Notes under the pieces: generated by a model
The model's database searches: none
What the model saw: only the letters and a program-made list of their open reading frames with translations
Told to the model about the DNA's origin: nothing
Assembly (NCBI GenBank): GCA_964536865.1
Contig: CAZHYN010000001.1
Coordinates: 16,195-80,194, forward strand
From: an uncultured Planctomycetia bacterium
GTDB lineage: Bacteria; Omnitrophota; Gorgyraeia; Duberdicusellales; 4484-171
Length of the DNA stretch: 64,000 nt
Direction of reading: 5' to 3'
Program-made: the position numbers and the translations under genes
Part shown: positions 1 to 64,000 of the stretch, piece after piece
Layout of the letters: every line of letters begins with the position of its first letter
How positions within the stretch are numbered: position 1 is the stretch's first letter

Positions 1-2409
1 ACGATCGTCTTCCCCTAAATTTATTATCTTAACTCCTTGGGTTATTCTTCCAGTTTCTCTTATACTCTCCACCTTCACTCTTATAAGCACCCCCTTTTGA
101 GTAATGCACATCACCTCATCATTTTGGCCCACCAATGTTCCTGCTATCACTTCACCAATTTTGGGAGTGAGTTTTATGTTTACTATCCCTTTGCCTGCTC
201 GTGACTGTGTTCGGTAAGCATCGATATGAGTCCTTTTGGCATAACCTCTTTCTGTAGCAGTAAGGATATAAAAGTTCTTTTTCTTTATCCCCCCATTTAA
301 AACCACCATTCCTACTACTCCATCTCCTTTGATTAATTTTACCCCTCTTACACCTGCAGATTTTCTTCCCGTAGGTCTTATCTCTCTAACTTTAAAACGA
401 ATAGCAAATCCCTTTCTAGTAATAAGCACTGCTTCTGAACCACTAGTAGCAACAGCTGCTCCTATTAATTTATCCTCTCCAGTTAAGTTTATAGCAAATA
501 TTCCACTTCTTCTTAAATTAGAAAATAGTGAGAGCTGGGTTCGTTTAATCAAACCTTTTTGAGTAGCCATAAAAATATATTCCTTCTCTCCGAATTCTTT
601 TATTGCCAAAATGGTAGTAATTTTCTCTTGAGAAGAAAGGCTTAAAAGATTCACAATAGCTCTTCCTCGTGACGTGCGTGAACCTAAAGGAAGCTGATAA
701 GTCTTAAGAGAGTAAACCTTTCCCTGGGTAGTGAAGATAAGAAGAGTGTCTTTGCTAGAAGAGACAAAAAGATGTTCTACGAAATCCTCCTCTCTAGGAG
801 TAATAGCAGTAATACCTCTGCCCCCTCTTGCCTGGCGTCGGTAAACACTAACCGGTTGCCTTTTTATATACCCAGACCCAGTAACAGTAATAACTACGTC
901 CTCCTCAATAATCAAATCTTCAACTTCGATCTCTTCCTTCTTAGCTAAAATCTCTGTGCGTCGAGGATCAGCGAATTTCTCTTTAATCTCCTTAAGTTCT
1001 TGTTTAATAATCTCTTCTTGTTTCTTCTCTGAAGACAGCACCAGATTATAATATTCTATTCTCTTAATTAACTCTAAATACTCCTGGTCTATCTTTTTCC
1101 TCTCTAAAGCACAGAGACGTTGCAGTTGCATTTCTAAAATACTTTGTGCTTGAGCAGGGGTAAGAGAAAACTTCTTTATCAATCCTTCCTTTGCTTCTTG
1201 AGGAGTTTTTGCCTTCTTTATAAGCTCTACTACTTTGTCCAAAAATTTTAATGCTATCTTCAGACCTTCTAAAATATGTGCTCTTCTCTTAGCCCTCTCT
1301 AATTCGAATCTGGTTCTGCGAGTAATAATTTCCTTTCTAAATCTTATATGGGAGGTAAGAATTTCTCTTAAGTTTAGAATCTGGGGTTTCCTGTTTAAAA
1401 GAGCCAGAAGAATTACCCCAAAGGTGACTTCTAAGTTGGTGTGTTTATAAAATTGATTTAAAATTACTTGAGGTTGGGCATCTCTTTTTAATTCTGCTAC
1501 AATACGAACTCCTTCCTTATCTGACTCATCTCTTAGGTCAGCAACTCCTTCGATTTTTTTTGAATTGATCAAGTGAGCCATCGACTCTATAAGAGCAGAC
1601 TTATTAATTTGGTAAGGAATCTCAGTAATTACAATATAAGAACGGTTGTTTTGATGCTCGATAGTAGCTCTTCCTCGCAAGGTTAGCTTACCCTTTCCTT
1701 CTCGATAAGCCTTTAAAACTTCCTCCTTGCCACAAATTATCCCTCCAGTAGGAAAATCTGGACCTTTTATAAAACGAGTTAGGTCTTTTACAGAAGCATC
1801 GGGATTGTCCAAAAGAAAAATTAAAGCGTCCACAACTTCACTTAAGTTATGAGGAGGGATATTGGTAGCCATTCCTACCGCTATCCCGCTTGCTCCATTA
1901 ATAAGAAGTTGAGGTACACTGGTAGGTAAAACTTCTGGTTCCTGAAGAGAGTTATCAAAATTAGGAAAAAAGTTTACCGTGTTCTTCTCTATATCAGAAA
2001 GAAGATAATCGGCGATAGGAGCCAATCTTGCTTCGGTATACCTCATCGCTGCAGGAGGATCTCCATCGATAGAACCGAAGTTCCCCTGAGCATCAATTAA
2101 AGGATACCTTAAGGAAAAATCTTGCCCCATCCTTACCAAGGCATCGTAAACCGCTACGTCTCCGTGAGGATGGTACTTACCTAAAGTTTCTCCCACGATT
2201 CTTGCGCTCTTTTTGTGGGGCTGGTTATAGCGGAGATTAAGCTGGCTCATAGTATAAAGGATTCGTCTCTGGACAGGCTTTAGGCCATCTCTTACATCAG
2301 GGAGAGCCCTACCTACAATTACGCTCATAGCATAAGAAAGGTAGGAATCTTTCATTTCCTCTTCCAAGTCTCTAAGAATAATCGTCTGCTTTAGAAACTC
2401 CTTGACCAT
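1..2409 (-). CDS. gyrA: DNA gyrase subunit A (5' part; C-terminus runs off window start)
   Basis: Reverse-strand translation from ATG at 2409 gives [52 protein letters not shown]..., the canonical GyrA N-terminus; lies immediately downstream of gyrB on the same strand. Confidence 0.9.
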
Positions 2410-2415
2410 CTCTTT

Positions 2416-5044
<2,629 letters not shown>

Positions 5045-5045
5045 A

Positions 5046-6143
5046 CTATAGTCTCATAGGTAAGACTAAATATATATAATCTTCTAATCTTAAGACCGCT
5101 GGTTTATCTGGACCATAGATTTCAAAACTAATTTCTTCTTCTTCTAAGTTAGTGAGAACGTCTATTAAATAAGAAGGATTAAATCCTATCTGTAAGGAGG
5201 TTCCTTTAAAGTTAGCAGGTATTGATTCTTTAACTTCTCCTAATTGAGGAGTAGTTTTAAAAAGAAAGACCTCCTCTTTTTTTAACTCTAATTTTACTCC
5301 GGGATAATCACTGGTGGATAAAAGCTCTGCTCTTTTTAAAGCCGATAAAAAATCTCTTCTTTTAATAGTGAGTTTAACTTCTGTGGGTTGAGGAATATAT
5401 TGAGAGTAATTAGGAAATTCACCTTCTATAGGTCTGGTAATAAAAAGTGTATGTTTTAAATCAAACCCTATATTATTTTTCTCTATAAAAATAAATAATT
5501 CCTCCGAATCTCTTATTATCTTAACTAATTCTTGAATGGATCTTATAGGAAGAATAAAATTAAGCTTTGTTGTTAAGTTAGATTGAGGAGAAGGTAGTTT
5601 TCTTTTAATAAAAGATAATCTCTTCCCATCTGTAGCAACTAATTTTAATTGGTCTTCATAAATTTCAAAAAATATCCCATTTAATACATAGTTAACATCC
5701 TCCATTCCTACACAAAATGAAGTTAATTTAATCATTTCTATTAAATCTTGAGAGATAATTTTTATTAAAGTTTTCTCTTTAACTTCCTCTATTCGAGGAA
5801 ATTCTTGAGGATCCATTCCATTTATTTTAAACTCAATTTTTCCACATCTTATTAAAAGATTGTTCTTATAAGACTCCAAGATAATTTTCTCTTTAGGTAG
5901 TTCTCTTATTATAGAGAGAAATTTTTTAGTAGGTATTGCAACTTTTCCTTCTCTTTCGATTTCTTTTGTTGGAGTATAAGTAGTTATAGTGATGTTTAAA
6001 TCTGTAGTAGTAAGTTTTATCTTATCTTTAAAAGCCTCTATTAGTATACAATTTAAAATAGGGAAGTTTTGTTTAGTAATAGAAAGAGTTGCTACTTTTT
6101 GAAGAGTTGATAATAAAATATTTTGTTCTATAACAAATCTCAC
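5046..6143 (-). CDS. dnaN: DNA polymerase III beta sliding clamp
   Basis: 365-aa ORF, typical clamp length and N-terminus, directly downstream of dnaA. Confidence 0.9.
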   Translation of the reverse strand: MRFVIEQNILLSTLQKVATLSITKQNFPILNCILIEAFKDKIKLTTTDLNITITTYTPTKEIEREGKVAIPTKKFLSIIRELPKEKIILESYKNNLLIRCGKIEFKINGMDPQEFPRIEEVKEKTLIKIISQDLIEMIKLTSFCVGMEDVNYVLNGIFFEIYEDQLKLVATDGKRLSFIKRKLPSPQSNLTTKLNFILPIRSIQELVKIIRDSEELFIFIEKNNIGFDLKHTLFITRPIEGEFPNYSQYIPQPTEVKLTIKRRDFLSALKRAELLSTSDYPGVKLELKKEEVFLFKTTPQLGEVKESIPANFKGTSLQIGFNPSYLIDVLTNLEEEEISFEIYGPDKPAVLRLEDYIYLVLPMRL

Positions 6144-6185
6144 TTTTAGTTATATCTAATTAATTTTAGAAATAGTAATAGTAAA

Positions 6186-6255
6186 GCCTGTGAATAAATT
6201 CAATTAATTGTATTTTACCAAAAAATAAAAAAAAATAAAATATCCTTATCCACAT
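6186..6255. promoter_or_regulatory. DnaA boxes and AT-rich stretch in the dnaA-dnaN intergenic region (candidate oriC/DUE)
   Basis: TGTGAATAA at 6189-6197 (reverse complement TTATTCACA), perfect consensus TTATCCACA at 6246-6254, and a 27-nt A/T-only run at 6217-6243. Confidence 0.55.
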
Positions 6256-7584
6256 TCAACTTTTAATTAATTGTGTTAAAGTGTTGATAATATTTTTTAC
6301 TTTTTCATCTTTTTTTATTAAGTCTTTTATTTTTCGATAAGCATAAAGAATGGTGGTGTGGTGTTTTGCTCCCCAAAAACTACCAATTTCTGGAAGAGAA
6401 AGTTCAGTTAGTTCTCTTATAAGATACATACCAATTTGTCTAGGTAAGACAATATTTTTATTTCGTCTGCTTTTTTTAATCTCCTGGGGAGAAAGATTAA
6501 AGTAATTAGCTACTTTTCCTAAAATAACTTCTGGGGTAATTCTTCGATAAATTTCTTTTACCATATCTCTTAAAATTTCCTTAGCTAAAACTAATGTAAT
6601 AGGCTTATTTTCTATTAAAGAGTAAGCAATAATCCTAATTAATGCTCCTTCCATTTCTCTGATATTAGTAGTAATATTCTCAGCAATAAAGTTAATTACT
6701 TCTTCTTCTATTTTAACTGGTTCCTTCTCTACTTTCTTCTTGAGAATAGCTATTCTTGTTTCTAAATCAGGGGGTTGAATATCTACAATTAATCCCCAAC
6801 TAAATCGAGATACCAATCTATCTTCTAATTTAGGAATTTCCTTAGGGGGTTTATCTGAAGAGATAATTATCTGTTTATGATAGTCATATAGCTCATTAAA
6901 AGTATGAAAAAACTCCTCTTGGACCGCCTCTTTTCCTGAAAGAAAATGAATATCATCGATAAGAAGTACATCTATACCTCGGTATTTCTGGCGAAAACGA
7001 GGAGTAGTTCTATTTTGAATAGAAAGAATAAGTTCGTTAGTAAATCTTTCTGAAGAAATATATTTTACCTTGATTTGAGGTGTTTTTTCAAGAATGTAAT
7101 GAGCAATAGCTTGCATAAGGTGGGTTTTCCCCAACCCTACTCCTCCATAAATAAATAGGGGGTTGTAAGATTTCCCTGGGGCGTTAGCTACCGCTAAGCT
7201 AGCAGCGTAAGCCATACGATTACAAGCTCCTACTATGAAATTATTGAATGTAAATCGAGGATTAAGCCGAAGAGAATCTTGTGGTTCTTCTTTAAAACTA
7301 TCGTGGATACGGCGGAAGATTCTATTTGTTCTTTTCTTTAGAAGGTTGGGGTTAACTTCAAAGTTTATCTGAAAATCTTTATGGGCAATGTCTCTTAAAC
7401 ATTGTTTAATTTGTAAAAGGTAATTTGTTTCCACCCATTGTTTAAAGAAATTGTCGGGAACCTCTAGAATTATTCTATCTTCAGAGAGGGTTTTTAACTT
7501 TAGAGGAGCGATCCAGGTATCAAAGGAAATCTTTCCTAAAATTTTTTTAAGCGCCTCTAGGCATTTATCCCAAAGTTTTTCCAT
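6256..7584 (-). CDS. dnaA: Chromosomal replication initiator DnaA
   Basis: 442-aa ORF with AAA+ Walker A GGVGLGKTHL and C-terminal DNA-binding domain. Confidence 0.95.
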   Translation of the reverse strand: MEKLWDKCLEALKKILGKISFDTWIAPLKLKTLSEDRIILEVPDNFFKQWVETNYLLQIKQCLRDIAHKDFQINFEVNPNLLKKRTNRIFRRIHDSFKEEPQDSLRLNPRFTFNNFIVGACNRMAYAASLAVANAPGKSYNPLFIYGGVGLGKTHLMQAIAHYILEKTPQIKVKYISSERFTNELILSIQNRTTPRFRQKYRGIDVLLIDDIHFLSGKEAVQEEFFHTFNELYDYHKQIIISSDKPPKEIPKLEDRLVSRFSWGLIVDIQPPDLETRIAILKKKVEKEPVKIEEEVINFIAENITTNIREMEGALIRIIAYSLIENKPITLVLAKEILRDMVKEIYRRITPEVILGKVANYFNLSPQEIKKSRRNKNIVLPRQIGMYLIRELTELSLPEIGSFWGAKHHTTILYAYRKIKDLIKKDEKVKNIINTLTQLIKS

Positions 7585-7590
7585 TACTTT

Positions 7591-7620
7591 TTAATTCACA
7601 AAATTCACAGGTTATTCACA
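7591..7620. promoter_or_regulatory. Three tandem DnaA-box-like 9-mers upstream of dnaA
   Basis: TTAATTCACA / AAATTCACA / TTATTCACA at 7591-7620, each 1-2 mismatches from TTATCCACA, directly upstream of the dnaA start codon. Confidence 0.55.
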
Positions 7621-7731
7621 GAGTGATATGGTATAGAGAATTAAAATAATTATACTCTCCTTTTTTCTCTTTGCAATATTTATTTTTTTGTATTTGACAG
7701 AACAAAAAAAATTATGTAAAATTAAGCCCCT

Positions 7732-7869
7732 ATGAAGAAGCGGTTAACTACCCCTACTAAACTGAAAGGAAAGCGAAAACACGGTTTTCGTAAAAGGATG
7801 GCCACTCATTCAGGGAGAGTGATTCTCCAAAGAAGAAGAAAGAAAGGGAGGAAAAAACTCACAGTATGA
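7732..7869 (+). CDS. rpmH: 50S ribosomal protein L34
   Basis: 45-aa [48 protein letters not shown]; absent from the ORF track (below its size cutoff); its TGA stop overlaps the yidD ATG (ATGA). Confidence 0.9.
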
Positions 7870-8072
7870 AGAATATTTTTTTAACAATAATTGACTTTTA
7901 CGATTGCGCAAAATGGTTCTTTCCTACCTGTTGTAAATTTACTCCTTCTTGTTCTCAGTATGCCCGAGAGGCTTTTAGAAAATACCCTTTACCTAAGGCA
8001 TTAAAAGCAGTCTTCCTAAGAATCCTTAAATGCCATCCTTTTTCTCCGGGAGGGGTTGATTACTTAGAATAA
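7866..8072 (+). CDS. yidD: Membrane protein insertion efficiency factor YidD
   Basis: 68 aa with the C-K-F-x-P-S-C-S-x-Y motif; sits between rpmH and yidC. Confidence 0.85.
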
Positions 8073-9497
8073 ATGGAAAGACGTTTAATTGCTTTTATAG
8101 TAATTACTCTCCTCTTCTTCATCTTTTATGCTCATCTTACTAGTAAATATCTTCCCAAGAGTCCTCCTCGCTCGGTAGAGGTCAAAAAGGAAGAGCCCTC
8201 AAAAGAAGAAACAGCTCTCTTAAAAGAGGAACAGTTAGAAGAGGTATCTACAGAAGAATTTATCATAACATTCTCATTAACAGGAGGTTATATAAAAAAA
8301 ATCTTTGTTAAAAAGTATCAAGAGGAGCTCCTTTTCAAAGATATAGGATTGGTTTTTACCCATCGTACTCTTCCTTTTCAACTTACCCGGGAAAAAGAAA
8401 AGATAGTTCTTTTTAATCATGGAAAGAACATAAAAAAAGAATTTCTCTTTAAAGGGTATACGCTAACCTTAAGAGTAAAGGGAGAAGAAGAGGCAGAATT
8501 AGTTCTTTTTCATAACCCTTTGAATAATAATAGATTAGAGCAAAGATACCAAGAATTCTTCTATCAAAACACTTCTTCTACTCTTAAGCGTTTTCCTCAG
8601 AAGAGAGCTCCTTCTAAGGGATTTACTTCTTCTCTTTTTGGGGTAAGAGATAGGTATTTTTGTCTAGTCTATTTTTCAGAGAAAAATTCCCTAAAGCTCT
8701 CTCGACTAAAAGATAACTCTCTCCTCTGCCAGGTGTCTATAAAGGATTCCTTCTCTATCCAAGCATTCTTAGGGCCTCAACTCTTGGGAGAATTAAGTAA
8801 ATATCATTTAGAAGAGATAGTGAATTACGGGTTCTTCCATCCTATAGGGAAAATCTTAGTAAAGCTTCTTTCCCTCTTCGCCTTATGGACGAAAAATTGG
8901 GGAGTAAGTATTATTCTTCTCTCTACCATAATCTACATAGCTCTATTTCCTTTTACTTTTCGCAGTACCCAAGCGATGCGGAAGATGCAAGCACTTCAAC
9001 CTAAAATAGAGGAACTCAAGAACAAGTATAGAGATAATCCCCAGAAGTTGAATAAGGAGATCTTAGAGCTTTATCGCACTCATCAAGTAAATCCGTTAGG
9101 AGGATGTTTGCCTATCTTTTTTCAATTACCAGTATTCATTGCTCTTTATCAAGTGCTCTTGCGAGTGGTAGAACTCAAAGGGGCAAAATTCTTGTGGATA
9201 AAAGATCTTTCTCTTCCTGATAGAGCGATTTCTCTTCCTTTCTCTCTCCCTTTCCTAGGGAAATATATAAACTTTCTTCCCATTCTTATCGTAGTTATAG
9301 GCCTTCTTCAACAGAAGATTGTGTCGCAAGATTCACTTCAAGCTCAACAACAAAAGTCTATGGGACTATTTTTTGCAGTATTTATTGGAGTAATCTTTTA
9401 TAACTTCCCTTCAGCATTAGTGTTGTATTGGTTAATCCAGAATCTTCTTACTTTTCTCTATCAGTGGAGGATTTCCCCTAAACAAGCTTCTTCTTAG
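8073..9497 (+). CDS. yidC: Membrane protein insertase YidC
   Basis: 474 aa with N-terminal TM, periplasmic domain and C-terminal 5-TM Oxa1/YidC core (the C-terminal half of the ORF is hydrophobic); rpmH/yidD synteny. Confidence 0.9.
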   Translation: MERRLIAFIVITLLFFIFYAHLTSKYLPKSPPRSVEVKKEEPSKEETALLKEEQLEEVSTEEFIITFSLTGGYIKKIFVKKYQEELLFKDIGLVFTHRTLPFQLTREKEKIVLFNHGKNIKKEFLFKGYTLTLRVKGEEEAELVLFHNPLNNNRLEQRYQEFFYQNTSSTLKRFPQKRAPSKGFTSSLFGVRDRYFCLVYFSEKNSLKLSRLKDNSLLCQVSIKDSFSIQAFLGPQLLGELSKYHLEEIVNYGFFHPIGKILVKLLSLFALWTKNWGVSIILLSTIIYIALFPFTFRSTQAMRKMQALQPKIEELKNKYRDNPQKLNKEILELYRTHQVNPLGGCLPIFFQLPVFIALYQVLLRVVELKGAKFLWIKDLSLPDRAISLPFSLPFLGKYINFLPILIVVIGLLQQKIVSQDSLQAQQQKSMGLFFAVFIGVIFYNFPSALVLYWLIQNLLTFLYQWRISPKQASS

Positions 9498-9507
9498 AGT
9501 CTTTTTC

Positions 9508-9536
9508 TTGACAATTTCTCCAATCTCTTATAAAAT
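9508..9536 (+). promoter_or_regulatory. Sigma70-type promoter upstream of parAB
   Basis: TTGACA (9508-9513), 17-nt spacer, TAAAAT (9531-9536). Confidence 0.5.
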
Positions 9537-9560
9537 TAAAAACCAGAAGATTACTTACAG

Positions 9561-9586
9561 AAAAAGTTTCCACGTGGAAACTTTTT
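9561..9586. promoter_or_regulatory. Perfect 26-bp palindrome with a parS-like core, upstream of parA
   Basis: AAAAAGTTTCCACGTGGAAACTTTTT; the core GTTTCCACGTGGAAAC resembles the parS consensus tGTTTCACGTGAAACa with one extra base pair per half-site. Confidence 0.55.
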
Positions 9587-9641
9587 CGTCAGAGGCGAAT
9601 CTCTGATAAGGAACTATAAGATTTATAAACACTTTTCTTCA

Positions 9642-10445
9642 ATGAGCAAGATAATAGGTATCTGTAATCAGAAGGGAGGAACAGGGAAAACTACTACTGC
9701 GGTAAATTTAACTACCTTTCTAGCTTTAGTAGGAGAAAGGACTCTTCTCGTAGATGTGGATCCTCAAGGGAACGCTACTAGTGGTCTAGGAAGAGAAGTC
9801 TCCTCAGAAACTCCCTCCATCTATCAAGGACTGATAGGAGAAAAGTCTGGGCAAGAACTCATTGTCCCCACCTCTTGGGAGAATCTCTTTCTTATTCCTT
9901 CTTCTCTTTCTCTTACAGGAGCAGAGATAGAGCTTGTCTCTTTGGAGGAGAGAGAGAGTAGATTAAGACAGCTGTTAGAGATAATGCGGGATAATTTTGA
10001 TTATATTATTCTCGACGCTCCCCCTTCTTTAGGTCTTCTTACTATAAATGTGTTGGTAGCAGCAGATACCCTTATTATTCCTATTCAGTGTGAATATTAT
10101 GCTTTAGAGGGAGTTTCCAAACTTTTAAGCACTATTGAGTTGGTAAAAGAGAGACTAAATCCTCATTTGGAGATCGAAGGAATCCTTCTTACTATGGCAG
10201 ATTTCAGGACTCGTCTTACCCTTCAAGTGATAGAAGAAGTAAAAAGATTTTTTAAGGAAAGAGTGTTCACCACTATTATTCCTCGCAATGTAAAATTAGC
10301 AGAAGCTCCTAGTTTTGGTAAACCTATTCTTTTCTATGATCCCTCCTGCGTAGGAACAAAAGCTTATCTTAATTTAACCCAAGAGATTTTAAAGAAAAAG
10401 ATAAATCTCGATCTCTATGGTTCTCTATTAAAGGAAGGAGGCTGA
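9642..10445 (+). CDS. parA: Chromosome partitioning ATPase ParA/Soj
   Basis: Deviant Walker A KGGTGKTTTAVNL; 267 aa. Confidence 0.9.
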   Translation: MSKIIGICNQKGGTGKTTTAVNLTTFLALVGERTLLVDVDPQGNATSGLGREVSSETPSIYQGLIGEKSGQELIVPTSWENLFLIPSSLSLTGAEIELVSLEERESRLRQLLEIMRDNFDYIILDAPPSLGLLTINVLVAADTLIIPIQCEYYALEGVSKLLSTIELVKERLNPHLEIEGILLTMADFRTRLTLQVIEEVKRFFKERVFTTIIPRNVKLAEAPSFGKPILFYDPSCVGTKAYLNLTQEILKKKINLDLYGSLLKEGG

Positions 10446-10449
10446 TTTT

Positions 10450-11280
10450 ATGGAAAGGAAAGTATTAGGGAAAGGATTAGAGGCATTGATTCCTAAAAGA
10501 AAAGAAGAAAAGGAAAAAACGCTTCTTTATCTCTCTGTAGAGAAAATAGAACCTTCTCCTTTTCAACCTCGTCAAGAGATGGATGCCCAAGAATTAGAGG
10601 AGCTGAAAGCTTCTATCAGAGAGAAAGGGGTAATTCAACCTATTATAGTAAGAAAGGTGAGAGAAAGATTTGAAGTCGTTGCAGGAAGTCGCAGAGTTCA
10701 AGCTGCTAAGTCTTTGGGAATCAAAGAATTACCAGCAGTAGTTCGAGAGATAAGTGATAAAGAGTCTTTGGTTTTAGCTTTGATAGAAAATTTACAAAGA
10801 AAGAATCTCAATCCTATTGAGGAAGCATTAGCTTTTAAGAGATTAAACGAGGAATTTGCCCTCACCTATGAAGAGATAGCTAGACTCATAGGGAAAGATA
10901 AAGCCTCTATTTCTAACACTATCCGCCTTCTTAAACTCCCCCAGGAGATTCAGGAAGCCCTTAAGAAGAGTATAATTACCTTTACTCAAGCAAGGGCCCT
11001 TTTAGGATTGGAGAGAGAAGAGGAGCAGAAGGCCCTTTTTTACAGAATCATTAAAGAGAGACTTTCAGTAAGGGAGATAGAAGAAAGGGTAAGGAGACAC
11101 TTCCCTAAGAAACCGAAGAAGAAAGTTGAAGATCCTTTTGTGGAGGAAGTAGAGGAGAGATTGAGGAAGAGTTTAGGGACAAAAGTAAAAGTGTTGCATA
11201 AAAGAAACAATCAAGGTAAAATTATCATCCAGTATTACAACTTAACGGATTTACAGAGAATAGTAGAGAAGTTATCATGA
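10450..11280 (+). CDS. parB: Chromosome partitioning protein ParB/Spo0J
   Basis: 276 aa with ParB N-terminal box (GSRRVQAAK) and HTH; follows parA. Confidence 0.9.
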   Translation: MERKVLGKGLEALIPKRKEEKEKTLLYLSVEKIEPSPFQPRQEMDAQELEELKASIREKGVIQPIIVRKVRERFEVVAGSRRVQAAKSLGIKELPAVVREISDKESLVLALIENLQRKNLNPIEEALAFKRLNEEFALTYEEIARLIGKDKASISNTIRLLKLPQEIQEALKKSIITFTQARALLGLEREEEQKALFYRIIKERLSVREIEERVRRHFPKKPKKKVEDPFVEEVEERLRKSLGTKVKVLHKRNNQGKIIIQYYNLTDLQRIVEKLS

Positions 11281-11783
11281 AAGAACAGGCTACTTTGGTG
11301 ATCATTAAGCCCGATGGTTTAAAAAAATCTCTTACAGGGAATATTCTTACTCGCCTTTCTGAGACAAAGTTGAAGATAATTGGAGCAAAGATGGTCAAAG
11401 TTTCTGAGGAGTTAGCCGCCAAACATTATACCCATCTCAGAGAAAAACCTTTCTACCCGGAACTTATTAAATACATTACTGGACAACTCCATAGAGATAA
11501 TCGAGTGATGGCTCTGGTTTACTGGGGTAAAGATGCTATTGCAAAGGTAAGAAAAATAGCTGGAGCGACCAATCCTGAAGAAGCAGAGCCTACCTCTATT
11601 AGAGGAGCTTATGGGAGAATTTTAACTAGTGGGCTTTATGAAAACGTAGTCCACGCTTCTAGTAATGAGGAAGAAGCAGAGCGAGAGATAAAGCTTTGGT
11701 TTGAACCCGATGAGATTGTTTATCCTTTATACCCCACTAGAGAAGTTACTCTGGGCAAAGTGAAAAAGAAGGTGTGGGAATGA
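11277..11783 (+). CDS. ndk: Nucleoside diphosphate kinase
   Basis: NDK fold motifs (LVIIKPDG, active-site His region NVVHASS) with a C-terminal extension. Confidence 0.85.
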   Translation: MKEQATLVIIKPDGLKKSLTGNILTRLSETKLKIIGAKMVKVSEELAAKHYTHLREKPFYPELIKYITGQLHRDNRVMALVYWGKDAIAKVRKIAGATNPEEAEPTSIRGAYGRILTSGLYENVVHASSNEEEAEREIKLWFEPDEIVYPLYPTREVTLGKVKKKVWE

Positions 11784-12559
11784 GAGCAATGACGGGTTAC
11801 GCTCAAGTAAGGAAGAAAAAGAAAGAAGAGGAAGTAGATGTTATTATTAAGTCCTTGAATGCTAAGTACTTAGATATAGAATTTTTCCATCTTCCTCCTC
11901 AGAAGATAGGTCTAGAGGCAAAATTAAGAAAATTGATTGAAAAGAAAGTTTTTAGAGGGAGAGTGAAGATATACTTCTTTTTTAAATTTTTCCCTAGAGA
12001 AAAAGCAGTTTTTAATTTACCCCTTTTTTATGATTATTACCGTCAGTTAAATAGAATAGCAGCTCTTCTCAAGATAGATAATAAGTTGAGTATAAAAGAT
12101 CTTTTATCTCTTCCGGAACTGGTAAAGGTGGAACCTTTTTCTAAGGGAACAGATAATTTAATTATAGAAGGGGTTAGAGAGGGATTAACTCGGTTGATAG
12201 AGTTTCGGGAGAAAGAGGGCAAAAGTATAAAAAGAGAAATTTTAACTCACTTAAAACATTTAAAAGAAATTATAGGAAAAGTGAGGAAGGTAAAACCTAA
12301 AGTTAAAGAGGAATTAGGTAAGGAAGATATTGAGGAAGAGATAGCTCTCATTGTTTTCTATTTAAGAAGAATGAGAGAATTGGTAAATAAAAAAAATAAT
12401 TTTCCTAAAGGGAAAAAAATAGATTTTCTTGCTCAAGAGATTTTGAGAGAACTGAATACTTGTATGAGTAAGACAAAAAAGGTGAAAGTAGCATCGTTAA
12501 TCGTAAAAGGAAAAACTTATGCTGAACGGATAAGGGAGCAGGCTCAGAATATAGAATGA
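11774..12559 (+). CDS. YicC-family stress-induced protein
   Basis: N-terminal MTGYAQ motif as in YicC; the conserved yicC-gmk-rpoZ arrangement. Confidence 0.7.
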   Translation: MGMRAMTGYAQVRKKKKEEEVDVIIKSLNAKYLDIEFFHLPPQKIGLEAKLRKLIEKKVFRGRVKIYFFFKFFPREKAVFNLPLFYDYYRQLNRIAALLKIDNKLSIKDLLSLPELVKVEPFSKGTDNLIIEGVREGLTRLIEFREKEGKSIKREILTHLKHLKEIIGKVRKVKPKVKEELGKEDIEEEIALIVFYLRRMRELVNKKNNFPKGKKIDFLAQEILRELNTCMSKTKKVKVASLIVKGKTYAERIREQAQNIE

Positions 12560-13131
12560 GAAAACCAAAAGTATTTATCATCTCCGGACCCTCAGGTGCA
12601 GGTAAGACTACACTTATTAATCGATTATTCCAGAAAAAATTCGTGAGAGATAATTTTTTAAAAAGTATATCCTTTACTACTCGAAAAAAACGAAGAGGAG
12701 AGAAAGAAGGAAAAGATTATTTTTTTGTAGATGATAGAAAATTTAGAGATTTAAAAAAGAAAGAGTTTTTTCTAGAGACGCAAAAAGTCTTAGACGATTT
12801 TTATGGCACACCAAAATTTTTCTTAGAGGAGGCAGAAAGAAAAGGTAAAGATTTAATTCTTTGTATTGACGTTAAAGGAGGAAAGTATTTGAAAAATAAA
12901 CTGAAGAAAGATAAAATAGTTACTATTTTTATAACTGCTCCTCATCAGAAGGAACTTTTTTATCGATTAAAAAGAAGGAAGGAAGATTCCCAAAATATAA
13001 AAAAGAGAATAACACTAGCAAAAAAAGAGTTGCAATTTTTAAAATTCTATGATTATTTAATAGTTAATCAGAATATTGGGGAAAGTATAAAAGAATTAGA
13101 AAAGATATTACGAAGTAAGATTAATCGATGA
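12556..13131 (+). CDS. gmk: Guanylate kinase
   Basis: P-loop IISGPSGAGKTTL; 191 aa. Confidence 0.9.
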   Translation: MRKPKVFIISGPSGAGKTTLINRLFQKKFVRDNFLKSISFTTRKKRRGEKEGKDYFFVDDRKFRDLKKKEFFLETQKVLDDFYGTPKFFLEEAERKGKDLILCIDVKGGKYLKNKLKKDKIVTIFITAPHQKELFYRLKRRKEDSQNIKKRITLAKKELQFLKFYDYLIVNQNIGESIKELEKILRSKINR

Positions 13132-13343
13132 GCCAAGATTATATTCCTTTAGAGCAACTTTTAGGAGCTAGTGATGGTTCCGTTTATAAACTTGCAGTGT
13201 TAGGAGCAAGGAGGGCACTTCAACTTGCAGATGGGGAAAAGCCTTTAATAGAAAAACCTTCAGAGAAAGCGTTAGAAAACGCTCTAAAAGAGATTGCTCT
13301 TAAAAGAATAAGAGTAGGAGCGAAGTTTGTTAAGAAAAAATAG
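13128..13343 (+). CDS. rpoZ: DNA-directed RNA polymerase subunit omega
   Basis: 71 aa with KLAVLGARRALQL-type omega motif; follows gmk. Confidence 0.8.
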   Translation: MSQDYIPLEQLLGASDGSVYKLAVLGARRALQLADGEKPLIEKPSEKALENALKEIALKRIRVGAKFVKKK

Positions 13344-13358
13344 AGAGAAAAGAAAAAA

Positions 13359-13430
13359 GGCGGCGTAGCCAAGGGGGAAGGCAGTGGTCTGCAAAACCAC
13401 TATTCAGCGGTTCAAATCCGCTCGCCGCCT
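13359..13430 (+). tRNA. tRNA-Cys (GCA)
   Basis: Acceptor stem GGCGGCG/CGCCGCC, anticodon loop CTGCAAA, T-loop TTCAAAT, discriminator U; no encoded CCA. Confidence 0.8.
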
Positions 13431-13573
13431 TAAAGAAGAATTTTTAGGCGGAGAGGAGAAATAAATTTGTTTGTAGCAAGAGGTTATCTCTATAAGTTAT
13501 TCCCGCACTGCTTACAATTGAAGAGAGTAACATTAGGAAGAATTAAAAGTTGCTGAAGAGGAGAAAGAATTAT

Positions 13574-13659
13574 GGGCGGGTGGCGGAATAGGCAGACGCC
13601 TGGGACTTAAAATCCCATGTCCCGTAAGGGACGTGAGGGTTCGAGTCCCTCCCCGCCCA
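13574..13659 (+). tRNA. tRNA-Leu (TAA)
   Basis: Acceptor GGGCGGG/CCCGCCC, anticodon loop CTTAAAA, long variable arm GTCCCGTAAGGGAC, T-loop TTCGAGT. Confidence 0.8.
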
Positions 13660-13751
13660 GGTTAACAAAATTACAGATTTATCAATTATAAATTTCAAAT
13701 TTTATAAATTAATTTGTAATCTATAATTGGCTAATTTGAAATTATATTTTT

Positions 13752-13828
13752 GGGCGCATAGCTCAGGTGGCTAGAGCGTCACGTTGACATCGTGAAGGTC
13801 AGAGGTTCAAATCCTCTTGCGCCCACCA
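13752..13828 (+). tRNA. tRNA-Val (GAC), CCA encoded
   Basis: Acceptor GGGCGCA/TGCGCCC, D-loop AGCTCAGGTGGCTAGAGC, anticodon loop TTGACAT, T-loop TTCAAAT, 3' ACCA. Confidence 0.85.
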
Positions 13829-13844
13829 GATAGGTGAGAGGGGT

Positions 13845-15557
13845 ATGGATTTAGATACATTAAGACATTCTTGTGCGCATATTATGGCTTCGGCAGTAAA
13901 GAAACTTTACCCTCATACTAAGTTAGGGATTGGTCCTGCAATTCAGGATGGTTTTTACTATGACTTTGATATTCCAGAGAAGATAAGAGAAGAAGATCTT
14001 CCCCGGATTGAGGAGGAGATGAAGAAAATTATTCAGGAGGATTACCCTTTTATAAGGGAAGAGTGGTCGAAGACAAAAGCAGAGGAGTATTTTAAAAAAG
14101 AGGGAGAAGTTTATAAGTTAGAGTTGATTAAAGAAATACCTGGTTCTACAGTTTCTATTTATAGACATAATGATTTCATTGATTTATGTCGGGGCCCCCA
14201 TATTAGTTCAACTAAAGAGGTAAAATACTTTAAACTTCTCTCTATTTCGGGAGCCTACTGGCGGGGAGAAGAAAAAGGGCCCCAGCTTATTCGCATTTAC
14301 GGAACGGCATTTTTTTCTTCTCAAGAGTTAGAGAAATATCTTCAGAGGTTAAAAGAGATAAGAGAGAGAGACCATCGCCGATTAGGGAAAAACCTGGTTC
14401 TTTACGATATTTACCATGAAGAAGCTGGTGCAGGTTTAGTCTTCTACTTACCCCAAGGAGCAATTTTAAGGAGAATAATAGAGGATTGGTTGATAGCCGA
14501 ACATAGAAGAAGAGAATATCAGTTAGTAGTAACCCCCCATATTATGGATAAAACTCTCTGGGAAAGAAGTGGACACCTTACTCATTATAAGGATTATATG
14601 TACTCTATTATTAAAGAAAACCAAGAGTTCATTTTAAAACCTATGAATTGTCCAGGGCATATTCTCATTTACAAATCAGAATTGAGAAGCTGGCGCAATT
14701 TACCTTTGAGAATATTTGAGCTAGGTACGGTTTACCGTTACGAAAAGAGTGGTGTTCTCCACGGTCTGCTAAGAGTAAGAGGATTTACTCAAGACGATGC
14801 ACATATTTTTTGTAAGGAAGAAGATTTAGAAGGAGAGATAGAGGCAGTTTTGGATTTTGTAAAGGATGCCATGGATAAGTTTGGGTTCAAAGAGTTTGAA
14901 GCAGAGTTAAGTACTCGACCAGAGGAGTTTATTGGTGAGATAAAGAAATGGAATACCGCTGAACGTATTTTGCAGAGTGTTTTAGAGAAGAAGAAGTTTT
15001 TTTACAAAATAAATGTAGGAGAGGGGGCATTTTACGGGCCTAAGATAGATATAAAGTTGAAGGATGTTTTAAAGAGAAGCTGGCAATGTGCTACTATCCA
15101 GCTTGACTATAGCCTTCCTGAGAGATTCGAGCTAACTTACCATGCTCGAGATGGTAGAAAAAAGAGGCCTGTGATGATTCATCGAGTAATCTTAGGGAGT
15201 TTAGAGAGGTTTATTGCTACCTTAGTAGAACATTATGCAGGGAAGTTCCCTTTTTGGTTAGCTCCTACCCAGATATGTGTGATAAATATAACTAAAGAGG
15301 TGACAGAGTATGCTAAGGCAGTGAAGGAGAAACTTGCTCAGCACAGTTATCGTGTAGAGATAGATTTAACCGATCAAACTCTAGAGAGGAAGATCAGAGA
15401 AAAGGAGCTTAAAAAGATTCCTTATCTTGTAGTAGTAGGGAAAAGAGAAAAGGAGAGAAATCTAATTTCAGTAAGAGAGAGGGGGAAGAAACAATTAGGA
15501 GAGATGTCCATTGAAGAGTTTATAAGTATTTTAAAAAAAGAGGAGGTGGGCAATTAG
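13845..15557 (+). CDS. thrS: Threonyl-tRNA synthetase (lacks the N-terminal TGS domain)
   Basis: 570 aa beginning at the second additional/editing-like domain (HSCAHIMA), class II catalytic core and anticodon-binding domain; thrS-infC-rpmI-rplT synteny. Confidence 0.9.
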   Translation: MDLDTLRHSCAHIMASAVKKLYPHTKLGIGPAIQDGFYYDFDIPEKIREEDLPRIEEEMKKIIQEDYPFIREEWSKTKAEEYFKKEGEVYKLELIKEIPGSTVSIYRHNDFIDLCRGPHISSTKEVKYFKLLSISGAYWRGEEKGPQLIRIYGTAFFSSQELEKYLQRLKEIRERDHRRLGKNLVLYDIYHEEAGAGLVFYLPQGAILRRIIEDWLIAEHRRREYQLVVTPHIMDKTLWERSGHLTHYKDYMYSIIKENQEFILKPMNCPGHILIYKSELRSWRNLPLRIFELGTVYRYEKSGVLHGLLRVRGFTQDDAHIFCKEEDLEGEIEAVLDFVKDAMDKFGFKEFEAELSTRPEEFIGEIKKWNTAERILQSVLEKKKFFYKINVGEGAFYGPKIDIKLKDVLKRSWQCATIQLDYSLPERFELTYHARDGRKKRPVMIHRVILGSLERFIATLVEHYAGKFPFWLAPTQICVINITKEVTEYAKAVKEKLAQHSYRVEIDLTDQTLERKIREKELKKIPYLVVVGKREKERNLISVRERGKKQLGEMSIEEFISILKKEEVGN

Positions 15558-16059
15558 AAAAGGTATCCGAGTTAATGAAAGAATTTTCGCTAAAACAGTC
15601 AGGCTTATTGGGCCTAATGGAGAGCAGTTAGGTATTTTCCCTCGTGATTTAGCTTTGAGAAAAGCTGAAGAATTTGAGTTAGATTTGGTAGAAGTAGCTC
15701 CTCAAGCAGATCCTCCTGTATGTAGAATAATGGATTTTGCTAAGTATAAATATGAGCAAGAAAAGAAAGAAAGAGAAGCTAAGCGCCATCATCGTCATGC
15801 CCAGCTTAAGGAGATAAGGCTTTCCCCTCGGATAGATAACCACGATTATCAAATTAAATTGAAGCATATTCAAGAATTTTTAGAGAAAGGTCATAAGGTG
15901 AGAGTGAGAATGTTTTTTAGAGGAAGAGAGGTAGCCCATCAGGAGATAGGGAGAAAGCTAATAGATAGGCTTATTACTGATGTAGAAAAATTAGGAAAGG
16001 TAGAAAGAGAGCCACATCTTTTGGGGAGAGCATTAATTTTAGTCCTTGGGCCAAAGTAA
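15553..16059 (+). CDS. infC: Translation initiation factor IF-3, AUU start codon
   Basis: In-frame extension of track ORF 15655-16059 upstream to ATT at 15553 gives (M)RKGIRVNERIFAKTVRLIGPNGEQLGIFPRDLAL..., the canonical IF3 N-terminus; SD AGGAGGTG at 15541-15548 sits 4 nt upstream; a conserved AUU start is known for infC. Confidence 0.8.
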   Translation: MRKGIRVNERIFAKTVRLIGPNGEQLGIFPRDLALRKAEEFELDLVEVAPQADPPVCRIMDFAKYKYEQEKKEREAKRHHRHAQLKEIRLSPRIDNHDYQIKLKHIQEFLEKGHKVRVRMFFRGREVAHQEIGRKLIDRLITDVEKLGKVEREPHLLGRALILVLGPK

Positions 16060-16074
16060 CCTTGGGAGGTTAGC

Positions 16075-16275
16075 ATGCCAAAACTAAAGACAAAAAAAGC
16101 ATTAGCTAAGAGAATAAGAGTTACCAAGAAGAAAAAATTTTTACGTCAGAGAGCAGGCCGCCGACATCTATTAAGTAGCAAAGAAAGAAAGAGGAAGAGA
16201 ACTTTGAGGAGAAAAGATAAAGTTTCTGCGGGTGAGAGAAAGGTGATAAAGAAAGCCCTACCTTATGCTTTCTAA
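16075..16275 (+). CDS. rpmI: 50S ribosomal protein L35
   Basis: 66-aa basic ORF MPKLKTKKALAKR... Confidence 0.9.
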   Translation: MPKLKTKKALAKRIRVTKKKKFLRQRAGRRHLLSSKERKRKRTLRRKDKVSAGERKVIKKALPYAF

Positions 16276-16290
16276 AGAAAGGAGTTTAGG

Positions 16291-16638
16291 ATGAGAGCAA
16301 GACATTCACCAGCTTCACGAAAAAGAAAAAAGAAAGTTTTAAAGTTAGCTAAAGGATATGGAGGAAAACGTTCTAAAGTATATCGACGAGCTTTAGAAAC
16401 CTTAAGGAGAGCTTATGTTTACGCTTATCGCGATCGTAAAAGGAAGAAGAGAGAAATTCGTCGCCTATGGATTACAAGAATAAATGCGGGAGTCCGTGAG
16501 AAAGGAATTACTTATCATGAGTTTATCAATAGACTTAAGAAGAAGAATATTTTTCTCTCCCGAGATATCTTAGCGCACCTTGCCTGCGAGGAGAAGGAAG
16601 TATTTGATAAACTTATAGAGATAGCTAAGAAAAGTTAA
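16291..16638 (+). CDS. rplT: 50S ribosomal protein L20
   Basis: 115 aa; synteny. Confidence 0.9.
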   Translation: MRARHSPASRKRKKKVLKLAKGYGGKRSKVYRRALETLRRAYVYAYRDRKRKKREIRRLWITRINAGVREKGITYHEFINRLKKKNIFLSRDILAHLACEEKEVFDKLIEIAKKS

Positions 16639-16639
16639 A

Positions 16640-17035
16640 ATGAAATATATTGTGATAGTTGGCTGTGGGAAAACAGGGAGGAACTTAGCTTTAGAATTCG
16701 CTACTTCTCACAATGTAGTAGTTATAGATAGAAGTAAAACTGCTTTGGATTCTTTAGGAGAAGATTTTAATGGTAAAAAGGTCTTGGGGGATGCTTTAGA
16801 TATTCAAGTGTTAGAAAGTGCGGGGATAAAAGAGGCAGACGCTCTTCTGATAGTTACAGGTAACGATAATCTTAATATTGTGATTGGTAAGGTAGCTAGA
16901 AAGATGTACAGAGTGAAAAAAGTTGTTCTTCAGGTGTACGAGTTAACTAAAAAGAGAATTTTTTCTGAGGAGGGATTAATTATTGTGAATAGAACCTATC
17001 TTTTAGTAGAGGTGTTTAAAAAATGTATATTGTAA
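16640..17035 (+). CDS. TrkA-N (NAD-binding) domain protein
   Basis: Rossmann motif IVIVGCGKTGRNLA; 131 aa. Confidence 0.7.
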   Translation: MKYIVIVGCGKTGRNLALEFATSHNVVVIDRSKTALDSLGEDFNGKKVLGDALDIQVLESAGIKEADALLIVTGNDNLNIVIGKVARKMYRVKKVVLQVYELTKKRIFSEEGLIIVNRTYLLVEVFKKCIL

Positions 17036-17688
17036 TTGCTGGTGGGGGGCGCTTAGGTTCTCTTTTGGCCAAGAAGCTAAAAGAAGATAAACATAACGTA
17101 TGCCTAATTGATAAATCTCTAAGAGTGTGCCAGAAGCTTGCTGAGGAAATAAAGGAGGTTTTGGTTATTAACGGTGATGCTTCCGACCCAGAAGTACTAA
17201 AGCAAGCTAAAGCTGAAAAAGCAGACGTAGTAGTAGGCGCTACTCCTGCTGATGAGGATAATATCATTATTTGTCATTTAGCTAAGGAGATGTTTAAGGT
17301 AAGAAGAACGGTAGCAAGAATCAATGATCCTAAGCACTTAACATTCTACAAATACATGGGGGTAGATGCTCCTATAGATTCTACTTCTATTATTGCTCGT
17401 ATCGTTGAAGAAGAGGCTTCTTTCTCTGATGTAATGAATCTTTTGAGTATAAAGAAAGGAAGGCTATCTATCGTGAGAGTAGACATTCCTCAAGAGTCTC
17501 CTATAATAAATAAGAAGATAAGAGAAATAAAACTTCCTCCCAATTCAGTTCTTATTTCTATAATAAGAGAAACAGAAATTATAATTCCCCGAGGAGATAC
17601 TGAAGTTTTAGCGGATGATGAGATAATTGCAGCAACTCTTATTGATAATGAAAAGGATCTAATAAATTCCCTTATTGGTAAGATATGA
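17023..17688 (+). CDS. trkA: K+ transport regulatory protein TrkA/KtrA (TrkA-N + TrkA-C)
   Basis: IVIAGGGRLGSLLAKKL Rossmann fold plus C-terminal TrkA-C domain; upstream of trkH. Confidence 0.8.
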   Translation: MYIVIAGGGRLGSLLAKKLKEDKHNVCLIDKSLRVCQKLAEEIKEVLVINGDASDPEVLKQAKAEKADVVVGATPADEDNIIICHLAKEMFKVRRTVARINDPKHLTFYKYMGVDAPIDSTSIIARIVEEEASFSDVMNLLSIKKGRLSIVRVDIPQESPIINKKIREIKLPPNSVLISIIRETEIIIPRGDTEVLADDEIIAATLIDNEKDLINSLIGKI

Positions 17689-17772
17689 AGATGATTTTAG
17701 GAATTCTAATGGAAATTTTCTTCTGTCTTTCAGTAATTGGGGTAGCGTTTTTACTTTCCTTTATTTTCTAAA

Positions 17773-19257
17773 ATGATTATCTCCCCAGAGAGAAAAGATT
17801 TCTCTACTATCTTTCATATCGTTGGTAGACTCTGTTTAGGATTAAGCATGTTTATGCTCCTTCCCCTTTTTTGTGCGTTAGCTTTTGAGGAATATGAGCC
17901 TTTCTATGATTTTTTAATAGGATTCTTGAGTACAGCGAGTTTAGGATTTGTGTTTATGCTCATCTTCCCTTTTAAGAAAGAAATTGGATGGCAGCATTCT
18001 TTTTTCATTGTAAGTCTGGGATGGTTAGTAGCTTCAGTGATGGGGGCTATTCCTCTCTGTCTTTCTGGACATTGGAGTAGTTTTTTAGATGCTTGGTTTG
18101 AAGCTATGAGTGGATTCGCTACCACAGGGCTAATTCTGGTTAAAGACTTGGATCATCTTTCTTTCTCTCATAATCTTTGGCGACACCTTACCATGTTTAT
18201 TGGAGGTCAGGGGATAATTTTAGCTTCCATTTCTATCTTAAGTAAAGTGAGAAATGGAAGTTTGGGTCTATATATTGGTGAAGGGAGACAAGAGAAGATA
18301 TTCCCTAACATTATTGCTACGGCACGATTTATCTGGAAAGTGAGCTTTATTTACCTTACTCTTGGCGTAACACTTTTTACTCTTCTTCTTTCTTATAAGG
18401 GACTAAGGATAAGTAAAGCTATAATTCATAGCTTCTGCTTGTTTTTCGCCTCTTTTGATACGGGAGGGTTTGCTCCTCAGTCTCAGAATATAGCTTACTA
18501 TCACTCCTTCTCTTTAGAAATAGCAACAATGGTATTTATGTTCCTGGGAGCAATGAATTTCAATCTTCACTTCTGGCTATGGTATAAAGAAAAAAGAGAA
18601 ATTTTTAGAAATTTCGAAATACGCACTTTTATATTCAGTCTCCTTTCCCTCACTATTCTTTTGTTTTTCTCTTTAAAGCCATTAACCCGCTCGGTTATTT
18701 TTCGTAAGGGATTCTATCAGTTAGTTTCAGCTCATACTGGATGCGGGTTTACAAATCTTAGTCCAGGAGAGATTCTTTCTTTAACCCCTCTTTCTTTAGT
18801 TTTGCTCATCTTAGCTATGGGGATAGGAGGAGGAGTATGTTCCACAACAGGGGGGATAAAACTTCTCCGTTTAGGATTCGTATTTAAAGCTATGGTAGGG
18901 GAGATTAAGAGAGTGATAATGCCTCACAAGGCAGTGTATCGGGATAGTTTTCACCACCTTAGGGATACGCTTATTGAGGAAAGACATTTAAAAGAGACCT
19001 TTGTTATGGTAGGATTTTATTTTCTTGCTTACTTGTTAGGGGGAGTGATAGGATTATTTTATGGTTACACCCCCTTAGCTAGTTTTTTTGAATCAGTTTC
19101 TGCTACTGCTAATGTAGGGCTTTCTCTGGGAGTTACCAGCCCAGAAATGCCATTGGGGTTAAAAATTACTTATATATGTCAGATGTGGATGGGACGTTTA
19201 GAATTTATCTCTATATTTGCCTCTTTAAGTTATATAGCTTCTTTATTTAAAAAATGA
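17773..19257 (+). CDS. trkH: K+ transporter TrkH/KtrB family membrane protein
   Basis: 494-aa polytopic membrane protein with repeated pore-loop GG/GF motifs (TTGGIK). Confidence 0.85.
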   Translation: MIISPERKDFSTIFHIVGRLCLGLSMFMLLPLFCALAFEEYEPFYDFLIGFLSTASLGFVFMLIFPFKKEIGWQHSFFIVSLGWLVASVMGAIPLCLSGHWSSFLDAWFEAMSGFATTGLILVKDLDHLSFSHNLWRHLTMFIGGQGIILASISILSKVRNGSLGLYIGEGRQEKIFPNIIATARFIWKVSFIYLTLGVTLFTLLLSYKGLRISKAIIHSFCLFFASFDTGGFAPQSQNIAYYHSFSLEIATMVFMFLGAMNFNLHFWLWYKEKREIFRNFEIRTFIFSLLSLTILLFFSLKPLTRSVIFRKGFYQLVSAHTGCGFTNLSPGEILSLTPLSLVLLILAMGIGGGVCSTTGGIKLLRLGFVFKAMVGEIKRVIMPHKAVYRDSFHHLRDTLIEERHLKETFVMVGFYFLAYLLGGVIGLFYGYTPLASFFESVSATANVGLSLGVTSPEMPLGLKITYICQMWMGRLEFISIFASLSYIASLFKK

Positions 19258-19736
19258 GAGGAGCGATTCTTTTTCTTTTTATTTTTGGTATGTTTCCTTT
19301 AGTAACCTATCCTCAAAGCTTAAAGGAAATTTTGAAGAATCCTCAGTATTTTGATAATCGTAAGATAGTTTTTCAAGGAGAAGTGATAGGTGAACCTTTA
19401 AAAGAAGAGGGAGGGGTATGGATTAATATAAAGCAGGGAAGAGTAGGTATAGGAGTATTTTTAGAAAACCCAGAGGAGGTTACCAAGATTAAAAATTTCG
19501 GCTCCTACAAGAGAAGAGGAGATTGGGTTCAGATAGAGGGGGTATTTTTTAACAATTGCCCAGTTCATTTAGAGAGAGATATCCATGCTTACAAACTCAA
19601 AGTAATAAAACCAGGTTTTATTTTAAGGGAGGAGATACCTCTTTTTAAAAGGAAACTCTCATTGGGTCTAGCTTTACTTTGTTTGACATTAGGGATAATT
19701 TGTTTTATAACTTTAAAATATGTTAGAAGAGATTAA
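19254..19736 (+). CDS. Hypothetical membrane-anchored protein (N-terminal signal/TM, C-terminal TM)
   Basis: 160 aa; hydrophobic N- and C-termini; no recognisable family. Confidence 0.5.
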   Translation: MRGAILFLFIFGMFPLVTYPQSLKEILKNPQYFDNRKIVFQGEVIGEPLKEEGGVWINIKQGRVGIGVFLENPEEVTKIKNFGSYKRRGDWVQIEGVFFNNCPVHLERDIHAYKLKVIKPGFILREEIPLFKRKLSLGLALLCLTLGIICFITLKYVRRD

Positions 19737-20751
19737 GAAAATAGAAGATAGTTTCTTGCAAGAAATTGAAAAAGTAAAAAATTTAGAAGACCTAGAAGTT
19801 CTCCGCATAAGATATCTAGGTAGAAAATCTTTTATCAACCAAGCCTTTTCTCGTATTCCCAAATTGGAGAGAAACCAAAGGGCAGAATTGGGTAGAGCTT
19901 TAAATACTGTTAAGAAAAAGATTGCTTTCCTCTTAGATGAGAAAAGAAAAACTCTTTCTGTGCAAGAGAAAAAAATAGATCTCACTGTTCCTTCTTTCTC
20001 TATAGATAGAGGAATAAAACACATCCTTACACGAGTAAATGATGAGATTTGTAGCATTTTTGAGAAGTTGGGATTCATTATTATAGAGGGTAAAGAGATT
20101 GAAGATGAATGGCATAATTTTGAAGCCTTAAATATTCCCTTAGAGCACCCTTCAAGAGATGTGTTTGATACTTTTTACCTAGATTTATCATCTCCTTCTA
20201 AGGAGAAACGTAGACTTCTTTTAAGAAGCCATACCTCTCCTTCCCAAATAAGAGTAATGGAAAAAATGCGTCCTCCCTTAGCGGTTATCTCTCCAGGAAG
20301 AGTTTACAGGCCCGACAAAGTTGATGCTTCTCATTCTTTTATGTTCCATCAAGTCGAGGGTTTCTGTGTAGATAGGAATATAAATTTTTCTCACCTCAAA
20401 GGAGTCCTTTTCTACTTCGCCAGAAGTTTTTTCTCTCCTCAAGTGAAACTGAGATTTCGCCCCCACTATTTTCCTTTTACTGAGCCTTCAGCAGAAGTAG
20501 ATTTGGGTTGTATCCTCTGTGAGGGGAAAGGATGTAGTGTGTGTTCCTATAAAGGATGGGTGGAAATCTTAGGGTGTGGGATGATTCATCCTAAGGTATT
20601 GAAGGCTTGTAAGATAAACCCAAAAGAATACCAGGGATTTGCTTTTGGTATGGGGGTAGAAAGAATAGCCATGCTTAAGTATAGGATAAATGATATCCGG
20701 CTATTCTTCGAAAATGATTTAAGGTTTTTGGAGCAGTTTTATGAAGTTTAG
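19720..20751 (+). CDS. pheS: Phenylalanyl-tRNA synthetase alpha subunit
   Basis: 343 aa with class II motifs (FRPHYFPFTEPSAEVD). Confidence 0.95.
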   Translation: MLEEIKKIEDSFLQEIEKVKNLEDLEVLRIRYLGRKSFINQAFSRIPKLERNQRAELGRALNTVKKKIAFLLDEKRKTLSVQEKKIDLTVPSFSIDRGIKHILTRVNDEICSIFEKLGFIIIEGKEIEDEWHNFEALNIPLEHPSRDVFDTFYLDLSSPSKEKRRLLLRSHTSPSQIRVMEKMRPPLAVISPGRVYRPDKVDASHSFMFHQVEGFCVDRNINFSHLKGVLFYFARSFFSPQVKLRFRPHYFPFTEPSAEVDLGCILCEGKGCSVCSYKGWVEILGCGMIHPKVLKACKINPKEYQGFAFGMGVERIAMLKYRINDIRLFFENDLRFLEQFYEV

Positions 20752-22720
20752 TCTAAGTTTTGTAAAGGAATTTATTGGTTTAAAAGAGCCACCGCAAAAG
20801 ATAGCCGAGCTTTTAACTATGGCAGGGCTGGAGGTAGGACACATCTACCGAGAGGGAAATGATTGGATATTAGAAACAGAGGTTACCAGCAATCGTCCTG
20901 ATTGGCTCTCTATTGTAGGAATAGCGTATGAACTTTCTGCTCTTCTGAGAAGAAAGTTAAAAATTAAGATACCCCGCTTGATGACAAAACCTTTATTGAA
21001 AGAGATAGATATTATCATCCAAGATGAAGAAGGTTGTTCTGTATATCTAGCTAGGTTAATAAAGGGGGTAAAGGTAGAAGATTCTCCTTCTTGGTTAAAA
21101 CAGAAGATAGTAGGTTGTGGGATAAACCCTGTGAATAATATTGTAGATATAACTAACTACTGTATGATTAAGTGGGGCAATCCTTTACATGCTTTTGATT
21201 TTGATAAGATAGAAGGAGATGTTTATGTGCGAAGAGCAAAGAAGAGAGAAAAGTTTACAGGTTTAGATGAAAAAGAGAGGGTTTTAACTGAGGAGAATTT
21301 AGTAATTGCTGATGAGAGAAAGGTTATTGCTTTAGCAGGAATAATTGGAGGCAAAAATACAGAGGTAGATGGGAATACTAAAAATATCCTTTTAGAAGGA
21401 GCAATTTTTTCTCCAGTAAGAATAAGACGTTCGAGAAGAGCGGTGGGGACAGAGACAGAGTCTTCCTACAGGTTTGAACGGAGAGTGTCTTGGGAAAGGT
21501 TGAAGGTAGCTTCTCAAGAAGCAGTTAATCTTATGCTTTCTTTAGGGGGAGGGAAATTATATGGATGTATAGAAAGAGGGAGGAGACCTCAGAAAAAAAC
21601 AAGGAGAATAGTTATTAGCCTCCCCCATTTAGAGAACTATCTAGGGGAGAGGATTCCTAAACGAGAGGTAAAGACAGTTCTTACCTACCTTGGTTTTCAA
21701 ATGGAAAAAGTTTATAAAGAGAAACTATATCTTAAACCACCTTCTTTACGTATGGATATTTCTTCTCCTGTTGATATTTATGAGGAAGTGGCACGGATAT
21801 ATGGGTACGATAGAATAAAACCTACCTTACCTTTTATTCCTAAACAGATCTACAGGAGTTTCTACCAATTTAAAAAAGCATTGAGAGATTTTCTGACAAG
21901 CTTAGGTATTAAGGAAGTAATTACCTACAGCATAACCTCTCAGAGTTTGTTAGAAGAATTAAAGGAGAAGAATTTCATAAGGATTTCTAATCCCTTACGT
22001 CAGCAGGAGAACGTTTTGCGTCCTACTCTTTTATGTGGAATGATAGAAGTGGTAAAATACAATTTAAATCAGAGGGCTTCTACTCTTAAATTCTTTGAAA
22101 TCGCAAATGTTTACTTCAAGGAAGGAAATGGTTACAAGGAAGGAGCAAATTTAGCTATTGCCTTTAGTGGAGAGAAGAATCAGGTCTTTTATCTTAAGGG
22201 GGTAGTAGAAGAAATCTTTAGGTTTACTAACATAGGAAGTTACTCTTGGGTACCTAAAGAAAGGGTCAATTTTGCTAATGCATTAGATATAGTGAAGGAT
22301 AATCAACCTTTAGGATTCTTGGGTAAGATGAACTCAAGATTAAAAGAAAAATTCGATCTAACTGAAAATTTATACTTTGCTCAGATTGATTTGGAAAAGT
22401 TATGGGAGAAGAGAGGCCCACGATATTTTTCCCCTTTTAGTAGATTTCCTGCAGTTTTTAGAGATATAAGTATAGCTCTTAAAGAAGTTAGATTTTCTCA
22501 ACTAGAGGAGATAATAAAGAAAGAGGCAGGAAGTTATTTTAAAAGAGTAGAAGTTATTGATCTCTATCAAGGGGAGAATATACCTCCTCAATTTTTTGCT
22601 CTAACTTTGAGAATTTACTACCAAGCTCCAGATAGAACATTAACTTCTATAGAAGTAGATGATATGCATAATCGTATAAGAAAAATCTTAGGAGAAATGG
22701 AAGGAGTAATTCTGCGTTAA
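20741..22720 (+). CDS. pheT: Phenylalanyl-tRNA synthetase beta subunit (short form)
   Basis: 659 aa; N-terminus MKFSLSFVKEFIGL as in PheT; B3/4 and B5 regions present. Confidence 0.9.
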   Translation: MKFSLSFVKEFIGLKEPPQKIAELLTMAGLEVGHIYREGNDWILETEVTSNRPDWLSIVGIAYELSALLRRKLKIKIPRLMTKPLLKEIDIIIQDEEGCSVYLARLIKGVKVEDSPSWLKQKIVGCGINPVNNIVDITNYCMIKWGNPLHAFDFDKIEGDVYVRRAKKREKFTGLDEKERVLTEENLVIADERKVIALAGIIGGKNTEVDGNTKNILLEGAIFSPVRIRRSRRAVGTETESSYRFERRVSWERLKVASQEAVNLMLSLGGGKLYGCIERGRRPQKKTRRIVISLPHLENYLGERIPKREVKTVLTYLGFQMEKVYKEKLYLKPPSLRMDISSPVDIYEEVARIYGYDRIKPTLPFIPKQIYRSFYQFKKALRDFLTSLGIKEVITYSITSQSLLEELKEKNFIRISNPLRQQENVLRPTLLCGMIEVVKYNLNQRASTLKFFEIANVYFKEGNGYKEGANLAIAFSGEKNQVFYLKGVVEEIFRFTNIGSYSWVPKERVNFANALDIVKDNQPLGFLGKMNSRLKEKFDLTENLYFAQIDLEKLWEKRGPRYFSPFSRFPAVFRDISIALKEVRFSQLEEIIKKEAGSYFKRVEVIDLYQGENIPPQFFALTLRIYYQAPDRTLTSIEVDDMHNRIRKILGEMEGVILR

Positions 22721-22727
22721 AATATTC

Positions 22728-22756
22728 TTGAAAAGTATCTTTTAGTATGGTATAAT
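22728..22756 (+). promoter_or_regulatory. Strong sigma70-type promoter for the downstream ncRNA
   Basis: TTGAAA (22728-22733), 17-nt spacer, TATAAT (22751-22756). Confidence 0.65.
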
Positions 22757-22762
22757 CAAAAT

Positions 22763-22925
22763 GAAAATTCCCTGCCTGTTGCGTGAGCAGGCATTGCGCC
22801 ACAGCCAACACTGTTTAAGAGGGAGCTTTTCTCTCCTACTGCTGAGGCAGTGGGAGGCGGCGCCCACCTGTATGAGGACCGGACTGTTGGTGGTAAGCCT
22901 GCCACGGACACAAGGCAGGGTTTTT
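22763..22925 (+). ncRNA. Structured small RNA of about 160 nt; candidate 6S RNA (ssrS)
   Basis: Locally GC-rich, non-coding region between a consensus promoter and a hairpin + U5 terminator (GCCTGCC...GGCAGGG TTTTT at 22906-22925); long-range complementarity between the 5' and 3' ends (CCCTGCC/GGCAGGG, GCAGGC/GCCTGC, CCACAGCCAACA/TGTTGGTGG) and internal hairpins; lies upstream of rarA and the 5-formyl-THF cyclo-ligase gene, the classical 6S linkage. Confidence 0.45.
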
Positions 22926-22945
22926 AATTTTCTCTTTCTGGAGAG

Positions 22946-24184
22946 ATGGCTGTCCCTTTAGCGGTTAAATTGAGACCTAATACCTTAGAAGAATTTGTAG
23001 GGCAGAAACATCTTTTAGGAGAGAGAAAACTTTTACGGCGAGCAATCCTTTCTAAAAGAGTCCCCCCTTTAATTTTCTGGGGTCCGGCAGGATGTGGTAA
23101 GACTACGTTAGGGTTTATAATCGCTAATTATCTAAGTGCAGAATTTAAGTATCTTAATGCTGCCTTTTCCTCTCTGAAGGAGATTAAGGAGATTCTTGAT
23201 CGGGCTCGTAGAGAATTTTCTAATACTCAGAAGCAGTTAATTCTCTTTGTTGATGAAATTCACCGCTTTAATAAACTTCAGCAGGAAGCTTTCCTCCCTG
23301 ACACCGAACATGGGACGATAATCTTTATTGGAGCAACTATTTATAACCCCTACTACTACCTCATTCCCTCATTAATATCTCGAGCTATTGTAGCCCACTT
23401 TCACCCTCTAAGTAAAGAGGAAATAATTACTATTTTGAAGAGAGCGTTAAGAGATAAAGAGCGAGGGTTGGGGAATTTAAATATAAAGATTACCAATAGA
23501 GCCTTAGAGTATCTTGCTACTCTTTCTGGAGGTGATGCGAGAAAAGCTCTTTCTAGTTTAGAGATAGGTGCTTTAACTACCTCTTCCGATAGAGATGGGA
23601 GGATAATTCTTAACTTAGAGGTAGCAAAAGAGATAATCCAGAAGAATATCTTCTATGATAAAAAGGATTCCTACCACTACGATACTATTTCTGCTTTTAT
23701 AAAATCTATCAGAGGGTCAGATGTGGATGCTAGCCTCTATTGGTTAGCTAAGATGATAAAAGCAGGAGAGGACCCTCGGTTTATTGCTCGAAGGTTAGTT
23801 ATTTTAGCTAGTGAAGATATAGGCAACGCTAACCCTTTTGCTCTGGTTTTAGCTACTAGTTGTTTTAAAGCTGTGGAATTTGTAGGAATGCCTGAAGCAA
23901 GTTTAATTTTGGCTCAGATTACCATTTACTTAGCTTCTTCTCCTAAATCTAACGCTAGTTACAAAGCTCTAGAGAGAGCTATGCAAGATATAGAGAAAGA
24001 AGAGACTAAGGAGGTTCCCTTTCATCTTAAAACACACTCTTCTCACTATAAATATCCTCACGATTTTGGAGGTTACCTAACACAGAGTTATGGTGTGAGC
24101 AGAAAATATTATTATCCCCTTAGTGTAGGAGAAGAGAAAAAGATAAAGGAGTTTTTAGATAATTTAAGGTCCCCTAATAGCTAG
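22946..24184 (+). CDS. rarA: Replication-associated recombination protein A (AAA+ ATPase RarA/MgsA)
   Basis: N-terminus LRPNTLEEFVGQKHLLG, Walker A GPAGCGKTTL, MgsA C-terminal helical domain. Confidence 0.9.
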   Translation: MAVPLAVKLRPNTLEEFVGQKHLLGERKLLRRAILSKRVPPLIFWGPAGCGKTTLGFIIANYLSAEFKYLNAAFSSLKEIKEILDRARREFSNTQKQLILFVDEIHRFNKLQQEAFLPDTEHGTIIFIGATIYNPYYYLIPSLISRAIVAHFHPLSKEEIITILKRALRDKERGLGNLNIKITNRALEYLATLSGGDARKALSSLEIGALTTSSDRDGRIILNLEVAKEIIQKNIFYDKKDSYHYDTISAFIKSIRGSDVDASLYWLAKMIKAGEDPRFIARRLVILASEDIGNANPFALVLATSCFKAVEFVGMPEASLILAQITIYLASSPKSNASYKALERAMQDIEKEETKEVPFHLKTHSSHYKYPHDFGGYLTQSYGVSRKYYYPLSVGEEKKIKEFLDNLRSPNS

Positions 24185-24285
24185 CTTTAGCTAACTCTTT
24201 TGTAATCAATAAGTTAAAATTTAAAAACATTTTTACTTTGGTTTAATTAATGGTATAATAAAAATTCTATAGCAACCAATAAAAA

Positions 24286-24840
24286 GTGAAGGGTAATCTG
24301 AGAAAAAAATTATTGGACAAATTGCTTTCCCTTACTTTGGAGGAGATAGAAAGGAGGAGTAGAAATGTTGAGAAGAATTTACAAAAACTTCATGAATATA
24401 TTAAGGCTAAATGTATTATGGTCTACTATCCTTTAAAGGGTGAAGTAAACCTTTTAGGGATGGTGAGGAAGGATATGGATAAAAAAAGGATATGCTTCCC
24501 TTTTATAAAAGGAAGGGAGCTGTATCCTTACGAGGTAAAAGATCTGGATGAAGATTTTATAAAAGGACCTTGGGGAGTTACTCATCCTAATCCCGAGAAG
24601 ACAAAAAGAGTGAAACTAAGAGAGTTAGATTTAGTGATTATTCCAGGATTAGGGTTTAGTCCTCAAGGAGAGCGGTTAGGTAGAGGAAAAGGCTTTTACG
24701 ATCGCTTTTTAAAAAAATTACCTAAGGAGACAAAAAAAATTGGCGTTGCTTTTGATTTCCAAATAATAGAAAACCTTCCTCATCAATTCCCTCACGATGA
24801 AAAGGTAGACATCTTAATTACTGACACTAACTCTTTTTAA
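24286..24840 (+). CDS. 5-formyltetrahydrofolate cyclo-ligase
   Basis: 184 aa; C-terminal [11 protein letters not shown] motif typical of MTHFS/YgfA. Confidence 0.85.
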
Positions 24841-24871
24841 ATATCACAGCTTAAAAAATAAGGAGGTAAAA

Positions 24872-26422
24872 ATGCTTGCTATTTATATTATCCTCGGAAT
24901 ACTGGCAGGGTTAGGAGGAGGATATCTTTTAGGAGAACTTTTAGGAAAAGGTAGGGTTAAAAGAGCAAGAGAAGAAGCAACAAAATTTATAGAGGAAGCA
25001 AACCAGAAAGCAGAGCAAATTATTAGAAAAGCAGATTTGGACGCTAAAGAAATGCTTTACAAATTAAGGTTAGACTTTGAGAAACAGACAAGCCAAAAGA
25101 AGGAAGGACTTGCTCATTTAGAGAGGAAGTTAACTCAAAGGGAGGAAAATCTGGAGAGAAGATTAGATTTTATAGAGAGTAAGGAGAGAGAACTCTCTAG
25201 ACGAGAAGAAAACCTAAAAACTGCCTCTCGGGAATTGGAAGAACAAAGAGAAGAATTAGGTAGATTAATTGCAGAAGAGAAAGAGCATCTTCAGAAAATT
25301 TCTTCTTTAACTCCTCAAGAAGCTAGAGAACTTCTTCTTAAGAGATTTGAGGAGGAGTTACGGCAAGAGAAGGCAAAGATGTTGAGAGAGATAGAAGAGG
25401 AAGTTAAAGAAGAAGCAGAGAAGAAAGCTAAAGAGATCGTTTCCTTAGCAATTCAACGTTGTGCAGTAGAGCATACTACAGAAACTACGGTAAGTGTAGT
25501 GCAGCTTCCCAACGATGAGATAAAGGGAAGGATTATTGGTCGAGAAGGGAGAAATATAAGAGCTTTTGAGATGGTTACAGGGGTAGATTTAGTTATTGAC
25601 GATACCCCTGAAGCAGTAAGTATATCCAGTTTCGATCCTATAAGGAGAGAAATTGCTCGTTTAGCTTTAGAGAGTTTAGTCGCTGATGGGAGAATTCATC
25701 CTGCACGTATTGAAGAGGTAGTGGAGAAGACAAAGAAAGAGTTTGAAAAGAAGTTGATAGAAGAAGGTAAACAAGCTGCTTTTGAGGTAGGGATTCATAA
25801 CCTTCATCCTGAGTTAGTAAAGCTGTTGGGGAAGCTGAAGTATAGAACTAGCTTTGGCCAGAATGCCCTTCAACATTCTAAGGAGGTAGCATTTATTATG
25901 GGGATATTAGCTGCAGAGTTAAATTTAAATTCACATTTAGCTAAAAGAGTGGGTTTGCTTCATGATATTGGAAAGGCAGTAGATCATCAGGTGGAAGGTA
26001 CACATTCTAAAATTGGAGCAGAACTCCTAAGAAAGTATGGGGAAAATGAAATTGTAGTTAATGCTGCGGAAGCCCATCATGAAGAAGCAGAGTTTAAATC
26101 TCTCTATAGCCTTCTAGCCTTAGTAGCAGATGCCATAAGTGCTTCTCGACCAGGAGCAAGAAGAGAGACCTTAGAGACTTATATAAAGAGATTACATGAG
26201 TTAGAGAGTATCGCTTCTTCTTTCGAAGGAGTAGAGAAAGCTTTTGCTATCCAAGCAGGAAGAGAGATAAGAGTTATTGTGAGTCCTAACAAAATAAAGG
26301 ATGAAGAGATAGCTTTGTTGGCTTTGGAGATAAAGAAAAGGATAGAGAAAGAGATGGAATACCCTGGGCAGATTAAGATAACAGTAATAAGAGAGGTAAG
26401 GGCTATAGATTACGCAAAGTAA
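24872..26422 (+). CDS. rny: Ribonuclease Y
   Basis: N-terminal TM, coiled coil, KH domain ([12 protein letters not shown]) and HD domain (LLHDIGK); 516 aa. Confidence 0.9.
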
Positions 26423-26424
26423 AA

Positions 26425-27207
26425 ATGAGAATCTTATTTATAGGAGATATCGTTGGTAGGCCAGCACGTCAGTATTTAAGAGAGGTTCTACCGCGGATAC
26501 GAGAAACGAGGAGAATAGATTTTGTAATTGCTAATGGAGAAAATGCTAGTGGTGGTTCAAGTATTGTTCCTTCTACTGCCAGAGAATTATTCTCTGTAGG
26601 GATAGATGTGATTACTAGTGGTGATCACATATTTAAAAAGAGAGAAGCAAAACAAACCTTAGAAAATATGGATGTGTTAAGGCCTCTTAATTATGGAGAG
26701 AATGCCTGGGGAAGGGGTTTCTTGATAAAAAAGATAAACGGGGTTAAAATAGCTGTAGTTAATCTTTTGGGAAGAGTGTTCATGCAACCCATAGATTGCC
26801 CTTTCAAGAGTATAAGGGAACTTCTTCCTCGTATAGAGAAAGAAGCAAGGATTATAATTGTAGATATGCATGGAGAAGCTACTTCAGAGAAGTTAGCTAT
26901 GGGTTATTTTTTAGCAGGTAAAGTAAGTGCGGTGTTAGGCACTCATACCCATATTCCTACTGCGGATGAAAGGATAATCGAAAACTTCACTGGTTATATC
27001 ACTGACGTAGGAATGACAGGGAGTTTTGATTCTATTTTAGGGAGAGAGAAGCATCAGATTATAGAAAGGTTTATTACCAATCTTCCTCTACGTTTTAACC
27101 TAGCAGAGAAAGACGTAAGAATCCAGGGGGTAATTTTAGAGATAGATGCCTCCACAGGGAGATGTTTATCTATTAAACGCTTAGAAGAAAGAAGGGAGGT
27201 AGAATGA
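26425..27207 (+). CDS. ymdB: YmdB-family metallophosphoesterase (2',3'-cyclic-nucleotide phosphodiesterase)
   Basis: MRILFIGDIVGRPAR N-terminus (TIGR00282-like); rny-ymdB pairing as in Bacillus. Confidence 0.85.
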   Translation: MRILFIGDIVGRPARQYLREVLPRIRETRRIDFVIANGENASGGSSIVPSTARELFSVGIDVITSGDHIFKKREAKQTLENMDVLRPLNYGENAWGRGFLIKKINGVKIAVVNLLGRVFMQPIDCPFKSIRELLPRIEKEARIIIVDMHGEATSEKLAMGYFLAGKVSAVLGTHTHIPTADERIIENFTGYITDVGMTGSFDSILGREKHQIIERFITNLPLRFNLAEKDVRIQGVILEIDASTGRCLSIKRLEERREVE

Positions 27208-27578
27208 ATTGGGAGGGACAAGAGAGAAGGAAATTTCCTCGTGCAACCTTTCCTTGTAAAATAATTCTTTCTTCTCCTATACGACTTTTTTCTTCGCATA
27301 CTGAGAATATCAGTGAAGGAGGGGTAAGGGTTCTTCTGGAGAATAAATTAGAACTCTTCACTACTGTGGGTTTGGAGATTTTTTTAGAAAAGGATAGACC
27401 AATAAAGTGTAAAGGGAGAGTGGTGTGGGTAATTGAGAGGGTCAATCCTTTAAAGAGAGAGTCCTTAATGTTCGATACAGGTATTGAGTTTAGTGAGATC
27501 TCCAACCAGGACCGTGAATATATTAGAAATTTAATAACTACCATTATATCTCAAGGGAAGGAAGAGAAGAAAGATTAA
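27204..27578 (+). CDS. PilZ-domain protein (putative c-di-GMP receptor)
   Basis: RRKFPR...NISEGGV matches the PilZ RxxxR / DxSxGG motifs; 124 aa. Confidence 0.7.
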   Translation: MNWEGQERRKFPRATFPCKIILSSPIRLFSSHTENISEGGVRVLLENKLELFTTVGLEIFLEKDRPIKCKGRVVWVIERVNPLKRESLMFDTGIEFSEISNQDREYIRNLITTIISQGKEEKKD

Positions 27579-27583
27579 CAAAG

Positions 27584-29452
27584 ATGTTTTTAGAAAGAGT
27601 CAATTTTCCTCAAGATTTAAAAAAGCTTTCTCTTAAGGAGCTAGAAATTTTAGCTGAGGAGATACGACAGTTAATTATTAAAGTAGTCTCTCAAAAAGGA
27701 GGTCACTTAGCTAGTTCTTTAGGGGCAGTGGAGTTATGTATCGCTCTACATTACTGTTTAGATACTCCCCGAGATAGTCTCATCTTTGATGTAGGACATC
27801 AATGTTACGCCCATAAGATTATTACCGGCAGAAAAGATAGTTTTTTTCGTCTAAGAGAATATAAGGGAATGAGTGGATTTCCTAACCCTCAGGAGTCCTG
27901 CTACGATTTGTTTATTTCAGGGCATGCTTCTACAGCAGTGAGTTGGGCAGTGGGGTTAGCAGAGGCGAAGAGATTAAAGAGTGATGAGAGCGAAACAGTA
28001 GCAGTAATTGGGGATGGTTCCTTAACCGGGGGGATGTGTTTTGAGGCTTTAAACTTATGCGGTCATATTAAGAGTAACGTCTTAGTGATTTTGAATCATA
28101 ACCAGATGAGCATTTCCCCCTCAGTAGGAGCCTTAACTAATTATCTTACCAAAATAATTTCTCTACCTATCTATAACAAGATAAAAAATGAGTTAGAGAG
28201 GTTACTTAAGCACTTACCTAAGTTTGCTAAAAATCTGGCAATAAAAGCAAAAAAATTTGAGGAAACTATAAAGGGATTAATTGTTCCTGGGATATTCTTT
28301 GAAGAGTTAGGATTTAGGTACTTTGGTCCTATCGATGGGCATAATTTAGAAGTTCTTATTCCTACTATAAGAAACATTCTCCACTTAAAAGGCCCAAGAA
28401 TCTTACATGTGGTTACGAAGAAAGGTAGAGGATATCCTCGGGCAGAAGAGAATCCAGAGAAATTTCATAGTCCTTCGGTGAGCAAGTCTTCAAAGGTTAA
28501 CAAAAGCAATGATTTTAGTAGGGTTTTCTCTAAGAAGTTAATTTCTCTAGCAGAAAAAGATAAACGAATAGTAGCGATTACTGCTGCTATGCCTGAAGGT
28601 ACAGGGTTGGCATTGTTTAAAGAGGTTTATCCTGATAGATTTTTTGATGTGGGAATTGCTGAAGCAAATGCTGTAGGTTTTGCTGCAGGATTAGCTAAAG
28701 GAGGACGAAAGCCAGTAATAGCTATTTATTCTACCTTCCTACAACGCGCCTTTGATCAGATAATTCATGATGTAGCTTTACAGAAATTACCAGTTATTTT
28801 TGCTATCGATAGAGCAGGGTTAGTAGGAGAAGACGGTCCTACTCACCATGGAATTTTTGATATTTCCTATTTGAGAATGATTCCTAACATAGTTTGTATG
28901 GCTCCTAAGGATAGAGAGGAGTTAGAGGAGATGTTGGAGTTTAGCTTAAGTTTAGATAAACCGGTAAGTTTACGTTATCCCAAAGGTAAGAGCTATGTTT
29001 TAGGCAAGAGAGAGAAGATAATTTTAGGAAAAGCGGAGGTATTAAAAGAAGGAAAGGATCTGTGCATAGTTGCCTTAGGTTCCATGGTTAGAGAAGCGCA
29101 CTTAGCGGTAAGTAAGCTAGAGAGAGAAGGGATAGATGTTTTCTTAGTGAATGCCCGATTTATAAAGCCCTTGGATGAGGAATTACTTAAATTTTTAGCC
29201 TCCCGTTTTAATTTAATTGTTACTGTGGAGGAAGGAGTTTTAAAGGGTGGGTTTGGTTCTGCTGTTATGGAGCTTTATGAAAAGAATGGACTTCTTGATA
29301 AGGTGAAATTGGTGAGGATAGGAGTAAAAGATGAATTTCCTACTTTTGGTAAACGAGAGCAGCTTTTAGAAATTTATTCTTTGGATTCGCAAGGTATTTA
29401 TAGTCGAATAATTACCATTCTTAAGAGTAAACAATTCTTATGGCAAAGGTAA
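27584..29452 (+). CDS. dxs: 1-deoxy-D-xylulose-5-phosphate synthase
   Basis: 622 aa; TPP-binding GDG motif and transketolase-like domains. Confidence 0.95.
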   Translation: MFLERVNFPQDLKKLSLKELEILAEEIRQLIIKVVSQKGGHLASSLGAVELCIALHYCLDTPRDSLIFDVGHQCYAHKIITGRKDSFFRLREYKGMSGFPNPQESCYDLFISGHASTAVSWAVGLAEAKRLKSDESETVAVIGDGSLTGGMCFEALNLCGHIKSNVLVILNHNQMSISPSVGALTNYLTKIISLPIYNKIKNELERLLKHLPKFAKNLAIKAKKFEETIKGLIVPGIFFEELGFRYFGPIDGHNLEVLIPTIRNILHLKGPRILHVVTKKGRGYPRAEENPEKFHSPSVSKSSKVNKSNDFSRVFSKKLISLAEKDKRIVAITAAMPEGTGLALFKEVYPDRFFDVGIAEANAVGFAAGLAKGGRKPVIAIYSTFLQRAFDQIIHDVALQKLPVIFAIDRAGLVGEDGPTHHGIFDISYLRMIPNIVCMAPKDREELEEMLEFSLSLDKPVSLRYPKGKSYVLGKREKIILGKAEVLKEGKDLCIVALGSMVREAHLAVSKLEREGIDVFLVNARFIKPLDEELLKFLASRFNLIVTVEEGVLKGGFGSAVMELYEKNGLLDKVKLVRIGVKDEFPTFGKREQLLEIYSLDSQGIYSRIITILKSKQFLWQR

Positions 29453-29664
29453 AGATAGATAAAGAAAGATGCAAGGGCTGTGGATTATGTATTCTTTTTT
29501 GCCCCTTCGGACACTTGCAATTTTCCCAAGAATTGAATAAAAGAGGTAACCGGTATGCTGAGCCTAAGAAAGGAAGTGAATGTAAAGGGTGTAAGCGGTG
29601 TTATTTAATCTGTCCTGACTACTGCATTGAGATTTACCAAGAGGATGCCTCAGAAAAAAAGTAG
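29440..29664 (+). CDS. 2-oxoacid:ferredoxin oxidoreductase delta subunit (2x[4Fe-4S] ferredoxin)
   Basis: Two CxxCxxCxxxCP motifs; immediately precedes the alpha/beta/gamma subunit genes. Confidence 0.8.
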   Translation: MAKVKIDKERCKGCGLCILFCPFGHLQFSQELNKRGNRYAEPKKGSECKGCKRCYLICPDYCIEIYQEDASEKK

Positions 29665-30712
29665 AGAGAAAGTTTTAATCACCGGTAATGAAGCTATAGG
29701 AGAAGGAGCGATAAAAGCAGGTTGCCGTTTTTACGCTGGCTACCCTATCACCCCCCAAAATGAACTAACCGCTTATATGGCTAAAAGGATGGATGAGGTG
29801 GGAGGCATTTTTATTCAAGCGGAGTCGGAGTTAGCGGCAATAAATATGGTGTTTGGTGCGTCAGCTTCAGGGTTCCGAGCTATGACTACTTCTTCTAGTC
29901 CAGGAATTTCTTTAAAACAAGAGGGAATATCTTATCTTTGTGGATGTCAACTTCCCTGTGTGATTGTAAATATAATGAGGGGAGGACCAGGATTAGGAAA
30001 TATTGCTCCTTCCCAAAGTGATTATTTTCAAGCAACAAAAGGAGGAGGTCATGGAGATTACCGCCTTATAGTGTTAGCTCCCTCAAGTGTAGAAGAGGCA
30101 TTTAACCTCACTATGTTAGGATTTGATTTGGCAGATAAGTATAGGAATCCCGTGATGATTCTTGGAGATGCTTTCTTAGGACAGATGGCGGAAGTAGTGA
30201 GTTTAAGAGAGAGAAGGAGAGGTAGAGTTTATAAAAAGGAATGGGCATTAACAGGAGCTAAGAACCGAACTCCTCGTGTTATAAGATCACTCTTTTTAAA
30301 AGAGGGAGTTTTAGAAGAGCACAATAAAGCCCTTCAGAGAAAGTATGCTTTGATAGAAAGGAAGGAGAAACGCTGGGAAGAGATAAGTCTAAATAATACT
30401 GAGATAATCTTTGTTGCTTATGGTATTTCTTTTAGGATAGCTTACGAAGCAGCAAAGATTTTAGAAAAAGAAGGTGTGAAGGTAGGAGTGTTTAGGCCAA
30501 TAACTCTGTGGCCTTACCCTTCCGCTCCTCTTAGAAAGGTTTCTGAGGGTAAAAAAGCAATTTTTGTCTTTGAGCTCTCCAGTGGTCAGATGGTAGAAGA
30601 TGTAAGATTAGCTGTGGGAGAAAGGCTCCCTGTTTACTTCTATGGTCGTATGGGAGGAGGGGTTTTTAATGAGGAAGAGTTAGTTAAGTTTGTTAAGAAA
30701 AAGTTAAGATAG
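29627..30712 (+). CDS. 2-oxoacid:ferredoxin oxidoreductase alpha subunit
   Basis: POR/KOR alpha-type domains; 361 aa. Confidence 0.85.
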   Translation: MRFTKRMPQKKSREKVLITGNEAIGEGAIKAGCRFYAGYPITPQNELTAYMAKRMDEVGGIFIQAESELAAINMVFGASASGFRAMTTSSSPGISLKQEGISYLCGCQLPCVIVNIMRGGPGLGNIAPSQSDYFQATKGGGHGDYRLIVLAPSSVEEAFNLTMLGFDLADKYRNPVMILGDAFLGQMAEVVSLRERRRGRVYKKEWALTGAKNRTPRVIRSLFLKEGVLEEHNKALQRKYALIERKEKRWEEISLNNTEIIFVAYGISFRIAYEAAKILEKEGVKVGVFRPITLWPYPSAPLRKVSEGKKAIFVFELSSGQMVEDVRLAVGERLPVYFYGRMGGGVFNEEELVKFVKKKLR

Positions 30713-30737
30713 CTATGGTCTTAGTATACCAAAATCT

Positions 30738-31475
30738 ATGAAGAGAAAAGAAATTATAAAACCGCCTAAGAGTTTAAGAAAAGTGCCTACTCATTACTGC
30801 CCTGGTTGCGGTCATGGGATAGCTCACAGAATCGTTGCTGAGGTAGTAGATGAGTTAGAGATAAGAGAAAAGACTGTAGGAGTAGCTCCTGTAGGATGTA
30901 GTGTGATAGCTTACGATTACTGGGATTTTGATGTTAGTGAAGCTGCTCATGGAAGAGCTTTGGCGGTAGCTACAGGGATAAAAAGGTGCAGACCTAATCT
31001 TGTAGTATTTACTTATCAAGGAGACGGGGATCTTGCTTCTATTGGTATAGCAGAGACTCTTCATTGTGCTAATCGAGGAGAAAACTTAACTTGTATTTTC
31101 ATAAATAATGCTGGCTATGGAATGACAGGAGGGCAGATGGCTCCCACTACTTTAGTGGGACAAAAGACGGCTACTACTCCTTGGGGAAGAAATCCGCAAA
31201 GAAAGGAAGGGTTTCCTTTAAAAGTTTGTGAATTGTTAGCTAACCTTCCTGGAGTAGTTTACTTAGAGAGGGTTTCTCTTGCTAATCCTTCTCAAGTAGT
31301 AAAAGCTAAGAGGGCAATTAAAGAGGCATTTCTTAATCAGATAGAAGGAAAAGGGTTTTCTTTAGTGGAAGTTTTAAGCCCTTGTCCTACTGTCTGGCGG
31401 ATGAGTGCTCCTGAAGCAGTAAGATGGATAGAAGAAGTGATGCAAAAGACCTTCCCTTTAGGGAGAATAAAGTGA
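30738..31475 (+). CDS. 2-oxoacid:ferredoxin oxidoreductase beta subunit (TPP-binding)
   Basis: CPGCGHG plus the GDG...N TPP motif. Confidence 0.85.
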   Translation: MKRKEIIKPPKSLRKVPTHYCPGCGHGIAHRIVAEVVDELEIREKTVGVAPVGCSVIAYDYWDFDVSEAAHGRALAVATGIKRCRPNLVVFTYQGDGDLASIGIAETLHCANRGENLTCIFINNAGYGMTGGQMAPTTLVGQKTATTPWGRNPQRKEGFPLKVCELLANLPGVVYLERVSLANPSQVVKAKRAIKEAFLNQIEGKGFSLVEVLSPCPTVWRMSAPEAVRWIEEVMQKTFPLGRIK

Positions 31476-32011
31476 CTACTACTTCTAAGTTAGAGGAAAG
31501 GATTTTTATTGCTGGATTTGGAGGTCAAGGAGTGATGGTTTTGGGGAAAATTTTAGCTTGGGCAGGATTAAGGGAGAAGTGGGTGGTTAGCTGGTTGCCT
31601 TCTTATGGAGCAGAGATGCGCGGAGGCACTGCTCATTGTTTCGTGAGGTTAGCTTCTGGAAAGATTAGCTCTCCTACTTTTGTATACCCTACGGTAGCGT
31701 TCGTTTTTAACCAACTTAGTTGGGATAAGTTCACTCCTAAAGTAAAGAAAGCTAAATTAGTAATTGTTAATAGCTCACTAGTAAAAAGTAGGTATTTTCC
31801 TTCTAATGTGAGCTTAATTCCTCTTAACCAATTAGCTTTAGAGATAGGTTCTCTTAAGTTGGTTAATACTGTAGCTTTAGGATTCTTTTTAAAGAAGAGG
31901 AAATTGTTAAAGCTTTCCACAGTAGAGAGTGTTTTAAAAAATTTTTTTAAAGAGAGAAAAATCGTTGAAATGAATTTAAGGGCTCTGCAAGTAGGGATAA
32001 ATTATGGTTAA
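31472..32011 (+). CDS. 2-oxoacid:ferredoxin oxidoreductase gamma subunit
   Basis: FIAGFGGQGV motif; a GTG start at 31472 overlapping the beta stop (GTGA) gives the typical length of about 179 aa; the track ORF's ATG at 31424 is an in-frame upstream alternative. Confidence 0.75.
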   Translation: MTTTSKLEERIFIAGFGGQGVMVLGKILAWAGLREKWVVSWLPSYGAEMRGGTAHCFVRLASGKISSPTFVYPTVAFVFNQLSWDKFTPKVKKAKLVIVNSSLVKSRYFPSNVSLIPLNQLALEIGSLKLVNTVALGFFLKKRKLLKLSTVESVLKNFFKERKIVEMNLRALQVGINYG

Positions 32012-33293
32012 AACACGGTTTGCCCCTTCTCCTACAGGATTCCTTCATCTTGGAGGAGCAAGAACTTGTTTGTTTAGCTGGCTTTATGCTCGCAAGAGTA
32101 GAGGAAAATTTATTTTAAGGATTGAAGATACTGACCGCCTTCGTTCCAAGAAAGAATACTTAGAGGAAATTTTAGAAAGTTTAGTCTGGTTAGGCATTGA
32201 TTGGGACGAGATTTTTTATCAGTCCCAGCGACTTTCTATTTACCGAGAGTATGCCCAAAAATTAGTAGAGGAAGGGAAGGCTTACTATCGAGAGGGAGCA
32301 ATATTTTTTAAGTATCAATTTGATGAAGTAGAAATAGAGGATTTAATAAGAGGGAGAGTTACCTTTAGAGAACTTCCTAAGCAAGAGGAGGTAATTATAA
32401 AAAGCGACGGTACCCCTACTTACAACTTTGCTTGTAGTGTAGATGATGCTTTAATGGGAATAACTCACGTAATAAGAGGAGAAGATCATCTTTCCAACAC
32501 TCCTAAGCAAATTTTGATGTATAAGGCTTTAGGGATTTTTCCCCCCCAGTTTGCTCATATTCCCATGATTTTATCCCAAAGTGGAGGGAAAATGTCTAAA
32601 CGAGAAGGAGCCACTTCTATAAGAGAGTATAGAACTCAAGGATATCTACCGCAAGCAGTAGTAAATTATCTTCTTCTCTTAGGTTGGTCTCCTGGAGGAA
32701 ATAAAGAGATAATTTCCTTGAGAGAGGCAAGTCAGCTTTTTGAGTTAAAAGATGTGAATAAGAATTCCTCTACTTTCTCCCAAGATAAATTTGATTGGCT
32801 TAATGCTCAATATATAAAACTGAAGCCAATAGACGAACTTACTACTTTAGTGAAAGAGTTTTTAGAAGAAAAAAAATTTTTACCCCAGGGAGTAACGCTT
32901 GATTACTTAAGAAAAGTGGTAGTTCTCTTTAAAGAGAGAATTTCCAAGTTGGCAGATCTTATGGATTGGGGATACTTTTGCTTCCATGACGATTTTTCTT
33001 ACTCTTCGGATACCCAGGATATTTTAAAAAGAAAATTATCCAGAGAAATGGGGGTGTTAATAGAGAGGCTTTCCCAAATAGAGGATTTTACTAAAGAAAA
33101 TATAGAGAAAGAATTTCGCCAAACCGCTCATTTTTTAGGATTGAGAGCAAAAGATTTAGTGCACCCTACCCGTATAGCTCTAACGGGAAGAAAAGTTGGC
33201 CCTGGCCTTTTTGAGACTATGGAAGTTTTAGGGAAAGAGAAGGTAATAAAGAGATTAAGAAGACTGTGTGATTGGTGGAAGGAAAGAGATTAG
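32004..33293 (+). CDS. gltX: Glutamyl-tRNA synthetase
   Basis: Class I HLGG (HIGH-type) and KMSKR motifs; 429 aa. Confidence 0.9.
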   Translation: MVKTRFAPSPTGFLHLGGARTCLFSWLYARKSRGKFILRIEDTDRLRSKKEYLEEILESLVWLGIDWDEIFYQSQRLSIYREYAQKLVEEGKAYYREGAIFFKYQFDEVEIEDLIRGRVTFRELPKQEEVIIKSDGTPTYNFACSVDDALMGITHVIRGEDHLSNTPKQILMYKALGIFPPQFAHIPMILSQSGGKMSKREGATSIREYRTQGYLPQAVVNYLLLLGWSPGGNKEIISLREASQLFELKDVNKNSSTFSQDKFDWLNAQYIKLKPIDELTTLVKEFLEEKKFLPQGVTLDYLRKVVVLFKERISKLADLMDWGYFCFHDDFSYSSDTQDILKRKLSREMGVLIERLSQIEDFTKENIEKEFRQTAHFLGLRAKDLVHPTRIALTGRKVGPGLFETMEVLGKEKVIKRLRRLCDWWKERD

Positions 33294-33301
33294 TATTTTT
33301 C

Positions 33302-33330
33302 TTGACAAATTTCTTCTTTTAGGGTATATT
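33302..33330 (+). promoter_or_regulatory. Sigma70-type promoter of the pyr operon
   Basis: TTGACA (33302-33307), 17-nt spacer, TATATT (33325-33330). Confidence 0.55.
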
Positions 33331-33343
33331 TGAGAAAACCTTT

Positions 33344-33370
33344 AAGCTGGTCCCGTGAGGCCAGCAAGGA
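33344..33370 (+). promoter_or_regulatory. PyrR-binding RNA stem-loop (anti-antiterminator element)
   Basis: AAGCTGGTCCCGTGAGGCCAGC: stem GCTGG/CCAGC enclosing UCCCGUGAGGCC, matching the PyrR box consensus (A/G)UCCnGnGAGGyU; located in the pyrR leader. Confidence 0.65.
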
Positions 33371-33400
33371 GAGGAACAATGAAAAAGAAATTTAAAATTA

Positions 33401-33437
33401 AAAACCCACTTTCAAAGAGTGGGTTTTATTTTTTTTA
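33401..33437 (+). terminator. Intrinsic terminator (pyr attenuator)
   Basis: AAAACCCACT-ttcaaag-AGTGGGTTTT followed by ATTTTTTTT, immediately upstream of the pyrR start. Confidence 0.7.
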
Positions 33438-33439
33438 AA

Positions 33440-33994
33440 ATGAAGTTTAGAGAGAAAGCAAAGATTCTATCTTCCCAAGATATAAAAAGAATCCTTCACC
33501 GCCTAACTCATCAAATTTTAGAGAAAAATCCTGATCCTTACGAACTTGTTATTGTAGGAATTCAAACACGCGGTGTTTACTTAGCCAAGAGGATTCAAGA
33601 AATTATAGAGAAGGTAGAAGGTGTAAGGTTGCCTTTAGGGATTTTAGATATCACTCTATATCGAGATGATTTGACGATGATAAGGGAGGTTCCTTTAGTG
33701 AAGGAGACTAAAATCAGTTTTGATTTAAGTGATAAAGTGGTGATTTTAATAGACGACGTTTTGTTTACAGGAAGAACAGTAAGGTGCGCTTTAGATGAGA
33801 TTATGGATTTTGGTCGTCCTAAGAGAATAGAGCTTTTAGTTCTTATTGACCGAGGTCATCGTGAGCTCCCTATAAGGGCAGATTTTGTGGGTAAAAATAT
33901 TCCTACTGCTAAGAGAGAGTTGGTAGAGGTGAAACTTACTGAGATAGATGGAATCGATGAGGTGGTGATTTTAGAGAAAGAAGAGGATGATTAA
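33440..33994 (+). CDS. pyrR: Bifunctional pyr operon regulator / uracil phosphoribosyltransferase PyrR
   Basis: PRPP-binding motif [19 protein letters not shown]; ATG 33440 chosen over the track's GTG 33419, which lies inside the terminator hairpin. Confidence 0.85.
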
Positions 33995-34931
33995 CTGGCA
34001 GAAGAAACATATTCTAGGGATAAAAGATTTGACTCGCCAGGAGATGGAGATAGTATTTAATCTAGCAACGTCTTTTAAAGAGCTTTCTCAAAGAGAAGTG
34101 AAAAAGGCTCCTGCTTTGCGAGGAAAGACCGTGATAAATTTATTTTTTGAAAGCTCTACTCGTACACGCACATCTTTTGAGCTAGCTGCCAAGCGTTTAA
34201 GTGCCGATGTGTTAAATTTTTCTTCCTCAACAAGTAGTCTTAGCAAAGGAGAAACAATAGTCGATACTATTAAGAATTTAGAGTCTTATCATCCTGATAT
34301 TTTAGTGATAAGGGTAGGCTACTCTAATTCTCTTCAGTTTCTTTCTCAATATACCTCTGCTAGCATAGTTAACGCAGGAGACGGTGCTAATGAGCATCCT
34401 ACGCAAGCTTTACTTGATATGTTTACAGTTAAAGAAATAAAGGGAACTTTGGAAGGATTATCTGTGCTAATTGTGGGAGATATAAAACACTCTCGGGTAG
34501 CACGCTCTAACATCTTTGGATTTCAAAAATTTTCCTCTTCTCTTAAAGTATGTGGGCCACCTACTCTTATTCCCTATGAATTTCATAAGTTAGGAGTGGA
34601 TATTTCTTATAATTTGGATGAGTGTCTTCCTCAAGCAGATGTGATAATTTTTTTGAGAATTCAATGGGAACGGCAGAAATCTTCTTTTTTCCCTAGTATA
34701 AGAGAATACGTAAGTAACTTTTCTCTCACTCCTGAAAGAATAAAGAGAATAAAAAAGGATTGTCTTATTATGCATCCCGGTCCAGTAAATTGGGATATAG
34801 AGATAAGTTCCCAGTTAAAAGAAAGAATTCACCCTTTAATCCTTAAGCAAGTAGAGAATGGTTTAGCTATAAGAATGGCTACTCTTTATCTTGTAGGGAC
34901 ACAGAAAGGAGAGTATGAAGATACTAATTAG
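33987..34931 (+). CDS. pyrB: Aspartate carbamoyltransferase catalytic subunit
   Basis: STRTRTSFE and HPTQ motifs. Confidence 0.95.
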
Positions 34932-36204
34932 AGGGGCAAAGATAGTAAATTTTGATAGTATCGTAGAAGCGGATATTTTTATTCGCAATAGTCGTGTTGC
35001 TAAGATAGGAGAGGTTAATGAGGAGCCAGATAAAATTATTGATGCTCGAGGAAAATTTGTTCTTCCAGGATTGATTGATATGCACACTCATCTACGTACC
35101 CCGGGTAGAGAAGACGAAGAAGATTTGTGGTCTGGGTCAAAAGCAGCAGCTAAAGGTGGTTTTACTACCATCTTCTGTATGCCTAATACTAATCCTGCCT
35201 TAGATAACCAGGGTCAGGTGAATTGGCTTTTAGAGGAAGCAGAAAAAGTTGGGATATTAGAGATTCTTCCTGTGGGTGCGATTACTAAAGGCAGAGAAGG
35301 GAAAGAGTTATCGGAATTTGGAATGCTTAAACAAGCAGGATGTCTCTGTTTAAGTGATGATGGCAACCCCTTAGAAGATTCTTCTCTTTTAAGAAGAGCT
35401 TTAGAGTATGCTAAGATGTATGGTCTGCTTATTATTTCCCATTGTGAAGATAAAAACCTTTCTGCCTCAGGAAGTCTACGAGAGCACCTCATTTCCTCTA
35501 AGTATGGAGTGGAAGGGATTCCTTGGGCGAGTGAAAGCATAGCAGTATTTAGAGATGTAGAGTTAGCAAGGTACTTAGACACAAAAATCCATATTGCTCA
35601 CGTAAGTAGTAAAAGGAGTCTCCAAATTATAAAAAGAGCTAAAGAGGAAGGGGTAAAGGTAAGTTGCGAGACCGCCCCTCATTACTTTACTCTTACTATA
35701 GAAGATTTAGAGAAGAGTCATTTTCACCCTAACTTTAAAGTCAATCCTCCTTTAGGAGATAGAGAGGATCTAGAGGCAATAAGAGAAGGTTTAAAAGAAG
35801 GGGTAATTGATTGCATTGCTACTGATCATGCTCCTCACTCTCAGGGAGAGAAGGAGTTACCTTTTGAAGAAGCACCTCCTGGAGTTATAGGACTGGAATT
35901 AGCATTTTCTCTTTCCTATACTTATTTGGTGAAGAAACAGATATTAGATTTAAAAGACCTTGTAAAACTAATGTCTTATAATCCTGCAAATATCTTAGGT
36001 CTTAAGGATAAGGGGTATATAAAAGAGGGAGCTTGGGCAGATTTAGTTATTATAGATTTATCTAAGAGTTGGCAAGTACTCCCTCATAAACTTTTTTCTA
36101 AATCCAAAAATACACCGTTTATTGGTCATACTCTCGAAGGGGTAGTAGAGTACACTATCAGTAGAGGTAAGGTTGTTTATACTGAGAAAAATAAAAATGG
36201 TTAA
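34915..36204 (+). CDS. pyrC: Dihydroorotase
   Basis: DMHTHLR metal-binding motif; 429 aa. Confidence 0.9.
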   Translation: MKILIRGAKIVNFDSIVEADIFIRNSRVAKIGEVNEEPDKIIDARGKFVLPGLIDMHTHLRTPGREDEEDLWSGSKAAAKGGFTTIFCMPNTNPALDNQGQVNWLLEEAEKVGILEILPVGAITKGREGKELSEFGMLKQAGCLCLSDDGNPLEDSSLLRRALEYAKMYGLLIISHCEDKNLSASGSLREHLISSKYGVEGIPWASESIAVFRDVELARYLDTKIHIAHVSSKRSLQIIKRAKEEGVKVSCETAPHYFTLTIEDLEKSHFHPNFKVNPPLGDREDLEAIREGLKEGVIDCIATDHAPHSQGEKELPFEEAPPGVIGLELAFSLSYTYLVKKQILDLKDLVKLMSYNPANILGLKDKGYIKEGAWADLVIIDLSKSWQVLPHKLFSKSKNTPFIGHTLEGVVEYTISRGKVVYTEKNKNG

Positions 36205-36658
36205 ATTTATCCTTACCAAAGAGCTAGGAAGATTAGCTAGATGGTTACGTATTCTAGGGTTTGATACCTACTACTATACCTCTGATAATATGGGCACACT
36301 TATAATTTATGCCTTAAGGGAAAACAGAGTAATTGTTACTAGAAGAAAACGTGTTGATGATATGAAAGTAGTGGTAGTAGAAACTAATGATGTTAGAAGT
36401 CAGATAAGAGAGTTAGTAGAGAAGTTAAAACTGAAGATAGACGAAAGTTTAATGTTTTCTCGCTGTGTGATATGTAATGAGCCTTTAGAGAAAGTTGATA
36501 AAGAAGAAATCAGAGGAAAGGTTCCTGAATATGTGTATATAAGTCAACAAGAATTTTATCGCTGCCCCAGTTGTCAACGTCTCTATTGGCAAGGAAGTCA
36601 TTGGGGTAATGTTAAGGAAATTTTAAAGAAGGTTTTGGCTGGAAATGTTTATAGCTGA
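36197..36658 (+). CDS. Mut7-C RNase-domain protein (DUF82 family)
   Basis: N-terminus MVKFILTKELGRLARWLRILGFDT typical of PF01927, with a C-terminal Zn-ribbon (CVICNE...CPSCQRLYW). Confidence 0.7.
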   Translation: MVKFILTKELGRLARWLRILGFDTYYYTSDNMGTLIIYALRENRVIVTRRKRVDDMKVVVVETNDVRSQIRELVEKLKLKIDESLMFSRCVICNEPLEKVDKEEIRGKVPEYVYISQQEFYRCPSCQRLYWQGSHWGNVKEILKKVLAGNVYS

Positions 36659-37880
36659 TTTTCATATTCATTCTAAGTACTCTCGAGCTACCTCCAAAAA
36701 TATGAATATTTCTAATCTAATAGAATGGGCTCGTTATAAAGGGATTCATCTTTTAGGTACTGGAGATTTTACTCATCATCTGTGGCTTCAGGAGATAAAG
36801 CAAAACTTAGAGTACCTTCCGGAAAAAGGATTGTTTTTCTCTGAGGGAGTATATTTTATTCTTTCAGGAGAGGTTTCTAATATCTTCTCTGAAAGAGGTA
36901 AGGTTTATCGGGTGCATAATCTAATTATGGCTCCTTCCTTAGAGATGACGCACCAGATAAATAAGATGTTAAGCTACTACGGAAATTTGGCTTCCGACGG
37001 TAGACCGGTCTTAGGGATAAGTTGTAAAAATTTGGCTGAGGAGCTATTCAAAATTTCTCCCGATATTATGCTTATTCCTGCTCATATCTGGACTCCTTGG
37101 TTTGGTGTATTTGGTTCTAATTCTGGATTTAACTCTTTAGAAGAGGCATTTCAAGAATTCACAGATAAGATTACTGCTTTAGAAACGGGATTAAGTTCCG
37201 ATCCTCCTATGAATTGGAGATTGTCTGCGTTAGATAAATTTTCTTTAGTCTCCAATTCCGACTCACACTCTCCTCAAAGAATAGGTAGAGAAGCTAATGT
37301 ATTCGATTGCGAAATTAACTATTGGGAGATCAAGAGAGTCTTAGAGACCAAAGATAAAAATAAATTTTTATACACTGTAGAGTTTTTTCCTCAAGAAGGG
37401 AAGTATCATTACGATGGACACAGAAATTGTAAGGTAAGGCTTCATCCTAAAGAGACGAAAAAGCATAAAGGAATTTGTCCCGTTTGTGGAAGACCCTTAA
37501 CTAGAGGGGTTCTAAATAGAGTTGAAGAATTAGCTGACCGAGAGGAAGAGTTTGTTCCTCCCAACAGCATTGGCTATAAAAGTTTAGTTCCTTTGAGTGA
37601 AATTATCGCTGAGGCTAGAGGAGTAGATAAAGGTAGTAAAGCAGTAGAGAAGGAGTACTTAAAGTTAGTTAGAGAGTTTGGTTCAGAATTCAATCTTTTA
37701 GTAAGCGTGGAAGAAAATCAACTTTTTTCGCATCTCCCTCCTAAAATAGCTGAAGGGATAAAGAGAGTGAGAGAAGGGAGGTTGAATATCATTCCTGGAT
37801 TTGATGGAGAGTATGGAGTAATTAAAATATTTGATCAAACAGAGGATAAAAACAAAGACTCCCAGCTTACTCTTTTCTAA
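36645..37880 (+). CDS. Endonuclease Q-like PHP-domain nuclease with C-terminal zinc finger
   Basis: PHP motifs DFHIHSKYS, GTGDFTH, AHIWTPW, SNSDSHSP and zinc ribbon CPVCGRPL..., consistent with my recollection of archaeal EndoQ / TIGR00375. Confidence 0.6.
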   Translation: MFIADFHIHSKYSRATSKNMNISNLIEWARYKGIHLLGTGDFTHHLWLQEIKQNLEYLPEKGLFFSEGVYFILSGEVSNIFSERGKVYRVHNLIMAPSLEMTHQINKMLSYYGNLASDGRPVLGISCKNLAEELFKISPDIMLIPAHIWTPWFGVFGSNSGFNSLEEAFQEFTDKITALETGLSSDPPMNWRLSALDKFSLVSNSDSHSPQRIGREANVFDCEINYWEIKRVLETKDKNKFLYTVEFFPQEGKYHYDGHRNCKVRLHPKETKKHKGICPVCGRPLTRGVLNRVEELADREEEFVPPNSIGYKSLVPLSEIIAEARGVDKGSKAVEKEYLKLVREFGSEFNLLVSVEENQLFSHLPPKIAEGIKRVREGRLNIIPGFDGEYGVIKIFDQTEDKNKDSQLTLF

Positions 37881-38377
37881 TGAAAGTAGCAATAGTATTT
37901 TATTCCTTCTCAGGAAATACAGAAAAAGTAGTTCAATTTGTGAAGGATTTTTTTCTAAGAAAAAATATTCCGGTAGAAGTTTTTAGGCTAAAGCCTGTAA
38001 AAGAGGAGGTCTCTTTTTTAAGACAGGGGATACAGGCTTTTTTTAAGAAGACTATTCCTATTTTAGAGATAAATTACGACTTAGGTAGTTATGATTTAGT
38101 AGTGTTTGCCTCTCCTGTTTGGGCATTCACTATCTCCCCCGCCTTAAGAAGTTACCTCAAAAAAGTTAAAAACTTAGAAAGAAAGAAGATAGTTTGCTTT
38201 TTAACCTTTGGAAGTGGAGTTGGGGCAAAGAAAGCTTTAAGAGAATTAGAGGGTATTTTGAAGAGTAAAAGGGCAGAGGTTATATTTTCTAAGAATTTAG
38301 TAGGGGCAAAAGCAGGAGATAGAAGTTATTTAGAGGAGAGCTTTAGATATTTAAATAAGCTTTTTGACTTTCTATAA
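37880..38377 (+). CDS. Flavodoxin-like protein
   Basis: MKVAIVFYSFSGNTEKV flavodoxin N-terminus; 165 aa. Confidence 0.7.
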   Translation: MKVAIVFYSFSGNTEKVVQFVKDFFLRKNIPVEVFRLKPVKEEVSFLRQGIQAFFKKTIPILEINYDLGSYDLVVFASPVWAFTISPALRSYLKKVKNLERKKIVCFLTFGSGVGAKKALRELEGILKSKRAEVIFSKNLVGAKAGDRSYLEESFRYLNKLFDFL

Positions 38378-38386
38378 AAGCAGAGA

Positions 38387-38458
38387 GCCCCTGTAGCTCA
38401 ACGGATAGAGCACAGGCCTCCGGAGCCTGGAATACAGGTTCAATTCCTGTCAGGGGCA
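38387..38458 (+). tRNA. tRNA-Arg (CCG)
   Basis: Acceptor GCCCCTG/CAGGGGC, D-loop AGCTCAACGGATAGAGC, anticodon loop CTCCGGA, T-loop TTCAATT. Confidence 0.85.
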
Positions 38459-38470
38459 AAAGAGATTGTT

Positions 38471-38914
38471 ATGAATGTAGGAGTAATTGGAGGTTATAGT
38501 TGTTCAAGGAGAGCCTATAAACTCGCTAGGGAGGTAGGTCGACTCATCGCTCAGCAAGGGTGGATTTTAATCTGTGGAGGAGGTTCGGGAGTTATGGAAG
38601 CAGCTTGTTTAGGAGCAAAGGAGAAAGGGGGTATAACCTGCGGGATACTCCCCAGCTATACAGGGGAAGAAGCAAATCCTTATTTAGATATTAAAATTCC
38701 CACAGGGTTGGGCTATGCTCGTAATATTTTAGTGGTGAGAGCTTCCCATTGTTTAGTGGCTGTTGATGGTAAATATGGAACTCTTTCCGAGATAGCATTT
38801 GCTCTGAATGAAGGAAAACCTGTTTTGGGTATGGATACTTGGGATATAAAGGGAGTAGTAAAAGTAAAGAATCCTCGAGAAGCAATAGAGTATATTAAAA
38901 AGAAAATATTATGA
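38471..38914 (+). CDS. TIGR00725 / LOG-like Rossmann-fold protein
   Basis: CGGGSGVMEA and PTGLGYARN motifs of the LOG / DprA-like nucleotide-binding family. Confidence 0.65.
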   Translation: MNVGVIGGYSCSRRAYKLAREVGRLIAQQGWILICGGGSGVMEAACLGAKEKGGITCGILPSYTGEEANPYLDIKIPTGLGYARNILVVRASHCLVAVDGKYGTLSEIAFALNEGKPVLGMDTWDIKGVVKVKNPREAIEYIKKKIL

Positions 38915-40044
38915 AAGCAGCATTGTTTTTAGAGGATGGATTTTACCTGGAGGGGATAGGCTTTGGTTATCCTGGAGAGACAATTGGTGAGGTTGTTTTT
39001 AATACTTCTATGACAGGGTATCAGGAGATTTTAACCGACCCTTCCTATCGAGGTCAAATTGTCTGCATGACTTATCCTCTCATTGGAAATTATGGAGTGA
39101 ATTCCTCTGATACAGAGTCATCAAAAGTTCAGGTGGAGGGTTTTATTGTAAAGGAGCGTTCTCGCATAGAGAGTAATTGGCGGGCAGAAAGTTCCTTAGA
39201 GAATTATTTAAAAACAAACAGAGTAGTAGCAGTGGAGGGGGTGGATACGCGAGCGATAACCCGACGTCTGAGAGAAAAGGGTTCAATGAAAGGAGTAATC
39301 TCTGTTGTTGATTTTGATCAAGAGAGTCTACGGAGGAAGTTAGAGGATTTCCCTTCTATCGTAGGAAGAGACCTAGTAGCTGGGGTAACTACAAAAGAGG
39401 TTTATGAGTGGAAAGAGGATTTGGGGTTAAGAAGGATGAAGGAAGTAAAAAAGGCATCATTTACAGTAGTGGTGGTAGATTGCGGGGTTAAATTTAGTAT
39501 TTTGCGATGCTTAAAAGAGTATGTGGAGAGGGTAGTTGTTGTTCCCGCTAACACTCCTTTAAAAGAAATCTTAAAATTTAAACCTCAGGGAATCCTTTTC
39601 TCTAACGGTCCTGGAGACCCTCAGCCAGTGAGTTATGTAATCGAAACTGCTAGGGAGTTAATCCAGAGATTAAAGAAAAAAGAAATAAAAATAGGAGTTA
39701 TGGGGATATGTTTGGGTCATCAAATTTTAGGTCTTGCCTTTGGAGGGAAGGCTCAAAAACTAAAATTTGGTCATCATGGAGGAAACCATCCAGTAAAAGA
39801 TTTAACTACAGGAAGAATTGATATTACTAGTCAGAATCACAATTTTGTTATTCCTCCCCAAAGTATTCCTGAGGAAGGTTTAGTTCAGACACATATTAAT
39901 CTTTATGATCACACACCTGAAGGCTCTGAGCATAAAGAGTTACCTATCTTTAGCGTACAGTTTCATCCCGAAGCCGGTCCCGGGCCCTTTGATGCTCGTT
40001 ATATATTTGGTAAGTTCGTCGGTCTGATGAAAGTTTTATCCTAA
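38911..40044 (+). CDS. carA: Carbamoyl-phosphate synthase small (glutamine amidotransferase) subunit
   Basis: GICLGHQ catalytic Cys motif; 377 aa. Confidence 0.95.
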   Translation: MKAALFLEDGFYLEGIGFGYPGETIGEVVFNTSMTGYQEILTDPSYRGQIVCMTYPLIGNYGVNSSDTESSKVQVEGFIVKERSRIESNWRAESSLENYLKTNRVVAVEGVDTRAITRRLREKGSMKGVISVVDFDQESLRRKLEDFPSIVGRDLVAGVTTKEVYEWKEDLGLRRMKEVKKASFTVVVVDCGVKFSILRCLKEYVERVVVVPANTPLKEILKFKPQGILFSNGPGDPQPVSYVIETARELIQRLKKKEIKIGVMGICLGHQILGLAFGGKAQKLKFGHHGGNHPVKDLTTGRIDITSQNHNFVIPPQSIPEEGLVQTHINLYDHTPEGSEHKELPIFSVQFHPEAGPGPFDARYIFGKFVGLMKVLS

Positions 40045-40090
40045 TGTTTGGATGTTAGATGTTCGACATCCAATATGAAGAGGGAAAGTT

Positions 40091-43000
40091 ATGCCTAAAC
40101 GGAGAGACATAAAAAAAATTCTAATAATTGGTTCTGGCCCCATTGTTATTGGTCAGGCATGTGAATTTGATTACTCAGGGACACAAGCTTGTAAAGCTCT
40201 AAAAGAAGAAGGTTACCAAGTAATTCTTCTTAATTCCAATCCTGCAACGATTATGACTGATCCTGGGTTTGCCGATAGCACTTACATTGAGCCGATAACG
40301 GTAGAAGTTTTAGAAAAGGTAATTGCTCGGGAAAGACCTCAAGCCTGTCTTCCTACCTTGGGAGGACAAACCGGTCTTAACGTTGCTTTTGAGGCTGCCA
40401 AAAGAGGGATATTAGATGCCTACAAGGTGGAGTTAATTGGTGCTAACCGGGAAGCTATTGCCCGTGCCGAGGACAGAAAGCTGTTTAAACTCACTATGGA
40501 AAAAGCAGGGATCCCTTTACCTCGTTCTCGCACTGTCTATTCTCTAAAAGAGGCGGAGGAGGCTTTAGAATTCGTGGGTCTACCTTGTGTAGTAAGACCT
40601 GCGTTTACCTTAGGAGGTACAGGGGGAGGAATTGCTTACAATATTGAAGAGTTTAAAGCAGCTGTTAAACGAGGAATAGATGCCAGTTTAATTGGTGAGG
40701 TTTTGATTGAAGAGTACTTGGAAGGTTGGAAAGAGTTTGAGCTTGAGGTAATGAGAGATAAGAAAGATAACGTGGTTATTATCTGTTCTATAGAAAACTT
40801 TGATCCTATGGGAATTCATACCGGAGATTCTATTACTGTAGCTCCTGCTCAGACTTTGACTGATATAGAGTATCAAAGAATGCGAATCTATGCTATAAGA
40901 GCTATCAGGGCAATAGGAGTAGAGACGGGAGGGAGTAACATTCAATTTGCCATAAATCCTAAGGATGGAAGAATAGTGATTATTGAGATGAATCCCAGAG
41001 TTTCTCGTTCTTCTGCTTTGGCTTCTAAAGCAACAGGATTCCCTATTGCTAAGATTGCTGCTAAATTAGCTGTAGGGTTAACTTTAGATGAGATTCCTAA
41101 TGACATTACCAAAGAAACTCCTGCATCTTTTGAGCCTGCAATAGACTACTGCGTAGTCAAAATTCCTCGTTTTACTTTTGAAAAGTTTCCCAAAGCGGAC
41201 CCTGCTCTTAATACTTCTATGAAGTCAGTAGGGGAGGTGATGGCTATAGGAAGAACATTTAAGGAGGCCCTTCTTAAAGGGATAAGAGCTTTAGAGATTG
41301 GTAAATATGGATTAGAGTCTATGATAGATAAAGAGAAATTGCCTCTGGGAGAGGTAATAGAGAAAGTAAAGCAAAATTTAACCATTCCTAACGCGAAGAG
41401 GATTTTTTATATTGCCGATGCATTTCGTTTAGGATTTAAAGTAGAAGAGGTAGAAGGACTAACTCATATAGATAAGTGGTTCTTAAATAATATAAAAGAG
41501 CTTATTGATTTTGAGGAGAAGTTGAAGAAAGATAAGAAGTTAACTCCTTACATCTTACGAAAAGCAAAAGAGTTAGGTTTCTCTGATATTTACTTAGGTA
41601 AAATCCTTCAGATTTCTTCTGAGAGGATTCGTAAGATTAGAGAAAAAGAGAAGATTTTTGCTGTATACAAATTGGTAGATACCTGTGCAGGTGAATTTGA
41701 AGCTTATACTCCTTACTACTACTCAACCTATGAGTGTGAGTGTGAAGCGAGGGTTTCTCAAAGAAAGAAAGTGATGATTTTAGGAGGTGGTCCTAACCGG
41801 ATTGGTCAGGGGATTGAGTTTGACTACTGTTGTGTACACGCTGCCTTTGCTCTGAGAGAAGAAGGTATTGAGGTAATTATGGTAAATTGTAATCCCGAGA
41901 CGGTTTCTACTGATTATGATACCTCTGATAAGCTTTACTTTGAGCCAATAACCTTGGAGGATGTTTTAAATATTGTCCGTAAAGAGTCTCCCTGGGGAGT
42001 GATTCTCCAGTTCGGTGGTCAAACTCCTCTTAACTTAGCTTTGGGATTAGAGAAAGAAAAGGTAAATATTTTAGGAACAAAGGCAAAGTATATAGATATT
42101 GCTGAAGATAGGGATAAATTTAGGAGCCTTCTCTTAAAGTTAGGACTTAGACAACCGGAGAGCGGGATCGCTAAAAGTTTGGAGGAAGCAAAAAAGATAG
42201 CTTTTCAGATTGGCTTTCCTGTTTTAGTAAGGCCCTCCTACGTTTTAGGAGGTAGGGCAATGGAGATAGTCTACGACTTAGAAACTCTGGAGGGTTTTGT
42301 AAAGGAAGCTTTAGAATACTCTATGAATCAGACTATCCTTATTGATAAGTTCCTTGAAGATGCTATTGAGGTAGATGTGGATTTGATCGGCGATGGGAAG
42401 AATTTTGTTATTGGAGGTATCTTAGAGCACATTGAGGAAGCAGGGATTCATTCTGGAGATAGCGCAATGTGTCTTCCTCCTTTTAGCCTCCCTAAAGAGA
42501 TAGTAGACAAGATTAGAGAAGCAAGCTATGCCCTAGCAAGAGAACTAAATATTGTAGGTCTTATGAATCTCCAGCTAGCAGTGAAGAATCGCTCTATTTT
42601 TGTTCTAGAGGTGAACCCTCGAGCGTCAAGAACAGTTCCTTTTGTTTCTAAAGCTATAGGTGTAGCTCTGGCCAAATTAGCGGCTAAGGTAATGGCAGGC
42701 AATACCTTAAAACAGTTAGGATTTACCAAGGAGATAGTTCCTCTCTATCGGTGTGTGAAAGAAAGTGTTTTCCCTTTTAATCGTTTTCTAGGAGTAGATA
42801 TAATCTTGGGTCCTGAGATGAAATCTACTGGGGAGGTTATGGGAATAGATTTTGAATTTGGAAGAGCTTATCTTAAGAGCCAATTAGGAGCTTCACAGAA
42901 TTTACCTAAAGGAGGAGTGGTGTTTATCTCAGTAAGAGATAAAGATAAGAAAGGTATTGTTCCTGTAGCCAAGAGATTGAAAGAGCTAGGATTCAAAATC

Positions 43001-43327
43001 TTAACTACTCAAGGGACAGGGAAAATACTAAAGGAAGAAGGAATCGATGTAAAAGTCCTTCCTAAGCTTGCTGAAGGAAGACCCAATATTATAGACTACA
43101 TAAAAAACAAACAAGTTCATCTTATTATTAATACTCCCTCGGGAAGAATCCCCCGTAAAGATGAAACAGTGATAAGAAGTACAGCAACTCTTTATAGGGT
43201 TCCTTGCATTACTACTGTAAGTGGAGCCATTGCTTCTACCAAGGCTATAGAGGTTCTCCTCTCCCACGATGTAGAGGTGAAAAGTATTCAAGAATATCAT
43301 CATCTTCTGAACTCTTCTCAATTTTAG
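40091..43327 (+). CDS. carB: Carbamoyl-phosphate synthase large subunit
   Basis: 1078 aa with duplicated ATP-grasp halves and MGS-like C-terminal domain. Confidence 0.95.
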
Positions 43328-43401
43328 CACACAAAATATAGTATAAAACTACCCCCTGCACTATATATAGAAAAATTTCCTTATAAAGAAAAAGAATTTT
43401 C

Positions 43402-43430
43402 TTGACAGCTTTAAAAGTAAGTAATATAAG
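43402..43430 (+). promoter_or_regulatory. Sigma70-type promoter ahead of the accessory secretin locus
   Basis: TTGACA (43402-43407), 17-nt spacer, TATAAG (43425-43430). Confidence 0.5.
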
Positions 43431-43492
43431 TAAAGCAGTTAAAGTAAATACTGTAATTACACAAAAATGTTTTAAAGAGGGGATGATGAGTT

Positions 43493-43729
43493 ATGGAAGG
43501 ACAAAATAAGAAATTAATTTCTGCGAAGGAGATAGCAAAAAAGTTCAATATTCCTTACTCTACAGTTAATCACTATACTAACCTTGGTTTTCTTTCTGTG
43601 GTAAAAAGGAAAGGGAATATGCGTTTTTATGAGGAAACCAAAGTTAAAGAGCGCCTTAAAAGAATTCTTCACCTTAAGGACGAAGGTTACCCTTTAAGGC
43701 TTATATTTAAGATGCTCAATGGCAGGTAA
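43493..43729 (+). CDS. Small MerR-family HTH DNA-binding protein
   Basis: ISAKEIAKKFNIPYSTVNHYTNLGFL helix-turn-helix; 78 aa. Confidence 0.6.
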   Translation: MEGQNKKLISAKEIAKKFNIPYSTVNHYTNLGFLSVVKRKGNMRFYEETKVKERLKRILHLKDEGYPLRLIFKMLNGR

Positions 43730-43745
43730 AAAGTAGAGGGGAGAG

Positions 43746-44606
43746 ATGAGTTACTTTAAGATCCTTGGTTTTGATAAAGAGCCATTTTCTACGAGCCCAG
43801 ATCCTGATTTCTTCTATTTAGCTAAGGATCATGAGACAGCTCTAGTTAACACCCTAATTGAGTTAAGATTACGTCGAGGTTTAACAGTTGTTCTAGGAGA
43901 CATTGGCACAGGTAAAACTACTCTCTCAAGAAAGTTAATTCAGGAATTGAGAGAAAGAGAAGATTTTATTTTTCATATAATTTTAGATCCTTTCTTTGAA
44001 AATCAAACAGAGTTTCTTTATTATCTCATAAGTAGTTTTGAAATACCATTCTCTACCAATTTAACTACTCTCACTCTTAAGGAAAGTTTAGAGAAATTCC
44101 TTTTTCAAAAAGGAGTGATAGAAAATAAAATAGTAGTGCTCATCATTGACGAAGCTCAAAAACTTAGCGATTTTACTTTAGAAATGTTAAGAATTCTTCT
44201 TAACTACGAAACTAACGAATTTAAACTTCTTCAATTAGTTCTTTTAGGACAACTGGAGCTTCACACCAAAATCATGAGTATTCCCAATTTTTTCGATAGG
44301 ATAAGTTTCAAATACACTCTTAATCCTTTAAGTTTTGAAGAAACCAAAGATATGATTGAATTTCGCATTCGTCAAGCAGGATATAAGGCGAGAATGCGTC
44401 TTTTTTTAGATGAGGCAGTAGAAGAGATTTATGGATATACTAAAGGGTATCCTCGCCGAATAACTATGCTTTGTCATAGGGCCCTTAAAGAGTTGGTAAT
44501 GAGAAATAAGGTAGTGGTAGATAGAAAGTTAATCAGAGGTATTGTGGAAGAGGAGATCAAAACAGGATGGTATCGGGATCCTCTACTCCCGAAAGGGAGT
44601 TATTGA
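43746..44606 (+). CDS. ExeA/GspA/MshM-like AAA ATPase
   Basis: AAA_22-type Walker A LGDIGTGKTTL, Walker B VLIIDEAQ; 286 aa. Confidence 0.75.
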   Translation: MSYFKILGFDKEPFSTSPDPDFFYLAKDHETALVNTLIELRLRRGLTVVLGDIGTGKTTLSRKLIQELREREDFIFHIILDPFFENQTEFLYYLISSFEIPFSTNLTTLTLKESLEKFLFQKGVIENKIVVLIIDEAQKLSDFTLEMLRILLNYETNEFKLLQLVLLGQLELHTKIMSIPNFFDRISFKYTLNPLSFEETKDMIEFRIRQAGYKARMRLFLDEAVEEIYGYTKGYPRRITMLCHRALKELVMRNKVVVDRKLIRGIVEEEIKTGWYRDPLLPKGSY

Positions 44607-45226
44607 AACTCATTGAGGCAGAAAAGAAAAGTTCCTCTAGGGGAGGAGAGGTAAAAAAACGGTTACGTTTCTCTTTCCTAGGAGCTCTTAGAGGACGGTG
44701 GGCCTTCTTTAAGGAGGCCTTTTCTACTAATCGTAAAGTGTTTGTAGGAGATATTAGCTTGATTAATCGAATTCTTATGGGAGTAGCTATCCTTCTCGGT
44801 TTTTATGTAGTGGTAAACAACACTCTTTCTTTTCTCGCTCTACCTCGAAAGATAGAAAAGACTATGCAGGTAAAAACTAGGAATTTTAAGATTTCTTCTT
44901 TGAAGGAGTTATCTATTCTAAAAGAAGCTTCCTACTATTTAGATAAAGTAAAAAAGAGAGATATCTTTGCAATGGTGATAGAGAAGCCCAAAGTGAAAGA
45001 AAAGGAGGAGAAAAAGTTAATTAAAGAAGTAGAAGAGAAAACAAAAGATTTAAAATTGGTAGGGATTGCCTGGTCAGACAATCCTGATGCTATGATTGAG
45101 GATACCAAGGTAGAAAAGACCTATTTTGTCAAACAGGGAGATATTATAAATGGTGTAAGGATAGAGAGGATTTTTAGAGATAAAGTGGTGTTAACCTATA
45201 AAGGAGAAAAGATAGAGTTAAAATGA
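44567..45226 (+). CDS. Bitopic inner-membrane protein, possible secretin-coupling partner (GspB/GspC/PilP-like)
   Basis: Single TM (ILMGVAILLGFYVVV) with a periplasmic C-terminal beta-rich domain; sits between the ExeA-like and secretin genes. Confidence 0.45.
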   Translation: MVSGSSTPERELLKLIEAEKKSSSRGGEVKKRLRFSFLGALRGRWAFFKEAFSTNRKVFVGDISLINRILMGVAILLGFYVVVNNTLSFLALPRKIEKTMQVKTRNFKISSLKELSILKEASYYLDKVKKRDIFAMVIEKPKVKEKEEKKLIKEVEEKTKDLKLVGIAWSDNPDAMIEDTKVEKTYFVKQGDIINGVRIERIFRDKVVLTYKGEKIELK

Positions 45227-46962
45227 GAAGCAAGTTTATTACTTTGTCTATCTTATTTCTCTTATCTATTAATTTTTCCTTTTTGTATGCGGATTTAGTT
45301 TCCTCAACTAATGAGAAGATAAATAGAGATTCCTCTAGAGAAATGGAAGAGAGGATTTCTTTAGATCTGCGGAATATCGATATAGTAGATGCTCTTAAAT
45401 TTTTAGCAGAGAAAGCAGGAATAAATATCGTTACTACTAAAAAAGTTAGCGGGAGAGTGACTCTCAAGGTAGACAACGTTCCTATAAAGGATATTTTTGA
45501 TGTGATGCTTCGTTCTAACAATTTAGCTTATGATAAGAAGGGGAATATTTACAATGTAATGACTGAAGAAGAATACAAAGCTCTATATGGGAAGAAGTTT
45601 TCCGACCCCCGTCAAGTAAAGATAATTGATCTTAAGTATGCACTCCCTGAGCAGATATTTTCTTTATGTGATGTTTTAAAGAGCGATATAGGAAGAATAT
45701 TGGTTAATCCAGAGTCAGGTAAAGTGGTGATTATGGATTCTCCTGAGAAGATTAAGGAGATTGAGGAGGCTATCGAGCGATTTGAAAAAAAGAATGTAGT
45801 TAAAGTTTTTGATATAAACTATGGAGACGCTAAAGAGATTGCTGAACGTCTCAGGAGCCAACTGGAAGCTAAAAAAGTCGGTACAGTTCAGGCAGAGGAG
45901 GCTACCAATCAGATAATTATACAGACTCTTCCCGAGAGGATGAAGGAGATAGAGAGAATAATTAAGAAATTGGATAGGAAAACTAAAGAAGTTTTAATAG
46001 AGGGTAAAATTATAAAGGTAAAGTTCTCTAAGAGTCTAACAGAGAGTGTGGAATGGGAAGGGCTTTTTGATATTGCAAGAAAGCATGGACTAACTTATCT
46101 GGGTACTTATCCTTTTAGCGCTGTTCAAGCTACTACCGATGCTTGGCGTTCACGAAAGCAGGTCTGGCAGGATACAGGGTATGTAGGTTCTTACCCTTTC
46201 AGTGGTACCACTTCTAATTACTCAGCAGGGAAACCTAAAATGGGGTTAGAGGAAATGCATATAGGTATTATTGGTAAACATGATTTTGATGCTTTAATAA
46301 AATCCTTTAGGGAGATAGGGGAAACCCAGATTATTTCCACCCCTAAAATTATTATTACGGATAACCAGGAAGCTAATCTTCATGTAGGGGAAAGACAGGC
46401 ATATGTTACTACCACTACAACTACTGGTCAGACTACTAGTACAGTTTCTGAAGAGGTCAACTTCGTAGATGTGGGAACAATTCTTTCTCTAACTCCTAAA
46501 ATAAACGAAGAAGGGTATATAACTTTAAAGATAAAGGCAGAGGTTAGTACGGTAATCTCAGAGTTGATTACTCCTACAGAGAACAAAATTCCTATAATTG
46601 ATACATCTACCGCTGAAACTACAGTGATGGTTAAAGATGGTACTCCTATTTTAATCGGAGGACTAAGGAAGGAGGAGAAAGGATTAACTTCTAAGAAAGT
46701 TCCCTTTCTAGGAGATATACCTCTTTTAGGGAAATTATTCACTTCTTATGAACCTACGCAAGGAAGGACAGAGCTGTTGATTGTTTTAACTCCTAGAATT
46801 ATAAGGGGAGATATGTTTGTAGGATATACCAAAAAGAATGTGGGGCAGAAGCCTATAAAGGGAGAGAAGGTTTACTGGGAGGTAAAGCTTAAAGAGAAAA
46901 AGGAGCTGGAGAAAGAGCTCCCTTTAACTAAAGAAAGTAAATTTAAGGGGTTTAAATTCTAA
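45223..46962 (+). CDS. Secretin (GspD/PilQ/MshL family), paralog 1
   Basis: Signal peptide, N-terminal secretin-N-like domains, and C-terminal secretin core (ISTPKIIITDNQEANLHVGE...LIVLTPRI). Confidence 0.8.
   Translation: MRSKFITLSILFLLSINFSFLYADLVSSTNEKINRDSSREMEERISLDLRNIDIVDALKFLAEKAGINIVTTKKVSGRVTLKVDNVPIKDIFDVMLRSNNLAYDKKGNIYNVMTEEEYKALYGKKFSDPRQVKIIDLKYALPEQIFSLCDVLKSDIGRILVNPESGKVVIMDSPEKIKEIEEAIERFEKKNVVKVFDINYGDAKEIAERLRSQLEAKKVGTVQAEEATNQIIIQTLPERMKEIERIIKKLDRKTKEVLIEGKIIKVKFSKSLTESVEWEGLFDIARKHGLTYLGTYPFSAVQATTDAWRSRKQVWQDTGYVGSYPFSGTTSNYSAGKPKMGLEEMHIGIIGKHDFDALIKSFREIGETQIISTPKIIITDNQEANLHVGERQAYVTTTTTTGQTTSTVSEEVNFVDVGTILSLTPKINEEGYITLKIKAEVSTVISELITPTENKIPIIDTSTAETTVMVKDGTPILIGGLRKEEKGLTSKKVPFLGDIPLLGKLFTSYEPTQGRTELLIVLTPRIIRGDMFVGYTKKNVGQKPIKGEKVYWEVKLKEKKELEKELPLTKESKFKGFKF
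46143..46208 (+). repeat. Near-identical 66-nt block shared by the two secretin paralogs (copy 1)
   Basis: TTGGCGTTCACGAAAGCAGGTCTGGCAGGATAC is identical over 33 nt to 49054-49086, and the next 33 nt have about 6 mismatches; encodes WRSRKQVWQDTGYVGSYPFSGT in both. Confidence 0.8.
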
Positions 46963-48161
46963 TGGGGAATTTTTTTAAGAGAGCTTCTTTCTTTCTTATC
47001 TTAAGTATCTTAAGTATAAGTGTGGGGATTTTTGCTTTTTTAGGTTACCAAAGAGTTTCAATAAAGTCAAAGGCCAATACGGGATGTCTTCAGTTAGTTG
47101 AGGATTACACTAATTTAGTCAAGGAATTAGCGAAGTTTAAGGCTAAGGCAGACTCTTTAGAAGTAGACAATAAGATGCTAGTTGAAGAAATGGATCGTTT
47201 GGAGAAGCAGTTAAAGGAAGTTAAGTCAGCAAAGGAAGAGGTCATTAAACAGCTTCTTGTTTTGAAAAAAGAGTGTTCCAGAAAAGAAAAGGAGTACCAT
47301 TCTCTTAGAGAGAGAGTACAGATTTTAGAGAAAGAGAAAAAGAAATTATCTCAGGACAATGTAGCTTTAAATAATGTGGTGAAAAAATTAGAAAGAGACT
47401 TAACTCAGTATAAGAGCAGGTTAGAAGAGTATAAAAAAAAGGTGGCTAAAGAGAGTGAGCTTCCAGAGGATATTAAGGAACTTAAGAGTGTGCTAGAAGA
47501 AAAGAGAAGAAAGTTTTTCCAAGGATATACGGAGCTACAGAAGAGGGCACTTACTTTAGAAAAAGAAAATCAGCGGCTTACTAACCTTCTTAAGAAAACC
47601 CAGGAAGAGCTCGCTAAATTGGAGAAAGAAAACAAAGAGATTAATTCTTCCTTAAAGAGGCAAAAAGTCTTACTGGCTGAGATAGAAACTGATAGGGATT
47701 TTTACAAAATAGAGGGAGAAAAATCTAGAATAGAACTTAAAAAGTGTAATCAGACCCTTTTTCAACTCCAAAATAAATACAGTGCTGTTTTAAGAGAAAA
47801 TCAGGATCTTAAAGCAAAAATTGAGGTTATGCCCCGTAAGCTTATGGAGCTATCTCAATTAAATAAAGAACTTCTTAAGGAGAAAGCACGCCTCCACTAT
47901 AACTTAGGGGTTTTTTACACCCAAAAAGGAGAGTACAAAAAAGCAATTAAAGAATTTCAAGAAGTTTTAAAGGTAGACCCTAACGATGCCGATACGCATT
48001 ATAATTTAGGAGTAATATACTCTGAGTATGAGGTAGATAATGAAAAAGCAATAGACCATTTCAGAAAGTACTTAGGGTTAGCTCCTCAAGATATCTACGC
48101 TGACAAGGTAAGAGAATATCTTGTCTCTCAAGAAGTGGTTAAGGGGGATAAAGCTAAATGA
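46962..48161 (+). CDS. Membrane-anchored coiled-coil protein with C-terminal TPR repeats, paralog 1
   Basis: N-terminal TM, about 270 aa of heptad-rich K/E/L sequence, C-terminal TPR (HYNLGVFYTQKGEYKKAIKEF...HYNLGVIY). Confidence 0.65.
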   Translation: MGNFFKRASFFLILSILSISVGIFAFLGYQRVSIKSKANTGCLQLVEDYTNLVKELAKFKAKADSLEVDNKMLVEEMDRLEKQLKEVKSAKEEVIKQLLVLKKECSRKEKEYHSLRERVQILEKEKKKLSQDNVALNNVVKKLERDLTQYKSRLEEYKKKVAKESELPEDIKELKSVLEEKRRKFFQGYTELQKRALTLEKENQRLTNLLKKTQEELAKLEKENKEINSSLKRQKVLLAEIETDRDFYKIEGEKSRIELKKCNQTLFQLQNKYSAVLRENQDLKAKIEVMPRKLMELSQLNKELLKEKARLHYNLGVFYTQKGEYKKAIKEFQEVLKVDPNDADTHYNLGVIYSEYEVDNEKAIDHFRKYLGLAPQDIYADKVREYLVSQEVVKGDKAK

Positions 48162-49915
48162 GAAAAGTTATTATCTCTTTTATAATTTTATCGATTTTAA
48201 TAGTCTATCCAGGGTTTCCTTTTTCCTCCAGAGAGGAAAATGATAAATTATCTAAAAGAATTTCTCTAAATTTCCAAAATATTGATATTCTAGAAGCATT
48301 AAAGTATATTGCTATAAAAGGAGGGATAAATATTATTCCTACCAGAAAAGTTTCAGGGAGGGTAACTCTTAAGGTAGATAACGCTCCTATAAAAGATATT
48401 TTTGATATTATGCTCCGCTCCAATAATTTAGCCTATGATAAGAAAGGGAGTATCTACAATGTGATGACTGAAGAAGAGTATAAAGCCCTCTATGGTAAAA
48501 GTTTTTCTGATACTAGGAAAGTGAAAGTATTCCATCTTACTTACGCTATACCAGAGCAGATTATGAAACTCTGTGAGAATATGAAAAGTGAGATTGGAAA
48601 GATATTTTTGGATTCTGAATCGGGTAGTTTAGTAGTAATTGATACTCCTCAGAATATAGAAGAGATAAGCAAAGCTATAGAAGATATAGAGAGCAAAAAA
48701 ACGGTGATTAAAGTATTTGATTTAAAGTACGCTAATGCTAAAGTTATAGCCGATAAGCTTAAGGAGCAAATTACTAAAAAAGGCATAGGATTTGTTCAAG
48801 CAGATGAAGCTACCAGTCAAGTAGTTGTACGAACCCTGCCAGAGAGGATGGAAGAAGTTGAAAAGATAGTTGAGGAGCTGGATAAGAAGACAAAAGAAGT
48901 GTTAATAGATGCAAAAATCGTCAAAATTACCTTCTCTCGAGAGCTAACCCGAGGAATAGAGTGGGAAGGGCTTTTTGATGTAGCAAGAAAGTACGGTCTT
49001 ACTTATATTGGTTCCTACCCTTTTAGTTTCGTAAGTCATACCACTACAGGCAGTTGGCGTTCACGAAAGCAGGTCTGGCAGGATACCGGATACGTTGGTT
49101 CTTACCCTTTCAGTGGTACAGCTTTTAATTATTCTAATAGCGGTAAAGTAGTAGGGGTTGAAAAGCTTCATGTAGGAGTGATAGGAAAGCATGATGTTGA
49201 TGCTCTATTTAAGTATCTCAACACTTTAGGGGAGACAAAAATTGTAGCTAATCCTAAACTAGCGGTAGTAAACAATCAGGAAGCACGCATTCACATTGGA
49301 GAAAAACAAGCCTATATTACAAATACCACTACTCAGACAGCAAGTACCACTACGGTAGCGGAGGAAGTTACCTTTGTAGATACAGGAATTCAACTTTCCG
49401 TCACTCCAACCATAAATGAAGAGGGTTTTGTTACTATAAAGTTGAAACCGGAAATAAGCAGTGTAGCTTCTTATTTAGTTACTGCCTCCAATAATAAGAT
49501 TCCCATAATCACCACCTCCACCGCAGAAACAACAGTAATTGTAAAAAATGCCACCACCATTATTATTGGGGGCCTAAAAGAAGAGAAGGAGGAGAAAAGT
49601 TCCAAGGAAGTTCCTGTGTTAAGTAAGATTCCTATGATAGGAGCCTTTTTTTCCTCAAAAAATAAAACCAAAACTCGCTCAGAACTTCTTATCTTGGTCA
49701 CTCCCCATATAATTAAAGGGGATGAGCTTACTACTGGATATCAGAGAGATTTTGGGCATCGTCTGGATAAAGAGGATCAACCTTACGCTTCCTTCTCTCC
49801 CCAAAAAATAGAATTTGAGTGCAAACCTTATCAATCTTATCCTCGCTTAGATGAAAAGGAGTCTTTTAAATTAAAGCCAGCAAGGGTTTCTTATGAAGAA
49901 GATCCCAAAGGTTGA
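48158..49915 (+). CDS. Secretin (GspD/PilQ/MshL family), paralog 2
   Basis: About 65% aa identity to the 45223-46962 ORF over the N-terminal domains; same secretin core. Confidence 0.8.
   Translation: MRKVIISFIILSILIVYPGFPFSSREENDKLSKRISLNFQNIDILEALKYIAIKGGINIIPTRKVSGRVTLKVDNAPIKDIFDIMLRSNNLAYDKKGSIYNVMTEEEYKALYGKSFSDTRKVKVFHLTYAIPEQIMKLCENMKSEIGKIFLDSESGSLVVIDTPQNIEEISKAIEDIESKKTVIKVFDLKYANAKVIADKLKEQITKKGIGFVQADEATSQVVVRTLPERMEEVEKIVEELDKKTKEVLIDAKIVKITFSRELTRGIEWEGLFDVARKYGLTYIGSYPFSFVSHTTTGSWRSRKQVWQDTGYVGSYPFSGTAFNYSNSGKVVGVEKLHVGVIGKHDVDALFKYLNTLGETKIVANPKLAVVNNQEARIHIGEKQAYITNTTTQTASTTTVAEEVTFVDTGIQLSVTPTINEEGFVTIKLKPEISSVASYLVTASNNKIPIITTSTAETTVIVKNATTIIIGGLKEEKEEKSSKEVPVLSKIPMIGAFFSSKNKTKTRSELLILVTPHIIKGDELTTGYQRDFGHRLDKEDQPYASFSPQKIEFECKPYQSYPRLDEKESFKLKPARVSYEEDPKG
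49054..49119 (+). repeat. Near-identical 66-nt block shared by the two secretin paralogs (copy 2)
   Basis: See copy 1. Confidence 0.8.
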
Positions 49916-50870
49916 GAAAGTTGACCTAAATAAGATATCTTTATCTTTGGTACTTTTTATTTCTTTTCTCTACTTTCCCTACGTTTATACCCAAGAGAAG
50001 AGTGTTTCTTTAAAGGAGGAATATCGGAAACTAAAGGAGGCATATGATCAGGTAGTTAAAGACAGAGATAATCTTTTATTTCAGGCAAAAAATCTCCTGA
50101 AGTATAAAAAGAAGGTTAGGGAGCTGGAGAAAGAGCTCCAAGATTTACTCAAAGAGAAAGAGAAGTTTGATTTAGAGATTAAAAAAAGGGAAGACTATAT
50201 TAAAGAGCTTAAGAAGAAAATTAAGGAGCTTACCCAAGAAAATACTCAGCAGTTGGAGCAAATCGCGGCTTTAAAAAATTATATTGAAAAGATGGAGGTT
50301 GAATATAAAATAATTAATGAGACAAGGAAGAAAATTAAGGAGTTAAAGGACGAAAAAAGAAAGTTAAAAGGTGAGATAAGGAAATTAACTGCTAAGATAA
50401 AGAAGCTAGAGGACGAAAAGATCGATTTAAAAGCAGAGACTTTGGTATATAAGAGGCAATTCTACGAAATAAGGAGAAAGTATGAGGAGGCATTAGCTAA
50501 GAATAGAAGATTGGAAAAAAAATTAGCTGAGGTTCCTAAAAAGTTTGCTGAGATTGCTAGAGAAAATAAAGCTCTTATAAAAGAAACTGCGTTGATGCAT
50601 TATAACTTAGGAGTTTTTTATACCCAACATAAGGAGTATAAGCGAGCAATTGCTGAATTTGAAAAAGCAATTGAGCTTAATCCTGACGACCCTTATGCTC
50701 ATTTTAATCTTGGTTATATTTATGCTGAGTATCTCCTAAATCGTCCCAAGGCTATAGAACATTTCAGGCATTACCTCCGGTTGGCAGATAAGAACGATAA
50801 AGATGTTGATTGGGTAAAAAAATATATTCTCACTTGGCAGGCTTGGGAAGGAAAGACCCCTCTTAAGTGA
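49893..50870 (+). CDS. Membrane-anchored coiled-coil protein with C-terminal TPR repeats, paralog 2
   Basis: Same architecture as the 46962-48161 ORF; shared LHYNLGVFYTQ...NLG(V/Y)IY(S/A)EY TPR block. Confidence 0.65.
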   Translation: MKKIPKVEKVDLNKISLSLVLFISFLYFPYVYTQEKSVSLKEEYRKLKEAYDQVVKDRDNLLFQAKNLLKYKKKVRELEKELQDLLKEKEKFDLEIKKREDYIKELKKKIKELTQENTQQLEQIAALKNYIEKMEVEYKIINETRKKIKELKDEKRKLKGEIRKLTAKIKKLEDEKIDLKAETLVYKRQFYEIRRKYEEALAKNRRLEKKLAEVPKKFAEIARENKALIKETALMHYNLGVFYTQHKEYKRAIAEFEKAIELNPDDPYAHFNLGYIYAEYLLNRPKAIEHFRHYLRLADKNDKDVDWVKKYILTWQAWEGKTPLK

Positions 50871-50885
50871 AAGAAAGGAGGATTT

Positions 50886-51464
50886 ATGAGAAGAACTATT
50901 TTTATTTTAATTAGTATTATACTTACTCTTTCTCTTATGGATAATATAGAGGCTTCCTCTGGGAGAGTTCCAAGGGAGGAAAAAGAAGGTGCTGGTCCTC
51001 CTCAAGTATCCAGAGAAACTGCCCCCTCCAAAAAAGAAGCAGTTAGATCTCTTTCTAAAGAAAGACAAAAGAAACTAGAGGCAAAGCGTCTTCAGAAAGA
51101 GAAGGAGCTTTTACAAAAGAAGAAAAAAGCATTAAATAACACTGAATGGGATATAGAAATTGTTCCTATAGGTAGAAAAGGTAGAAAGACCAAAGACACC
51201 TTAATTTTTAAAGATATGAAAGTTTTTTCTAAGAATCTAAAAAATAAAAAATTCTCCCCTACTAACTACTCCTTACATCTTAATCAGGATGGAACTTTAG
51301 TCTGGGAAACTATGCAGACAAATCAGGATGGAAAGATTGTGTTCTGGCGAGGAGAGGTTACCCCAGATATGAGGTTTATGAGAGGGATAATTACTTTTCC
51401 TGATGAGGAGAAAAATAAAGATTTTAGTTTTAAGAGTACAGCTAAAAGAATTTTGGCTCCTTAA
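50886..51464 (+). CDS. Secreted/periplasmic hypothetical protein
   Basis: Signal peptide MRRTIFILISIILTLSL; K/E-rich N-terminal half. Confidence 0.5.
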   Translation: MRRTIFILISIILTLSLMDNIEASSGRVPREEKEGAGPPQVSRETAPSKKEAVRSLSKERQKKLEAKRLQKEKELLQKKKKALNNTEWDIEIVPIGRKGRKTKDTLIFKDMKVFSKNLKNKKFSPTNYSLHLNQDGTLVWETMQTNQDGKIVFWRGEVTPDMRFMRGIITFPDEEKNKDFSFKSTAKRILAP

Positions 51465-51484
51465 AATAACGAGGGAGGTGATTT

Positions 51485-52300
51485 ATTTATACTGAATATT
51501 GGGGCCTAACCTGTAAGCCATTTGAAAATGTAGCTGATCCTAACTTTTTCTATTGTTCTTCCACTCATCGAGAGGCTTTAGCAAGGATGATTTATGCGGT
51601 AAGAGAGAGAAAGTTAGGATTTCTTCTATTGGGCAGATATGGTTTAGGCAAGACTTTTTTGAGCAAGGCCTTAGAGAAAGAGTGTTCCGATAGTAACTAT
51701 AGGTTTGTATCTATCTCCAATCCTCGACTTACTCCTTTAGAACTAGTTAAAGAAATCAGCTATCAGCTGGGAGTAGTTCCAGTAGATCAAAGTTGGACTA
51801 AGGTTGATTATCTTCATAAGATAAAAGAGACTTTGGAGAAAAATTACCAGGAAGGTTTCCATACTGTCATTATAATAGATGAAATGCAAAGTATTGAAAG
51901 TAACGAAGTACTTGAAGAAATAAGGCTATTTTTCAATTTGCAGAAAGAGGTTATCTTTTTTACTTTAATCCTTTTGGCCCAATTATCTTTTAAAGAAAAT
52001 TTAGAGAAGTTTCCTCACTTCAAACAAAGGATACCTATAAGATATGAACTGTCTCCTTTGGATGAAGGAGAAACAAAAAAGTATATAGAGTTCCGCTTAA
52101 AAAAAGCAGGTGCAGCTAAAGAGATTTTCTCTTCCAAGGCATGTAAGCAGATTTATGCTCTAAGTAAAGGAGTTCCTCGCTTGATAAATAATATTTGTGA
52201 CTTAGCTCTTTTAGCAGGGTACTTAGATAGTTTGGAAGTAATCAAAGAAGATACTATCCTTCAAATAGCTCAGGATCTGGGGGAGACACCAAATGATTGA
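51485..52300 (+). CDS. ExeA/GspA/MshM-like AAA ATPase, paralog 2 (probable ATT start)
   Basis: Walker A LLGRYGLGKTFL and Walker B IIIDEMQ. The frame is open from 51482, after an in-frame TGA; the upstream residues YTEYWGLTCKPFENVADPNFFY align with the N-terminus of the 43746 paralog (FKILGFDKEPFSTSPDPDFFY), so the real start lies before the track's ATG at 51587. SD GAGGGAGGTG (51471-51480) sits 4 nt before ATT at 51485. Confidence 0.7.
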   Translation: MYTEYWGLTCKPFENVADPNFFYCSSTHREALARMIYAVRERKLGFLLLGRYGLGKTFLSKALEKECSDSNYRFVSISNPRLTPLELVKEISYQLGVVPVDQSWTKVDYLHKIKETLEKNYQEGFHTVIIIDEMQSIESNEVLEEIRLFFNLQKEVIFFTLILLAQLSFKENLEKFPHFKQRIPIRYELSPLDEGETKKYIEFRLKKAGAAKEIFSSKACKQIYALSKGVPRLINNICDLALLAGYLDSLEVIKEDTILQIAQDLGETPND

Positions 52301-53309
52301 TTTTTCAAAAATTTTTGGAAACGGTAAAGATAAAGAGAAACCTTCATCCCCCATTCATTTTGCTAAGGAACCACCCAAAGAGAAACTGCCTTCTAAGAAG
52401 GAAGCAAAGAAAATTTCCGAGAAAGAAAAAATGTTAGGTGGTATAGATGTGAAGCTTCTATATAAGGAATCTCTTGTCTTAGCAGATAAAATTTTCAGCT
52501 CTTCCCAACCTATTTTACCGGAAGATGTAAAAGAAGTTAAGGAAATAGTTGAGAAAATTGTAGATTGTATAACTAGAGAGGGCGAACGGTTGGTTGAAAT
52601 CACCTTTAATAAGCTCCCCCAGGAGTACCACTTTATTTCTCTGAATATGGTTAACGTGTGTGTTCTATCTCTATATATAGGAATAGCCTTAGGTCTTTCT
52701 CGAGATAAGCTTATAGATCTAGGAATAGCTGCTCTCCTTCATGATTTAGGGATGAAAAAATATCAAAGTATAATTGATCAACCTCGAAAATTAACTCCCC
52801 AAGAGTATAAGGAAATAGAAAATCATCCTATTGTAACTGCCCAGATGCTTTCTCATCTTAAAGAGTTAAGCAGTAAAATCTTAGAGAGTATAAGTCAAGA
52901 ACATGAACGTATGGATGGCTCGGGTTATCCTAAAAATTTAAAGAAAGAAGAAATTGATGAGTTTGCACAAATAATGGCAGTAGTAGATGTTTATGAAGCT
53001 TTAACTCACTCTCGTCCCTATCGCGAGGCTTATAAACCCTCAGAGGCAATTAAAATTATGTTAGAGATGAAAGAAAGATTCAGCTATACAGTGATGAATG
53101 TTTTTTTAGAAAAAATAGGAATTTATCCTAAAGGAAGTTATGTAGAGCTTAACACAAGAGAGATAGCCCAGATAGTACGACAGAATCCTAAACTTCCTTG
53201 TTATCCGGTAATCAAAATAATTTACAATAGTAAAGGAGAAAAATTAGATGAGCCTAAAGAGGTAGATTTGAGCACTAACCCGACAGTTTATATTAGGAAG
53301 TGTCTATAA
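52293..53309 (+). CDS. HD-GYP domain protein (putative c-di-GMP phosphodiesterase)
   Basis: AALLHDLGM and HHERMDGSGYP motifs. Confidence 0.8.
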   Translation: MIDFSKIFGNGKDKEKPSSPIHFAKEPPKEKLPSKKEAKKISEKEKMLGGIDVKLLYKESLVLADKIFSSSQPILPEDVKEVKEIVEKIVDCITREGERLVEITFNKLPQEYHFISLNMVNVCVLSLYIGIALGLSRDKLIDLGIAALLHDLGMKKYQSIIDQPRKLTPQEYKEIENHPIVTAQMLSHLKELSSKILESISQEHERMDGSGYPKNLKKEEIDEFAQIMAVVDVYEALTHSRPYREAYKPSEAIKIMLEMKERFSYTVMNVFLEKIGIYPKGSYVELNTREIAQIVRQNPKLPCYPVIKIIYNSKGEKLDEPKEVDLSTNPTVYIRKCL

Positions 53310-53328
53310 ATTAAAAATTTCCCTTTTT

Positions 53329-54681
53329 ATGAAGAAATTTTCAGTATATATTTTAACAGCATTAATACTTTTTTCTCTTTATAATTTTGTGAAACTAAGG
53401 GTAGAGTTTTCTAATGAGAAAAAAAAAGGAGAGATGCTTAGTCAAAGATTAAAAGAAGCCGAAAGAGAGTCTCAACACCTAAAAGAGCTAATAAATAGTA
53501 GGGAGAAGGAGATAGATAAATTAAAGAGAGAATTAGAGGAACTTAAGTTTCCTCAGCGTCTAAAGAACGCCCTTGCTCAAGCGCAGGACCTTATAAGAAA
53601 ACTGAACGATGATTTAAGTAACTTAAGAAGAGAAAAAACTCGCTTGGAGAAGGAAAATTTTTCCCTTAAAGAGAGAATAGAGCTTAGTAACAAACGAATT
53701 ACTCAATTACTTGCTCAACTGGAGGAGGTAAGAGACAAATTTGAAGTTAGCAAGAAAGAAAGAGGTAGAGTTATAGCAAGAGAAATTACCAGATTGAAGA
53801 AAGCGTTAGAGGAGAAAGACAAGGAAACAGAGGATTTAAGAAAGGATTTAGAGAGGTATAAAGAGAAAGCTTCAGATTTAGAAAGAAAGGCCAAGTTCTT
53901 AAGAGCTCAACTTACTAAAGTTAAAAGAGGATTTTCTAAAGATACTTCAGATAGAAAGAGAGTGAAGCAATTAATGGCTTCTTTGGAGAGGGTAAATAGA
54001 GAAAAAGATACACTTTCTGCGGAGGTTAGACAACTTAGGTTAGAGAGAGAACAGCTACAGAGAAAAATTGATGAATTGTCCAAACTTAATCAAGATTTAC
54101 AGCATCAGGTGAGCCAACTTAAAAAGCAAATAGAGGAAAAAGAAGAGCAGATAGTTAGTCTAGAGAAGAAAATTAAGAAAGGTGTCTCTTCAGTTGATAC
54201 AGAGACAAGACTCCTAAGAGCTAGACTAGCTCTCCAGAAAGAGGAATTTCAAAAAGTAAATACTCTCTATCAAGAACTAAAAGAGCAACTGAAAGATTTA
54301 GCAAAGATTATCTCTGATAAAGAACAAGAGATAGAAAGTAAAGATAAAGAGATAGCTAGATTAAATCAGGAAATTTCTTATTTAAAACTTAGATTAGTAG
54401 ATTTAGAAGATAGGTTGAAGGAGACACAGAGTATTCAGGACGAAGTTTTAAGAAGGTTTTCTGAAGTAGTAGAATTAAATTCTGCTCTTCAAGAAAAGTT
54501 AGGGACGATTTCTACTTTTTTAGGTAAGCCCAGGGTTAAGAAGAAAACAACCTTAAGAGAAGAATTAACTTTACCTGAAGAACCAGAAGTAGTAAGTTCT
54601 TCGGAAGGGGGGGAGAAGGAGCGAGTAGAAAGTTTAAAGAAGCAGGTAGAAGTTATCCTTCATGAAAGTTCACAGGAATAG
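53329..54681 (+). CDS. Membrane-anchored long coiled-coil protein
   Basis: N-terminal TM then about 400 aa of K/E/L/R heptad-like repeats; no catalytic motifs. Confidence 0.55.
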   Translation: MKKFSVYILTALILFSLYNFVKLRVEFSNEKKKGEMLSQRLKEAERESQHLKELINSREKEIDKLKRELEELKFPQRLKNALAQAQDLIRKLNDDLSNLRREKTRLEKENFSLKERIELSNKRITQLLAQLEEVRDKFEVSKKERGRVIAREITRLKKALEEKDKETEDLRKDLERYKEKASDLERKAKFLRAQLTKVKRGFSKDTSDRKRVKQLMASLERVNREKDTLSAEVRQLRLEREQLQRKIDELSKLNQDLQHQVSQLKKQIEEKEEQIVSLEKKIKKGVSSVDTETRLLRARLALQKEEFQKVNTLYQELKEQLKDLAKIISDKEQEIESKDKEIARLNQEISYLKLRLVDLEDRLKETQSIQDEVLRRFSEVVELNSALQEKLGTISTFLGKPRVKKKTTLREELTLPEEPEVVSSSEGGEKERVESLKKQVEVILHESSQE

Positions 54682-55537
54682 TTTTCTCTGGATAAAAACT
54701 TTTTTAAAACTACCACTAAAGATTATCTTTCTTTTAAGTGTAGGGGGAATTTTACTTTTTTCCTATGCCAGCTATTCTAAAACTCCTCAAGAAGAGGCTA
54801 AGGAGCATTATCGCTTAGGGGAGATTTATTACCAGCATGGTCTTTATAAGGAAGCAGAAAGAGAATTTAAGAAAGCCTTACAGTTGCTCAAAAGAGAAGT
54901 TCCTTTGGAAGAGGAAGGGTCATTTCAAAAAGAGGGGAAACCTCCCTCTCCTTCTGAGGAATCTCAGTATATTATCTCCCCGGGCGATGTTCTTTATATA
55001 AGTGTGTGGGAGAATCCTGATTTGACTGGGGAGGTTATCGTACGCCCCGATGGGATGATTTCTTTCCCTCTTATAGATGAGGTAAAAGCAGCTGGGTTAA
55101 CTATATCTGAGTTAGATAAAGAGATGACTGAAATGCTTAAGGAATATATTCGTTTCCCTGACGTTTCTATCTCTCTAAGAGCAATGGGGGGTCAAAGGGT
55201 AATTATTCTCGGAGAAGTAAAAAGTCCTGGAGTTTACTCTTTAAAAGGGAGAAAAACTGTTTTAGAGGCAGTAGCTTTGGCAGGAGGATTTACTAAGGAC
55301 GCAGTTTTAAACAGTGTAATAGTAATAAAAGGAGGGCTCAAAAACCCCCATCCTAAACGGGTAGATTTAGCCAGCGCTCTTAAAAAAGGAAAGATGAAAG
55401 AAGATATTGTGTTAGACTCTCAAGATATAGTCTTTGTTCCAAAAAAGTTTATTGCTGATTTAAATTATTTTTTAACTCAGATTTTGGGTCCTATATCCCG
55501 AGGAGTTTATACTGCCAAGGAAATTCAACGCTGGTAA
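54662..55537 (+). CDS. Polysaccharide export protein (Wza-like)
   Basis: Signal/TM, TPR-like helix, and Poly_export motif region (SPGDVLYISVWENPDLTGEVIVRPDGMISFPLIDEVKAAGLTISEL) followed by SLBB-like segments. Confidence 0.7.
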   Translation: MKVHRNSFLWIKTFLKLPLKIIFLLSVGGILLFSYASYSKTPQEEAKEHYRLGEIYYQHGLYKEAEREFKKALQLLKREVPLEEEGSFQKEGKPPSPSEESQYIISPGDVLYISVWENPDLTGEVIVRPDGMISFPLIDEVKAAGLTISELDKEMTEMLKEYIRFPDVSISLRAMGGQRVIILGEVKSPGVYSLKGRKTVLEAVALAGGFTKDAVLNSVIVIKGGLKNPHPKRVDLASALKKGKMKEDIVLDSQDIVFVPKKFIADLNYFLTQILGPISRGVYTAKEIQRW

Positions 55538-55570
55538 ATCGGGATAGGATCGCCTGATTCTGTAAAGATT

Positions 55571-55867
55571 GTGATGAGTTTTTGGCAGAAAAAATATAAA
55601 AAGAATCCCAATATGGTATTTAGAAAGATTGCTGATGAGGTAATTTTAGTGCCCATAAGAAATAAAGTAGGTGATTTACAGAGTATCTATACCTTGAATG
55701 AAGTTGGTGCACGTATATGGAAGTTAATTAATGGAAAGAGAGAATTAGCCAAGATTAAGGAGATTCTTTTGGAGGAGTTCAGCGTCGATGTTCCTCGAGT
55801 TGAAGAAGATTTAAAAGCATTTGTACAGAAATTAGAAAGAATAGGAGCAGTAGAGGAAGTTAAGTAG
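55571..55867 (+). CDS. PqqD-family peptide-binding protein (RiPP recognition element)
   Basis: 98 aa; PqqD-like pattern (VFRKIADEVILVP...YTLNEVGARIWKLINGKRELAKIKEILLEEF). Confidence 0.75.
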   Translation: MMSFWQKKYKKNPNMVFRKIADEVILVPIRNKVGDLQSIYTLNEVGARIWKLINGKRELAKIKEILLEEFSVDVPRVEEDLKAFVQKLERIGAVEEVK

Positions 55868-55873
55868 CATAAT

Positions 55874-56995
55874 ATGGAGTGTATTTATATACCTAAGATT
55901 TCTTATAGGGAGTTTAGTGAATCAATTCACAGGAAAGTAGGAGAAAAACGAATTCCCCTTAATGGATCTATAGAGGTTACTTTGCGTTGTAACTTAAGAT
56001 GTCTACATTGTTACTGTAGTTACAACTCTCAAAAAAAAGAATTAAGTTATAAAGATTTCTGTCGTATTTTTGACGAGATTGCTGATATGGGGTGTTTGTG
56101 GCTGCTTATTACAGGAGGAGAGCCACTCTTAAGAGAGGATTTTTTAAAAATTTATACTTACGCTAAAAAGAAAGGATTTATTATAACACTTTTTACTAAT
56201 GCAACCTTACTTACCCCTTCCATTGTGGATTGTTTAAAAGATTATCCTCCTTTTGCGGTGGAGGTTACTTTGTATGGAATAACTAAATCTACTTATGAGA
56301 AAATTACTCGTATTCCTGGTTCATTTAACCGATGTATAGAAGGTATTCATCTTCTTTTAGAAAGAAAAATTCCTCTTAGGTTAAAAACAGTGGTGATGAA
56401 TTTAAATAAACACGAGCTTTTCAAGATAAAGAGATTTGCCGAAAATTTGGGAGTAGAGTTTAGATTTGACCCTCTTATTAACCCTAAATTAGATGGCTCT
56501 AAAGAACCTTGCAAGTTGAGAATTTCGCCACAAGAAGTTATTGAGCTTGATTTAATGGATAAAAAAAGAAAAGAAGCATGGGAGGAGTTCTGTAAAAAAT
56601 TTCCTTCGCCTATAAACTCAGAATGGCTTTACAGTTGTAGTGCAGGAAGAACTTCTTTCCACATAGATCCCTATGGAAATTTAAGTATTTGTATTATTGA
56701 AAGGTTCCATACCTACAATCTTTTAAAGGGCACATTTAAGGAAGGATGGGAAACTTTTATCCCTGAAAAAATACTCAGTCTTAAAAAAGATAATAGATAC
56801 GAATGCAATCAGTGCCAGTTAAGAGACTTATGCGATCGTTGTCCTGGGTGGTCACAGCTTGAAGCAGGTAACCCTCAGGAAGTGGTAGATTATCTTTGTC
56901 AGATAGCTCATCTAAGAGCCAAAGTGTTTGGTTTTGGCAGAGAAAGAAAGGAGGGGGAGAAAGATGAAAAAGAGAGAAAAAAAATTCTACTCTAA
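55874..56995 (+). CDS. Radical SAM protein with C-terminal SPASM domain
   Basis: CNLRCLHCY (CxxxCxxC) at the N-terminus; C-terminal Cys cluster (CSAGR...CNQCQLRDLCDRCPGW). Confidence 0.8.
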   Translation: MECIYIPKISYREFSESIHRKVGEKRIPLNGSIEVTLRCNLRCLHCYCSYNSQKKELSYKDFCRIFDEIADMGCLWLLITGGEPLLREDFLKIYTYAKKKGFIITLFTNATLLTPSIVDCLKDYPPFAVEVTLYGITKSTYEKITRIPGSFNRCIEGIHLLLERKIPLRLKTVVMNLNKHELFKIKRFAENLGVEFRFDPLINPKLDGSKEPCKLRISPQEVIELDLMDKKRKEAWEEFCKKFPSPINSEWLYSCSAGRTSFHIDPYGNLSICIIERFHTYNLLKGTFKEGWETFIPEKILSLKKDNRYECNQCQLRDLCDRCPGWSQLEAGNPQEVVDYLCQIAHLRAKVFGFGRERKEGEKDEKERKKILL

Positions 56996-57137
56996 ACCTC
57001 AGATAAAAGAAGTTAATTTAGTGCCTCAAGAAGCAGTCCTTCTTGGTTGTAAAACTACAGCTGATCCCAGTGGGAGAACAGTTGGGCGGAATAATTGTGG
57101 TAACAGAGATAACTTTTGTCAAACCGCGGTAAGTTAG
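56964..57137 (+). CDS. Candidate RiPP precursor peptide (57 aa, 3 Cys, C-terminal Ser)
   Basis: MKKREKKFYSKPQIKEVNLVPQEAVLLGCKTTADPSGRTVGRNNCGNRDNFCQTAVS; strong SD GGAGGGGGAG (56951-56960) then ATG; overlaps the 3' end of the rSAM gene in another frame; charged leader-like N-terminus with a Cys/Gly/Asn/Thr-rich C-terminal core. Confidence 0.45.
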   Translation: MKKREKKFYSKPQIKEVNLVPQEAVLLGCKTTADPSGRTVGRNNCGNRDNFCQTAVS

Positions 57138-57166
57138 TTGTAATAAGTTAACTTTATTTAGTAAGG

Positions 57167-58039
57167 ATGCTAAAGGTAGAAATAGGGGGAGTGGCTATTT
57201 CTCTTTCTTTTGTAGATGGTAAAGGTTGGATACCTCAAGTTAGTAAAGCAATGCATTCTTTTCTTACTAGGAGAAAAAGGTTCGATTTAGCTCTTAAGGT
57301 TCACTGCGGTTTTCTTCCCCATCTGAATGTAAAGAGAGTTGTGTTTAATTCGGGAGGAAACTGGACTCTTTTTAAGGATAGAAATAATAGATTAGTTTTT
57401 TCTCTTACTTCCCCTGCTACCGGTCCTCATCCTTATGCTTTGGCAGTTGTTGATTCTCAATTTAAAGTAGGGAATTTATACCTTAGAGAGCCAAATTACT
57501 TTCTTTCTAAAAAAGCTATTGTGAATCCTTTAGAGTACCCCTTAGATGAGGTTTTAGTAGTGCATCTTCTCTCAAGAAATAGAGGAATACTTCTTCATGG
57601 ATGCGGAATTAAATACAAAGGAGAGGGGCTACTTTTTTTAGGAACTTCGGGAAGAGGAAAAAGCACCATTGCCAATCTTTGGAAGGAAGAGAAAGAAGTC
57701 GCCATTTTAAGTGACGATAGAATTGTTGTCCGCAAGAAAGGCTCCAATTTCTGGATATATGGTACTCCCTGGCACGGAGATGCAAAATTATGTTCTCCTC
57801 AGAAAGTAGTTCTAAAGAAGATATTTTTTCTTAAGCACGGCAAGAAAAATTCGCTTAAAAAGATGAAGTTAAGTGAAATAATTTCTCAGTTAGTTGTCTG
57901 TTCTTTCCCTCCTTTTTGGGATAAGAAAGGTATGAAGTTTATCTTAAGTTTTTGTTCTGATTTAGCAAAAGTTCCTTCTTATGAGCTAAATTTCCTACCT
58001 AACAGGAGTGTTTTGGATCTTATCAAACGTAAGGTGTGA
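57167..58039 (+). CDS. HPr kinase-like (HprK C-terminal domain-related) putative Ser kinase
   Basis: P-loop GLLFLGTSGRGKSTIANLW followed by LSDDRIVV and GTPWHGD, as in the HprK/P C-domain. Confidence 0.65.
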   Translation: MLKVEIGGVAISLSFVDGKGWIPQVSKAMHSFLTRRKRFDLALKVHCGFLPHLNVKRVVFNSGGNWTLFKDRNNRLVFSLTSPATGPHPYALAVVDSQFKVGNLYLREPNYFLSKKAIVNPLEYPLDEVLVVHLLSRNRGILLHGCGIKYKGEGLLFLGTSGRGKSTIANLWKEEKEVAILSDDRIVVRKKGSNFWIYGTPWHGDAKLCSPQKVVLKKIFFLKHGKKNSLKKMKLSEIISQLVVCSFPPFWDKKGMKFILSFCSDLAKVPSYELNFLPNRSVLDLIKRKV

Positions 58040-58536
58040 AGTGCCAAAATTCTGAATTTTTAAAGTTAAGTAAGGATATATTAGAGAAAGGGTTTTCTCT
58101 TCGCTTTCAGGTAAGGGGGGCAAGTATGTACCCTTTTATCAAAAGCGGTGATACCGTGGAAATAGAGCCAAAGAATATCTCCAAAATAAACTATGCGGAT
58201 ATTATCCTTTACGCCAATTACGAAGGAAAAATTGTAATCCATCGAGTAGTAAAAAAAATCAAGAAGAATAATGAAACTATCCTAGCAACTAGAGGAGACT
58301 TTCTGCCACCTTCCTTAAGAGAGTTTGTTCCTTCAGAGAAAGTATTAGGTAAAGTTGTAGTTATTAGAAAGGCAAATAGGATGTTTAGAATAGATAGGGG
58401 ATTTTTAAGGCTGTTGAATATTGTATATACCAAACTTTTACCTATTATTAGGTGGGGACATAGTTTTGGTGCCAAACTGCTAAAGTTTACCCCGAGCCAC
58501 AGAAAGTTACCTGTGACATTACATCGGGGTGGATAA
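58036..58536 (+). CDS. S26/S24-family (signal peptidase I / LexA-like) serine peptidase
   Basis: GASMYPFIKSGD matches the catalytic Ser box (GDSMxP-like); candidate Lys at IVIHRVVKK. Confidence 0.6.
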   Translation: MKCQNSEFLKLSKDILEKGFSLRFQVRGASMYPFIKSGDTVEIEPKNISKINYADIILYANYEGKIVIHRVVKKIKKNNETILATRGDFLPPSLREFVPSEKVLGKVVVIRKANRMFRIDRGFLRLLNIVYTKLLPIIRWGHSFGAKLLKFTPSHRKLPVTLHRGG

Positions 58537-58576
58537 ATGTCTATCCAAATACCTCCAAGCATAATTTCAAAGCAAT

Positions 58577-59731
58577 ATGCGATTGTTATATCGGGGTGGC
58601 CGGGGTTTACTAAAGCAAATTAAAAATATTATGAGGGGAGGGGATAACTTTATTACTGTATTGAGCTGTTCTATCTGGAATAAGGAGAAAAGTGGAGAGA
58701 TAGAGGAAGTAATAAAGAATAATTTAGATTGGGATTATGTATTAAGGAAATCCCGTAAAGAGGGGGTTTCTTCTTTGATTTATTATTGCTTAAAGAAATT
58801 CGAGTTACAAAAATATTTGCCTTTTAAGACCTTAAAAACCTTAGAGGAAGCCTATTATAAAAATTCTCTAAGGAATATTATTATGATTAGTGAAACAAAA
58901 AAGGTATTAGAATCTTTTAAAAAAGAAGGTATAGAATCAATTATTCTTAAAGGAGTTTTCTTGGCAGAGAAAATTTATAGGAATATTGCTTTGAGAGAGA
59001 TGACAGATGTTGATATTCTAATAAGGAGAAAAAATGTCAAGAAAGCAAATAGAATTTTAAATTCTCTAGGATACCCAACTCCGAAATACTATGAAGATCT
59101 TTTGAAAATATCTTCTTCCCTTAATACTTTAATGTATAAAGGTAATATACGAGTCCATCTTCACTGGCATCTTATAAATTCAACTTGGCCTTTAAACTTT
59201 TTAATAGAAAAAATTAGTATAGAAAGAATCTTTGAATACGCCAAACCTATAAAGATTGATACTTTAGATACTCTAACTTTGTCCAATGAGCATCTTTTAA
59301 TTTACCTTTGCTATCATCTTTTTAATCACTCTTTTGACAGGCTGATTCTTCTGGTAGATATTCTCGGCTTGTTAAATTCTTATAGTATTGACTGGAATTT
59401 TGTTATAGAAGAGGCAGAACGTTTTAAGCTTTCATTTATTCTCTATTATGTTTTATCTTTTATATCTCAAAAAAAGGAAGAAAAGGTTCCTTACTTAGAA
59501 AGATTGAAACCATCTAAATCTTATCTCAAAAAACTTCCTCCTTCTTCTTTTACTTCTTATTTTATATACCTTCTTCTTCAAAAGGGATTTAAAAAGAAGA
59601 TAAAGTTCCTTATAAATACCATTTTCCCTCCTCCCTGTGTAGTAGCTCATAGTTTCTCCATTTCTCCAAAGGAAGTAACCAGAGCTCATTATTTTTTTCG
59701 TCTTATTAAACCTTTTCTTAAATTCTTCTAA
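58577..59731 (+). CDS. PF14907-type nucleotidyltransferase family protein
   Basis: MTDVDILIRR nucleotidyltransferase motif; 384 aa; this family is often linked to HprK-like kinases and PqqD in lasso-type loci; the true start may be the downstream Met at about 58631. Confidence 0.6.
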   Translation: MRLLYRGGRGLLKQIKNIMRGGDNFITVLSCSIWNKEKSGEIEEVIKNNLDWDYVLRKSRKEGVSSLIYYCLKKFELQKYLPFKTLKTLEEAYYKNSLRNIIMISETKKVLESFKKEGIESIILKGVFLAEKIYRNIALREMTDVDILIRRKNVKKANRILNSLGYPTPKYYEDLLKISSSLNTLMYKGNIRVHLHWHLINSTWPLNFLIEKISIERIFEYAKPIKIDTLDTLTLSNEHLLIYLCYHLFNHSFDRLILLVDILGLLNSYSIDWNFVIEEAERFKLSFILYYVLSFISQKKEEKVPYLERLKPSKSYLKKLPPSSFTSYFIYLLLQKGFKKKIKFLINTIFPPPCVVAHSFSISPKEVTRAHYFFRLIKPFLKFF

Positions 59732-59754
59732 GATGTTATCAATTGTTTTTCTTT

Positions 59755-60567
59755 TTAGGAGTAAAGGAGACTGCCGTGTTTTTTAGCTTGCCTTAGAGCT
59801 AATTTAAAGGAAAGGAGAGCTATGGGAAGGAGGATAAGAAAGAAGAGAGTGAGGCAGGCTATTTCAACTTTTACTTCTTTTAGAGAAGCCCCCATAGCTA
59901 TACTCTTCCTCATACCTCTTAAAGCATAGGTTATAGGTAGAAGGTAGGAAATTTTTTGTAACACTTGCGGTAATACCTTAATAGGAAAGTAAACTCCTCC
60001 TAAAAATCTTGAAATCCCATTTAATACCCAATTAATAGGGTTTCCTCTCTTAAACACAAGAATGAAGCTTGCTGATAGAACTCCTAAGGCACTGAAAGAG
60101 AGAATGGTTAAGAGTAAAATTACTAGGGAGGAGATGAGATTTATCTTACTTAGATTGAATCCAAAAATAAGCCACCCTAAAAAAAGATACACCATTACCC
60201 TTAAAGATACAAAGAAAAAGTTCCATACCGCTCCTAAAAGTAAAATAGTACCAATACTAGTAGGAGACATAAGAAGGATTTCTAATGTTCCTTCGGACTG
60301 TTCATAGTGGATGACTTGGCTGAAACTATTTAGGGCAGCGGAGAGATATCCACTGAAGGCAAGTCCAATTAAGACAAAGGAAAAGTAGTCCCCTCCAAAT
60401 TCTTCTAAGTATTTAGAAGCTCCCTCTCCAAATAGCTTGGAGACGAAAAAGAAAGTAGCAACCGAGGCAAAAATAGAGATAAAATCTAAGAGGAAAGACA
60501 AACGGTAGCTTGAATTAATAAGAAAATCTCTCTTTAAAAAAGCAAGTAGCTTCCTAAGAAATATCAT
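59755..60567 (-). CDS. ABC-2 type transporter permease
   Basis: 270 aa with 6 TM segments; translationally coupled to the upstream ATPase. Confidence 0.75.
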   Translation of the reverse strand: MIFLRKLLAFLKRDFLINSSYRLSFLLDFISIFASVATFFFVSKLFGEGASKYLEEFGGDYFSFVLIGLAFSGYLSAALNSFSQVIHYEQSEGTLEILLMSPTSIGTILLLGAVWNFFFVSLRVMVYLFLGWLIFGFNLSKINLISSLVILLLTILSFSALGVLSASFILVFKRGNPINWVLNGISRFLGGVYFPIKVLPQVLQKISYLLPITYALRGMRKSIAMGASLKEVKVEIACLTLFFLILLPIALLSFKLALRQAKKHGSLLYS

Positions 60568-61270
60568 TCTTTATTATTTCTCCATATAAGTCTTTTAAAG
60601 AAGTTTGAATCTCCTTTATATTTTTAATTAGGAGAATTTCTCCCCTATTCATAATAGCAATTCTGTCAGCGACAGTTTCTGCTTCTTCCAAAAAATGGGT
60701 AGCAAAGAGGATTGTTTTTTTGAACTCTTTCGCTAATCTCTGCATAAGCTTTCTAAATTCTTTAGCCGTTAAGGGATCCAAACTTTTGGTAGGCTCATCC
60801 ATTATAATTATTTCCTTTTCCAGAATAAGAGTTCTTAAAAGGGAAAGGCGATGTTTGGTTCCTGTAGAATATTGCCAGAAAGGTTTGTCTAAGTCCTCTA
60901 CTTCTAAAATTTGTGAATAATTCTTTATTCTCTCTCTAATTTGATGGGAAGAAAGATTATAAATTGTAGCAAAGAATTCCAAATTCTGCTTTGCAGTAAG
61001 TTGAGGATAAAATCCATAAGTTTCCCCAGAAAAATAAGCAACCCCCCCTTTAACCTTTATCATTCCTCTTTCAGGAAGAATTAATCCACAAATTATTTTT
61101 AGAAGAGTAGTTTTACCTGCACCGTTAGGACCTAATAGAGCAAGCGCCTCCCCTCTATTTACTTTAAGATGTACTGAATTTAGAGCATAGATCCTGCGTG
61201 GGAGAAGAAAAAAATGGAAGATATCTCTCTTTATAAGAAAAGACTTGCTTAGCCCCTCTACTTCAATCAT
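60554..61270 (-). CDS. ABC transporter ATP-binding protein
   Basis: Walker A GPNGAGKTTLL, signature-like STGTKHRLSL, Walker B IIIMDEPT. Confidence 0.85.
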   Translation of the reverse strand: MIEVEGLSKSFLIKRDIFHFFLLPRRIYALNSVHLKVNRGEALALLGPNGAGKTTLLKIICGLILPERGMIKVKGGVAYFSGETYGFYPQLTAKQNLEFFATIYNLSSHQIRERIKNYSQILEVEDLDKPFWQYSTGTKHRLSLLRTLILEKEIIIMDEPTKSLDPLTAKEFRKLMQRLAKEFKKTILFATHFLEEAETVADRIAIMNRGEILLIKNIKEIQTSLKDLYGEIIKNDIS

Positions 61271-61346
61271 TTTCTAAAACCATACCAGAGACCTTATATC
61301 TTGTCAACGGTAAGAAAGTTGTGTTAAAATTTTAGAGAGTAAAAAG

Positions 61347-62744
61347 ATGAAAAAAAGAGTTTTACACCTTTCCTTATTACTAATCTCTATATCTGTAGTA
61401 GTCTTTCTACTAAGTTCTCCTTGCTTTCCCCAAGAAGAAAAAAGGTTCCAAATTGTAGGAGAGATTTTTGGTGTACCAGTACCTATTGGAAATTACTACT
61501 TTGCTAAAAGAGTAGTTTTAACTTTCAATGCCAAGTGGCGTCCTACACCTAAAGATGAGGAGGAATTGGAAGATTTGGTCTGGCAGGAACTTATTCTTTC
61601 TTATGAGGCTTATCGTCGGGGGATAGAAGCTAGTAGCAAGGAGATAGATGAGCATATAGATAAGATACTAAAAGCAGAGAAGGTAAATTTCGATTGGCGG
61701 AAAGAAAAAGAAAAGTTTGAAGAGTGGACAAAAAATAAATTGGGCGTATCTCCTCAGGTATTTAGAAATCAGATAGAACATCTAATAAAGCTAGAGAAGC
61801 TCCAGCAACAAGTAATAGAGAGTATTGAACCTGAAGTTACCGAGGAGGAAGCCTACCAGAAATTTCTCGATGAGTGTAATACTCTTTCTGTAGAGTTAGT
61901 ACAGTTTGATGAATTAAAAGAGGCAGAAAAGTTTTATAAGGAAGTTTCAAAACCTCAGGAAGAAGGAGCGTTAGAGAAACTTATTTGGGAAGATCTTCTC
62001 CTTTCCTATGAAGCATTTAAAAGAAAAGTAGAGGTAACTAAAGAAGAAATAGAAAAAAATATTTATAGGTATTTGAGAGGAAGGGAGGTTAGATTTAACT
62101 GGAAGAAAGATGAGAGAAAATTTAAAACGTGGCTTAAAGGTAATTTAGGTTTATCTCAAGAGGAATTCAAGAAATTTATTATTCACTTTGCAAAGATTGA
62201 TAAATTGAGGCAGTTAATCTATAGAAAAGAAGCTCCTCCTATTAGTGAGGAGAGATATACATATTTTCTCAGAGAGAAAAGAGATATCGAGAGAGCTTAT
62301 CAAAGGTTCTCTAAAGAATTTGGCTTTCCTCAAAATGCAGTATTGATATTTCCTACTTTCCAAGATGCTGAGGTATTTTATAAACGATTTAAGAGAGAAG
62401 CTACTCCTTGGGAAGATAGAAAAAGAAAAAAGCCTGATAGATTTAAAAGGCCGGGTTTCGTAGCTTTAGATTTTCTAATTCATATGTGGGGATTCAAAAG
62501 AGAAGATGCTTACAGGATGATAGAAAGAAAGGTTGGAGATATTTACCCTCCCGCCCCTATTTATAAAGGATATGGAGTATTTAAAATTCTTCGTGTTCGT
62601 AAAGCTAATCCTTCTGATTTTAGCAAGCGAAAAAAATACTATTTTGATAAGCTTAAGAGGATCAAAAAATATCAAAGATTTAAAGAATGGCTAAATTCTC
62701 TGAAGGAGGAAGCTAATATAAAAGTCTATAGTGATAAATTTTAA
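61347..62744 (+). CDS. Secreted protein with two tandem SurA-N/PpiD-like chaperone repeats
   Basis: Signal peptide; two units of about 115 aa share W(Q/E)(E/D)L(I/L)LSYEA...V(N/R)F(D/N)W(R/K)K(E/D)...(F/W)...LG(V/L)S. Confidence 0.5.
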   Translation: MKKRVLHLSLLLISISVVVFLLSSPCFPQEEKRFQIVGEIFGVPVPIGNYYFAKRVVLTFNAKWRPTPKDEEELEDLVWQELILSYEAYRRGIEASSKEIDEHIDKILKAEKVNFDWRKEKEKFEEWTKNKLGVSPQVFRNQIEHLIKLEKLQQQVIESIEPEVTEEEAYQKFLDECNTLSVELVQFDELKEAEKFYKEVSKPQEEGALEKLIWEDLLLSYEAFKRKVEVTKEEIEKNIYRYLRGREVRFNWKKDERKFKTWLKGNLGLSQEEFKKFIIHFAKIDKLRQLIYRKEAPPISEERYTYFLREKRDIERAYQRFSKEFGFPQNAVLIFPTFQDAEVFYKRFKREATPWEDRKRKKPDRFKRPGFVALDFLIHMWGFKREDAYRMIERKVGDIYPPAPIYKGYGVFKILRVRKANPSDFSKRKKYYFDKLKRIKKYQRFKEWLNSLKEEANIKVYSDKF

Positions 62745-62794
62745 ATTATATAAGGGTTTTACTTTTTCCTAGATATGATATAATTTTAAAAGAA

Positions 62795-64000
62795 ATGAAT
62801 CATCGCGAATTATCTTTAAGAGATTATCTAAGAATAATTCGCAAGAGAAAGTTTATTATAATTTCCTCTTTTATCGTCTTTATTGGTTTTTCTCTGTTTT
62901 ACACCTCAGGACAACTTCCCATTTACGAAGCTACCACGACTGTAAAGATTGAGGAAAGAAAGACAATAGCTGGTCTCCTTACTGAATGGATTGTTTATAC
63001 TCCTGGAGATATAATGGAGACACAAGTTAAAATTATAAAAGGTTTTCCTGTCCTAAAGAAGGTAGCTTTAAAACTAGGTTTAGTAAAGGAGGAAGATCCT
63101 GTTTCTAAAATTTATGAGATAGTAGGAAGGCTTCAGTCTCAAATCTCTACCGAAAGGGTTGGAAAAACTAACATTATCAAGATCACTGCTATCTCTCATG
63201 ATCCCGAAGAGGCAATGAAATTAGCAAATACAGTAGCTGGTGTTTACATTGAAGAGAATCTTTATGAAAAGAATAAGCAGGCAAGAACAGTAAGGCTATT
63301 TATTGAGGAACAGTTAACTACGCTTAAAGAGAGACTCCATAGAGCGGAAGAGAAGATAAAAAAATTTAGTGAGGAGGAGGAAAATATTCAGATTGCTGAG
63401 GAGGTTCAGAAAAAACTAAACGATCTTGAGTTCCAGTTAGCTTCTCTTCTTCAAAAATATACAGAAAAACATCCAAAAGTAATTCAAATAAAGGAACAGA
63501 TAAGAGAGTTGAGAGAGCAATCAAAGAAATTTTCTGCTAAAGCGTTAGAGTACGCACGTCTTAAGAGGGAAGTAGAAGTAAATAAAAAATTATATGCGAT
63601 GTTGAGAGAAAAATTAGAAGAAGCAAGAATTACCGAGGCAGAAAAGGTTCCCGATGTAAGTGTTGTAGATCCAGCTGTTCTTCCTAAAACTCCCATATCT
63701 TCCTCAGGAAAGTTAGGGGTTTTTGTAGGAGGAGTGTTAGGGTTAGTGGTAGGGATAATTTTAGCTTTTATTGCTGAAAATTTAGATACATCTATTGGGA
63801 CAATTGAAGATGTGGAAAGTATTGTGGGTTTGCCTGTTTTAGGAGTTGTTCCTTCTATAATCAGAGAAGTTGAAATAAAGAGAAGTTTCTTTAAAAAAAT
63901 TAGAGATACAATCTTTCCTCCCAAGATAGATGAATCTACAGAAAGGTACGTAAGATTAATTGTTTGTTATAAACCTACTTCCTCAGCAGCAGAAAGCTAT
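62795..64000 (+). CDS. Polysaccharide chain-length determinant / Wzc-GumC-like protein (5' part; continues past window end)
   Basis: MNHRELSLRDYLRIIRKRKFIIISSFIVFIGFSL (Wzz N-terminal TM), long periplasmic coiled-coil region, second TM (GVFVGGVLGLVVGIILAFIAE). Absent from the ORF track because no stop codon lies within the window. Confidence 0.7.
   Translation, partial: MNHRELSLRDYLRIIRKRKFIIISSFIVFIGFSLFYTSGQLPIYEATTTVKIEERKTIAGLLTEWIVYTPGDIMETQVKIIKGFPVLKKVALKLGLVKEEDPVSKIYEIVGRLQSQISTERVGKTNIIKITAISHDPEEAMKLANTVAGVYIEENLYEKNKQARTVRLFIEEQLTTLKERLHRAEEKIKKFSEEEENIQIAEEVQKKLNDLEFQLASLLQKYTEKHPKVIQIKEQIRELREQSKKFSAKALEYARLKREVEVNKKLYAMLREKLEEARITEAEKVPDVSVVDPAVLPKTPISSSGKLGVFVGGVLGLVVGIILAFIAENLDTSIGTIEDVESIVGLPVLGVVPSIIREVEIKRSFFKKIRDTIFPPKIDESTERYVRLIVCYKPTSSAAESY

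What the first reader, a model, noticed from the sequence alone, without database searches (positions are those of the whole stretch)
9561..9586. Perfect 26-bp palindrome with a parS-like core immediately upstream of parAB
The palindrome AAAAAGTTTCCACGTGGAAACTTTTT sits between the promoter and the parA start. Its core GTTTC-CACGTG-GAAAC is the parS consensus (tGTTTCACGTGAAACa) with one extra base pair per half-site. It is either a divergent parS centromere or an operator for ParB/ParA autoregulation. The spacing variant relative to canonical parS is itself unusual.
Basis: seen in the sequence. Interest (0 to 1): 0.5.

Follow-up and report, generated by a model that had tools for sequence, protein, structure and literature searches.

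The report
Variant chromosome centromere (parS) upstream of parAB
The palindrome is real and is most likely this Omnitrophota bacterium's chromosome-segregation centromere, a lineage-specific variant of the almost universal parS sequence that changes together with a DNA-reading residue of its binding protein ParB.

Summary
The palindrome exists as described and is in fact 28 bp perfect (9560-9587). It lies 29 nt after a strong promoter-like site and 55 nt before parA, about 2 kb from dnaA at the GC-skew switch.

The 16-bp core GTTTCCACGTGGAAAC is not a one-off. Every relative fetched through ParB at 50-87% identity that has Lys at the Caulobacter Arg173 position carries 1-6 copies of GTTTYCACGTGRAAAC between the gene upstream (yidC or gidA) and parA. 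None carries a canonical parS. More distant Omnitrophota with Arg173 carry canonical TGTTNCACGTGNAACA at the same spot.

In 92 loci fetched through ParB:
- K173: 9 loci, 23 variant sites, 0 canonical.
- R173: 83 loci, 0 variant sites, 58 canonical.

Three later look-ups chosen by ParB residue alone gave the expected site type each time. Arg173 is the residue that hydrogen-bonds the outer guanine of parS, and that guanine sits one base further out here.

A truncated scan of 185,579 species genomes found the same 16-mer concentrated in Omnitrophota, Elusimicrobiota (next to parAB), Gaiellales and some Saccharimonadia.

I found no paper holding any of the four 16-mers. Verdict: a divergent parS, possibly also a parAB operator. 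It is a new variant of a known kind. No binding was tested.

The parts
9560..9587 (.). 28-bp perfect palindrome GAAAAAGTTTCCACGTGGAAACTTTTTC. The A5/T5 flanks extend the conserved core.
   Evidence: The flanks are not conserved in relatives, although A is enriched at positions -9 and -10.
9566..9581 (.). 16-bp core GTTTCCACGTGGAAAC, the proposed variant parS and ParB nucleation site.
   Evidence: Unique in the window. The family GTTTYCACGTGRAAAC is conserved upstream of parA in all K173-ParB relatives. A canonical parS sits at the same position in R173-ParB Omnitrophota (L091, L213, L214).
9508..9536 (+). Sigma-70-like promoter TTGACA-17-TAAAAT, presumably for parAB.
   Evidence: 11 of 12 matches. 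The same promoter-then-site arrangement occurs in L083, L085 and L089, 8-30 nt after the -10. This is a consensus match only; the transcription start is not shown.
9642..10445 (+). parA (Soj-type ParA ATPase, 267 aa, deviant Walker A KGGTGKT).
   Evidence: PF13614, PF01656, PF10609. In one search all NCBIfam ParA/MinD-family hits fall below their cut-offs, so this is a family-level assignment only.
10450..11280 (+). parB (276 aa: ParB_N CTPase domain, HTH_ParB, ParB_C).
   Evidence: PF02195, PF17762, PF23552. In one search TIGR00180 scores 176 bits against a cut-off of 58, and Noc TIGR04285 scores 220 against 315, so it is not Noc. It is the only ParB homologue in the window. The GxRR and ENLQR motifs are present.
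10891..10995 (+). ParB DNA-recognition segment GKDKASISNTIRLLKLPQEIQEALKKSIITFTQAR (residues 148-182). K151 corresponds to Caulobacter R173, and T179/Q180 to G201/H202. Y140 (nt 10867-10869) corresponds to Q162.
   Evidence: Alignments to solved ParB and Noc structures, numbered through Noc Q158/K164/K169/R186 = ParB 173/179/184/201 from PMC7383237. Census of relatives.

Best explanation
The core GTTTCCACGTGGAAAC (9566-9581) is the chromosomal centromere, parS, of this Candidatus Omnitrophota genome, in a lineage-specific form.

Proposed mechanism:
1. The ParB encoded 870 nt downstream binds the core as a dimer, one helix-turn-helix per 8-9 bp half-site.
2. ParB then binds CTP, closes into a clamp and slides onto neighbouring DNA.
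3. This builds the origin-proximal partition complex, which ParA moves and which usually recruits SMC.

Compared with canonical TGTTNCAC|GTGNAACA, the inner six bases of each half-site (TTNCAC) are unchanged. The outer guanine lies one base further from the dyad. This can be read as a T inserted in the T-run, or as a TG-to-GT swap.

The change is matched in ParB by Lys in place of the otherwise invariant Arg173, which reads that guanine. In this clade there are also changes at positions 162 (Gln to Tyr/Leu), 201 (Gly to Thr/Ser) and 202 (His to Gln).

The site lies in the leader about 20-45 nt downstream of the likely parAB transcription start. ParB bound there probably also damps parAB transcription.

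Shown here: the sequence, its position, its conservation, the mutual exclusivity with canonical parS, and the covariation with ParB residues.
Inferred, not shown: binding, CTP-dependent clamping and spreading, segregation and autoregulation.
For: 1. Context. dnaN-dnaA lie on the minus strand; rpmH-yidD-yidC-parA-parB lie on the plus strand. The GC skew changes sign at 6-9 kb.

2. Conservation in relatives. All relatives with K173 ParB (L083/84, L085-L090, L212; 50-87% ParB identity, same synteny) carry 1-6 copies of GTTTYCACGTGRAAAC in the intergenic region before parA. None occurs elsewhere in their 15-20 kb.

3. Canonical site at the same place. Omnitrophota with R173 ParB (L091, L213, L214) have TGTTTCACGTGAAACA or TGTTCCGCGTGAAACA 20-40 nt before parA.

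4. Contingency in ParB-ascertained loci:
- K173: 9 loci, 23 variant sites, 0 canonical.
- R173: 83 loci, 0 variant sites, 58 canonical.
Three look-ups chosen by ParB residue alone (P0090, P0109, P0105) gave the predicted site type each time.

5. Role of Arg173. In the Caulobacter ParB-parS structure Arg173 hydrogen-bonds parS guanine 1. In a deep mutational screen, parS-specific variants had an invariable Arg at 173 (PMC7383237).

6. Wider distribution. The exact 16-mer scan of species genomes returned blocks concentrated in four groups:
- Omnitrophota.
- Elusimicrobiota, with 1-4 sites per 8-kb block flanking parAB and ParB mostly K173.
- Gaiellales, where the AT-rich 16-mer sits in 70% GC DNA.
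- Saccharimonadia.

7. Half-sites vary independently. Of 19 sites, 8 are asymmetric at the Y/R position, against 9.5 expected if the halves vary independently. This fits a dimeric protein site, not a selected hairpin.

8. ParB is a complete chromosomal-type ParB and is not Noc.
Against: - No binding data exist. The organism is uncultivated.
- Only one copy is visible in the 64 kb available. The rest of this genome could not be read.
- The K173 association is not absolute. Four Elusimicrobiota loci (L126, L136, L149, L189) have R173 with variant sites, there with T at -9. One Chthonomonadia locus has Pro at that position.
- The K173 Omnitrophota form one clade, so the 9-versus-83 table is not 92 independent events.
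About a quarter of the hits are singletons in unrelated taxa, many of them GGTTTCCACGTGGAAACC, which are likely coding or chance matches.
- Lys is shorter than Arg. How it would read a guanine one step further out is unexplained.
Confidence: 0.85

Rival explanations
1. The site is a local operator only. ParB, or another regulator, represses the parAB promoter through it, and it has no centromere role.
For: In this genome a single copy lies in the leader, 29 nt after the -10 element. A promoter followed closely by a site recurs in L083, L085 and L089.
Against: - Relatives carry 2-6 copies spread over up to 700 bp. Some lie upstream of the promoter or directly after the yidC stop.
- In other genomes the motif is dispersed. 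SI.B36 has at least 7 sites on 3 contigs, spanning more than 170 kb of one contig. One Elusimicrobiaceae MAG has 4 contigs with sites.
- A canonical parS occupies the same spot in R173 relatives.
- No canonical parS is present to serve as the centromere instead.
Confidence: 0.08
2. The site is an RNA or DNA hairpin: a bidirectional intrinsic terminator for yidC, or an attenuator in the parA leader (12-bp stem, ACGU loop, A5/U5 flanks).
For: - The leader folds well (-27.6 kcal/mol, z = -5), with the palindrome as a 12-bp stem.
- The A-tract/T-tract flanks resemble those of bidirectional terminators.
- Similar flanks recur in SI.B36 and in an Elusimicrobiaceae MAG.
Against: - The terminator scan did not flag it. 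The stem has few G-C pairs and the U-run is consumed by pairing.
- It lies downstream of the promoter it would terminate.
- What is conserved across 50-100% ParB identity and across phyla is the 16-bp sequence, not pairing. The flanks vary (tc..gc, gg..at, c..g in Gaiellales).
- C..A asymmetric sites, which would be mismatches in the plus-strand RNA, are common, and half-sites vary independently.
- No Rfam family overlaps it.
Confidence: 0.04
3. The site binds a different, unidentified protein that recognises a CACGTG-centred palindrome, and its place next to parAB is coincidental.
For: No binding was tested. ParB was not found within the 8-kb blocks of Gaiellales or Saccharimonadia.
Against: - It is mutually exclusive with canonical parS.
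- It is positionally equivalent to canonical parS.
- It covaries with ParB residue 173.
- The inner 12 bp are identical to canonical parS.
Confidence: 0.03

Closest known systems
Canonical chromosomal parS (TGTTNCACGTGNAACA) bound by ParB/Spo0J, as in Bacillus subtilis, Caulobacter crescentus and Thermus thermophilus
   Same: - Perfect dyad with an identical inner 12 bp, TTNCACGTGNAA, and a degenerate base at -4.
- Origin-proximal and next to parAB.
- One to several copies.
- Cognate ParB with ParB_N CTPase motifs, HTH and C-terminal dimerisation domain.
   Different: - The outer guanine is at -8 instead of -7: half-site GTTTYCAC against TGTTNCAC. That is 4 of 16 mismatches ungapped, or one inserted T per half.
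- ParB has Lys, not Arg, at position 173. In this clade it also has Tyr/Leu162, Thr/Ser201 and Gln202.
Noc-NBS of Firmicutes (NBS tATTTCCCGGGAAATa), a ParB paralogue whose specificity switched through Q173, K179, K184 and R201 (PMC7383237)
   Same: - It is a natural case of changed DNA specificity in the ParB fold involving position 173.
- Lys at 184, as in Noc.
- The TTTCC run is shared by the half-sites.
   Different: - The protein here is the only ParB. It sits in the parAB operon and scores below the Noc family cut-off (220 against 315 bits).
- It has K173 and T201, not Q173 and R201.
- The site keeps the CACGTG centre of parS, which NBS lacks.
Plasmid ParB-type centromere/operator sites, for example KorB-OB of RK2 or P1 parS, which act in both partition and repression
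   Same: The centromere-like site overlaps the promoter region or leader of the par operon, which suggests autoregulation.
   Different: The sequence and the protein are of the chromosomal type. KorB is only a weak match. The chromosomal context is dnaA-yidC-parAB.

Membership tests
Chromosomal parS centromere | Match to the 16-bp consensus TGTTNCACGTGNAACA | tested here: not met
   No match with up to 3 mismatches anywhere in the window. The site differs at the two outer bases of each half, or by one inserted base per half.
Chromosomal parS centromere | Inverted repeat with two ParB half-sites around a CACGTG-type centre | tested here: met
   Perfect 28-bp palindrome. The inner 12 bp are identical to canonical parS.
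Chromosomal parS centromere | Origin-proximal location, typically near parAB | tested here: met
   It lies 55 nt upstream of parA and about 2 kb from dnaA, at the GC-skew switch.
Chromosomal parS centromere | Conserved in related genomes and usually multi-copy; covaries with the cognate ParB | tested here: met
   There are 1-6 copies in all nine K173 lineages. Canonical sites occur in R173 lineages at the same place. The table reads 23/0 against 0/58. Only one copy is seen in this window.
Chromosomal parS centromere | Specific ParB binding, CTP-dependent clamp loading and spreading from the site | not testable with these tools
   This needs EMSA or BLI, a CTPase assay or ChIP-seq.
ParB/Spo0J partition protein (TIGR00180; PF02195 + PF17762 + PF23552) | Family model score above the curated cut-off; GxRR and ENLQR CTPase motifs | tested here: met
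   TIGR00180 scores 176 bits against a cut-off of 58. G79, R81, R82, E113, N114, Q116 and R117 are invariant in the alignment.
ParB/Spo0J partition protein (parS-specific type) | Arg at Caulobacter position 173, reading the outer guanine | tested here: not met
   Lys151 here. 88 of the 118 closest homologues whose recognition segment could be read have K173 with [TS]Q at 201-202. All 83 control ParBs have Arg.
Noc-NBS | Noc family score; Q173 and R201; NBS ATTTCCCGGGAAAT | tested here: not met
   TIGR04285 scores 220 bits, below its cut-off of 315. The residues are K and T, not Q and R. The site keeps CACGTG.
Rho-independent terminator | G+C-rich stem followed by a free U-run; pairing conserved rather than sequence | tested here: not met
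   Not flagged by the scan. The T-run pairs with the A-run. Relatives conserve sequence, not flanks or pairing.

The most novel reading that the evidence does not exclude
There may be a second, previously undescribed class of chromosomal centromere: a 9-bp half-site, xGTTTYCAC, with its own ParB specificity class marked mainly by Arg173-to-Lys.

It would be used by a large part of Omnitrophota, by most Elusimicrobiota, and probably by Gaiellales/Thermoleophilia and some Saccharimonadia.

It would have arisen from canonical parS by a one-base insertion in each half-site, through intermediates such as the R173 Elusimicrobiota that still carry TGTTTTCAC. That would make it a natural record of how a centromere and its binding protein change together without loss of segregation.
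Probability: 0.55. Interest if true: 0.7.

Novelty: new variant of a known kind. Interest (0 to 1): 0.6.

Why it matters
To my knowledge, chromosomal parS is regarded as one of the most conserved protein-binding DNA sites in bacteria. In the deep mutational screen I read, Arg173 of ParB was invariant among parS-specific variants (PMC7383237).

A natural lineage-wide switch of both partners gives three things:
- A ready-made system for studying protein-DNA co-evolution, complementing the engineered ParB-to-Noc path.
- A correction for genome annotation and origin or centromere prediction in Omnitrophota, Elusimicrobiota and Gaiellales, where a search for canonical parS would find nothing.
- A possible additional ParB/parS pair for DNA-labelling tools, if it proves orthogonal to the canonical pair.

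It is testable with two purified proteins and a few oligonucleotides.

Tried and rejected
It was useless for close relatives but served as 80 control loci.
- The genome contigs pattern scan stopped at 120 blocks. Copies per genome and completeness cannot be read from it. Neither this genome nor the complete genome CP070684.1 appeared in the list.
- Crude ORF context for the Gaiellales, SI.B36 and Elusimicrobiaceae sites was mixed. It is unreliable at 70% GC, and I drew nothing from it.
- The DnaA-box count gave only a few boxes around dnaA, which is not enough to place oriC precisely.
- The small neighbouring inverted repeat TCAGAG-n6-CTCTGA (9589-9606) is absent from the 87%-identity relative and was dropped.
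- Chance palindrome was rejected on conservation.
- Noc/NBS was rejected on family score and residues.
- Terminator was rejected as set out under the rival explanations.
- Structure prediction was not run, because the tool cannot model DNA.

Full report
**Observation**

Window 9561-9586 reads AAAAAGTTTCCACGTGGAAACTTTTT, as reported. The perfect dyad is two bases longer, 28 bp at 9560-9587. It is the longest zero-spacer palindrome in the window; the next is 16 bp. First-order random sequences of the same composition reached a 14-base arm once in 200 trials.

The surrounding genes:

| Feature | Coordinates | Strand |
|---|---|---|
| gyrB, dciA | upstream of dnaN | - |
| dnaN | 5046-6143 | - |
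| dnaA | 6256-7584 | - |
| rpmH | between dnaA and yidD | + |
| yidD | 7866-8072 | + |
| yidC | 8073-9497 | + |
| parA | 9642-10445 | + |
| parB | 10450-11280 | + |
| ndk, yicC, gmk, rpoZ | downstream of parB | + |

GC skew changes sign between about 6 and 9 kb, so this is the replication-origin region. A sigma-70-like site, TTGACA-17-TAAAAT, lies at 9508-9536, and the 16-bp core begins 29 nt after its -10 element. The core occurs once in the 64 kb even with three mismatches allowed. Canonical TGTTTCACGTGAAACA does not occur at all with up to three mismatches. No Rfam family overlaps the site.

**Organism and relatives**

The ParB protein is identical to one found in public assemblies on a contig of 359 kb. 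Its homologues are named Candidatus Omnitrophota.

I fetched the loci of ParB homologues at 87, 65, 62, 63, 58, 58 and 56% identity (L083/84, L085, L086, L087, L088, L089, L090). All keep the synteny dnaA | (rpmH/yidD)-yidC | parA-parB-ndk-yicC-gmk-rpoZ.

Every one carries the same 16-mer family, GTTTYCACGTGRAAAC, between yidC and parA:
- One copy in L083.
- Two or three in L085, L087, L088, L089 and L090.
- Six, counting near-matches, in L086.

None occurs anywhere else in their 20 kb.

In several loci the site-bearing module has been duplicated:
- 55-nt perfect repeats in L085.
- 57-nt perfect repeats in L087.
- Three copies of a 153-nt unit in L086.

The more distant Omnitrophota locus L091 (ParB 50% identity) has a canonical TGTTTCACGTGAAACA 23 nt before parA.

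**Controls**

A metagenome scan with a ParB alignment returned 80 loci of distant ParBs from many bacteria. Around the shared inner 12-mer TTNCACGTGNAA, these loci hold 43 sites flanked TG..CA, the canonical form. None is flanked GT..AC. All 15 GT..AC sites are in the window's relatives.

**Covariation with ParB**

I aligned the recognition segment to solved ParB and Noc structures. I numbered it through the equivalences given in PMC7383237: Noc Q158/K164/K169/R186 = ParB 173/179/184/201.

The window's ParB reads GKDKASISNTIRLLKLP...TFTQAR. Canonical ParBs read GK(S/D)R......N..RLL.LP....GHAR. The differences are:

| Window residue | Here | Caulobacter equivalent |
|---|---|---|
| 151 | Lys | Arg173 |
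| 179 | Thr | Gly201 |
| 180 | Gln | His202 |
| 140 | Tyr | Gln162 |

According to that paper:
- Arg173 hydrogen-bonds parS guanine 1, the outer G of GTTTCAC.
- Gln162, Gly170, Lys171, Ser172, Asn178 and Arg204 also contact DNA.
- In a deep mutational screen, parS-specific variants had an invariable Arg at 173.

Results in loci ascertained through ParB, not through the motif:

| ParB residue 173 | Loci | Variant sites (≤1 mismatch) | Canonical sites (≤1 mismatch) |
|---|---|---|---|
| Lys | 9 | 23 | 0 |
| Arg | 83 | 0 | 58 (in 32 loci) |

Counting only loci that have a site, the split is 9/0 against 0/32. My own arithmetic gives an exact probability of about 3e-9. This ignores the fact that the K173 Omnitrophota form one clade.

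Among the 120 closest homologues, the recognition segment could be read in 118. Of these, 88 have K173 with Thr/Ser201-Gln202, and those at 50% identity or less mostly have R173 with Gly-His.

I then made three prospective look-ups, chosen by residue alone:

| Protein | Residues | Locus | Site found upstream of parA |
|---|---|---|---|
| P0090 | K173, with Gly-His kept | L212 | aaaaGTTTCCACGTGGAAACtttt |
| P0109 | R173 | L213 | TGTTTCACGTGAAACA |
| P0105 | R173 | L214 | TGTTCCGCGTGAAACA |

Residue 173 therefore predicts the site type. The 201/202 changes are a later feature of the window's subclade.

**Wider distribution**

My tally from the titles and sequences:

| Group | Blocks |
|---|---|
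| Omnitrophota | 13 |
| Labelled Planctomycetia | 5 |
| Elusimicrobiota | about 29 |
| Gaiellales / Thermoleophilia / unclassified Actinomycetota | about 31 |
| One 28% GC genome, SI.B36 | 6 |
| Saccharimonadia / Patescibacteria | 4 |
| Singletons in unrelated taxa | about 30 |

One of the blocks labelled Planctomycetia has a ParB 57% identical to the window's. Many of the singletons read GGTTTCCACGTGGAAACC and are probably coding or chance matches.

In Elusimicrobiota the sites flank parAB, with 1-4 sites per 8-kb block. Their ParB reads GKSK...EGHxR, that is K173 with Gly-His kept and Glu at 200. Four Elusimicrobiota loci have R173 and still carry variant sites. There the base at -9 is T in 10 of 12 half-sites, giving TGTTTTCAC, which is exactly canonical TGTTTCAC with one T inserted.

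In Gaiellales the AT-rich 16-mer sits in 67-75% GC DNA with C at -9 in 62 of 68 half-sites, giving CGTTTTCACGTGAAAACG. That cannot be chance. No ParB lay within those blocks, so its residues are unknown.

**Hairpin or protein site?**

The leader RNA would fold well, and the palindrome forms a 12-bp stem. However:
- The terminator scan does not flag it.
- The element lies downstream of the promoter it would terminate.
- Relatives conserve the 16-bp sequence while the flanks change.
- The Y at -4 and the R at +4 vary independently. Of 19 sites, 8 are asymmetric against 9.5 expected, and five of those are C..A, which would be mismatches in plus-strand RNA.

This is the behaviour of two independently read half-sites of a dimeric DNA-binding protein.

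**Operator or centromere?**

In this genome the two roles cannot be separated, because only one copy is visible and it lies in the parA leader. A promoter followed within 8-30 nt by a site recurs in L083, L085 and L089, so autoregulation is plausible.

A pure operator does not explain:
- Arrays of up to six sites.
- Sites upstream of the promoter.
- Dispersed sites in other genomes.
- The absence of any canonical parS that could serve as the centromere.

**The proteins**

ParB passes the ParB/Spo0J family model (176 bits against a cut-off of 58) and fails the Noc model (220 against 315). It has the ParB_N, HTH_ParB and ParB_C domains and keeps the GxRR and ENLQR motifs. It is the only ParB homologue in the window. 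ParA has the deviant Walker A motif KGGTGKT.

**Comparison with what is known**

The element works like, and sits where, chromosomal parS does. It fails the sequence definition of canonical parS, and its ParB fails the invariant Arg173 rule. I therefore file it as a variant class of parS, not as a member of the canonical consensus.

No paper in the searchable library contains any of the four variant 16-mers. Searches for parS together with Omnitrophota or Elusimicrobia, and for variant, divergent or non-canonical parS, found no description of it. Subscription-only literature was not searched.

**Limits**

- No binding experiment was possible.
- Only 64 kb of this genome is available.
- The genome scan was truncated.
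- The K173 rule has exceptions in Elusimicrobiota.
- The structural reason why Lys would suit a guanine one step further out is not understood.

Noticed in passing
L093-L211 (Gaiellales/Thermoleophilia blocks, e.g. L099 1836 and 1859, L110 281 and 322, L114 2813 and 2845): In 67-75% GC actinobacterial genomes the AT-rich 18-mer CGTTTTCACGTGAAAACG recurs, sometimes as pairs 23-41 bp apart. It is probably the parS of that order. No ParB lies in the 8-kb blocks, so its residue 173 is unknown.
   Followed up: partly
L098, L111, L145, L161, L168, L196 (one genome, 'uncultured bacterium SI.B36', 26-30% GC): At least 7 copies of AAAAAAGTTTCCACGTGGAAACTTTTTY lie on three contigs, spread over more than 170 kb of one contig. 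This is the same extended A-tract/T-tract palindrome as in the window. One Elusimicrobiaceae MAG (L103, L112, L187, L200) shows the same with GTTTTCACGTGAAAAC. Why A/T tracts flank the site in unrelated lineages is unexplained.
   Followed up: partly
L085 9148-9166; L087 9059-9088; single copies in L083, L084 and L088: Tandem TGATACGGT repeats (2-3 copies) sit just before a degenerate parS-like site close to parA in two relatives. They may be the site of another protein. They are absent from the window.
   Followed up: partly
L085 8652-8706 and 8912-8966; L087 8845-8901 and 9148-9204; L086 8418-9093: The parS site plus about 40 nt of following leader has been duplicated as perfect 55-57-nt repeats. 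In L086 it is three copies of a 153-nt unit. This shows how site number grows in the yidC-parA spacer.
   Followed up: yes
window 9589-9606: A second small inverted repeat, TCAGAG-GCGAAT-CTCTGA, lies directly after the palindrome. It is not present in the 87%-identity relative L083.
   Followed up: partly
window 22766-22925 and 33335-33435: Rfam matches above the gathering score: 6S RNA (52.5 bits) and a PyrR binding site (57.9 bits). There are four tRNAs at 13359-13825 and 38387-38458.
   Followed up: no
L085 1-3649: GyrB of this relative is 1316 aa and carries an intein with a LAGLIDADG endonuclease domain. The window's own GyrB is of ordinary length.
   Followed up: no
L129 (titled Eggerthellaceae) and L162, L194, L195 (titled Planctomycetia): These contigs carry Elusimicrobiota-type (L129) or Omnitrophota-type (L194: 57% identity, K173/SQ) parAB loci with variant sites. 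The bins are probably mislabelled or contaminated.
   Followed up: partly
L092 6027-6884 and 7382: A Chthonomonadia (Armatimonadota) ParB has Pro at the Arg173 position (GKSP...EGHGR), with one variant site 500 bp after parB. It may be a third protein solution for the same site.
   Followed up: no

What the first reader, a model, noticed from the sequence alone, without database searches (positions are those of the whole stretch)
22728..22925. Promoter- and terminator-delimited structured RNA of about 160 nt upstream of rarA and MTHFS: candidate 6S RNA
A consensus promoter (TTGAAA-17-TATAAT) drives a GC-enriched, non-coding segment. It ends in the hairpin GCCTGCC/GGCAGGG followed by U5. The 5' and 3' regions are complementary over three separated blocks, giving a long irregular closing helix around a central domain with internal hairpins. 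6S RNA genes are classically linked to the 5-formyl-THF cyclo-ligase gene (ygfA), which lies two genes downstream here. Alternatively, the terminator lies only about 20 nt before rarA, so this could be a cis-acting leader or attenuator controlling rarA.
Basis: partly seen in the sequence, partly recalled or inferred. Interest (0 to 1): 0.55.

Follow-up and report, generated by a model that had tools for sequence, protein, structure and literature searches.

The report
Ordinary 6S RNA gene before rarA
This is a normal 6S RNA gene, the small RNA that mimics an open promoter and holds back the housekeeping RNA polymerase, found in an uncultured Omnitrophota-like bacterium; it is a routine annotation, and its only unusual feature is that it sits 20 bases before rarA with the classical partner gene MTHFS next.

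Summary
Window 22766..22925 (+) matches Rfam 6S/SsrS (RF00013) over the whole model at 52.5 bits, above the gathering score of 46.4. No other family matches at E<=1.

- **Fold:** The RNA folds as a rod (-77 kcal/mol, z = -4.9). It has a closing stem, a medial stem, a 14/15-nt central bubble flanked by G-C pairs, and a short apical stem.
- **Ends:** An 11/12 extended -10 promoter (22728..22756) lies 6-9 nt upstream. U5 directly follows the closing stem.
- **Relatives:** 6S genes sit in the same place, directly upstream of rarA on the same strand, in 24 of 160 related loci.
- **Covariation:** In a 26-sequence alignment 92% of cells pair, against about 44% when partners are slid, and 20 of 30 pairs show double changes. 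The nearest relative (L081) differs by 7 compensatory pairs.
- **pRNA start:** The E. coli start U44 maps onto window C44 (22809). This predicts a pRNA 5'-GUUGGCUGUGGC.
- **Gene order:** The block pheST-6S-rarA-MTHFS-rny-ymdB recurs in Omnitrophota MAGs.

The pure "rarA leader" alternative is not supported. However, rarA begins 20 nt after U5 with no promoter of its own, so it probably depends on read-through, as ygfA does in E. coli ssrS-ygfA.

Novelty is low: this is a new member of a known family.

The parts
22728..22756 (+). Sigma-70-type promoter of the 6S gene: -35 TTGAAA (22728-22733), 17-nt spacer, extended -10 TGgTATAAT (22748-22756). The predicted start is about G22763/A22764.
   Evidence: It scores 11/12 with TG and is the best site in 21500-25500. 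An extended -10 at the equivalent position is seen in most related loci: 18/24 have a -10 matching >=5/6 and 16/24 have TG. The start site is inferred from spacing and has not been measured.
22766..22925 (+). 6S RNA (ssrS) gene, 160 nt as delimited by the Rfam model. The primary transcript is probably 22763..about 22925.
   Evidence: RF00013 at 52.5 bits (gathering score 46.4), model positions 1-187. Custom model R1 gives 67.5 bits, E about 1e-13, against 19 bits on the reverse strand. MFE z = -4.94.
22770..22792 (+). 5' strand of the closing stem (RNA nt 5-27). It includes CCCUGCC 22770-22776, which pairs with GGCAGGG 22914-22920.
   Evidence: Rfam alignment and MFE. Helices 1-2 of the family alignment are 95% paired, with 9 of 15 pairs showing double changes.
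22794..22806 (+). 5' strand of the medial stem (nt 29-41), which is also the predicted pRNA template. It ends in ACAGCC, which pairs with GG(A)CUGU 22881-22887 around a bulged A118.
   Evidence: Compensatory changes against L081 at pairs 32-128 and 35-124.
22807..22820 (+). 5' strand of the central bubble (nt 42-55, AACACUGUUUAAGA). The predicted pRNA initiation template is C44 = 22809.
   Evidence: Single-stranded in the Rfam consensus. E. coli U44 and window C44 both align to model position 45. U44 is the E. coli pRNA start according to PMC3299989.
22821..22865 (+). Apical (terminal) stem-loop, nt 56-100. It opens with GGGAGC paired to GCGCCC and is short: 7 nt where the Rfam consensus has 34.
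   Evidence: Compensatory changes against L081 at pairs 74-85 and 75-84. Relatives L003, L008, L016, L081, L087 and L094 share the short form of 154-161 nt.
22866..22880 (+). 3' strand of the central bubble (nt 101-115, ACCUGUAUGAGGACC).
   Evidence: The CCCACCU motif at its 5' edge is conserved across the family.
22881..22920 (+). 3' strands of the medial stem (nt 116-129) and closing stem (nt 131-155). This stretch also holds the alternative local hairpin CCUGCC 22898-22903 / GGCAGG 22914-22919.
   Evidence: The fold with the local hairpin enforced is -63.7 kcal/mol, against -77.0 for the rod.
22921..22925 (+). U5 tract directly after the closing stem. Stem plus U-run form an intrinsic-terminator-like 3' end.
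   Evidence: A T-rich tail (>=5 T in 8 nt) follows the closing stem in 18 of 24 related loci. Terminator efficiency is not known.
22929..22946 (+). Predicted 7-bp hairpin in the 20-nt spacer. It pairs the rarA Shine-Dalgarno GGAGAG and the A of the AUG with UUUCUCU.
   Evidence: It is not conserved in L081, so its significance is doubtful.
22946..24184 (+). rarA/mgsA (412 aa). It has no promoter of its own in the 20-nt gap and is probably expressed by read-through from the 6S and/or pheST promoters.
   Evidence: Pfam MgsA_C, AAA_assoc_2 and RuvB_N. No + strand promoter-like site between 22757 and 22946. Co-transcription is inferred.
24286..24840 (+). 5-formyltetrahydrofolate cyclo-ligase (MTHFS, ygfA/fau homologue), the classical 6S synteny partner. 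A promoter-like site lies at 24232-24259.
   Evidence: Pfam 5-FTHF_cyc-lig, 7e-41. Promoter-like site scoring 10/12. The linkage with 6S-rarA recurs in relatives.

Best explanation
The segment is the ssrS gene for a canonical 6S RNA of an uncultured, Omnitrophota-like bacterium.

**Shown here:**
- It matches the 6S covariance model.
- It has the defining rod architecture: closing stem, G-C-flanked central bubble, apical stem.
- Its helices are supported by covariation in relatives.
- It has a strong extended -10 promoter, and a U-run follows the closing stem.
- It sits in a 6S-rarA-MTHFS context that recurs in relatives.

**Inferred from what is established for E. coli and B. subtilis 6S RNAs:**
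- The RNA accumulates and occupies the active-site cleft of the housekeeping sigma-RNA polymerase holoenzyme as an open-promoter mimic. This dampens sigma-70-type transcription in slow growth.
- When NTPs return, the polymerase uses the RNA as a template from C44 (22809) and makes a short pRNA, predicted 5'-GUUGGCUGUGGC(GC).
- The pRNA hybrid unzips the medial stem, refolds the 3' bubble strand and releases the polymerase.

**Also inferred:**
- The closing stem plus U5 acts as the 3'-end-forming terminator.
- That terminator is leaky enough for read-through transcripts to carry rarA, and perhaps MTHFS, which has no room for a promoter in the 20-nt gap. This would parallel the E. coli ssrS-ygfA operon.
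For: - **Model match:** RF00013 at 52.5 bits (gathering score 46.4) over the full model, and the only family at E<=1 in 22600-23100.
- **Fold:** MFE -77 kcal/mol, z = -4.94. The canonical fold with the bubble kept open is only 3 kcal/mol above the MFE.
- **Bubble:** It is flanked by C40-G117 and C41-G116 on one side and G56-C100, G57-C99 and G58-C98 on the other. This matches the published definition (PMC4064990).
- **Family covariation:** In 26 sequences, 91.9% of cells pair against 40-45% when partners are slid, 20 of 30 pairs show double changes, and 0 of 500 shuffles reach the observed values.
- **Nearest relative:** L081 (RarA 71% identical) has a 160-nt 6S in the same place. It shows 7 compensatory double substitutions. 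RNA identity is 71%, against 40-44% in the flanks, and it folds independently into the same rod.
- **Ends:** The promoter scores 11/12 with TG. The promoter and U-tail are conserved across 24 loci.
- **pRNA start:** Window C44 and E. coli U44 fall on the same model position (PMC3299989). The predicted pRNA has GG at positions 4/5, as reported to be conserved (PMC8414754).
- **Synteny:** pheS-pheT-[6S]-rarA-MTHFS-rny-ymdB is seen in L003, L008, L055 and L082. 6S-ygfA and 6S-rarA linkages are both documented (PMC2848244, PMC4064990, PMC9130861, PMC8414754).
- **Not coding:** The overlapping 66-aa ORF has no Pfam match, and 4 single-base indels against L081 would shift its frame.
Against: - The Rfam score is only 6 bits above threshold. 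Part of the medial stem is offset by a bulged A that the generic model misaligns.
- The unconstrained MFE closes part of the bubble with weak 2-bp contacts.
- There are no expression, RNAP-binding or pRNA data for this organism.
- The covariation alignment was fitted to the model structure, which favours pairing.
- L001, the relative in the genome collection with the closest RarA (69%), has no 6S upstream of rarA. The linkage is therefore not universal even nearby.
- The read-through claim rests only on spacing and the absence of a promoter-like site. U5 after a long G+C-rich stem could be an efficient terminator, and rarA could instead be fed by pheST read-through.
Confidence: 0.93

Rival explanations
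1. A cis-acting leader or attenuator of rarA, not a trans-acting 6S RNA. Under this reading the structured 5' UTR switches between terminator and antiterminator folds to set rarA expression.
For: The U5 tract ends only 20 nt before the rarA start codon, and rarA has no promoter-like site of its own. Two alternative partners exist for GGCAGGG: CCCUGCC at 22770-22776 and CCUGCC at 22898-22903. L081 keeps the tight spacing, 6 nt.
Against: - It is a full-length 6S model match, and no cis-regulatory family matches at E<=1.
- The same RNA lies 40-340 nt from rarA in other loci, some with an additional stand-alone terminator.
- Both alternative folds place a G+C stem directly before U5, so no antiterminated state is predicted.
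- 6S genes embedded in the 5' UTR of a downstream gene are the norm in E. coli and Coxiella (PMC2848244, PMC4064990).
Confidence: 0.03
2. A stand-alone, efficiently terminated 6S gene with no transcriptional coupling to rarA. In this case rarA-MTHFS would be expressed from pheST read-through processed around the 6S, or from an unrecognised promoter inside the 6S gene. This rival concerns only the operon architecture, not the 6S identity.
For: - The long G+C-rich closing stem followed by U5 and then AAUUUU resembles a good intrinsic terminator.
- 6S genes of lactic acid bacteria are reported to be monocistronic with a downstream terminator (PMC8414754).
- pheT ends 7 nt before the -35 element with no terminator, so upstream transcripts enter the region.
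- MTHFS has its own promoter-like site at 24232-24259.
Against: Any pheST transcript would meet the same closing-stem/U5 signal, so rarA still needs read-through of it. No promoter-like site was found on the + strand in 22757-22946. In E. coli, ssrS and the downstream gene are co-transcribed (PMC2848244, PMC3299989).
Confidence: 0.35
3. A chance G+C-rich structured spacer, or a decayed 6S pseudogene that no longer functions.
For: The Rfam score is close to the threshold (52.5 against 46.4), and the apical domain is much shorter than the consensus.
Against: - The z-score is -4.94.
- The RNA is 71% conserved against L081, while the flanks are 40-44%, and there are 7 compensatory pairs.
- The same short form of 154-163 nt recurs in L003, L008, L016, L081, L082, L087 and L094.
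- The promoter and U-tail are intact.
- It is the only 6S match in the 64-kb window.
Confidence: 0.02

Closest known systems
E. coli 6S RNA (ssrS) in the ssrS-ygfA(fau) operon
   Same: It belongs to the same Rfam family; E. coli scores 139.8 bits. It has the same closing stem, central bubble and apical stem plan. The pRNA start falls on the same model position (E. coli U44, window C44). A 5-formyl-THF cyclo-ligase gene lies downstream on the same strand, and the downstream gene probably depends on transcription through the 6S gene (PMC2848244, PMC3299989).
   Different: - The window RNA is 160 nt against 184 nt, with a much shorter apical domain.
- rarA is inserted between 6S and MTHFS.
- The 3' end here looks like an intrinsic stem-plus-U5 signal. 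The E. coli primary transcript ends by Rho-dependent termination inside ygfA and is then trimmed (PMC3299989, citing Chae et al. 2010).
- The predicted pRNA starts with G, not A.
B. subtilis 6S-1 RNA (bsrA) and the 6S RNAs of Lactobacillales
   Same: The genes lie close to rarA (PMC8414754). They have their own promoter and a terminator. The pRNA starts with G and has GG at positions 4-6 (window prediction GUUGG; B. subtilis start at nt 40, PMC8876501).
   Different: In Lactobacillales rarA lies upstream of 6S, and in B. subtilis it is in the opposite orientation and monocistronic (PMC8414754). L020 (Fictibacillus) shows that Bacillus-type layout. Here 6S lies immediately upstream of rarA on the same strand, 20 nt away.
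Coxiella burnetii 6S RNA
   Same: The 6S gene is mapped in the 5' UTR of the downstream protein gene. The bubble is flanked by conserved G-C pairs (PMC4064990).
   Different: The downstream gene is ygfA directly. The RNA is about 185 nt.
Aquifex aeolicus 6S RNA (short form; size recalled from my own knowledge of Willkomm et al. 2005, not checked here)
   Same: It is a compact 6S of about 160 nt with a short apical arm. It is a G+C-rich RNA in a genome that is otherwise less G+C-rich.
   Different: The two were not compared directly here. The phylum and gene context differ.

Membership tests
6S / SsrS RNA (Rfam RF00013) | Match to the family covariance model at or above the curated gathering score, over the full length | tested here: met
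   52.5 bits against 46.4, model positions 1-187, E = 1.3e-7 for the 64-kb window.
6S / SsrS RNA (Rfam RF00013) | Size of about 150-200 nt and a rod-like fold: closing stem, large central bubble, terminal (apical) stem | tested here: met
   160 nt. Closing stem nt 5-27/131-155, medial stem nt 29-41/116-129, bubble nt 42-55/101-115, apical stem nt 56-100.
6S / SsrS RNA (Rfam RF00013) | Conserved G-C pairs flanking the central bubble on both sides (PMC4064990, citing Barrick 2005) | tested here: met
   C40-G117 and C41-G116 on the closing side; G56-C100, G57-C99 and G58-C98 on the apical side. The corresponding columns are 21-26 of 26 G-C/C-G in the family alignment.
6S / SsrS RNA (Rfam RF00013) | Helices supported by covariation among homologues | tested here: met
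   91.9% of cells paired against 40-45% when slid, 20 of 30 pairs with double changes, 0 of 500 shuffles. There are 7 compensatory pairs against L081. Caveat: the alignment was fitted to the model.
6S / SsrS RNA (Rfam RF00013) | A pRNA template start in the 5' bubble strand, homologous to E. coli U44 / B. subtilis nt 40, directing a purine start | tested here: met
   Window C44 (22809) and E. coli U44 share model position 45. The predicted pRNA is 5'-GUUGGCUGUGGCGC, with a 14-mer duplex energy of -28.8 kcal/mol. Actual pRNA synthesis was not tested.
6S / SsrS RNA (Rfam RF00013) | pRNA-induced refolding (3' bubble hairpin or bubble-collapse helix) that releases RNAP | tested here: inconclusive
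   With nt 31-44 blocked, the model forms hairpins at nt 102-112 and 113-126. These are small (-5.1 kcal/mol in isolation), and their conservation was not examined.
6S / SsrS RNA (Rfam RF00013) | Specific binding to the housekeeping sigma-RNAP holoenzyme, and accumulation in stationary phase | not testable with these tools
   This needs gel shift or RIP and Northern or RNA-seq. The organism is uncultured and known only from Logan assemblies of SRR7517633 and SRR7517634.
6S / SsrS RNA (Rfam RF00013) | Typical (not defining) synteny with 5-formyl-THF cyclo-ligase (ygfA) and/or rarA | tested here: met
   rarA lies 20 nt downstream and MTHFS is the next gene. The linkage recurs in relatives: 24 of 160 rarA loci have 6S directly upstream, as do 10 of the 16 testable loci that carry MTHFS. 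Literature: PMC9130861, PMC8414754.
Rho-independent (intrinsic) terminator | A G+C-rich stem immediately followed by a U-run | tested here: met
   Either the closing stem (CCCUGCC/GGCAGGG and beyond) or the local 6-bp hairpin (22898-22903/22914-22919) abuts U5 at 22921-22925. Efficiency is unknown.
Transcription-attenuation leader / riboswitch | Mutually exclusive terminator and antiterminator folds, or a match to a known cis-regulatory family | tested here: not met
   No cis-regulatory Rfam match at E<=1. In both alternative folds GGCAGGG is paired directly before U5.

The most novel reading that the evidence does not exclude
6S-rarA-MTHFS may be an old, conserved transcription unit in Omnitrophota, PVC-group and Nitrospirota-like lineages. 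It would unite the two 6S linkages so far described separately: rarA in Firmicutes and ygfA in Proteobacteria.

In this organism the 6S closing stem plus U5 would act as a partial terminator. Expression of rarA, which is proposed to act at stalled replication forks (PMC8414754), and perhaps of MTHFS, would then be tied quantitatively to 6S promoter activity. 6S would be matured from the 5' end of the rarA mRNA.
Probability: 0.3. Interest if true: 0.35.

Novelty: new member of a known kind. Interest (0 to 1): 0.15.

Why it matters
It matters mainly for annotation. The result places a bona fide ssrS gene, with promoter, 3' end and predicted pRNA start, in a sparsely sampled uncultured lineage; the closest RarA relatives are only 69-71% identical. 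A standard Rfam scan would find this gene, so nothing about 6S biology changes.

The one modestly useful by-product concerns gene order. 6S directly upstream of rarA on the same strand, often followed by MTHFS-rny-ymdB, recurs across several phyla. This connects the Firmicute (rarA) and Proteobacterial (ygfA) 6S synteny patterns. It could serve as an anchor for finding divergent 6S RNAs in candidate phyla, as was done for lactic acid bacteria (PMC8414754).

Tried and rejected
- **Full-length covariance model:** A trimmed alignment (A2) misaligned the 3' ends. I therefore built R1 with the apical domain deleted. R1 is lineage-tuned and does not detect E. coli ssrS, so Rfam positions were used to map the pRNA start.
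- **L001:** This closest genome-collection relative has no 6S upstream of rarA. Its only hit was a sub-threshold Staphylococcus sRNA match (19 bits against a 69-bit cut-off), dismissed as chance.
- **Closer relatives:** Neither the genome nor the metagenome scan gave anything closer than 71% RarA identity. The exact-protein look-up returned only identical DNA from two runs, so there is no population variation to exploit.
- **Literature:** No paper mentions both 6S RNA and Omnitrophica. Barrick 2005 and Wehner 2014 are not held, so their synteny statements are cited second-hand through PMC9130861 and PMC4064990.
- **Coding hypothesis:** The 66-aa ORF 22761-22961 was rejected. It has no Pfam hit, and there are frame-shifting indels against L081.
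- **Reverse-strand gene:** Rejected. R1 gives 19 bits against 67.5, and the promoter and U-run fit only the + strand.

Full report
**1. The observation**

- **Promoter.** It reads TTGAAA (22728-22733), 17 nt, then TATAAT (22751-22756), with TG at 22748-22749. It scores 11/12 and is the best site in a 4-kb scan. Promoter-like sites as a class are not enriched there (10 found, 8.0 +/- 2.9 expected).
- **Composition.** The segment downstream is 57.5% G+C, in surroundings of about 29-40%.
- **3' end.** It ends in GCCUGCC-N10-GGCAGGG followed by U5 at 22921-22925. Only six of the seven positions can pair. The 10-nt loop is why the consensus terminator scan did not list it.
- **Fold.** As RNA it folds to -77 kcal/mol, against -57.6 +/- 3.9 for dinucleotide shuffles (z = -4.94, 0 of 200 as good). 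The 5' and 3' thirds pair into a long irregular helix.
- **Neighbours.** pheS and pheT lie upstream. Downstream are rarA/mgsA (starting at 22946, 20 nt after U5), a 5-formyl-THF cyclo-ligase, RNase Y and YmdB.

**2. What it is**

A scan of the whole window against Rfam gives a full-length match to 6S/SsrS RNA (RF00013) at 22766-22925 on the + strand. The score is 52.5 bits against a gathering score of 46.4. A permissive scan of 22600-23100 finds nothing else at E<=1, so SRP, tmRNA and cis-regulatory families are excluded.

The alignment and folding give the canonical anatomy:

| Element | RNA positions |
|---|---|
| Closing stem | nt 5-27 with 131-155 |
| Medial stem | nt 29-41 with 116-129, with a bulged A118 that the generic model misplaces by one base |
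| Central bubble | 14 nt (42-55) opposite 15 nt (101-115) |
| G-C pairs flanking the bubble | C40-G117 and C41-G116; G56-C100, G57-C99 and G58-C98 |
| Apical stem-loop | nt 56-100, short |

Keeping the bubble open costs only 3 kcal/mol relative to the MFE. This is the published definition of 6S architecture (PMC4064990; PMC8414754).

**3. Comparative evidence**

RarA places the organism nearest to unclassified and Candidatus Omnitrophota MAGs. The best identities are only 69-71%. The exact locus occurs, with identical DNA, in assemblies of two sequencing runs.

Rfam finds 6S directly upstream of rarA on the same strand in five related loci. A lineage-tuned covariance model (R1) raises this to 24 of 160 rarA loci. 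They span Omnitrophota, Planctomycetota, Lentisphaerota, Nitrospirota-like and Bacillota MAGs. One Bacillus-type locus has 6S on the opposite strand.

In the 26-sequence model-guided alignment:
- 91.9% of cells form standard pairs, against 40-45% when the 3' partners are slid by 1-3 columns.
- 20 of 30 pairs show changes on both sides.
- No shuffle out of 500 reaches the observed values.
- Caveat: the alignment is fitted to the model.

L081, the nearest relative with the RNA, provides an independent check:
- Its 6S is also 160 nt and ends 6 nt before rarA.
- The RNA is 71% identical, while the flanks are 40-44%.
- Seven pairs carry compensatory double substitutions.
- It folds on its own into the same rod.
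- Four single-base indels between the two RNAs, and the lack of any Pfam match, rule out the overlapping 66-aa ORF.

**4. Ends of the gene**

An extended -10 element lies at the equivalent position in most of the 24 loci: 18 have a -10 matching at least 5 of 6, and 16 have TG. Eighteen have a T-rich run immediately after the closing stem. The promoter-to-U-run unit is therefore a property of the family, not a coincidence in this window.

GGCAGGG (22914-22920) pairs with the 5' CCCUGCC (22770-22776) in the rod. Forcing the local hairpin costs 13 kcal/mol. Prefix folding suggests that a transient 5' hairpin (nt 8-28) is displaced before the 3' strand is made. In either fold a G+C stem abuts U5, so there is no antiterminated state. 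This argues against an attenuator.

**5. How it probably works**

The following is inferred from E. coli and B. subtilis 6S RNAs; none of it was shown here.

- The RNA should occupy the housekeeping holoenzyme as an open-promoter mimic.
- Through the Rfam consensus, the experimentally defined E. coli pRNA start U44 (PMC3299989) and window C44 (22809) fall on the same model position.
- The predicted pRNA is 5'-GUUGGCUGUGGCGC. It has a purine start and GG at positions 4/5, as reported to be conserved (PMC8414754).
- A 14-mer hybrid is worth -28.8 kcal/mol. It would unzip the medial stem and allow small hairpins at nt 102-112 and 113-126. This parallels the refolding described for other 6S RNAs (PMC8876501), but the support here is weak.

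**6. Relation to rarA and MTHFS**

rarA has no room for a promoter. The gap is 20 nt, and no promoter-like site was found on the + strand between 22757 and 22946. pheT ends 7 nt before the -35 element with no terminator. rarA therefore has to be reached by transcription through the 6S gene. This matches the co-transcribed ssrS-ygfA unit of E. coli and the 5'-UTR location of 6S in Coxiella (PMC2848244, PMC3299989, PMC4064990). This step is inference; I rate it at about 0.6.

tblastn shows the block pheS-pheT-[6S]-rarA-MTHFS-rny-ymdB in Omnitrophota MAGs (L003, L008), in the unnamed metagenome contig L082, and in a Victivallales MAG (L055). 6S is present upstream of rarA in 10 of the 16 testable loci that have MTHFS downstream, against about 14 of 143 without it.

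Proximity of 6S to rarA is already described for Lactobacillales and B. subtilis, in a different order or orientation (PMC8414754). Linkage to ygfA is described for Proteobacteria and others (PMC9130861). This locus combines both.

**7. Verdict**

The finding is correct and ordinary. It is a canonical 6S RNA gene that any Rfam-based annotation would call, in an under-sampled lineage. It counts as a new member of a known kind, and interest is low.

The only mildly new points are the same-strand, near-abutting 6S-rarA arrangement, which recurs across phyla, and the three-way 6S-rarA-MTHFS linkage. Together these suggest an old operon-like unit and offer a practical synteny anchor for finding divergent 6S RNAs.

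Noticed in passing
window 33335-33435 (+): Rfam PyrR binding site (RF00515) at 57.9 bits, above its gathering score of 54. It lies directly before ORFs at 33419-33994 (191 aa), 33987-34931 (314 aa) and 34915-36204 (429 aa). This looks like the attenuator leader of a pyrR-pyrB-pyrC-type operon. The ORFs were not identified.
   Followed up: no
window 24232-24259 (+): A second good promoter-like site, TTTACT-16-TATAAT with TG (10/12), lies in the 101-nt gap between rarA and the MTHFS gene. MTHFS may therefore also be transcribed independently of 6S-rarA.
   Followed up: no
window 22929-22946 (+): A predicted 7-bp hairpin (UUUCUCU / GGAGAGA) would sequester the rarA Shine-Dalgarno sequence and the A of the start codon in any read-through transcript. 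It is absent from L081, so it may be fortuitous.
   Followed up: partly
window 19720-27207 (+); L003, L008, L055, L082: The gene order pheS-pheT-[6S]-rarA-MTHFS-rny-ymdB is conserved between the window, Omnitrophota MAGs (L003, L008), a Victivallales MAG (L055) and an unnamed metagenome contig (L082). L005 and L006 keep the protein genes but have no detectable 6S.
   Followed up: partly
L019 3112-3158 (+): A Verrucomicrobiae MAG carries an Acido-Lenti-1 RNA (RF01687, 48.4 bits against a gathering score of 37) about 850 nt upstream of its rarA gene, where other lineages have 6S.
   Followed up: no
L020 7453-7633 (-): In Fictibacillus norfolkensis the 6S match lies downstream of rarA on the opposite strand. 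This is the Bacillus-type arrangement described in PMC8414754 and contrasts with the same-strand upstream position in the window.
   Followed up: no
window 22765-22924 (-); L081 2325-2484 (-): The reverse complement of the 6S gene also gives weak hits to the custom model (19 and 16 bits). This reflects the near-symmetry of the rod and is a reminder that strand calls for 6S need the promoter and U-tail.
   Followed up: yes
window 13359-13825 and 38387-38458 (+): There are three clustered tRNA genes and one isolated tRNA gene. All are 57-61% G+C like the 6S RNA, in a genome region of roughly 30-40% G+C. Structural RNAs are therefore markedly G+C-enriched relative to coding DNA.
   Followed up: no

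Follow-up and report, generated by a model that had tools for sequence, protein, structure and literature searches.

A predicted Thermus-type PyrR and leader-ORF attenuator in front of pyrR-pyrB-pyrC in a Candidatus Omnitrophota genome fragment

How might the binding of PyrR to the start of a pyrimidine leader determine whether transcription passes a terminator further downstream, if the RNA between the two shows no antiterminator? The question is raised by a short region in the window, by which is meant the whole 64-kb stretch of DNA analysed, a Candidatus Omnitrophota genome fragment with a GC content of about 36%. The region lies between gltX, which ends at 33293, and the operon pyrR-pyrB-pyrC (33440-36204). 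The nearest relative is the MAG B7_G16 (locus L001), whose PyrR is 94% identical. The features collected in Table 1 suggest that the leader is a Thermus-type attenuator in which PyrR would control whether a short leader ORF is translated, with the translating ribosome serving as the antiterminator. We give this reading a probability of about 0.75.

Table 1. Features of the pyr leader and its neighbouring genes, with positions numbered along the window.
Feature	Position	Strand	Details	Basis
gltX	32004-33293		upstream neighbour of the pyr leader	NCBIfam
Sigma-70-type pyr promoter	33302-33330	+	TTGACA 33302-33307, 17-nt spacer, TATATT 33325-33330	
PyrR-binding hairpin	33339-33374	+		Rfam RF00515, MFE fold
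SD of leader ORF	33366-33374	+	AAGGAGAGG	exact 6-nt AAGGAG match
Leader ORF	33379-33438	+	19 codons, Lys-rich	read from sequence
Intrinsic terminator (attenuator)	33401-33436	+	12-bp stem 33401-33412/33416-33427, loop CAA, A, T8	
Junction TAA-A-ATG	33436-33442	+	leader stop to pyrR start	sequence
pyrR	33440-33994	+	184 aa; first gene of the operon	NCBIfam NF003549, PDB matches
pyrB	33987-34931		second gene of pyrR-pyrB-pyrC	NCBIfam
pyrC	34915-36204		third gene of pyrR-pyrB-pyrC	NCBIfam

The first gene of the operon encodes PyrR (bifunctional regulator / UPRTase), as indicated by full-length matches to the equivalog model NF003549 (244.5 bits, cut-off 138) and to the solved structures 1non, 1ufr and 1a3c (E values of 1e-57 to 1e-63, the value of 1e-63 being that to the Bacillus caldolyticus PyrR). 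Its start is predicted to be the ATG at 33440. Residue 4 of the product that begins there aligns to residues 2-3 of the B. caldolyticus, T. thermophilus and B. subtilis PyrR structures, and the alignment to NF003549 places the N-terminus likewise. A GTG at 33419, which would add seven residues, was considered as the start and rejected, since it lacks an SD, is located in the 3' arm of the terminator, and overshoots the N-terminus of all solved PyrRs. L001 leaves the ATG as the sole candidate start, its counterpart of the GTG being out of frame with pyrR. The possibility, raised when the locus was read from sequence alone, that pyrR is translated from this GTG does not hold on any of the three counts of SD, alignments and L001 frame. 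Gene callers nevertheless choose the GTG in a JGI contig that is 96% identical to the window (P0001), giving a product of 191 rather than 184 amino acids.

No SD-like match is present within 20 nt 5' of the pyrR ATG. The TAA-A-ATG junction in front of the gene is retained in both L161 and L001. In the case of L001 this is so despite two indels relative to the window, one nucleotide being inserted (+1) immediately 5' of the hairpin and one lost (-1) from the T tract, after which the TAA still stands 1 nt before the ATG. The compensation of one indel by the other is a hint and no proof, because without it the frame would end at an ATGA overlap anyway.

The pyr promoter is near-consensus, with 11 of 12 positions matching, and its hexamers are identical in L161 and L001. 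The transcription start predicted from it falls at about 33336-33338, 1-3 nt 5' of the PyrR box. The Rfam model of the PyrR binding site, RF00515, matches 33335-33435 with 57.9 bits (E 2.3e-5; the gathering score is 54). This is its sole match in the 64 kb, and neither Rfam nor the PyrR-box regular expression finds additional boxes across the window, for example before carA/carB. The hairpin has an upper stem GCUGGUC/GGCCAGC (33346-33352/33359-33365) closed by the loop CCGUGA. In its lower stem CCUU(U) at 33339-33343 pairs either with AAGG at 33366-33369, according to the Rfam alignment, or with AGAGG at 33370-33374, according to the MFE fold. The folding energy of the hairpin is -15.8 kcal/mol.

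The 3' base of this hairpin doubles as the SD of the leader ORF, a detail that the sequence-only reading did not contain. The SD is followed by the 4-nt spacer AACA and the leader ATG, so that the 3' end of the hairpin lies 5-10 nt from the AUG. It ranks among the strongest SDs in the window. AAGG belongs to the PyrR consensus anyway, and the strength of the SD is in part a by-product of that consensus. The ORF starts 22 nt 5' of the terminator, crosses both terminator arms plus the T tract, and stops at the TAA at 33436-33438. A longer ORF of 27 amino acids from the GTG at 33355 was rejected; this GTG lacks an SD and falls in the GUGAGG loop that is conserved in PyrR boxes.

The terminator stem has 12 bp, of which 4 are GC, and is followed by T8 at 33429-33436. 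Its energy is -14.4 kcal/mol (z = -3.8), and none of 200 shuffled sequences is as stable. When the full leader is folded, the MFE structure contains the PyrR hairpin and the terminator together, which indicates that the two are compatible and are not alternatives to each other. All the elements that had been proposed from the sequence alone are therefore found where they had been placed. The PyrR stem-loop, put at 33344-33370, was drawn slightly wide and is right in substance in view of the RF00515 score. The 19-codon ORF with a strong SD 4 nt before an ATG at 33379 can be read directly from the DNA, the attenuator terminator put at 33401-33437 is borne out by its stem, T tract and energy, and both the TAA 1 nt before the pyrR ATG and the lack of an SD proper to pyrR are confirmed.

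Comparison with other PyrR-box leaders indicates that the combination of these elements is far beyond chance. Eighty pyrR loci were fetched from species-representative genomes, mostly Omnitrophota MAGs, and 80 further loci from metagenome contigs with the T. thermophilus PyrR sequence, taken from the 1ufr alignment, as the query. The PyrR-box regular expression found 118 boxes upstream of pyrR, which form 78 clusters at 80% leader identity. The inner hairpins of these boxes comprise 72 distinct sequences over the 78 clusters, and a fold of at least 4 bp is present in 77 of them.

Nearly all clusters in this sample (77/78) have a start codon no more than 16 nt from the box AAGG. An ATG stands 6-9 nt after the AAGG in 68/78 clusters, compared with 5.2% at other leader positions (binomial p about 6e-76). 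The box continues as AAGGAG in 31/78 clusters, the next letter being A in 17, T in 7, C in 4 and G in 3. In six clusters the ATG after the box belongs to pyrR (L028, L031) or shares its frame (L047, L116-L119). The first two of these place the same box and SD directly on pyrR, which shows that the box AAGGAG serves as a ribosome binding site. The start codon right after AAGG is absent in two long leaders, L138 and L140, whose Rfam PyrR matches are below the threshold.

Read in the frame of the start codon, 58 of the 63 clusters that have a called terminator meet no stop before the 5' arm of the terminator ends. The +1 and +2 frames are open over the same distance in 8/63 and 22/63 clusters (Fisher p = 1e-20 and 1e-11, respectively). 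The ORF traverses the whole terminator hairpin in 50/63 clusters. The distance from start codon to 5' arm has a median of 29 nt (IQR 25-32), and that to the end of the 3' arm a median of 55 nt (IQR 50.5-59.5). In 36/71 clusters the stop of the leader ORF adjoins or overlaps the start of pyrR, and ATGA overlaps occur in 12 of the 63 that have a called terminator. Exceptions are the 2-codon ORFs of L023, L026 and L080, and some relatives in which the ORF stops in the hairpin loop. The leader peptides themselves are unrelated between clades (MRATRKRERKGRSGGLGLRLFLEVAGAL is a Thermus example), which indicates that translation across the terminator, and not a product, is what is conserved. A functional leader peptide was accordingly rejected. 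A comparison of orthologous leaders had been suggested as a check on the small ORF and its SD; both are conserved, and loss of the ORF in related genomes, which would have spoken against it, is not what is found.

If the leader ORF is translated, its role could be limited to translational control. PyrR would then act as a repressor of the leader ORF and, by coupling, of pyrR, while the terminator would be constitutive or leaky, would also serve gltX, and would be unregulated. Such an arrangement is related to that of the Mycobacterium smegmatis pyr operon, for which PyrR-dependent translational repression has reportedly been described by Fields and Switzer in 2007. There, as in the window, the PyrR hairpin overlaps the ribosome binding site of the ORF immediately downstream. 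The box overlaps the SD here as it does directly on pyrR in the relatives L028 and L031, whose layout is Mycobacterium-like; the TAA-A-ATG junction would suit coupling, and no terminator was found between the gltX stop at 33293 and the pyr promoter. However, the binding site occluded in the window would be that of the leader ORF and not that of pyrR, the first pyr gene, and a strong terminator follows within the leader, whereas the Mycobacterium type has the box on the first gene and no leader terminator. Pure coupling would need neither the open frame over the 5' arm (58/63 clusters) nor a constrained distance to the hairpin. A ribosome translating through 33401-33427 must moreover melt the hairpin, and a strong, unregulated terminator of 12 bp and T8 in the leader would cripple the expression of pyrR-pyrB-pyrC. 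Control by translational repression only is for these reasons considered unlikely.

A second possibility is that the leader works as in Bacillus, with an undetected antiterminator that competes with the terminator, PyrR stabilizing an anti-antiterminator, and the small ORF being incidental. The window and the B. subtilis pyr attenuators share the PyrR family, the consensus of the binding hairpin and the intrinsic terminator downstream of it, and the same sign of regulation is expected. The Rfam model, which was built on leaders of the Bacillus type, matches the window above its gathering score. Candidate antiterminators also occur in some relatives. The MFE structure pairs at least 5 nt of the terminator 5' arm with upstream RNA in 31/63 clusters, the window not among them, and clear antiterminators are present in the Firmicutes loci L064, L067 and L070 (Desulfitobacterium, Syntrophomonadaceae) and in the L010 clade of Omnitrophota.

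In the window, by contrast with B. subtilis, no antiterminator helix exclusive of both the binding hairpin and the terminator is found. When the 3' arm of the terminator is removed, 0/12 nt of the 5' arm pair upstream, and the best upstream duplex of the 5' arm has -5.5 kcal/mol, compared with -13.4 for the terminator. The RNA from the loop of the PyrR hairpin to that of the terminator (33353-33415) folds with -2.84 kcal/mol (z = +1.6), and 195 of 200 shuffled sequences fold at least as well. The middle helix of the Rfam model is almost wholly deleted in the alignment to the window. By these computational tests, the window has no RNA antiterminator. It has instead an SD, an ATG and an ORF, whereas the RF00515 consensus sequence has no AUG after the AAGG, and the conservation of ATG position and frame over the clusters (p about 6e-76 and 1e-11) cannot be incidental. 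A mechanism of the Bacillus type is thus very unlikely. The sole visible link from PyrR to the terminator is then a ribosome that translates the leader ORF.

Ribosomes are known to play this part in the pyrBI operons of E. coli and Salmonella, where attenuation is ribosome-mediated, its input is UTP-dependent pausing of the polymerase, and no protein factor takes part. As in the window, the leader ORF of pyrBI runs through the intrinsic terminator, and a ribosome close to the polymerase prevents the hairpin. An enteric mechanism for the window, in which low UTP would slow the polymerase at stretches rich in U and let the leader ribosome catch up, PyrR being secondary, shares this layout but is highly improbable, since the spacer between start codon and terminator (33382-33400) is A-rich with 5 U in 19 nt and has 48% A and 23% U across the clusters, the equivalent Thermus spacer is nearly U-free, and the window contains both pyrR and a bona fide PyrR box. 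In place of a U-rich pause region, the window has a PyrR site that would gate the loading of the ribosome.

The sequence-only reading had described the leader as a hybrid of Bacillus-type and pyrBI-type attenuation. That reading is in essence supported, and the PyrR box, the terminator and the logic of the ribosome as antiterminator stand. The likeness to Bacillus is partial, as there is no antiterminator, that to pyrBI goes no further than the ribosome logic, with no obvious U-rich pause, and the hybrid is already present in Thermus. The Thermus ZO5 and T. thermophilus pyrR-pyrB-bbc-pyrC leader is said to contain a PyrR box, a leader peptide and a terminator but no antiterminator. Van de Casteele and co-workers reportedly proposed for it, in 1997, that PyrR blocks leader translation and that the ribosome is the antiterminator. 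To our knowledge this model was drawn from the sequence and from data on repression by uracil, and is not known to have been tested directly. A full-text literature search found no paper on a PyrR leader peptide. Because Thermus has the same architecture, for which the mechanism was reportedly put forward in 1997, the design is not new, and the window appears to be a new example of it from the Omnitrophota.

The resemblance is close, and every sequence-level mark of the Thermus type is present in the window. In the T. thermophilus-like contigs L081-L083, which encode PyrRs 98-99% identical to 1ufr, a 28-codon ORF has its AUG immediately after the box CCUUUAAACCGGUCCCGCGAGGCCGGAAAGGGGGAGAG. This ORF runs through the terminator GCGGAGGC-CUUG-GCCUCCGC, which is followed by a U7 tract, and stops 8 nt inside a pyrR initiated by GTG. 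Other Thermus- and Meiothermus-like contigs have the same leader layout. Like the window, the Thermus leaders (contigs L081-L096) have a PyrR box at their very 5' end, with the consensus loop in the case of the window. In both, the AAGG(G)GAG or AAGGAG at the 3' side of the box forms the SD and so overlaps the base of the hairpin, a start codon (AUG or GUG, 7-9 nt after the AAGG in Thermus) comes right after it, with the spacing of the window also seen in L081, and pyrR heads the operon. A short ORF then passes through the terminator and its T tract and ends at the start of pyrR. This ORF has 25-32 codons and the terminator is GC-rich in Thermus, compared with 19 codons and a Lys-rich product in the window. 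The two groups belong to different phyla, Deinococcota and Omnitrophota, and differ greatly in GC content. They also differ in detail. The leader ORF overlaps the pyrR start in Thermus, with the stop 8 nt inside the gene, and ends 1 nt before the ATG in the window; the Thermus pyrR has an SD, GGAGGUG, whereas that of the window has none; and the leader peptides are unrelated in sequence.

Under the preferred, Thermus-type reading, PyrR would not choose between RNA folds, and the switch would operate as follows. At high pyrimidine levels PyrR, together with UMP or UTP, would clamp the hairpin and hide the SD and AUG from the 30S subunit, whose footprint on the AUG at 33379 would cover roughly 33359-33394. 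The leader would then remain untranslated, the terminator would form, and the transcript would be released at the T8 tract. At low pyrimidine levels the lower stem, which has 4-5 bp and is weak, would open and a ribosome would load on the leader SD. Trailing the polymerase, it would cover 33401-33412 before 33416-33427 emerges, and with the 5' arm of the terminator covered, the polymerase would continue into pyrR-pyrB-pyrC. The ribosome would stop at the TAA 1 nt before the pyrR AUG, where it could reinitiate and so add translational coupling to the control of transcription. We infer for this organism and its phylum that the leader is translated, that PyrR binds it and that termination is regulated.

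The timing of such a switch is tight. The T tract ends about 57 nt after the leader AUG, and the ribosome must load and advance 4-7 codons in about 1 s unless the polymerase pauses. No pause signal was identified in the window leader.

Reinitiation at pyrR had also been proposed from the sequence, as termination-reinitiation coupling. It is plausible, given that the leader stop abuts or overlaps pyrR in about half of the clusters examined for it, but it is not required, as genes without an SD are common. Of 50 long ORFs in the window, 17 have no SD match of at least 4 nt even with the best candidate start, and only 15 have a match of at least 5 nt. In some relatives with an SD-less pyrR the leader stop lies 20-30 nt upstream (L002, L006, L018, L078). 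The argument that pyrR must be reached by reinitiation because it lacks an SD is weakened by both observations.

The leader ORF appears to form a continuum with the direct repression of pyrR, as in L028 and L031, and with in-frame fusions of leader and PyrR, as in L047 and L116-L119. It can, as judged from the leaders compared, also coexist with RNA antiterminators (the L010 clade, and L064, L067 and L070 of the Firmicutes). Since the ORF occurs beside RNA antiterminators, its role may go beyond that of replacing them.

These results have two consequences for annotation. The automated start of pyrR falls at a GTG inside the terminator. Moreover, the Rfam PyrR model misses most leaders of the Thermus-like type at its gathering score; it detects 1/20 relatives and misses Thermus, which leaves the design largely invisible to Rfam.

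The Thermus-type reading of the window would extend a rarely cited attenuation design, in which an RNA-binding protein controls ribosome loading and ribosome loading controls a terminator, to the uncultivated phylum Omnitrophota. The conserved start position, the open frame and the constrained geometry, all without conservation of the peptide, provide phylogenetic evidence for the design. In the Omnitrophota, the Deinococcota and several other lineages, leader-ORF translation gated by PyrR may even be the prevailing form of pyr control, a generalization for which we consider the chances to be even.

Relatives of the pyrR locus differ in what follows the PyrR box, the PyrR-binding hairpin of the leader. 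In L023, L026 and L080 (L-numbers denote pyrR loci from relatives and metagenome contigs), the ORF between the box and pyrR has only two codons (MK-stop) and ends far before the terminator. These loci are at odds with the ribosome-antiterminator model, in which PyrR gates translation of the leader ORF and the translating ribosome prevents the terminator hairpin. An RNA antiterminator is predicted alongside the leader ORF in the L010 clade (L010, L013, L016, L017, L022, L043 and others), where the 5' arm of the terminator is predicted to pair with the 5' strand of the PyrR box, and in the Firmicutes loci L064, L067 and L070, where AAGGCAGAC would be paired to GUCUGCCUU.

L028 (~1459-1498) and L031 (~319-358) have no terminator in their leaders. 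The AAGGAG of the PyrR box is the SD of pyrR itself, and the pyrR ATG lies 6 nt past AAGG; judged from sequence, this arrangement is a direct translational-repression layout. One of the two is labeled 'uncultured Planctomycetia'. The ATG following the box shares the pyrR reading frame in L047 (~1408-2043) and L116-L119, and in L047 this frame continues through the terminator into pyrR. In these loci, this implies either a putative N-terminal extension of PyrR or its fusion to a leader.

Automated calling places the pyrR start of P0001, the PyrR of L161 (1501-2076), at a GTG within the 3' arm of the terminator, giving 191 rather than 184 amino acids in the one protein checked. Several other matches, 190-198 amino acids long, may be similarly over-extended at the N-terminus. 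At its gathering threshold, RF00515, the Rfam PyrR binding site model, found one of 20 leaders of the leader-ORF type (20 loci among L001-L122) and missed the Thermus leader; the site in the window clears the threshold by only 4 bits.

Additional features of the window, including four tRNA genes at two places
Feature	Position	Strand	Remarks
Three clustered tRNA genes	13359-13825	+	
6S / SsrS RNA match	22766-22925	+	RF00013, 52.5 bits (gathering score 46.4)
GTG equivalent to P0001 called start	33419		Terminator 3' arm
Single tRNA gene	38387-38458	+	Short way 5' of carA
carA, carB	38911-43327	+	377 and 1078 aa

Only 8 nt, with no terminator, separate the gltX stop from the -35 hexamer of the pyr promoter (33291-33307), and the PyrR box and attenuator would therefore be entered by gltX read-through transcripts. 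The carA and carB genes form a separate unit 2.7 kb 3' of pyrC and have no PyrR box; therefore, PyrR control within the window appears to be limited to pyrR-pyrB-pyrC.

What the first reader, a model, noticed from the sequence alone, without database searches (positions are those of the whole stretch)
36645..37880. Bacterial EndoQ-like PHP-domain nuclease inserted, with a Mut7-C nuclease-domain protein, between pyrC and carAB
The 411-aa protein carries the PHP motif series (HIHS, GTGD, AHIWTPW, SNSDSHSP) plus a C-terminal CxxC zinc ribbon. This matches my recollection of archaeal endonuclease Q, which cleaves 5' of dU and hypoxanthine. EndoQ is essentially archaeal, with sporadic bacterial occurrences. 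It sits with a Mut7-C RNase-domain protein, a flavodoxin, tRNA-Arg and a LOG-like gene, and together these interrupt an otherwise contiguous pyrimidine cluster (pyrR-pyrB-pyrC ... carA-carB).
Basis: partly seen in the sequence, partly recalled or inferred. Interest (0 to 1): 0.5.

Follow-up and report, generated by a model that had tools for sequence, protein, structure and literature searches.

The report
Bacterial endonuclease Q in pyrimidine operon
The gene is a genuine bacterial relative of archaeal endonuclease Q, an enzyme that nicks DNA next to uracil or hypoxanthine; it is an old, fixed part of a pyrimidine-synthesis operon in Omnitrophota bacteria, and it belongs to a family that is common in bacteria, not rare.

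Summary
The 411-aa ORF at 36645-37880 (+) is real. It is a full-length homologue of Pyrococcus furiosus EndoQ: phmmer E 6.5e-58 over residues 4-398, and an AlphaFold model matching 5zb8/7k30 at TM 0.82-0.88, against at most 0.33 for generic PHP esterases. All six catalytic metal ligands are kept, as are Arg/His, the lesion-pocket residues and the Trp wedge. The zinc site is His-Cys3 instead of Cys4, as in all 80 bacterial-type homologues compared.

The source is a Candidatus Omnitrophota bacterium. The family is not sporadic in bacteria: at least 600 species-level genomes across many phyla carry it, with 1015 clusters (50% identity) at E<=1e-30. Many members are fused to, or sit next to, a UvrD-type helicase.

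The gene is not a recent insert. The order pyrR-pyrB-pyrC-(Mut7-C)-EndoQ-(flavodoxin)-tRNA-Arg-SLOG-carAB recurs across Omnitrophota down to 57% identity, behind a PyrR attenuator, and GC content is flat. Mut7-C is only a variable companion.

The disordered C-terminal tail ends in QLTLF, the beta-clamp-binding consensus. The motif sits at the C-terminus in 119 of 120 close relatives, where archaeal EndoQ has a PCNA-binding PIP box.

Verdict: a new member of a known kind, of modest interest.

The parts
33302..33330 (+). sigma-70-type promoter-like site TTGACA-17-TATATT (11 of 12) ahead of the operon leader
   Evidence: An equivalent TTGACA box lies ahead of the leader in related loci. It is a consensus match only; function is inferred.
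33335..33435 (+). PyrR-binding attenuator leader; the terminator hairpin is at 33401-33427, followed by a T-run
   Evidence: Rfam RF00515 scores 57.9 bits (gathering 54). Terminator scan; sequence. The same leader motif is seen upstream of pyrR in L004-L007, L009, L085 and L086.
33441..33994 (+). pyrR (the ATG at 33441 lies after the terminator; the ORF list starts at GTG 33419)
   Evidence: PF00156 E 2.5e-20; sequence.
33987..34931 (+). pyrB, aspartate carbamoyltransferase
   Evidence: PF02729 and PF00185.
34915..36204 (+). pyrC, dihydroorotase
   Evidence: PF01979 and PF12890.
36197..36658 (+). Mut7-C domain protein (153 aa) with a CxxC...CxxC zinc ribbon. It overlaps pyrC by 8 nt and EndoQ by 14 nt.
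   Evidence: PF01927 E 1.1e-41. Gene call; sequence. Present in the same position in only some related loci.
36645..37880 (+). EndoQ-family endonuclease (411 aa): PHP domain, zinc-binding domain, C-terminal helical domain, disordered tail
37419..37487 (+). zinc-binding site His259-x2-Cys262 ... Cys278-x2-Cys281 (Pfu has Cys249/252/268/271)
   Evidence: Residue mapping. His is at the first position in all 80 other bacterial-type homologues compared, and also in the query.
37863..37877 (+). C-terminal QLTLF (res 407-411), a predicted beta-clamp-binding motif in the disordered tail
   Evidence: Sequence. pLDDT is below 50 for res 399-411. Q407 and F411 are invariant and L410 is kept in >=90% of the 37 aligned sequences. 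119 of 120 close relatives end in a Q-x-x-[LF]-F pentapeptide. Enrichment against other ORFs; motif definition.
37880..38377 (+). flavodoxin-like protein; its start overlaps the EndoQ stop codon (TAATG)
   Evidence: PF03358 and PF12724; sequence.
38387..38458 (+). tRNA-Arg(CCG) inside the operon
   Evidence: It holds the same position in L003, L007, L028 and L083-L086.
38471..38914 (+). SLOG cluster 4 / TIGR00725 LOG-like protein
   Evidence: PF18306 E 4.3e-47; TIGR00725 138.9 bits, above the cutoff of 106.9. PDB relatives.
38911..40044 (+). carA
   Evidence: PF00988 and PF00117.
40091..43327 (+). carB
   Evidence: PF02786 and others.
5046..6143 (-). dnaN, the beta sliding clamp and predicted docking partner of the EndoQ tail. 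It is not part of the operon.
   Evidence: PF00712, PF02767 and PF02768.

Best explanation
The ORF encodes a bacterial-clade endonuclease Q.

Shown:
- It has the three-domain EndoQ architecture (PHP catalytic domain, zinc-binding domain, C-terminal helical domain).
- Every residue that PfuEndoQ uses for metal catalysis, for the lesion pocket that admits uracil or hypoxanthine, and for the Trp wedge is kept. The exception is pocket residue Pfu L168, which contributes only its main chain; it is Thr181 here.

Inferred: it flips a deaminated base (dU, dI) or an abasic site into that pocket and cuts the phosphodiester bond immediately 5' of the lesion. This leaves a nick that starts an excision and resynthesis repair.

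Inferred from a conserved short motif: the flexible C-terminal tail ending in QLTLF docks the enzyme on the beta sliding clamp. This is the bacterial counterpart of the PIP box that ties archaeal EndoQ to PCNA, and it would put the enzyme at replication or repair sites.

Inferred from fusions and neighbours in other bacteria: the nick is then processed with a UvrD-type helicase.

Shown: the gene lies in an operon that begins with a PyrR attenuator, with overlapping reading frames and no internal terminator-like site of comparable strength.

Inferred: it is therefore co-expressed with pyrimidine biosynthesis genes.
For: Homology: phmmer against the PDB gives PfuEndoQ E 6.5e-58, query 4-398 against chain 5-385, with 35.5% identity over 377 positions. 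TIGR00375 is hit at E 3.6e-59 over the full profile, 2-374/374. The precomputed Pfam domain is PF27218 MJ0043_C, and several close relatives are named 'endonuclease Q family protein' by NCBI.

Structure: the AF2 model has pLDDT 86.1 and pTM 0.88. Foldseek gives 5zb8 at E 2.3e-37, TM 0.85-0.88, and the DNA complex 7k30 at TM 0.82/0.85. The next hits are generic PHP proteins at TMq <=0.33.

Residues (Pfu roles taken from PMC5961232 and PMC8307549):
- Metal ligands H8/H10/E76/H84/H139/D193 correspond to H7/H9/E76/H91/H147/D206.
- R114 and H195 correspond to R120 and H208.
- Pocket residues T142/E167/G169/L170/S171/N191 correspond to T150/E180/G182/L183/S184/N204.
- The W144 wedge corresponds to W152.
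- These positions are identical in 78-82 of the 82 aligned sequences.

Activity of bacterial members: the Bacillus pumilus and B. subtilis enzymes are reported as active (cited in PMC5961232 and PMC4357722).

Clamp motif:
- The query ends in QLTLF, and the tail is disordered.
- Q407 and F411 are invariant in a variable tail.
- 119 of 120 close relatives end in a Q-x-x-[LF]-F pentapeptide.
- 42 of 80 wider homologues carry the motif, against 5 of 652 other ORFs. Four of those five are helicases that lie next to EndoQ.
- In fusion proteins the motif moves to the new C-terminus.
- Archaeal members of the set instead end in QxxLxxF, which is PIP-like.
- The best-binding consensus is QLxLF (PMC11139829).
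- PfuEndoQ binds PCNA through a C-terminal PIP box.

Helicase link: the fusions contain PF00580 and PF13361, and separate helicase genes lie directly downstream in other loci.

Operon: PyrR site, promoter and terminator, gene overlaps, and conserved synteny.
Against: - No biochemical data exist for this protein or for any Omnitrophota member.
- The TIGR00375 score (201 bits) is below NCBI's curated cutoff of 326.6, so the protein is divergent from the seed set.
- The first zinc ligand is His, not Cys.
- The clamp interaction rests on a five-residue motif only. Its stricter form is met by about half of the wider homologues; many CPR members have only Q-x-x-LF.
- Co-transcription is inferred from sequence, not measured.
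- This window encodes no UvrD-type helicase next to the gene.
Confidence: 0.72

Rival explanations
1. It is a generic PHP-family phosphoesterase (for example a nucleotide or RNA phosphatase/exonuclease) that shares only the PHP metal motifs with EndoQ and does not act on damaged DNA.
For: Local Pfam-A has no hit above threshold, only a weak PHP_C hit at E 0.051. TIGR00375 is below its curated cutoff.
Against: The homology covers all three EndoQ domains, not just the PHP domain. Structural matches to EndoQ reach TM 0.82-0.88, against <=0.33 for generic PHP proteins. The lesion pocket, the wedge Trp and the zinc-domain residues are conserved.
Confidence: 0.02
2. The Mut7-C/EndoQ/flavodoxin/tRNA-Arg/SLOG block is a recently acquired foreign cassette, archaeal or mobile, that integrated at the tRNA gene and split a once-contiguous pyr-car operon.
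For: A tRNA gene lies inside the block. TIGR00375, TIGR00725 and Mut7-C are families with many archaeal members (own knowledge). Published work proposes an archaeal origin for EndoQ.
Against: The same gene order, including tRNA-Arg(CCG), recurs in Omnitrophota loci down to 57% EndoQ identity. The pyr-linked sequences form one clade in a rough NJ tree, far from Pfu. GC content is flat at 0.35-0.41. Reading frames overlap. No integrase or repeats were seen. The nearest relatives are bacterial.
Confidence: 0.04
3. Its main role is defence: destroying uracil-containing foreign (phage) DNA rather than repairing the host genome.
For: A review relays this suggestion for the Bacillus enzymes and notes that B. 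subtilis EndoQ is insensitive to the phage inhibitor Ugi (PMC8307549).
Against: There are no PADLOC hits for EndoQ, Mut7-C or the flavodoxin. The gene sits in a housekeeping biosynthetic operon that is conserved across a phylum. The clamp-binding tail and the helicase partnership fit repair or replication.
Confidence: 0.08
4. The bacterial clade has shifted its substrate (for example to ribonucleotides, mismatches or fork structures) and works as the nuclease arm of a UvrD-type helicase-nuclease machine, rather than as a dU/dI endonuclease.
For: Most 50%-identity cluster representatives are helicase fusions of 1000-1200 aa. The clade has its own signatures: His in the zinc site, Thr181, and a score below the TIGR00375 cutoff.
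Against: The residues that exclude T and A and recognise U and Hx in Pfu (H139, G169, S171 and the rest of the pocket) are kept in the query and nearly invariant across the clade. Bacillus enzymes are reported with archaeal-like specificity.
Confidence: 0.12

Closest known systems
Pyrococcus furiosus endonuclease Q (PF1551; PDB 5ZB8, 7K30-7K33)
   Same: Full-length homologue with three matching domains. All catalytic metal ligands, Arg/His, the lesion pocket and the Trp wedge are kept. The model superposes at TM 0.82-0.88. Both have a disordered C-terminal tail carrying a sliding-clamp motif.
   Different: Only 35.5% identical. The first zinc ligand is His instead of Cys. Pocket residue L168 is Thr (a main-chain contact in Pfu). 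The tail carries the bacterial QLxLF motif instead of the PIP box QRTLLQYI. The source is a mesophilic-looking, 36-40% GC Omnitrophota genome rather than a hyperthermophile.
Bacterial EndoQ of Bacillus pumilus / B. subtilis (Shiraishi et al. 2017, cited in PMC5961232)
   Same: These are bacterial EndoQ homologues, reported to nick 5' of dU, dI and AP sites. They show that bacterial family members can be active.
   Different: The 2017 paper is not held. The phylum and the genomic context (PyrR-controlled pyr operon) are different.
EndoQ-UvrD helicase fusion proteins (about 1000-1200 aa; e.g. Geobacter argillaceus L073, Desulfovibrio L052)
   Same: The N-terminal EndoQ module is 47-50% identical, with the same His-Cys3 site and the same terminal QLxLF.
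   Different: The window protein is the short, helicase-less form, and there is no helicase gene next to it.
TIGR00375 (NCBIfam hypothetical equivalog) / Pfam PF27218 MJ0043_C
   Same: The hit covers the whole TIGR00375 profile at E 3.6e-59. PF27218 is precomputed on this exact protein.
   Different: The score of 201 bits is below the curated cutoff of 326.6.

Membership tests
Endonuclease Q family (as defined by PfuEndoQ) | Homology over all three domains: PHP, zinc-binding, C-terminal helical | tested here: met
   phmmer E 6.5e-58, query 4-398 against chain 5-385. Foldseek TM 0.82-0.88 to 5zb8/7k30 over about 400 columns.
Endonuclease Q family (as defined by PfuEndoQ) | Catalytic metal ligands H8, H10, E76, H84, H139, D193, plus the required R114 and H195 | tested here: met
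   They correspond to H7, H9, E76, H91, H147, D206, R120 and H208. These residues are present in every one of the 82 aligned sequences except one that has a gap at H7/H9. Residue roles are from PMC5961232.
Endonuclease Q family (as defined by PfuEndoQ) | Lesion-recognition pocket (T142, E167, L168, G169, L170, S171, N191) and wedge W144 | tested here: met
   T150, E180, G182, L183, S184, N204 and W152 are conserved. L168 is Thr181, but that position contributes its main chain in Pfu.
Endonuclease Q family (as defined by PfuEndoQ) | C4 zinc site (C249, C252, C268, C271; CPxCG signature) | tested here: inconclusive
   The query has H259, C262, C278 and C281, and CPVCG is present. The first ligand is His in all bacterial-type sequences compared. 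His can ligate zinc (established chemistry), but zinc binding was not tested.
Endonuclease Q family (as defined by PfuEndoQ) | C-terminal sliding-clamp-interaction motif on a disordered tail | tested here: met
   The bacterial equivalent QLTLF lies at res 407-411, in a tail with pLDDT below 50. It is conserved. Binding itself is not testable here.
Endonuclease Q family (as defined by PfuEndoQ) | Cleavage of the phosphodiester bond 5' of dU, dI, dX or an AP site | not testable with these tools
   This needs an enzyme assay.
NCBIfam TIGR00375 (hypothetical equivalog) | Whole-protein score at or above the curated cutoff of 326.6 bits | tested here: not met
   201 bits, E 3.6e-59, over the full profile. 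The protein is therefore not filed as a TIGR00375 equivalog, only as a divergent relative.
Mut7-C (PF01927), for the neighbouring gene | Pfam gathering score and four-Cys zinc ribbon | tested here: met
   142.8 bits against a cutoff of 23.3, covering 2-145/146. CVIC...CPSC are present. The family has no assigned function, and nuclease activity is doubtful.
PyrR-attenuated pyr operon | PyrR-binding RNA leader with terminator upstream of pyr genes, and a pyrR gene | tested here: met
   RF00515 scores 57.9 bits against a gathering score of 54. A terminator hairpin with a T-run is present. pyrR matches PF00156.
Known anti-phage defence systems (PADLOC) | Match to a defence-system protein model | tested here: not met
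   No hits for EndoQ, Mut7-C or the flavodoxin. There are only weak SLOG/DprA-like hits for the LOG-like protein.

The most novel reading that the evidence does not exclude
In Omnitrophota, EndoQ may be part of a PyrR-governed 'uracil hygiene' module. A beta-clamp-tethered dU/dI endonuclease would be co-expressed with de novo pyrimidine synthesis. In sister genomes it would also be co-expressed with dCTP deaminase (the step that makes dUTP/dUMP) and with the Fpg glycosylase. Surveillance of newly made DNA for uracil would then be coupled to the state of the pyrimidine pool.

The wider corollary is that bacterial EndoQ, with a UvrD-type helicase and the beta clamp, forms a widespread and so far unrecognised clamp-coupled nick-and-unwind repair route that parallels archaeal EndoQ-PCNA.
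Probability: 0.25. Interest if true: 0.55.

Novelty: new member of a known kind. Interest (0 to 1): 0.3.

Why it matters

This locus and its relatives show three things:
- There is a large bacterial clade with its own signatures.
- That clade has a bacterial clamp-binding tail where archaea have a PIP box.
- It has a recurrent partnership with UvrD-type helicases.

Together these give testable predictions about how bacteria that carry it deal with uracil and hypoxanthine in DNA. The gene itself, however, is an ordinary, already nameable family member; NCBI labels close relatives 'endonuclease Q family protein'. Its presence here is not surprising once the real distribution is seen.

Tried and rejected
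- Local Pfam-A gave no family for the protein. The relevant model, PF27218, exists only as a precomputed label.
- PADLOC gave nothing relevant.
- The Shiraishi 2017 paper on Bacillus pumilus EndoQ is not held, and the supplementary alignment of PMC5961232 is not held. I therefore could not compare the query with the characterised bacterial enzymes, or learn how the published 'families 2 and 3' are defined.
- A search for papers joining EndoQ with the beta clamp listed none among its top results. The 2024 beta-clamp review does not contain the words 'endonuclease' or 'UvrD'.
- I first read locus L084 as showing EndoQ-Fld-SLOG-carB detached from pyrRBC, with a decayed Mut7-C. The record has a run of N exactly there, and L083 has one upstream of pyrR, so that reading was dropped.
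- Rfam at gathering threshold found the PyrR element only in the window and in L004. The leader motif was then found by eye and by pattern in six more loci, which is weaker evidence.
- I considered Mut7-C to be a functional partner nuclease and rejected the idea. It is absent from most related loci, and its family has no shown nuclease activity.
- The neighbour-joining tree has no support values and only one archaeal family-1 sequence, so it cannot polarise any ancient inter-domain transfer.
- I ran no further search on archaeal EndoQ or on Mut7-C. The listings return only the closest 120 hits and would not have given the diversity needed.
Full report
**Observation.** The ORF at 36645..37880 (+) exists, starts with ATG and encodes 411 aa. 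The neighbours are also as described:
- pyrR, pyrB and pyrC lie upstream.
- A Mut7-C protein (PF01927, E 1.1e-41) overlaps both pyrC and the ORF.
- A flavodoxin-like gene starts on the ORF's stop codon (TAATG).
- These are followed by tRNA-Arg(CCG), a SLOG/TIGR00725 LOG-like gene, carA and carB.

**What the protein is.** Against all PDB sequences, the only real hits are Pyrococcus furiosus endonuclease Q (5zb8, 7k30-33). The E-value is 6.5e-58, aligned from residue 4 to 398 of 411, with 35.5% identity over 377 positions. NCBIfam TIGR00375 is hit over its full length (E 3.6e-59), but at 201 bits, below the curated 326.6-bit cutoff. The local Pfam copy has no model for the family. The precomputed label on this exact protein is PF27218 MJ0043_C.

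An AlphaFold2 model built on 37 sequences (pLDDT 86.1, pTM 0.88) superposes on PfuEndoQ at TM 0.85-0.88 and on the EndoQ-DNA complex 7k30 at 0.82/0.85. The next structures are generic PHP phosphoesterases at query-normalised TM of 0.33 or less.

**Residue-level test.** I took residue roles from the PfuEndoQ structure paper (PMC5961232) and from a review of the DNA complex (PMC8307549). I mapped them through the HMMER alignment:
- Metal ligands H8/H10/E76/H84/H139/D193 are H7/H9/E76/H91/H147/D206.
- The required R114 and H195 are R120 and H208.
- Pocket residues T142, E167, G169, L170, S171 and N191 are T150, E180, G182, L183, S184 and N204.
- The wedge W144 is W152.
- The one pocket difference, L168 to T181, is at a position that contributes its main chain.
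- The zinc site reads H259, C262, C278, C281 instead of four cysteines.

In an alignment of the query, Pfu and 80 homologues from species-level genomes, the catalytic and pocket positions are invariant or nearly so. The first zinc ligand is His in all 81 bacterial-type sequences (the query and the 80 homologues) and Cys only in Pfu. His-Cys3 is therefore a signature of this clade, not a defect of this gene.

**Source and distribution.** The closest database proteins (93-97% identical) come from Candidatus Omnitrophota. They are named either 'endonuclease Q family protein' or, misleadingly, 'DNA helicase UvrD'.

The family is large:
- The word-index search saturated at 8000 scored candidates.
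- An exhaustive HMMER scan of 1.84 billion 50%-identity representatives found 1015 at E<=1e-30 and 3679 at E<=1e-3.

The best 80 loci come from many groups: Omnitrophota, WOR-3, many Patescibacteria, Planctomycetota, Desulfobacterota/Thermodesulfobacteriota (including Geobacter and Desulfovibrio), Chloroflexota, Bacillota, Bacteroidota, Spirochaetia, Nitrospirae, Elusimicrobia, Fibrobacterota and Cloacimonadota. A few are DPANN archaea.

Published statements that EndoQ is limited to Euryarchaeota and a few bacteria no longer describe the data. The query is 47-58% identical to members of other bacterial phyla, against 35.5% to Pfu. In a rough neighbour-joining tree, Pfu sits on a long branch outside all bacterial-type sequences, and the pyr-linked Omnitrophota sequences form one clade. 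That tree has no support values and cannot settle any ancient transfer.

**Is it an insertion?** No. The order pyrR-pyrB-pyrC-EndoQ-(flavodoxin)-SLOG-(carA)-carB is found in Omnitrophota-type loci L003-L009 and L028, down to 57% EndoQ identity. It is also found in contigs carrying 69-79% identical proteins (L083, L085, L086). tRNA-Arg(CCG) sits in the same slot in eight loci, counting the window. GC content is flat at 0.35-0.41 across 30-46 kb, and the reading frames overlap.

Mut7-C is present between pyrC and EndoQ in the window, L008, L083 and L086. It is absent from L003-L007, L009 and L085, so it is a variable companion. L084 looked like an exception, but it has a run of N at the critical place and cannot be interpreted.

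The literature assigns no function to stand-alone Mut7-C proteins and now doubts nuclease activity. It proposes a nucleic-acid-binding role instead (PMC5499597, PMC11347159). The four Omnitrophota copies begin KFILT. By my own recollection of the family consensus, an acidic residue is expected where that Thr stands; I could not test this.

**Regulation.** Three elements precede pyrR:
- a near-consensus promoter, TTGACA-17-TATATT, at 33302-33330;
- an Rfam PyrR-binding element at 33335-33435, scoring 57.9 bits against a gathering score of 54;
- within that element, a terminator hairpin and T-run at 33401-33435.

The pyrR ATG follows at 33441. The same leader motif, usually with a promoter box and a terminator, precedes pyrR in L004-L007, L009, L085 and L086. 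No terminator-like site of comparable strength lies between pyrC and carB. Co-transcription of EndoQ with the pyr and car genes under PyrR attenuation is therefore the most economical reading, but it is inferred, not measured.

**A clamp-binding tail.** The protein ends ...DKNKDSQLTLF. Residues 399-411 are predicted to be disordered. In 37 aligned relatives, the tail varies except for invariant Q407 and F411 and near-invariant L410.
- Of 120 close relatives, 119 end in a Q-x-x-[LF]-F pentapeptide.
- Among the 80 wider homologues, 42 have Q-[LMIVF]-x-[LFM]-F in the last eight residues, against 5 of 652 other ORFs from the same loci. Four of those five are UvrD-type helicases encoded right next to a short EndoQ.
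- Many of the remaining homologues, chiefly Patescibacteria, end in Q-x-x-LF.
- In the fusion proteins the motif is at the new C-terminus, and a second copy often remains at the domain junction.
- The three DPANN archaeal members end instead in QKTLGEF or QKRLDSFL, which are PIP-like.

The canonical beta-clamp-binding motif is Q-phi-x-[L/M]-[F/L], with QLxLF the tightest binder. It often sits on a C-terminal tail (PMC11139829). PfuEndoQ binds PCNA through a C-terminal PIP box, and PCNA stimulates it. I therefore infer that bacterial EndoQ docks on the beta clamp, whose gene is in this window at 5046-6143 (-). The paper search joining EndoQ with the beta clamp listed no such paper among its top results, and the 2024 beta-clamp review does not mention endonucleases or UvrD. 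The library lacks most subscription journals, however.

**Helicase partnership.** Most 50%-identity representatives are 1000-1200 aa long. The extra part is a UvrD/REP helicase (PF00580, PF13361). This explains the wrong 'DNA helicase UvrD' name that was propagated to short forms such as this one. In Planctomycetales-type loci, the helicase is a separate gene immediately downstream. This recurrent fusion and adjacency suggests that the EndoQ nick is followed by UvrD-type unwinding. In the window, no such helicase is adjacent.

**Mechanism, with status.**
- Shown: the fold, the active-site inventory, the pocket, the zinc-domain motif, the tail motif, and the operon anatomy and its conservation.
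- Inferred from the family: the enzyme flips dU, dI or an AP site into the pocket and cuts 5' of it.
- Inferred from motif and analogy: it is tethered to the beta clamp.
- Inferred from fusions elsewhere: processing by a helicase follows.
- Inferred from sequence: expression follows PyrR control.
- A link to pyrimidine metabolism is suggestive only. In sister genomes the cluster runs on into dCTP deaminase and Fpg, but neither gene is in this window.

**Verdict.** This is a genuine, probably active, bacterial-clade EndoQ, and so a new member of a known kind. The rarity premise, the 'insertion' reading and the Mut7-C pairing are not supported. Interest is modest. The clamp motif, the His-Cys3 signature and the conserved pyr-operon setting are useful leads rather than surprises.

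Noticed in passing
L073:5995-9258, L049:5998-9360, L066:5995-9279, L052:5992-9093; also L035:3556-5007, L043:7292-8956: Many bacterial EndoQ homologues are fused to a UvrD/REP helicase (about 1000-1200 aa), or have a compact UvrD-type helicase gene directly downstream. Fusions often carry two QLxLF-like motifs, one at the domain junction and one at the C-terminus. This explains the 'DNA helicase UvrD' misnomer given to short forms.
   Followed up: partly
P0125, P0124, P0166, P0187 (representatives): Some EndoQ homologues carry inteins (Intein_splicing plus LAGLIDADG domains). The inteins are inserted near the positions that correspond to query residues ~147 and ~206, i.e. at the catalytic His and Asp motifs.
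   Followed up: partly
L083:12537-13049 and 15145-; L084:12870-13382 and 14077-14880; L085:8854-9366 and 9752-10552; also L003, L004, L005, L007, L028: In other Omnitrophota genomes the same cluster continues into a dCTP deaminase (DCD fold) and an Fpg DNA glycosylase, often with a YjbQ-family gene between them. Neither DCD nor Fpg is found in the 64-kb window.
   Followed up: partly
L045, L060, L062, L071, L075, L076, L080 (e.g. L062:3295-4413 dnaN; L075:920-3349 gyrB): In seven related loci, most of them labelled Desulfobacterales, the EndoQ-helicase fusion lies within a few kb of dnaN and gyrB, on the opposite strand. This may simply be lineage synteny.
   Followed up: no
window 2416-4764 (-), 5046-6143 (-), 6256-7584 (-): gyrB, dnaN and dnaA lie together, so the window probably includes the chromosomal origin region. 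GC skew is positive across 30-46 kb, and nearly all genes there are on the + strand.
   Followed up: no
window 38387-38458; L003:2710-2782, L007:7709-7780, L028:3650-3721, L083:8759-8833, L084:8754-8827, L085:8239-8310, L086:8729-8802: A tRNA-Arg(CCG) gene is embedded inside the protein-coding operon at the same place in eight loci, which implies co-transcription and processing from the pyr/car mRNA.
   Followed up: partly
window 39467-39562: ARAGORN reports a 'tRNA-???' with a two-base anticodon inside carA. Rfam finds no tRNA there, so it is most likely a false positive.
   Followed up: partly
L006 (JAIWAR010000037.1, labelled Methanosarcinales archaeon); L004 and L009 (labelled Planctomycetia): These contigs carry the Omnitrophota-type pyrR-pyrB-pyrC-EndoQ arrangement, with 57-69% identical EndoQ and a bacterial clamp motif on L004 and L006. 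Their taxonomic labels probably come from mis-binning.
   Followed up: no
L034:5977-7233, L047:5974-7233, L059:5989-7236: DPANN archaeal homologues (Micrarchaeota, Aenigmatarchaeota) have the bacterial-type His-Cys3 zinc site and 52-55% identity to the query. Their tails, however, are PIP-like (QKTLGEF, QKRLDSFL). This hints at inter-domain transfer followed by adaptation of the tail to the host's clamp.
   Followed up: partly
window 36197-36658; L008:3702-4169, L083:6535-6981, L086:6558-7004: All four Omnitrophota Mut7-C proteins begin KFILT-x-E. As I recall the family consensus, the first acidic active-site residue is expected where that Thr stands. If so, they would be non-catalytic nucleic-acid-binding modules.
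   Followed up: no
window 22766-22925 (+); 22946-24184 (+); 24872-26422 (+): A 6S RNA (Rfam 52.5 bits) lies directly upstream of an MgsA/RarA-type AAA+ ATPase gene, and RNase Y follows shortly after.
   Followed up: no
L083:~2620-2715 and L084:~6750-6845: There are runs of N in these two complete-genome records, immediately upstream of pyrR (L083) and of the truncated Mut7-C (L084). Gene content at these points cannot be read.
   Followed up: yes
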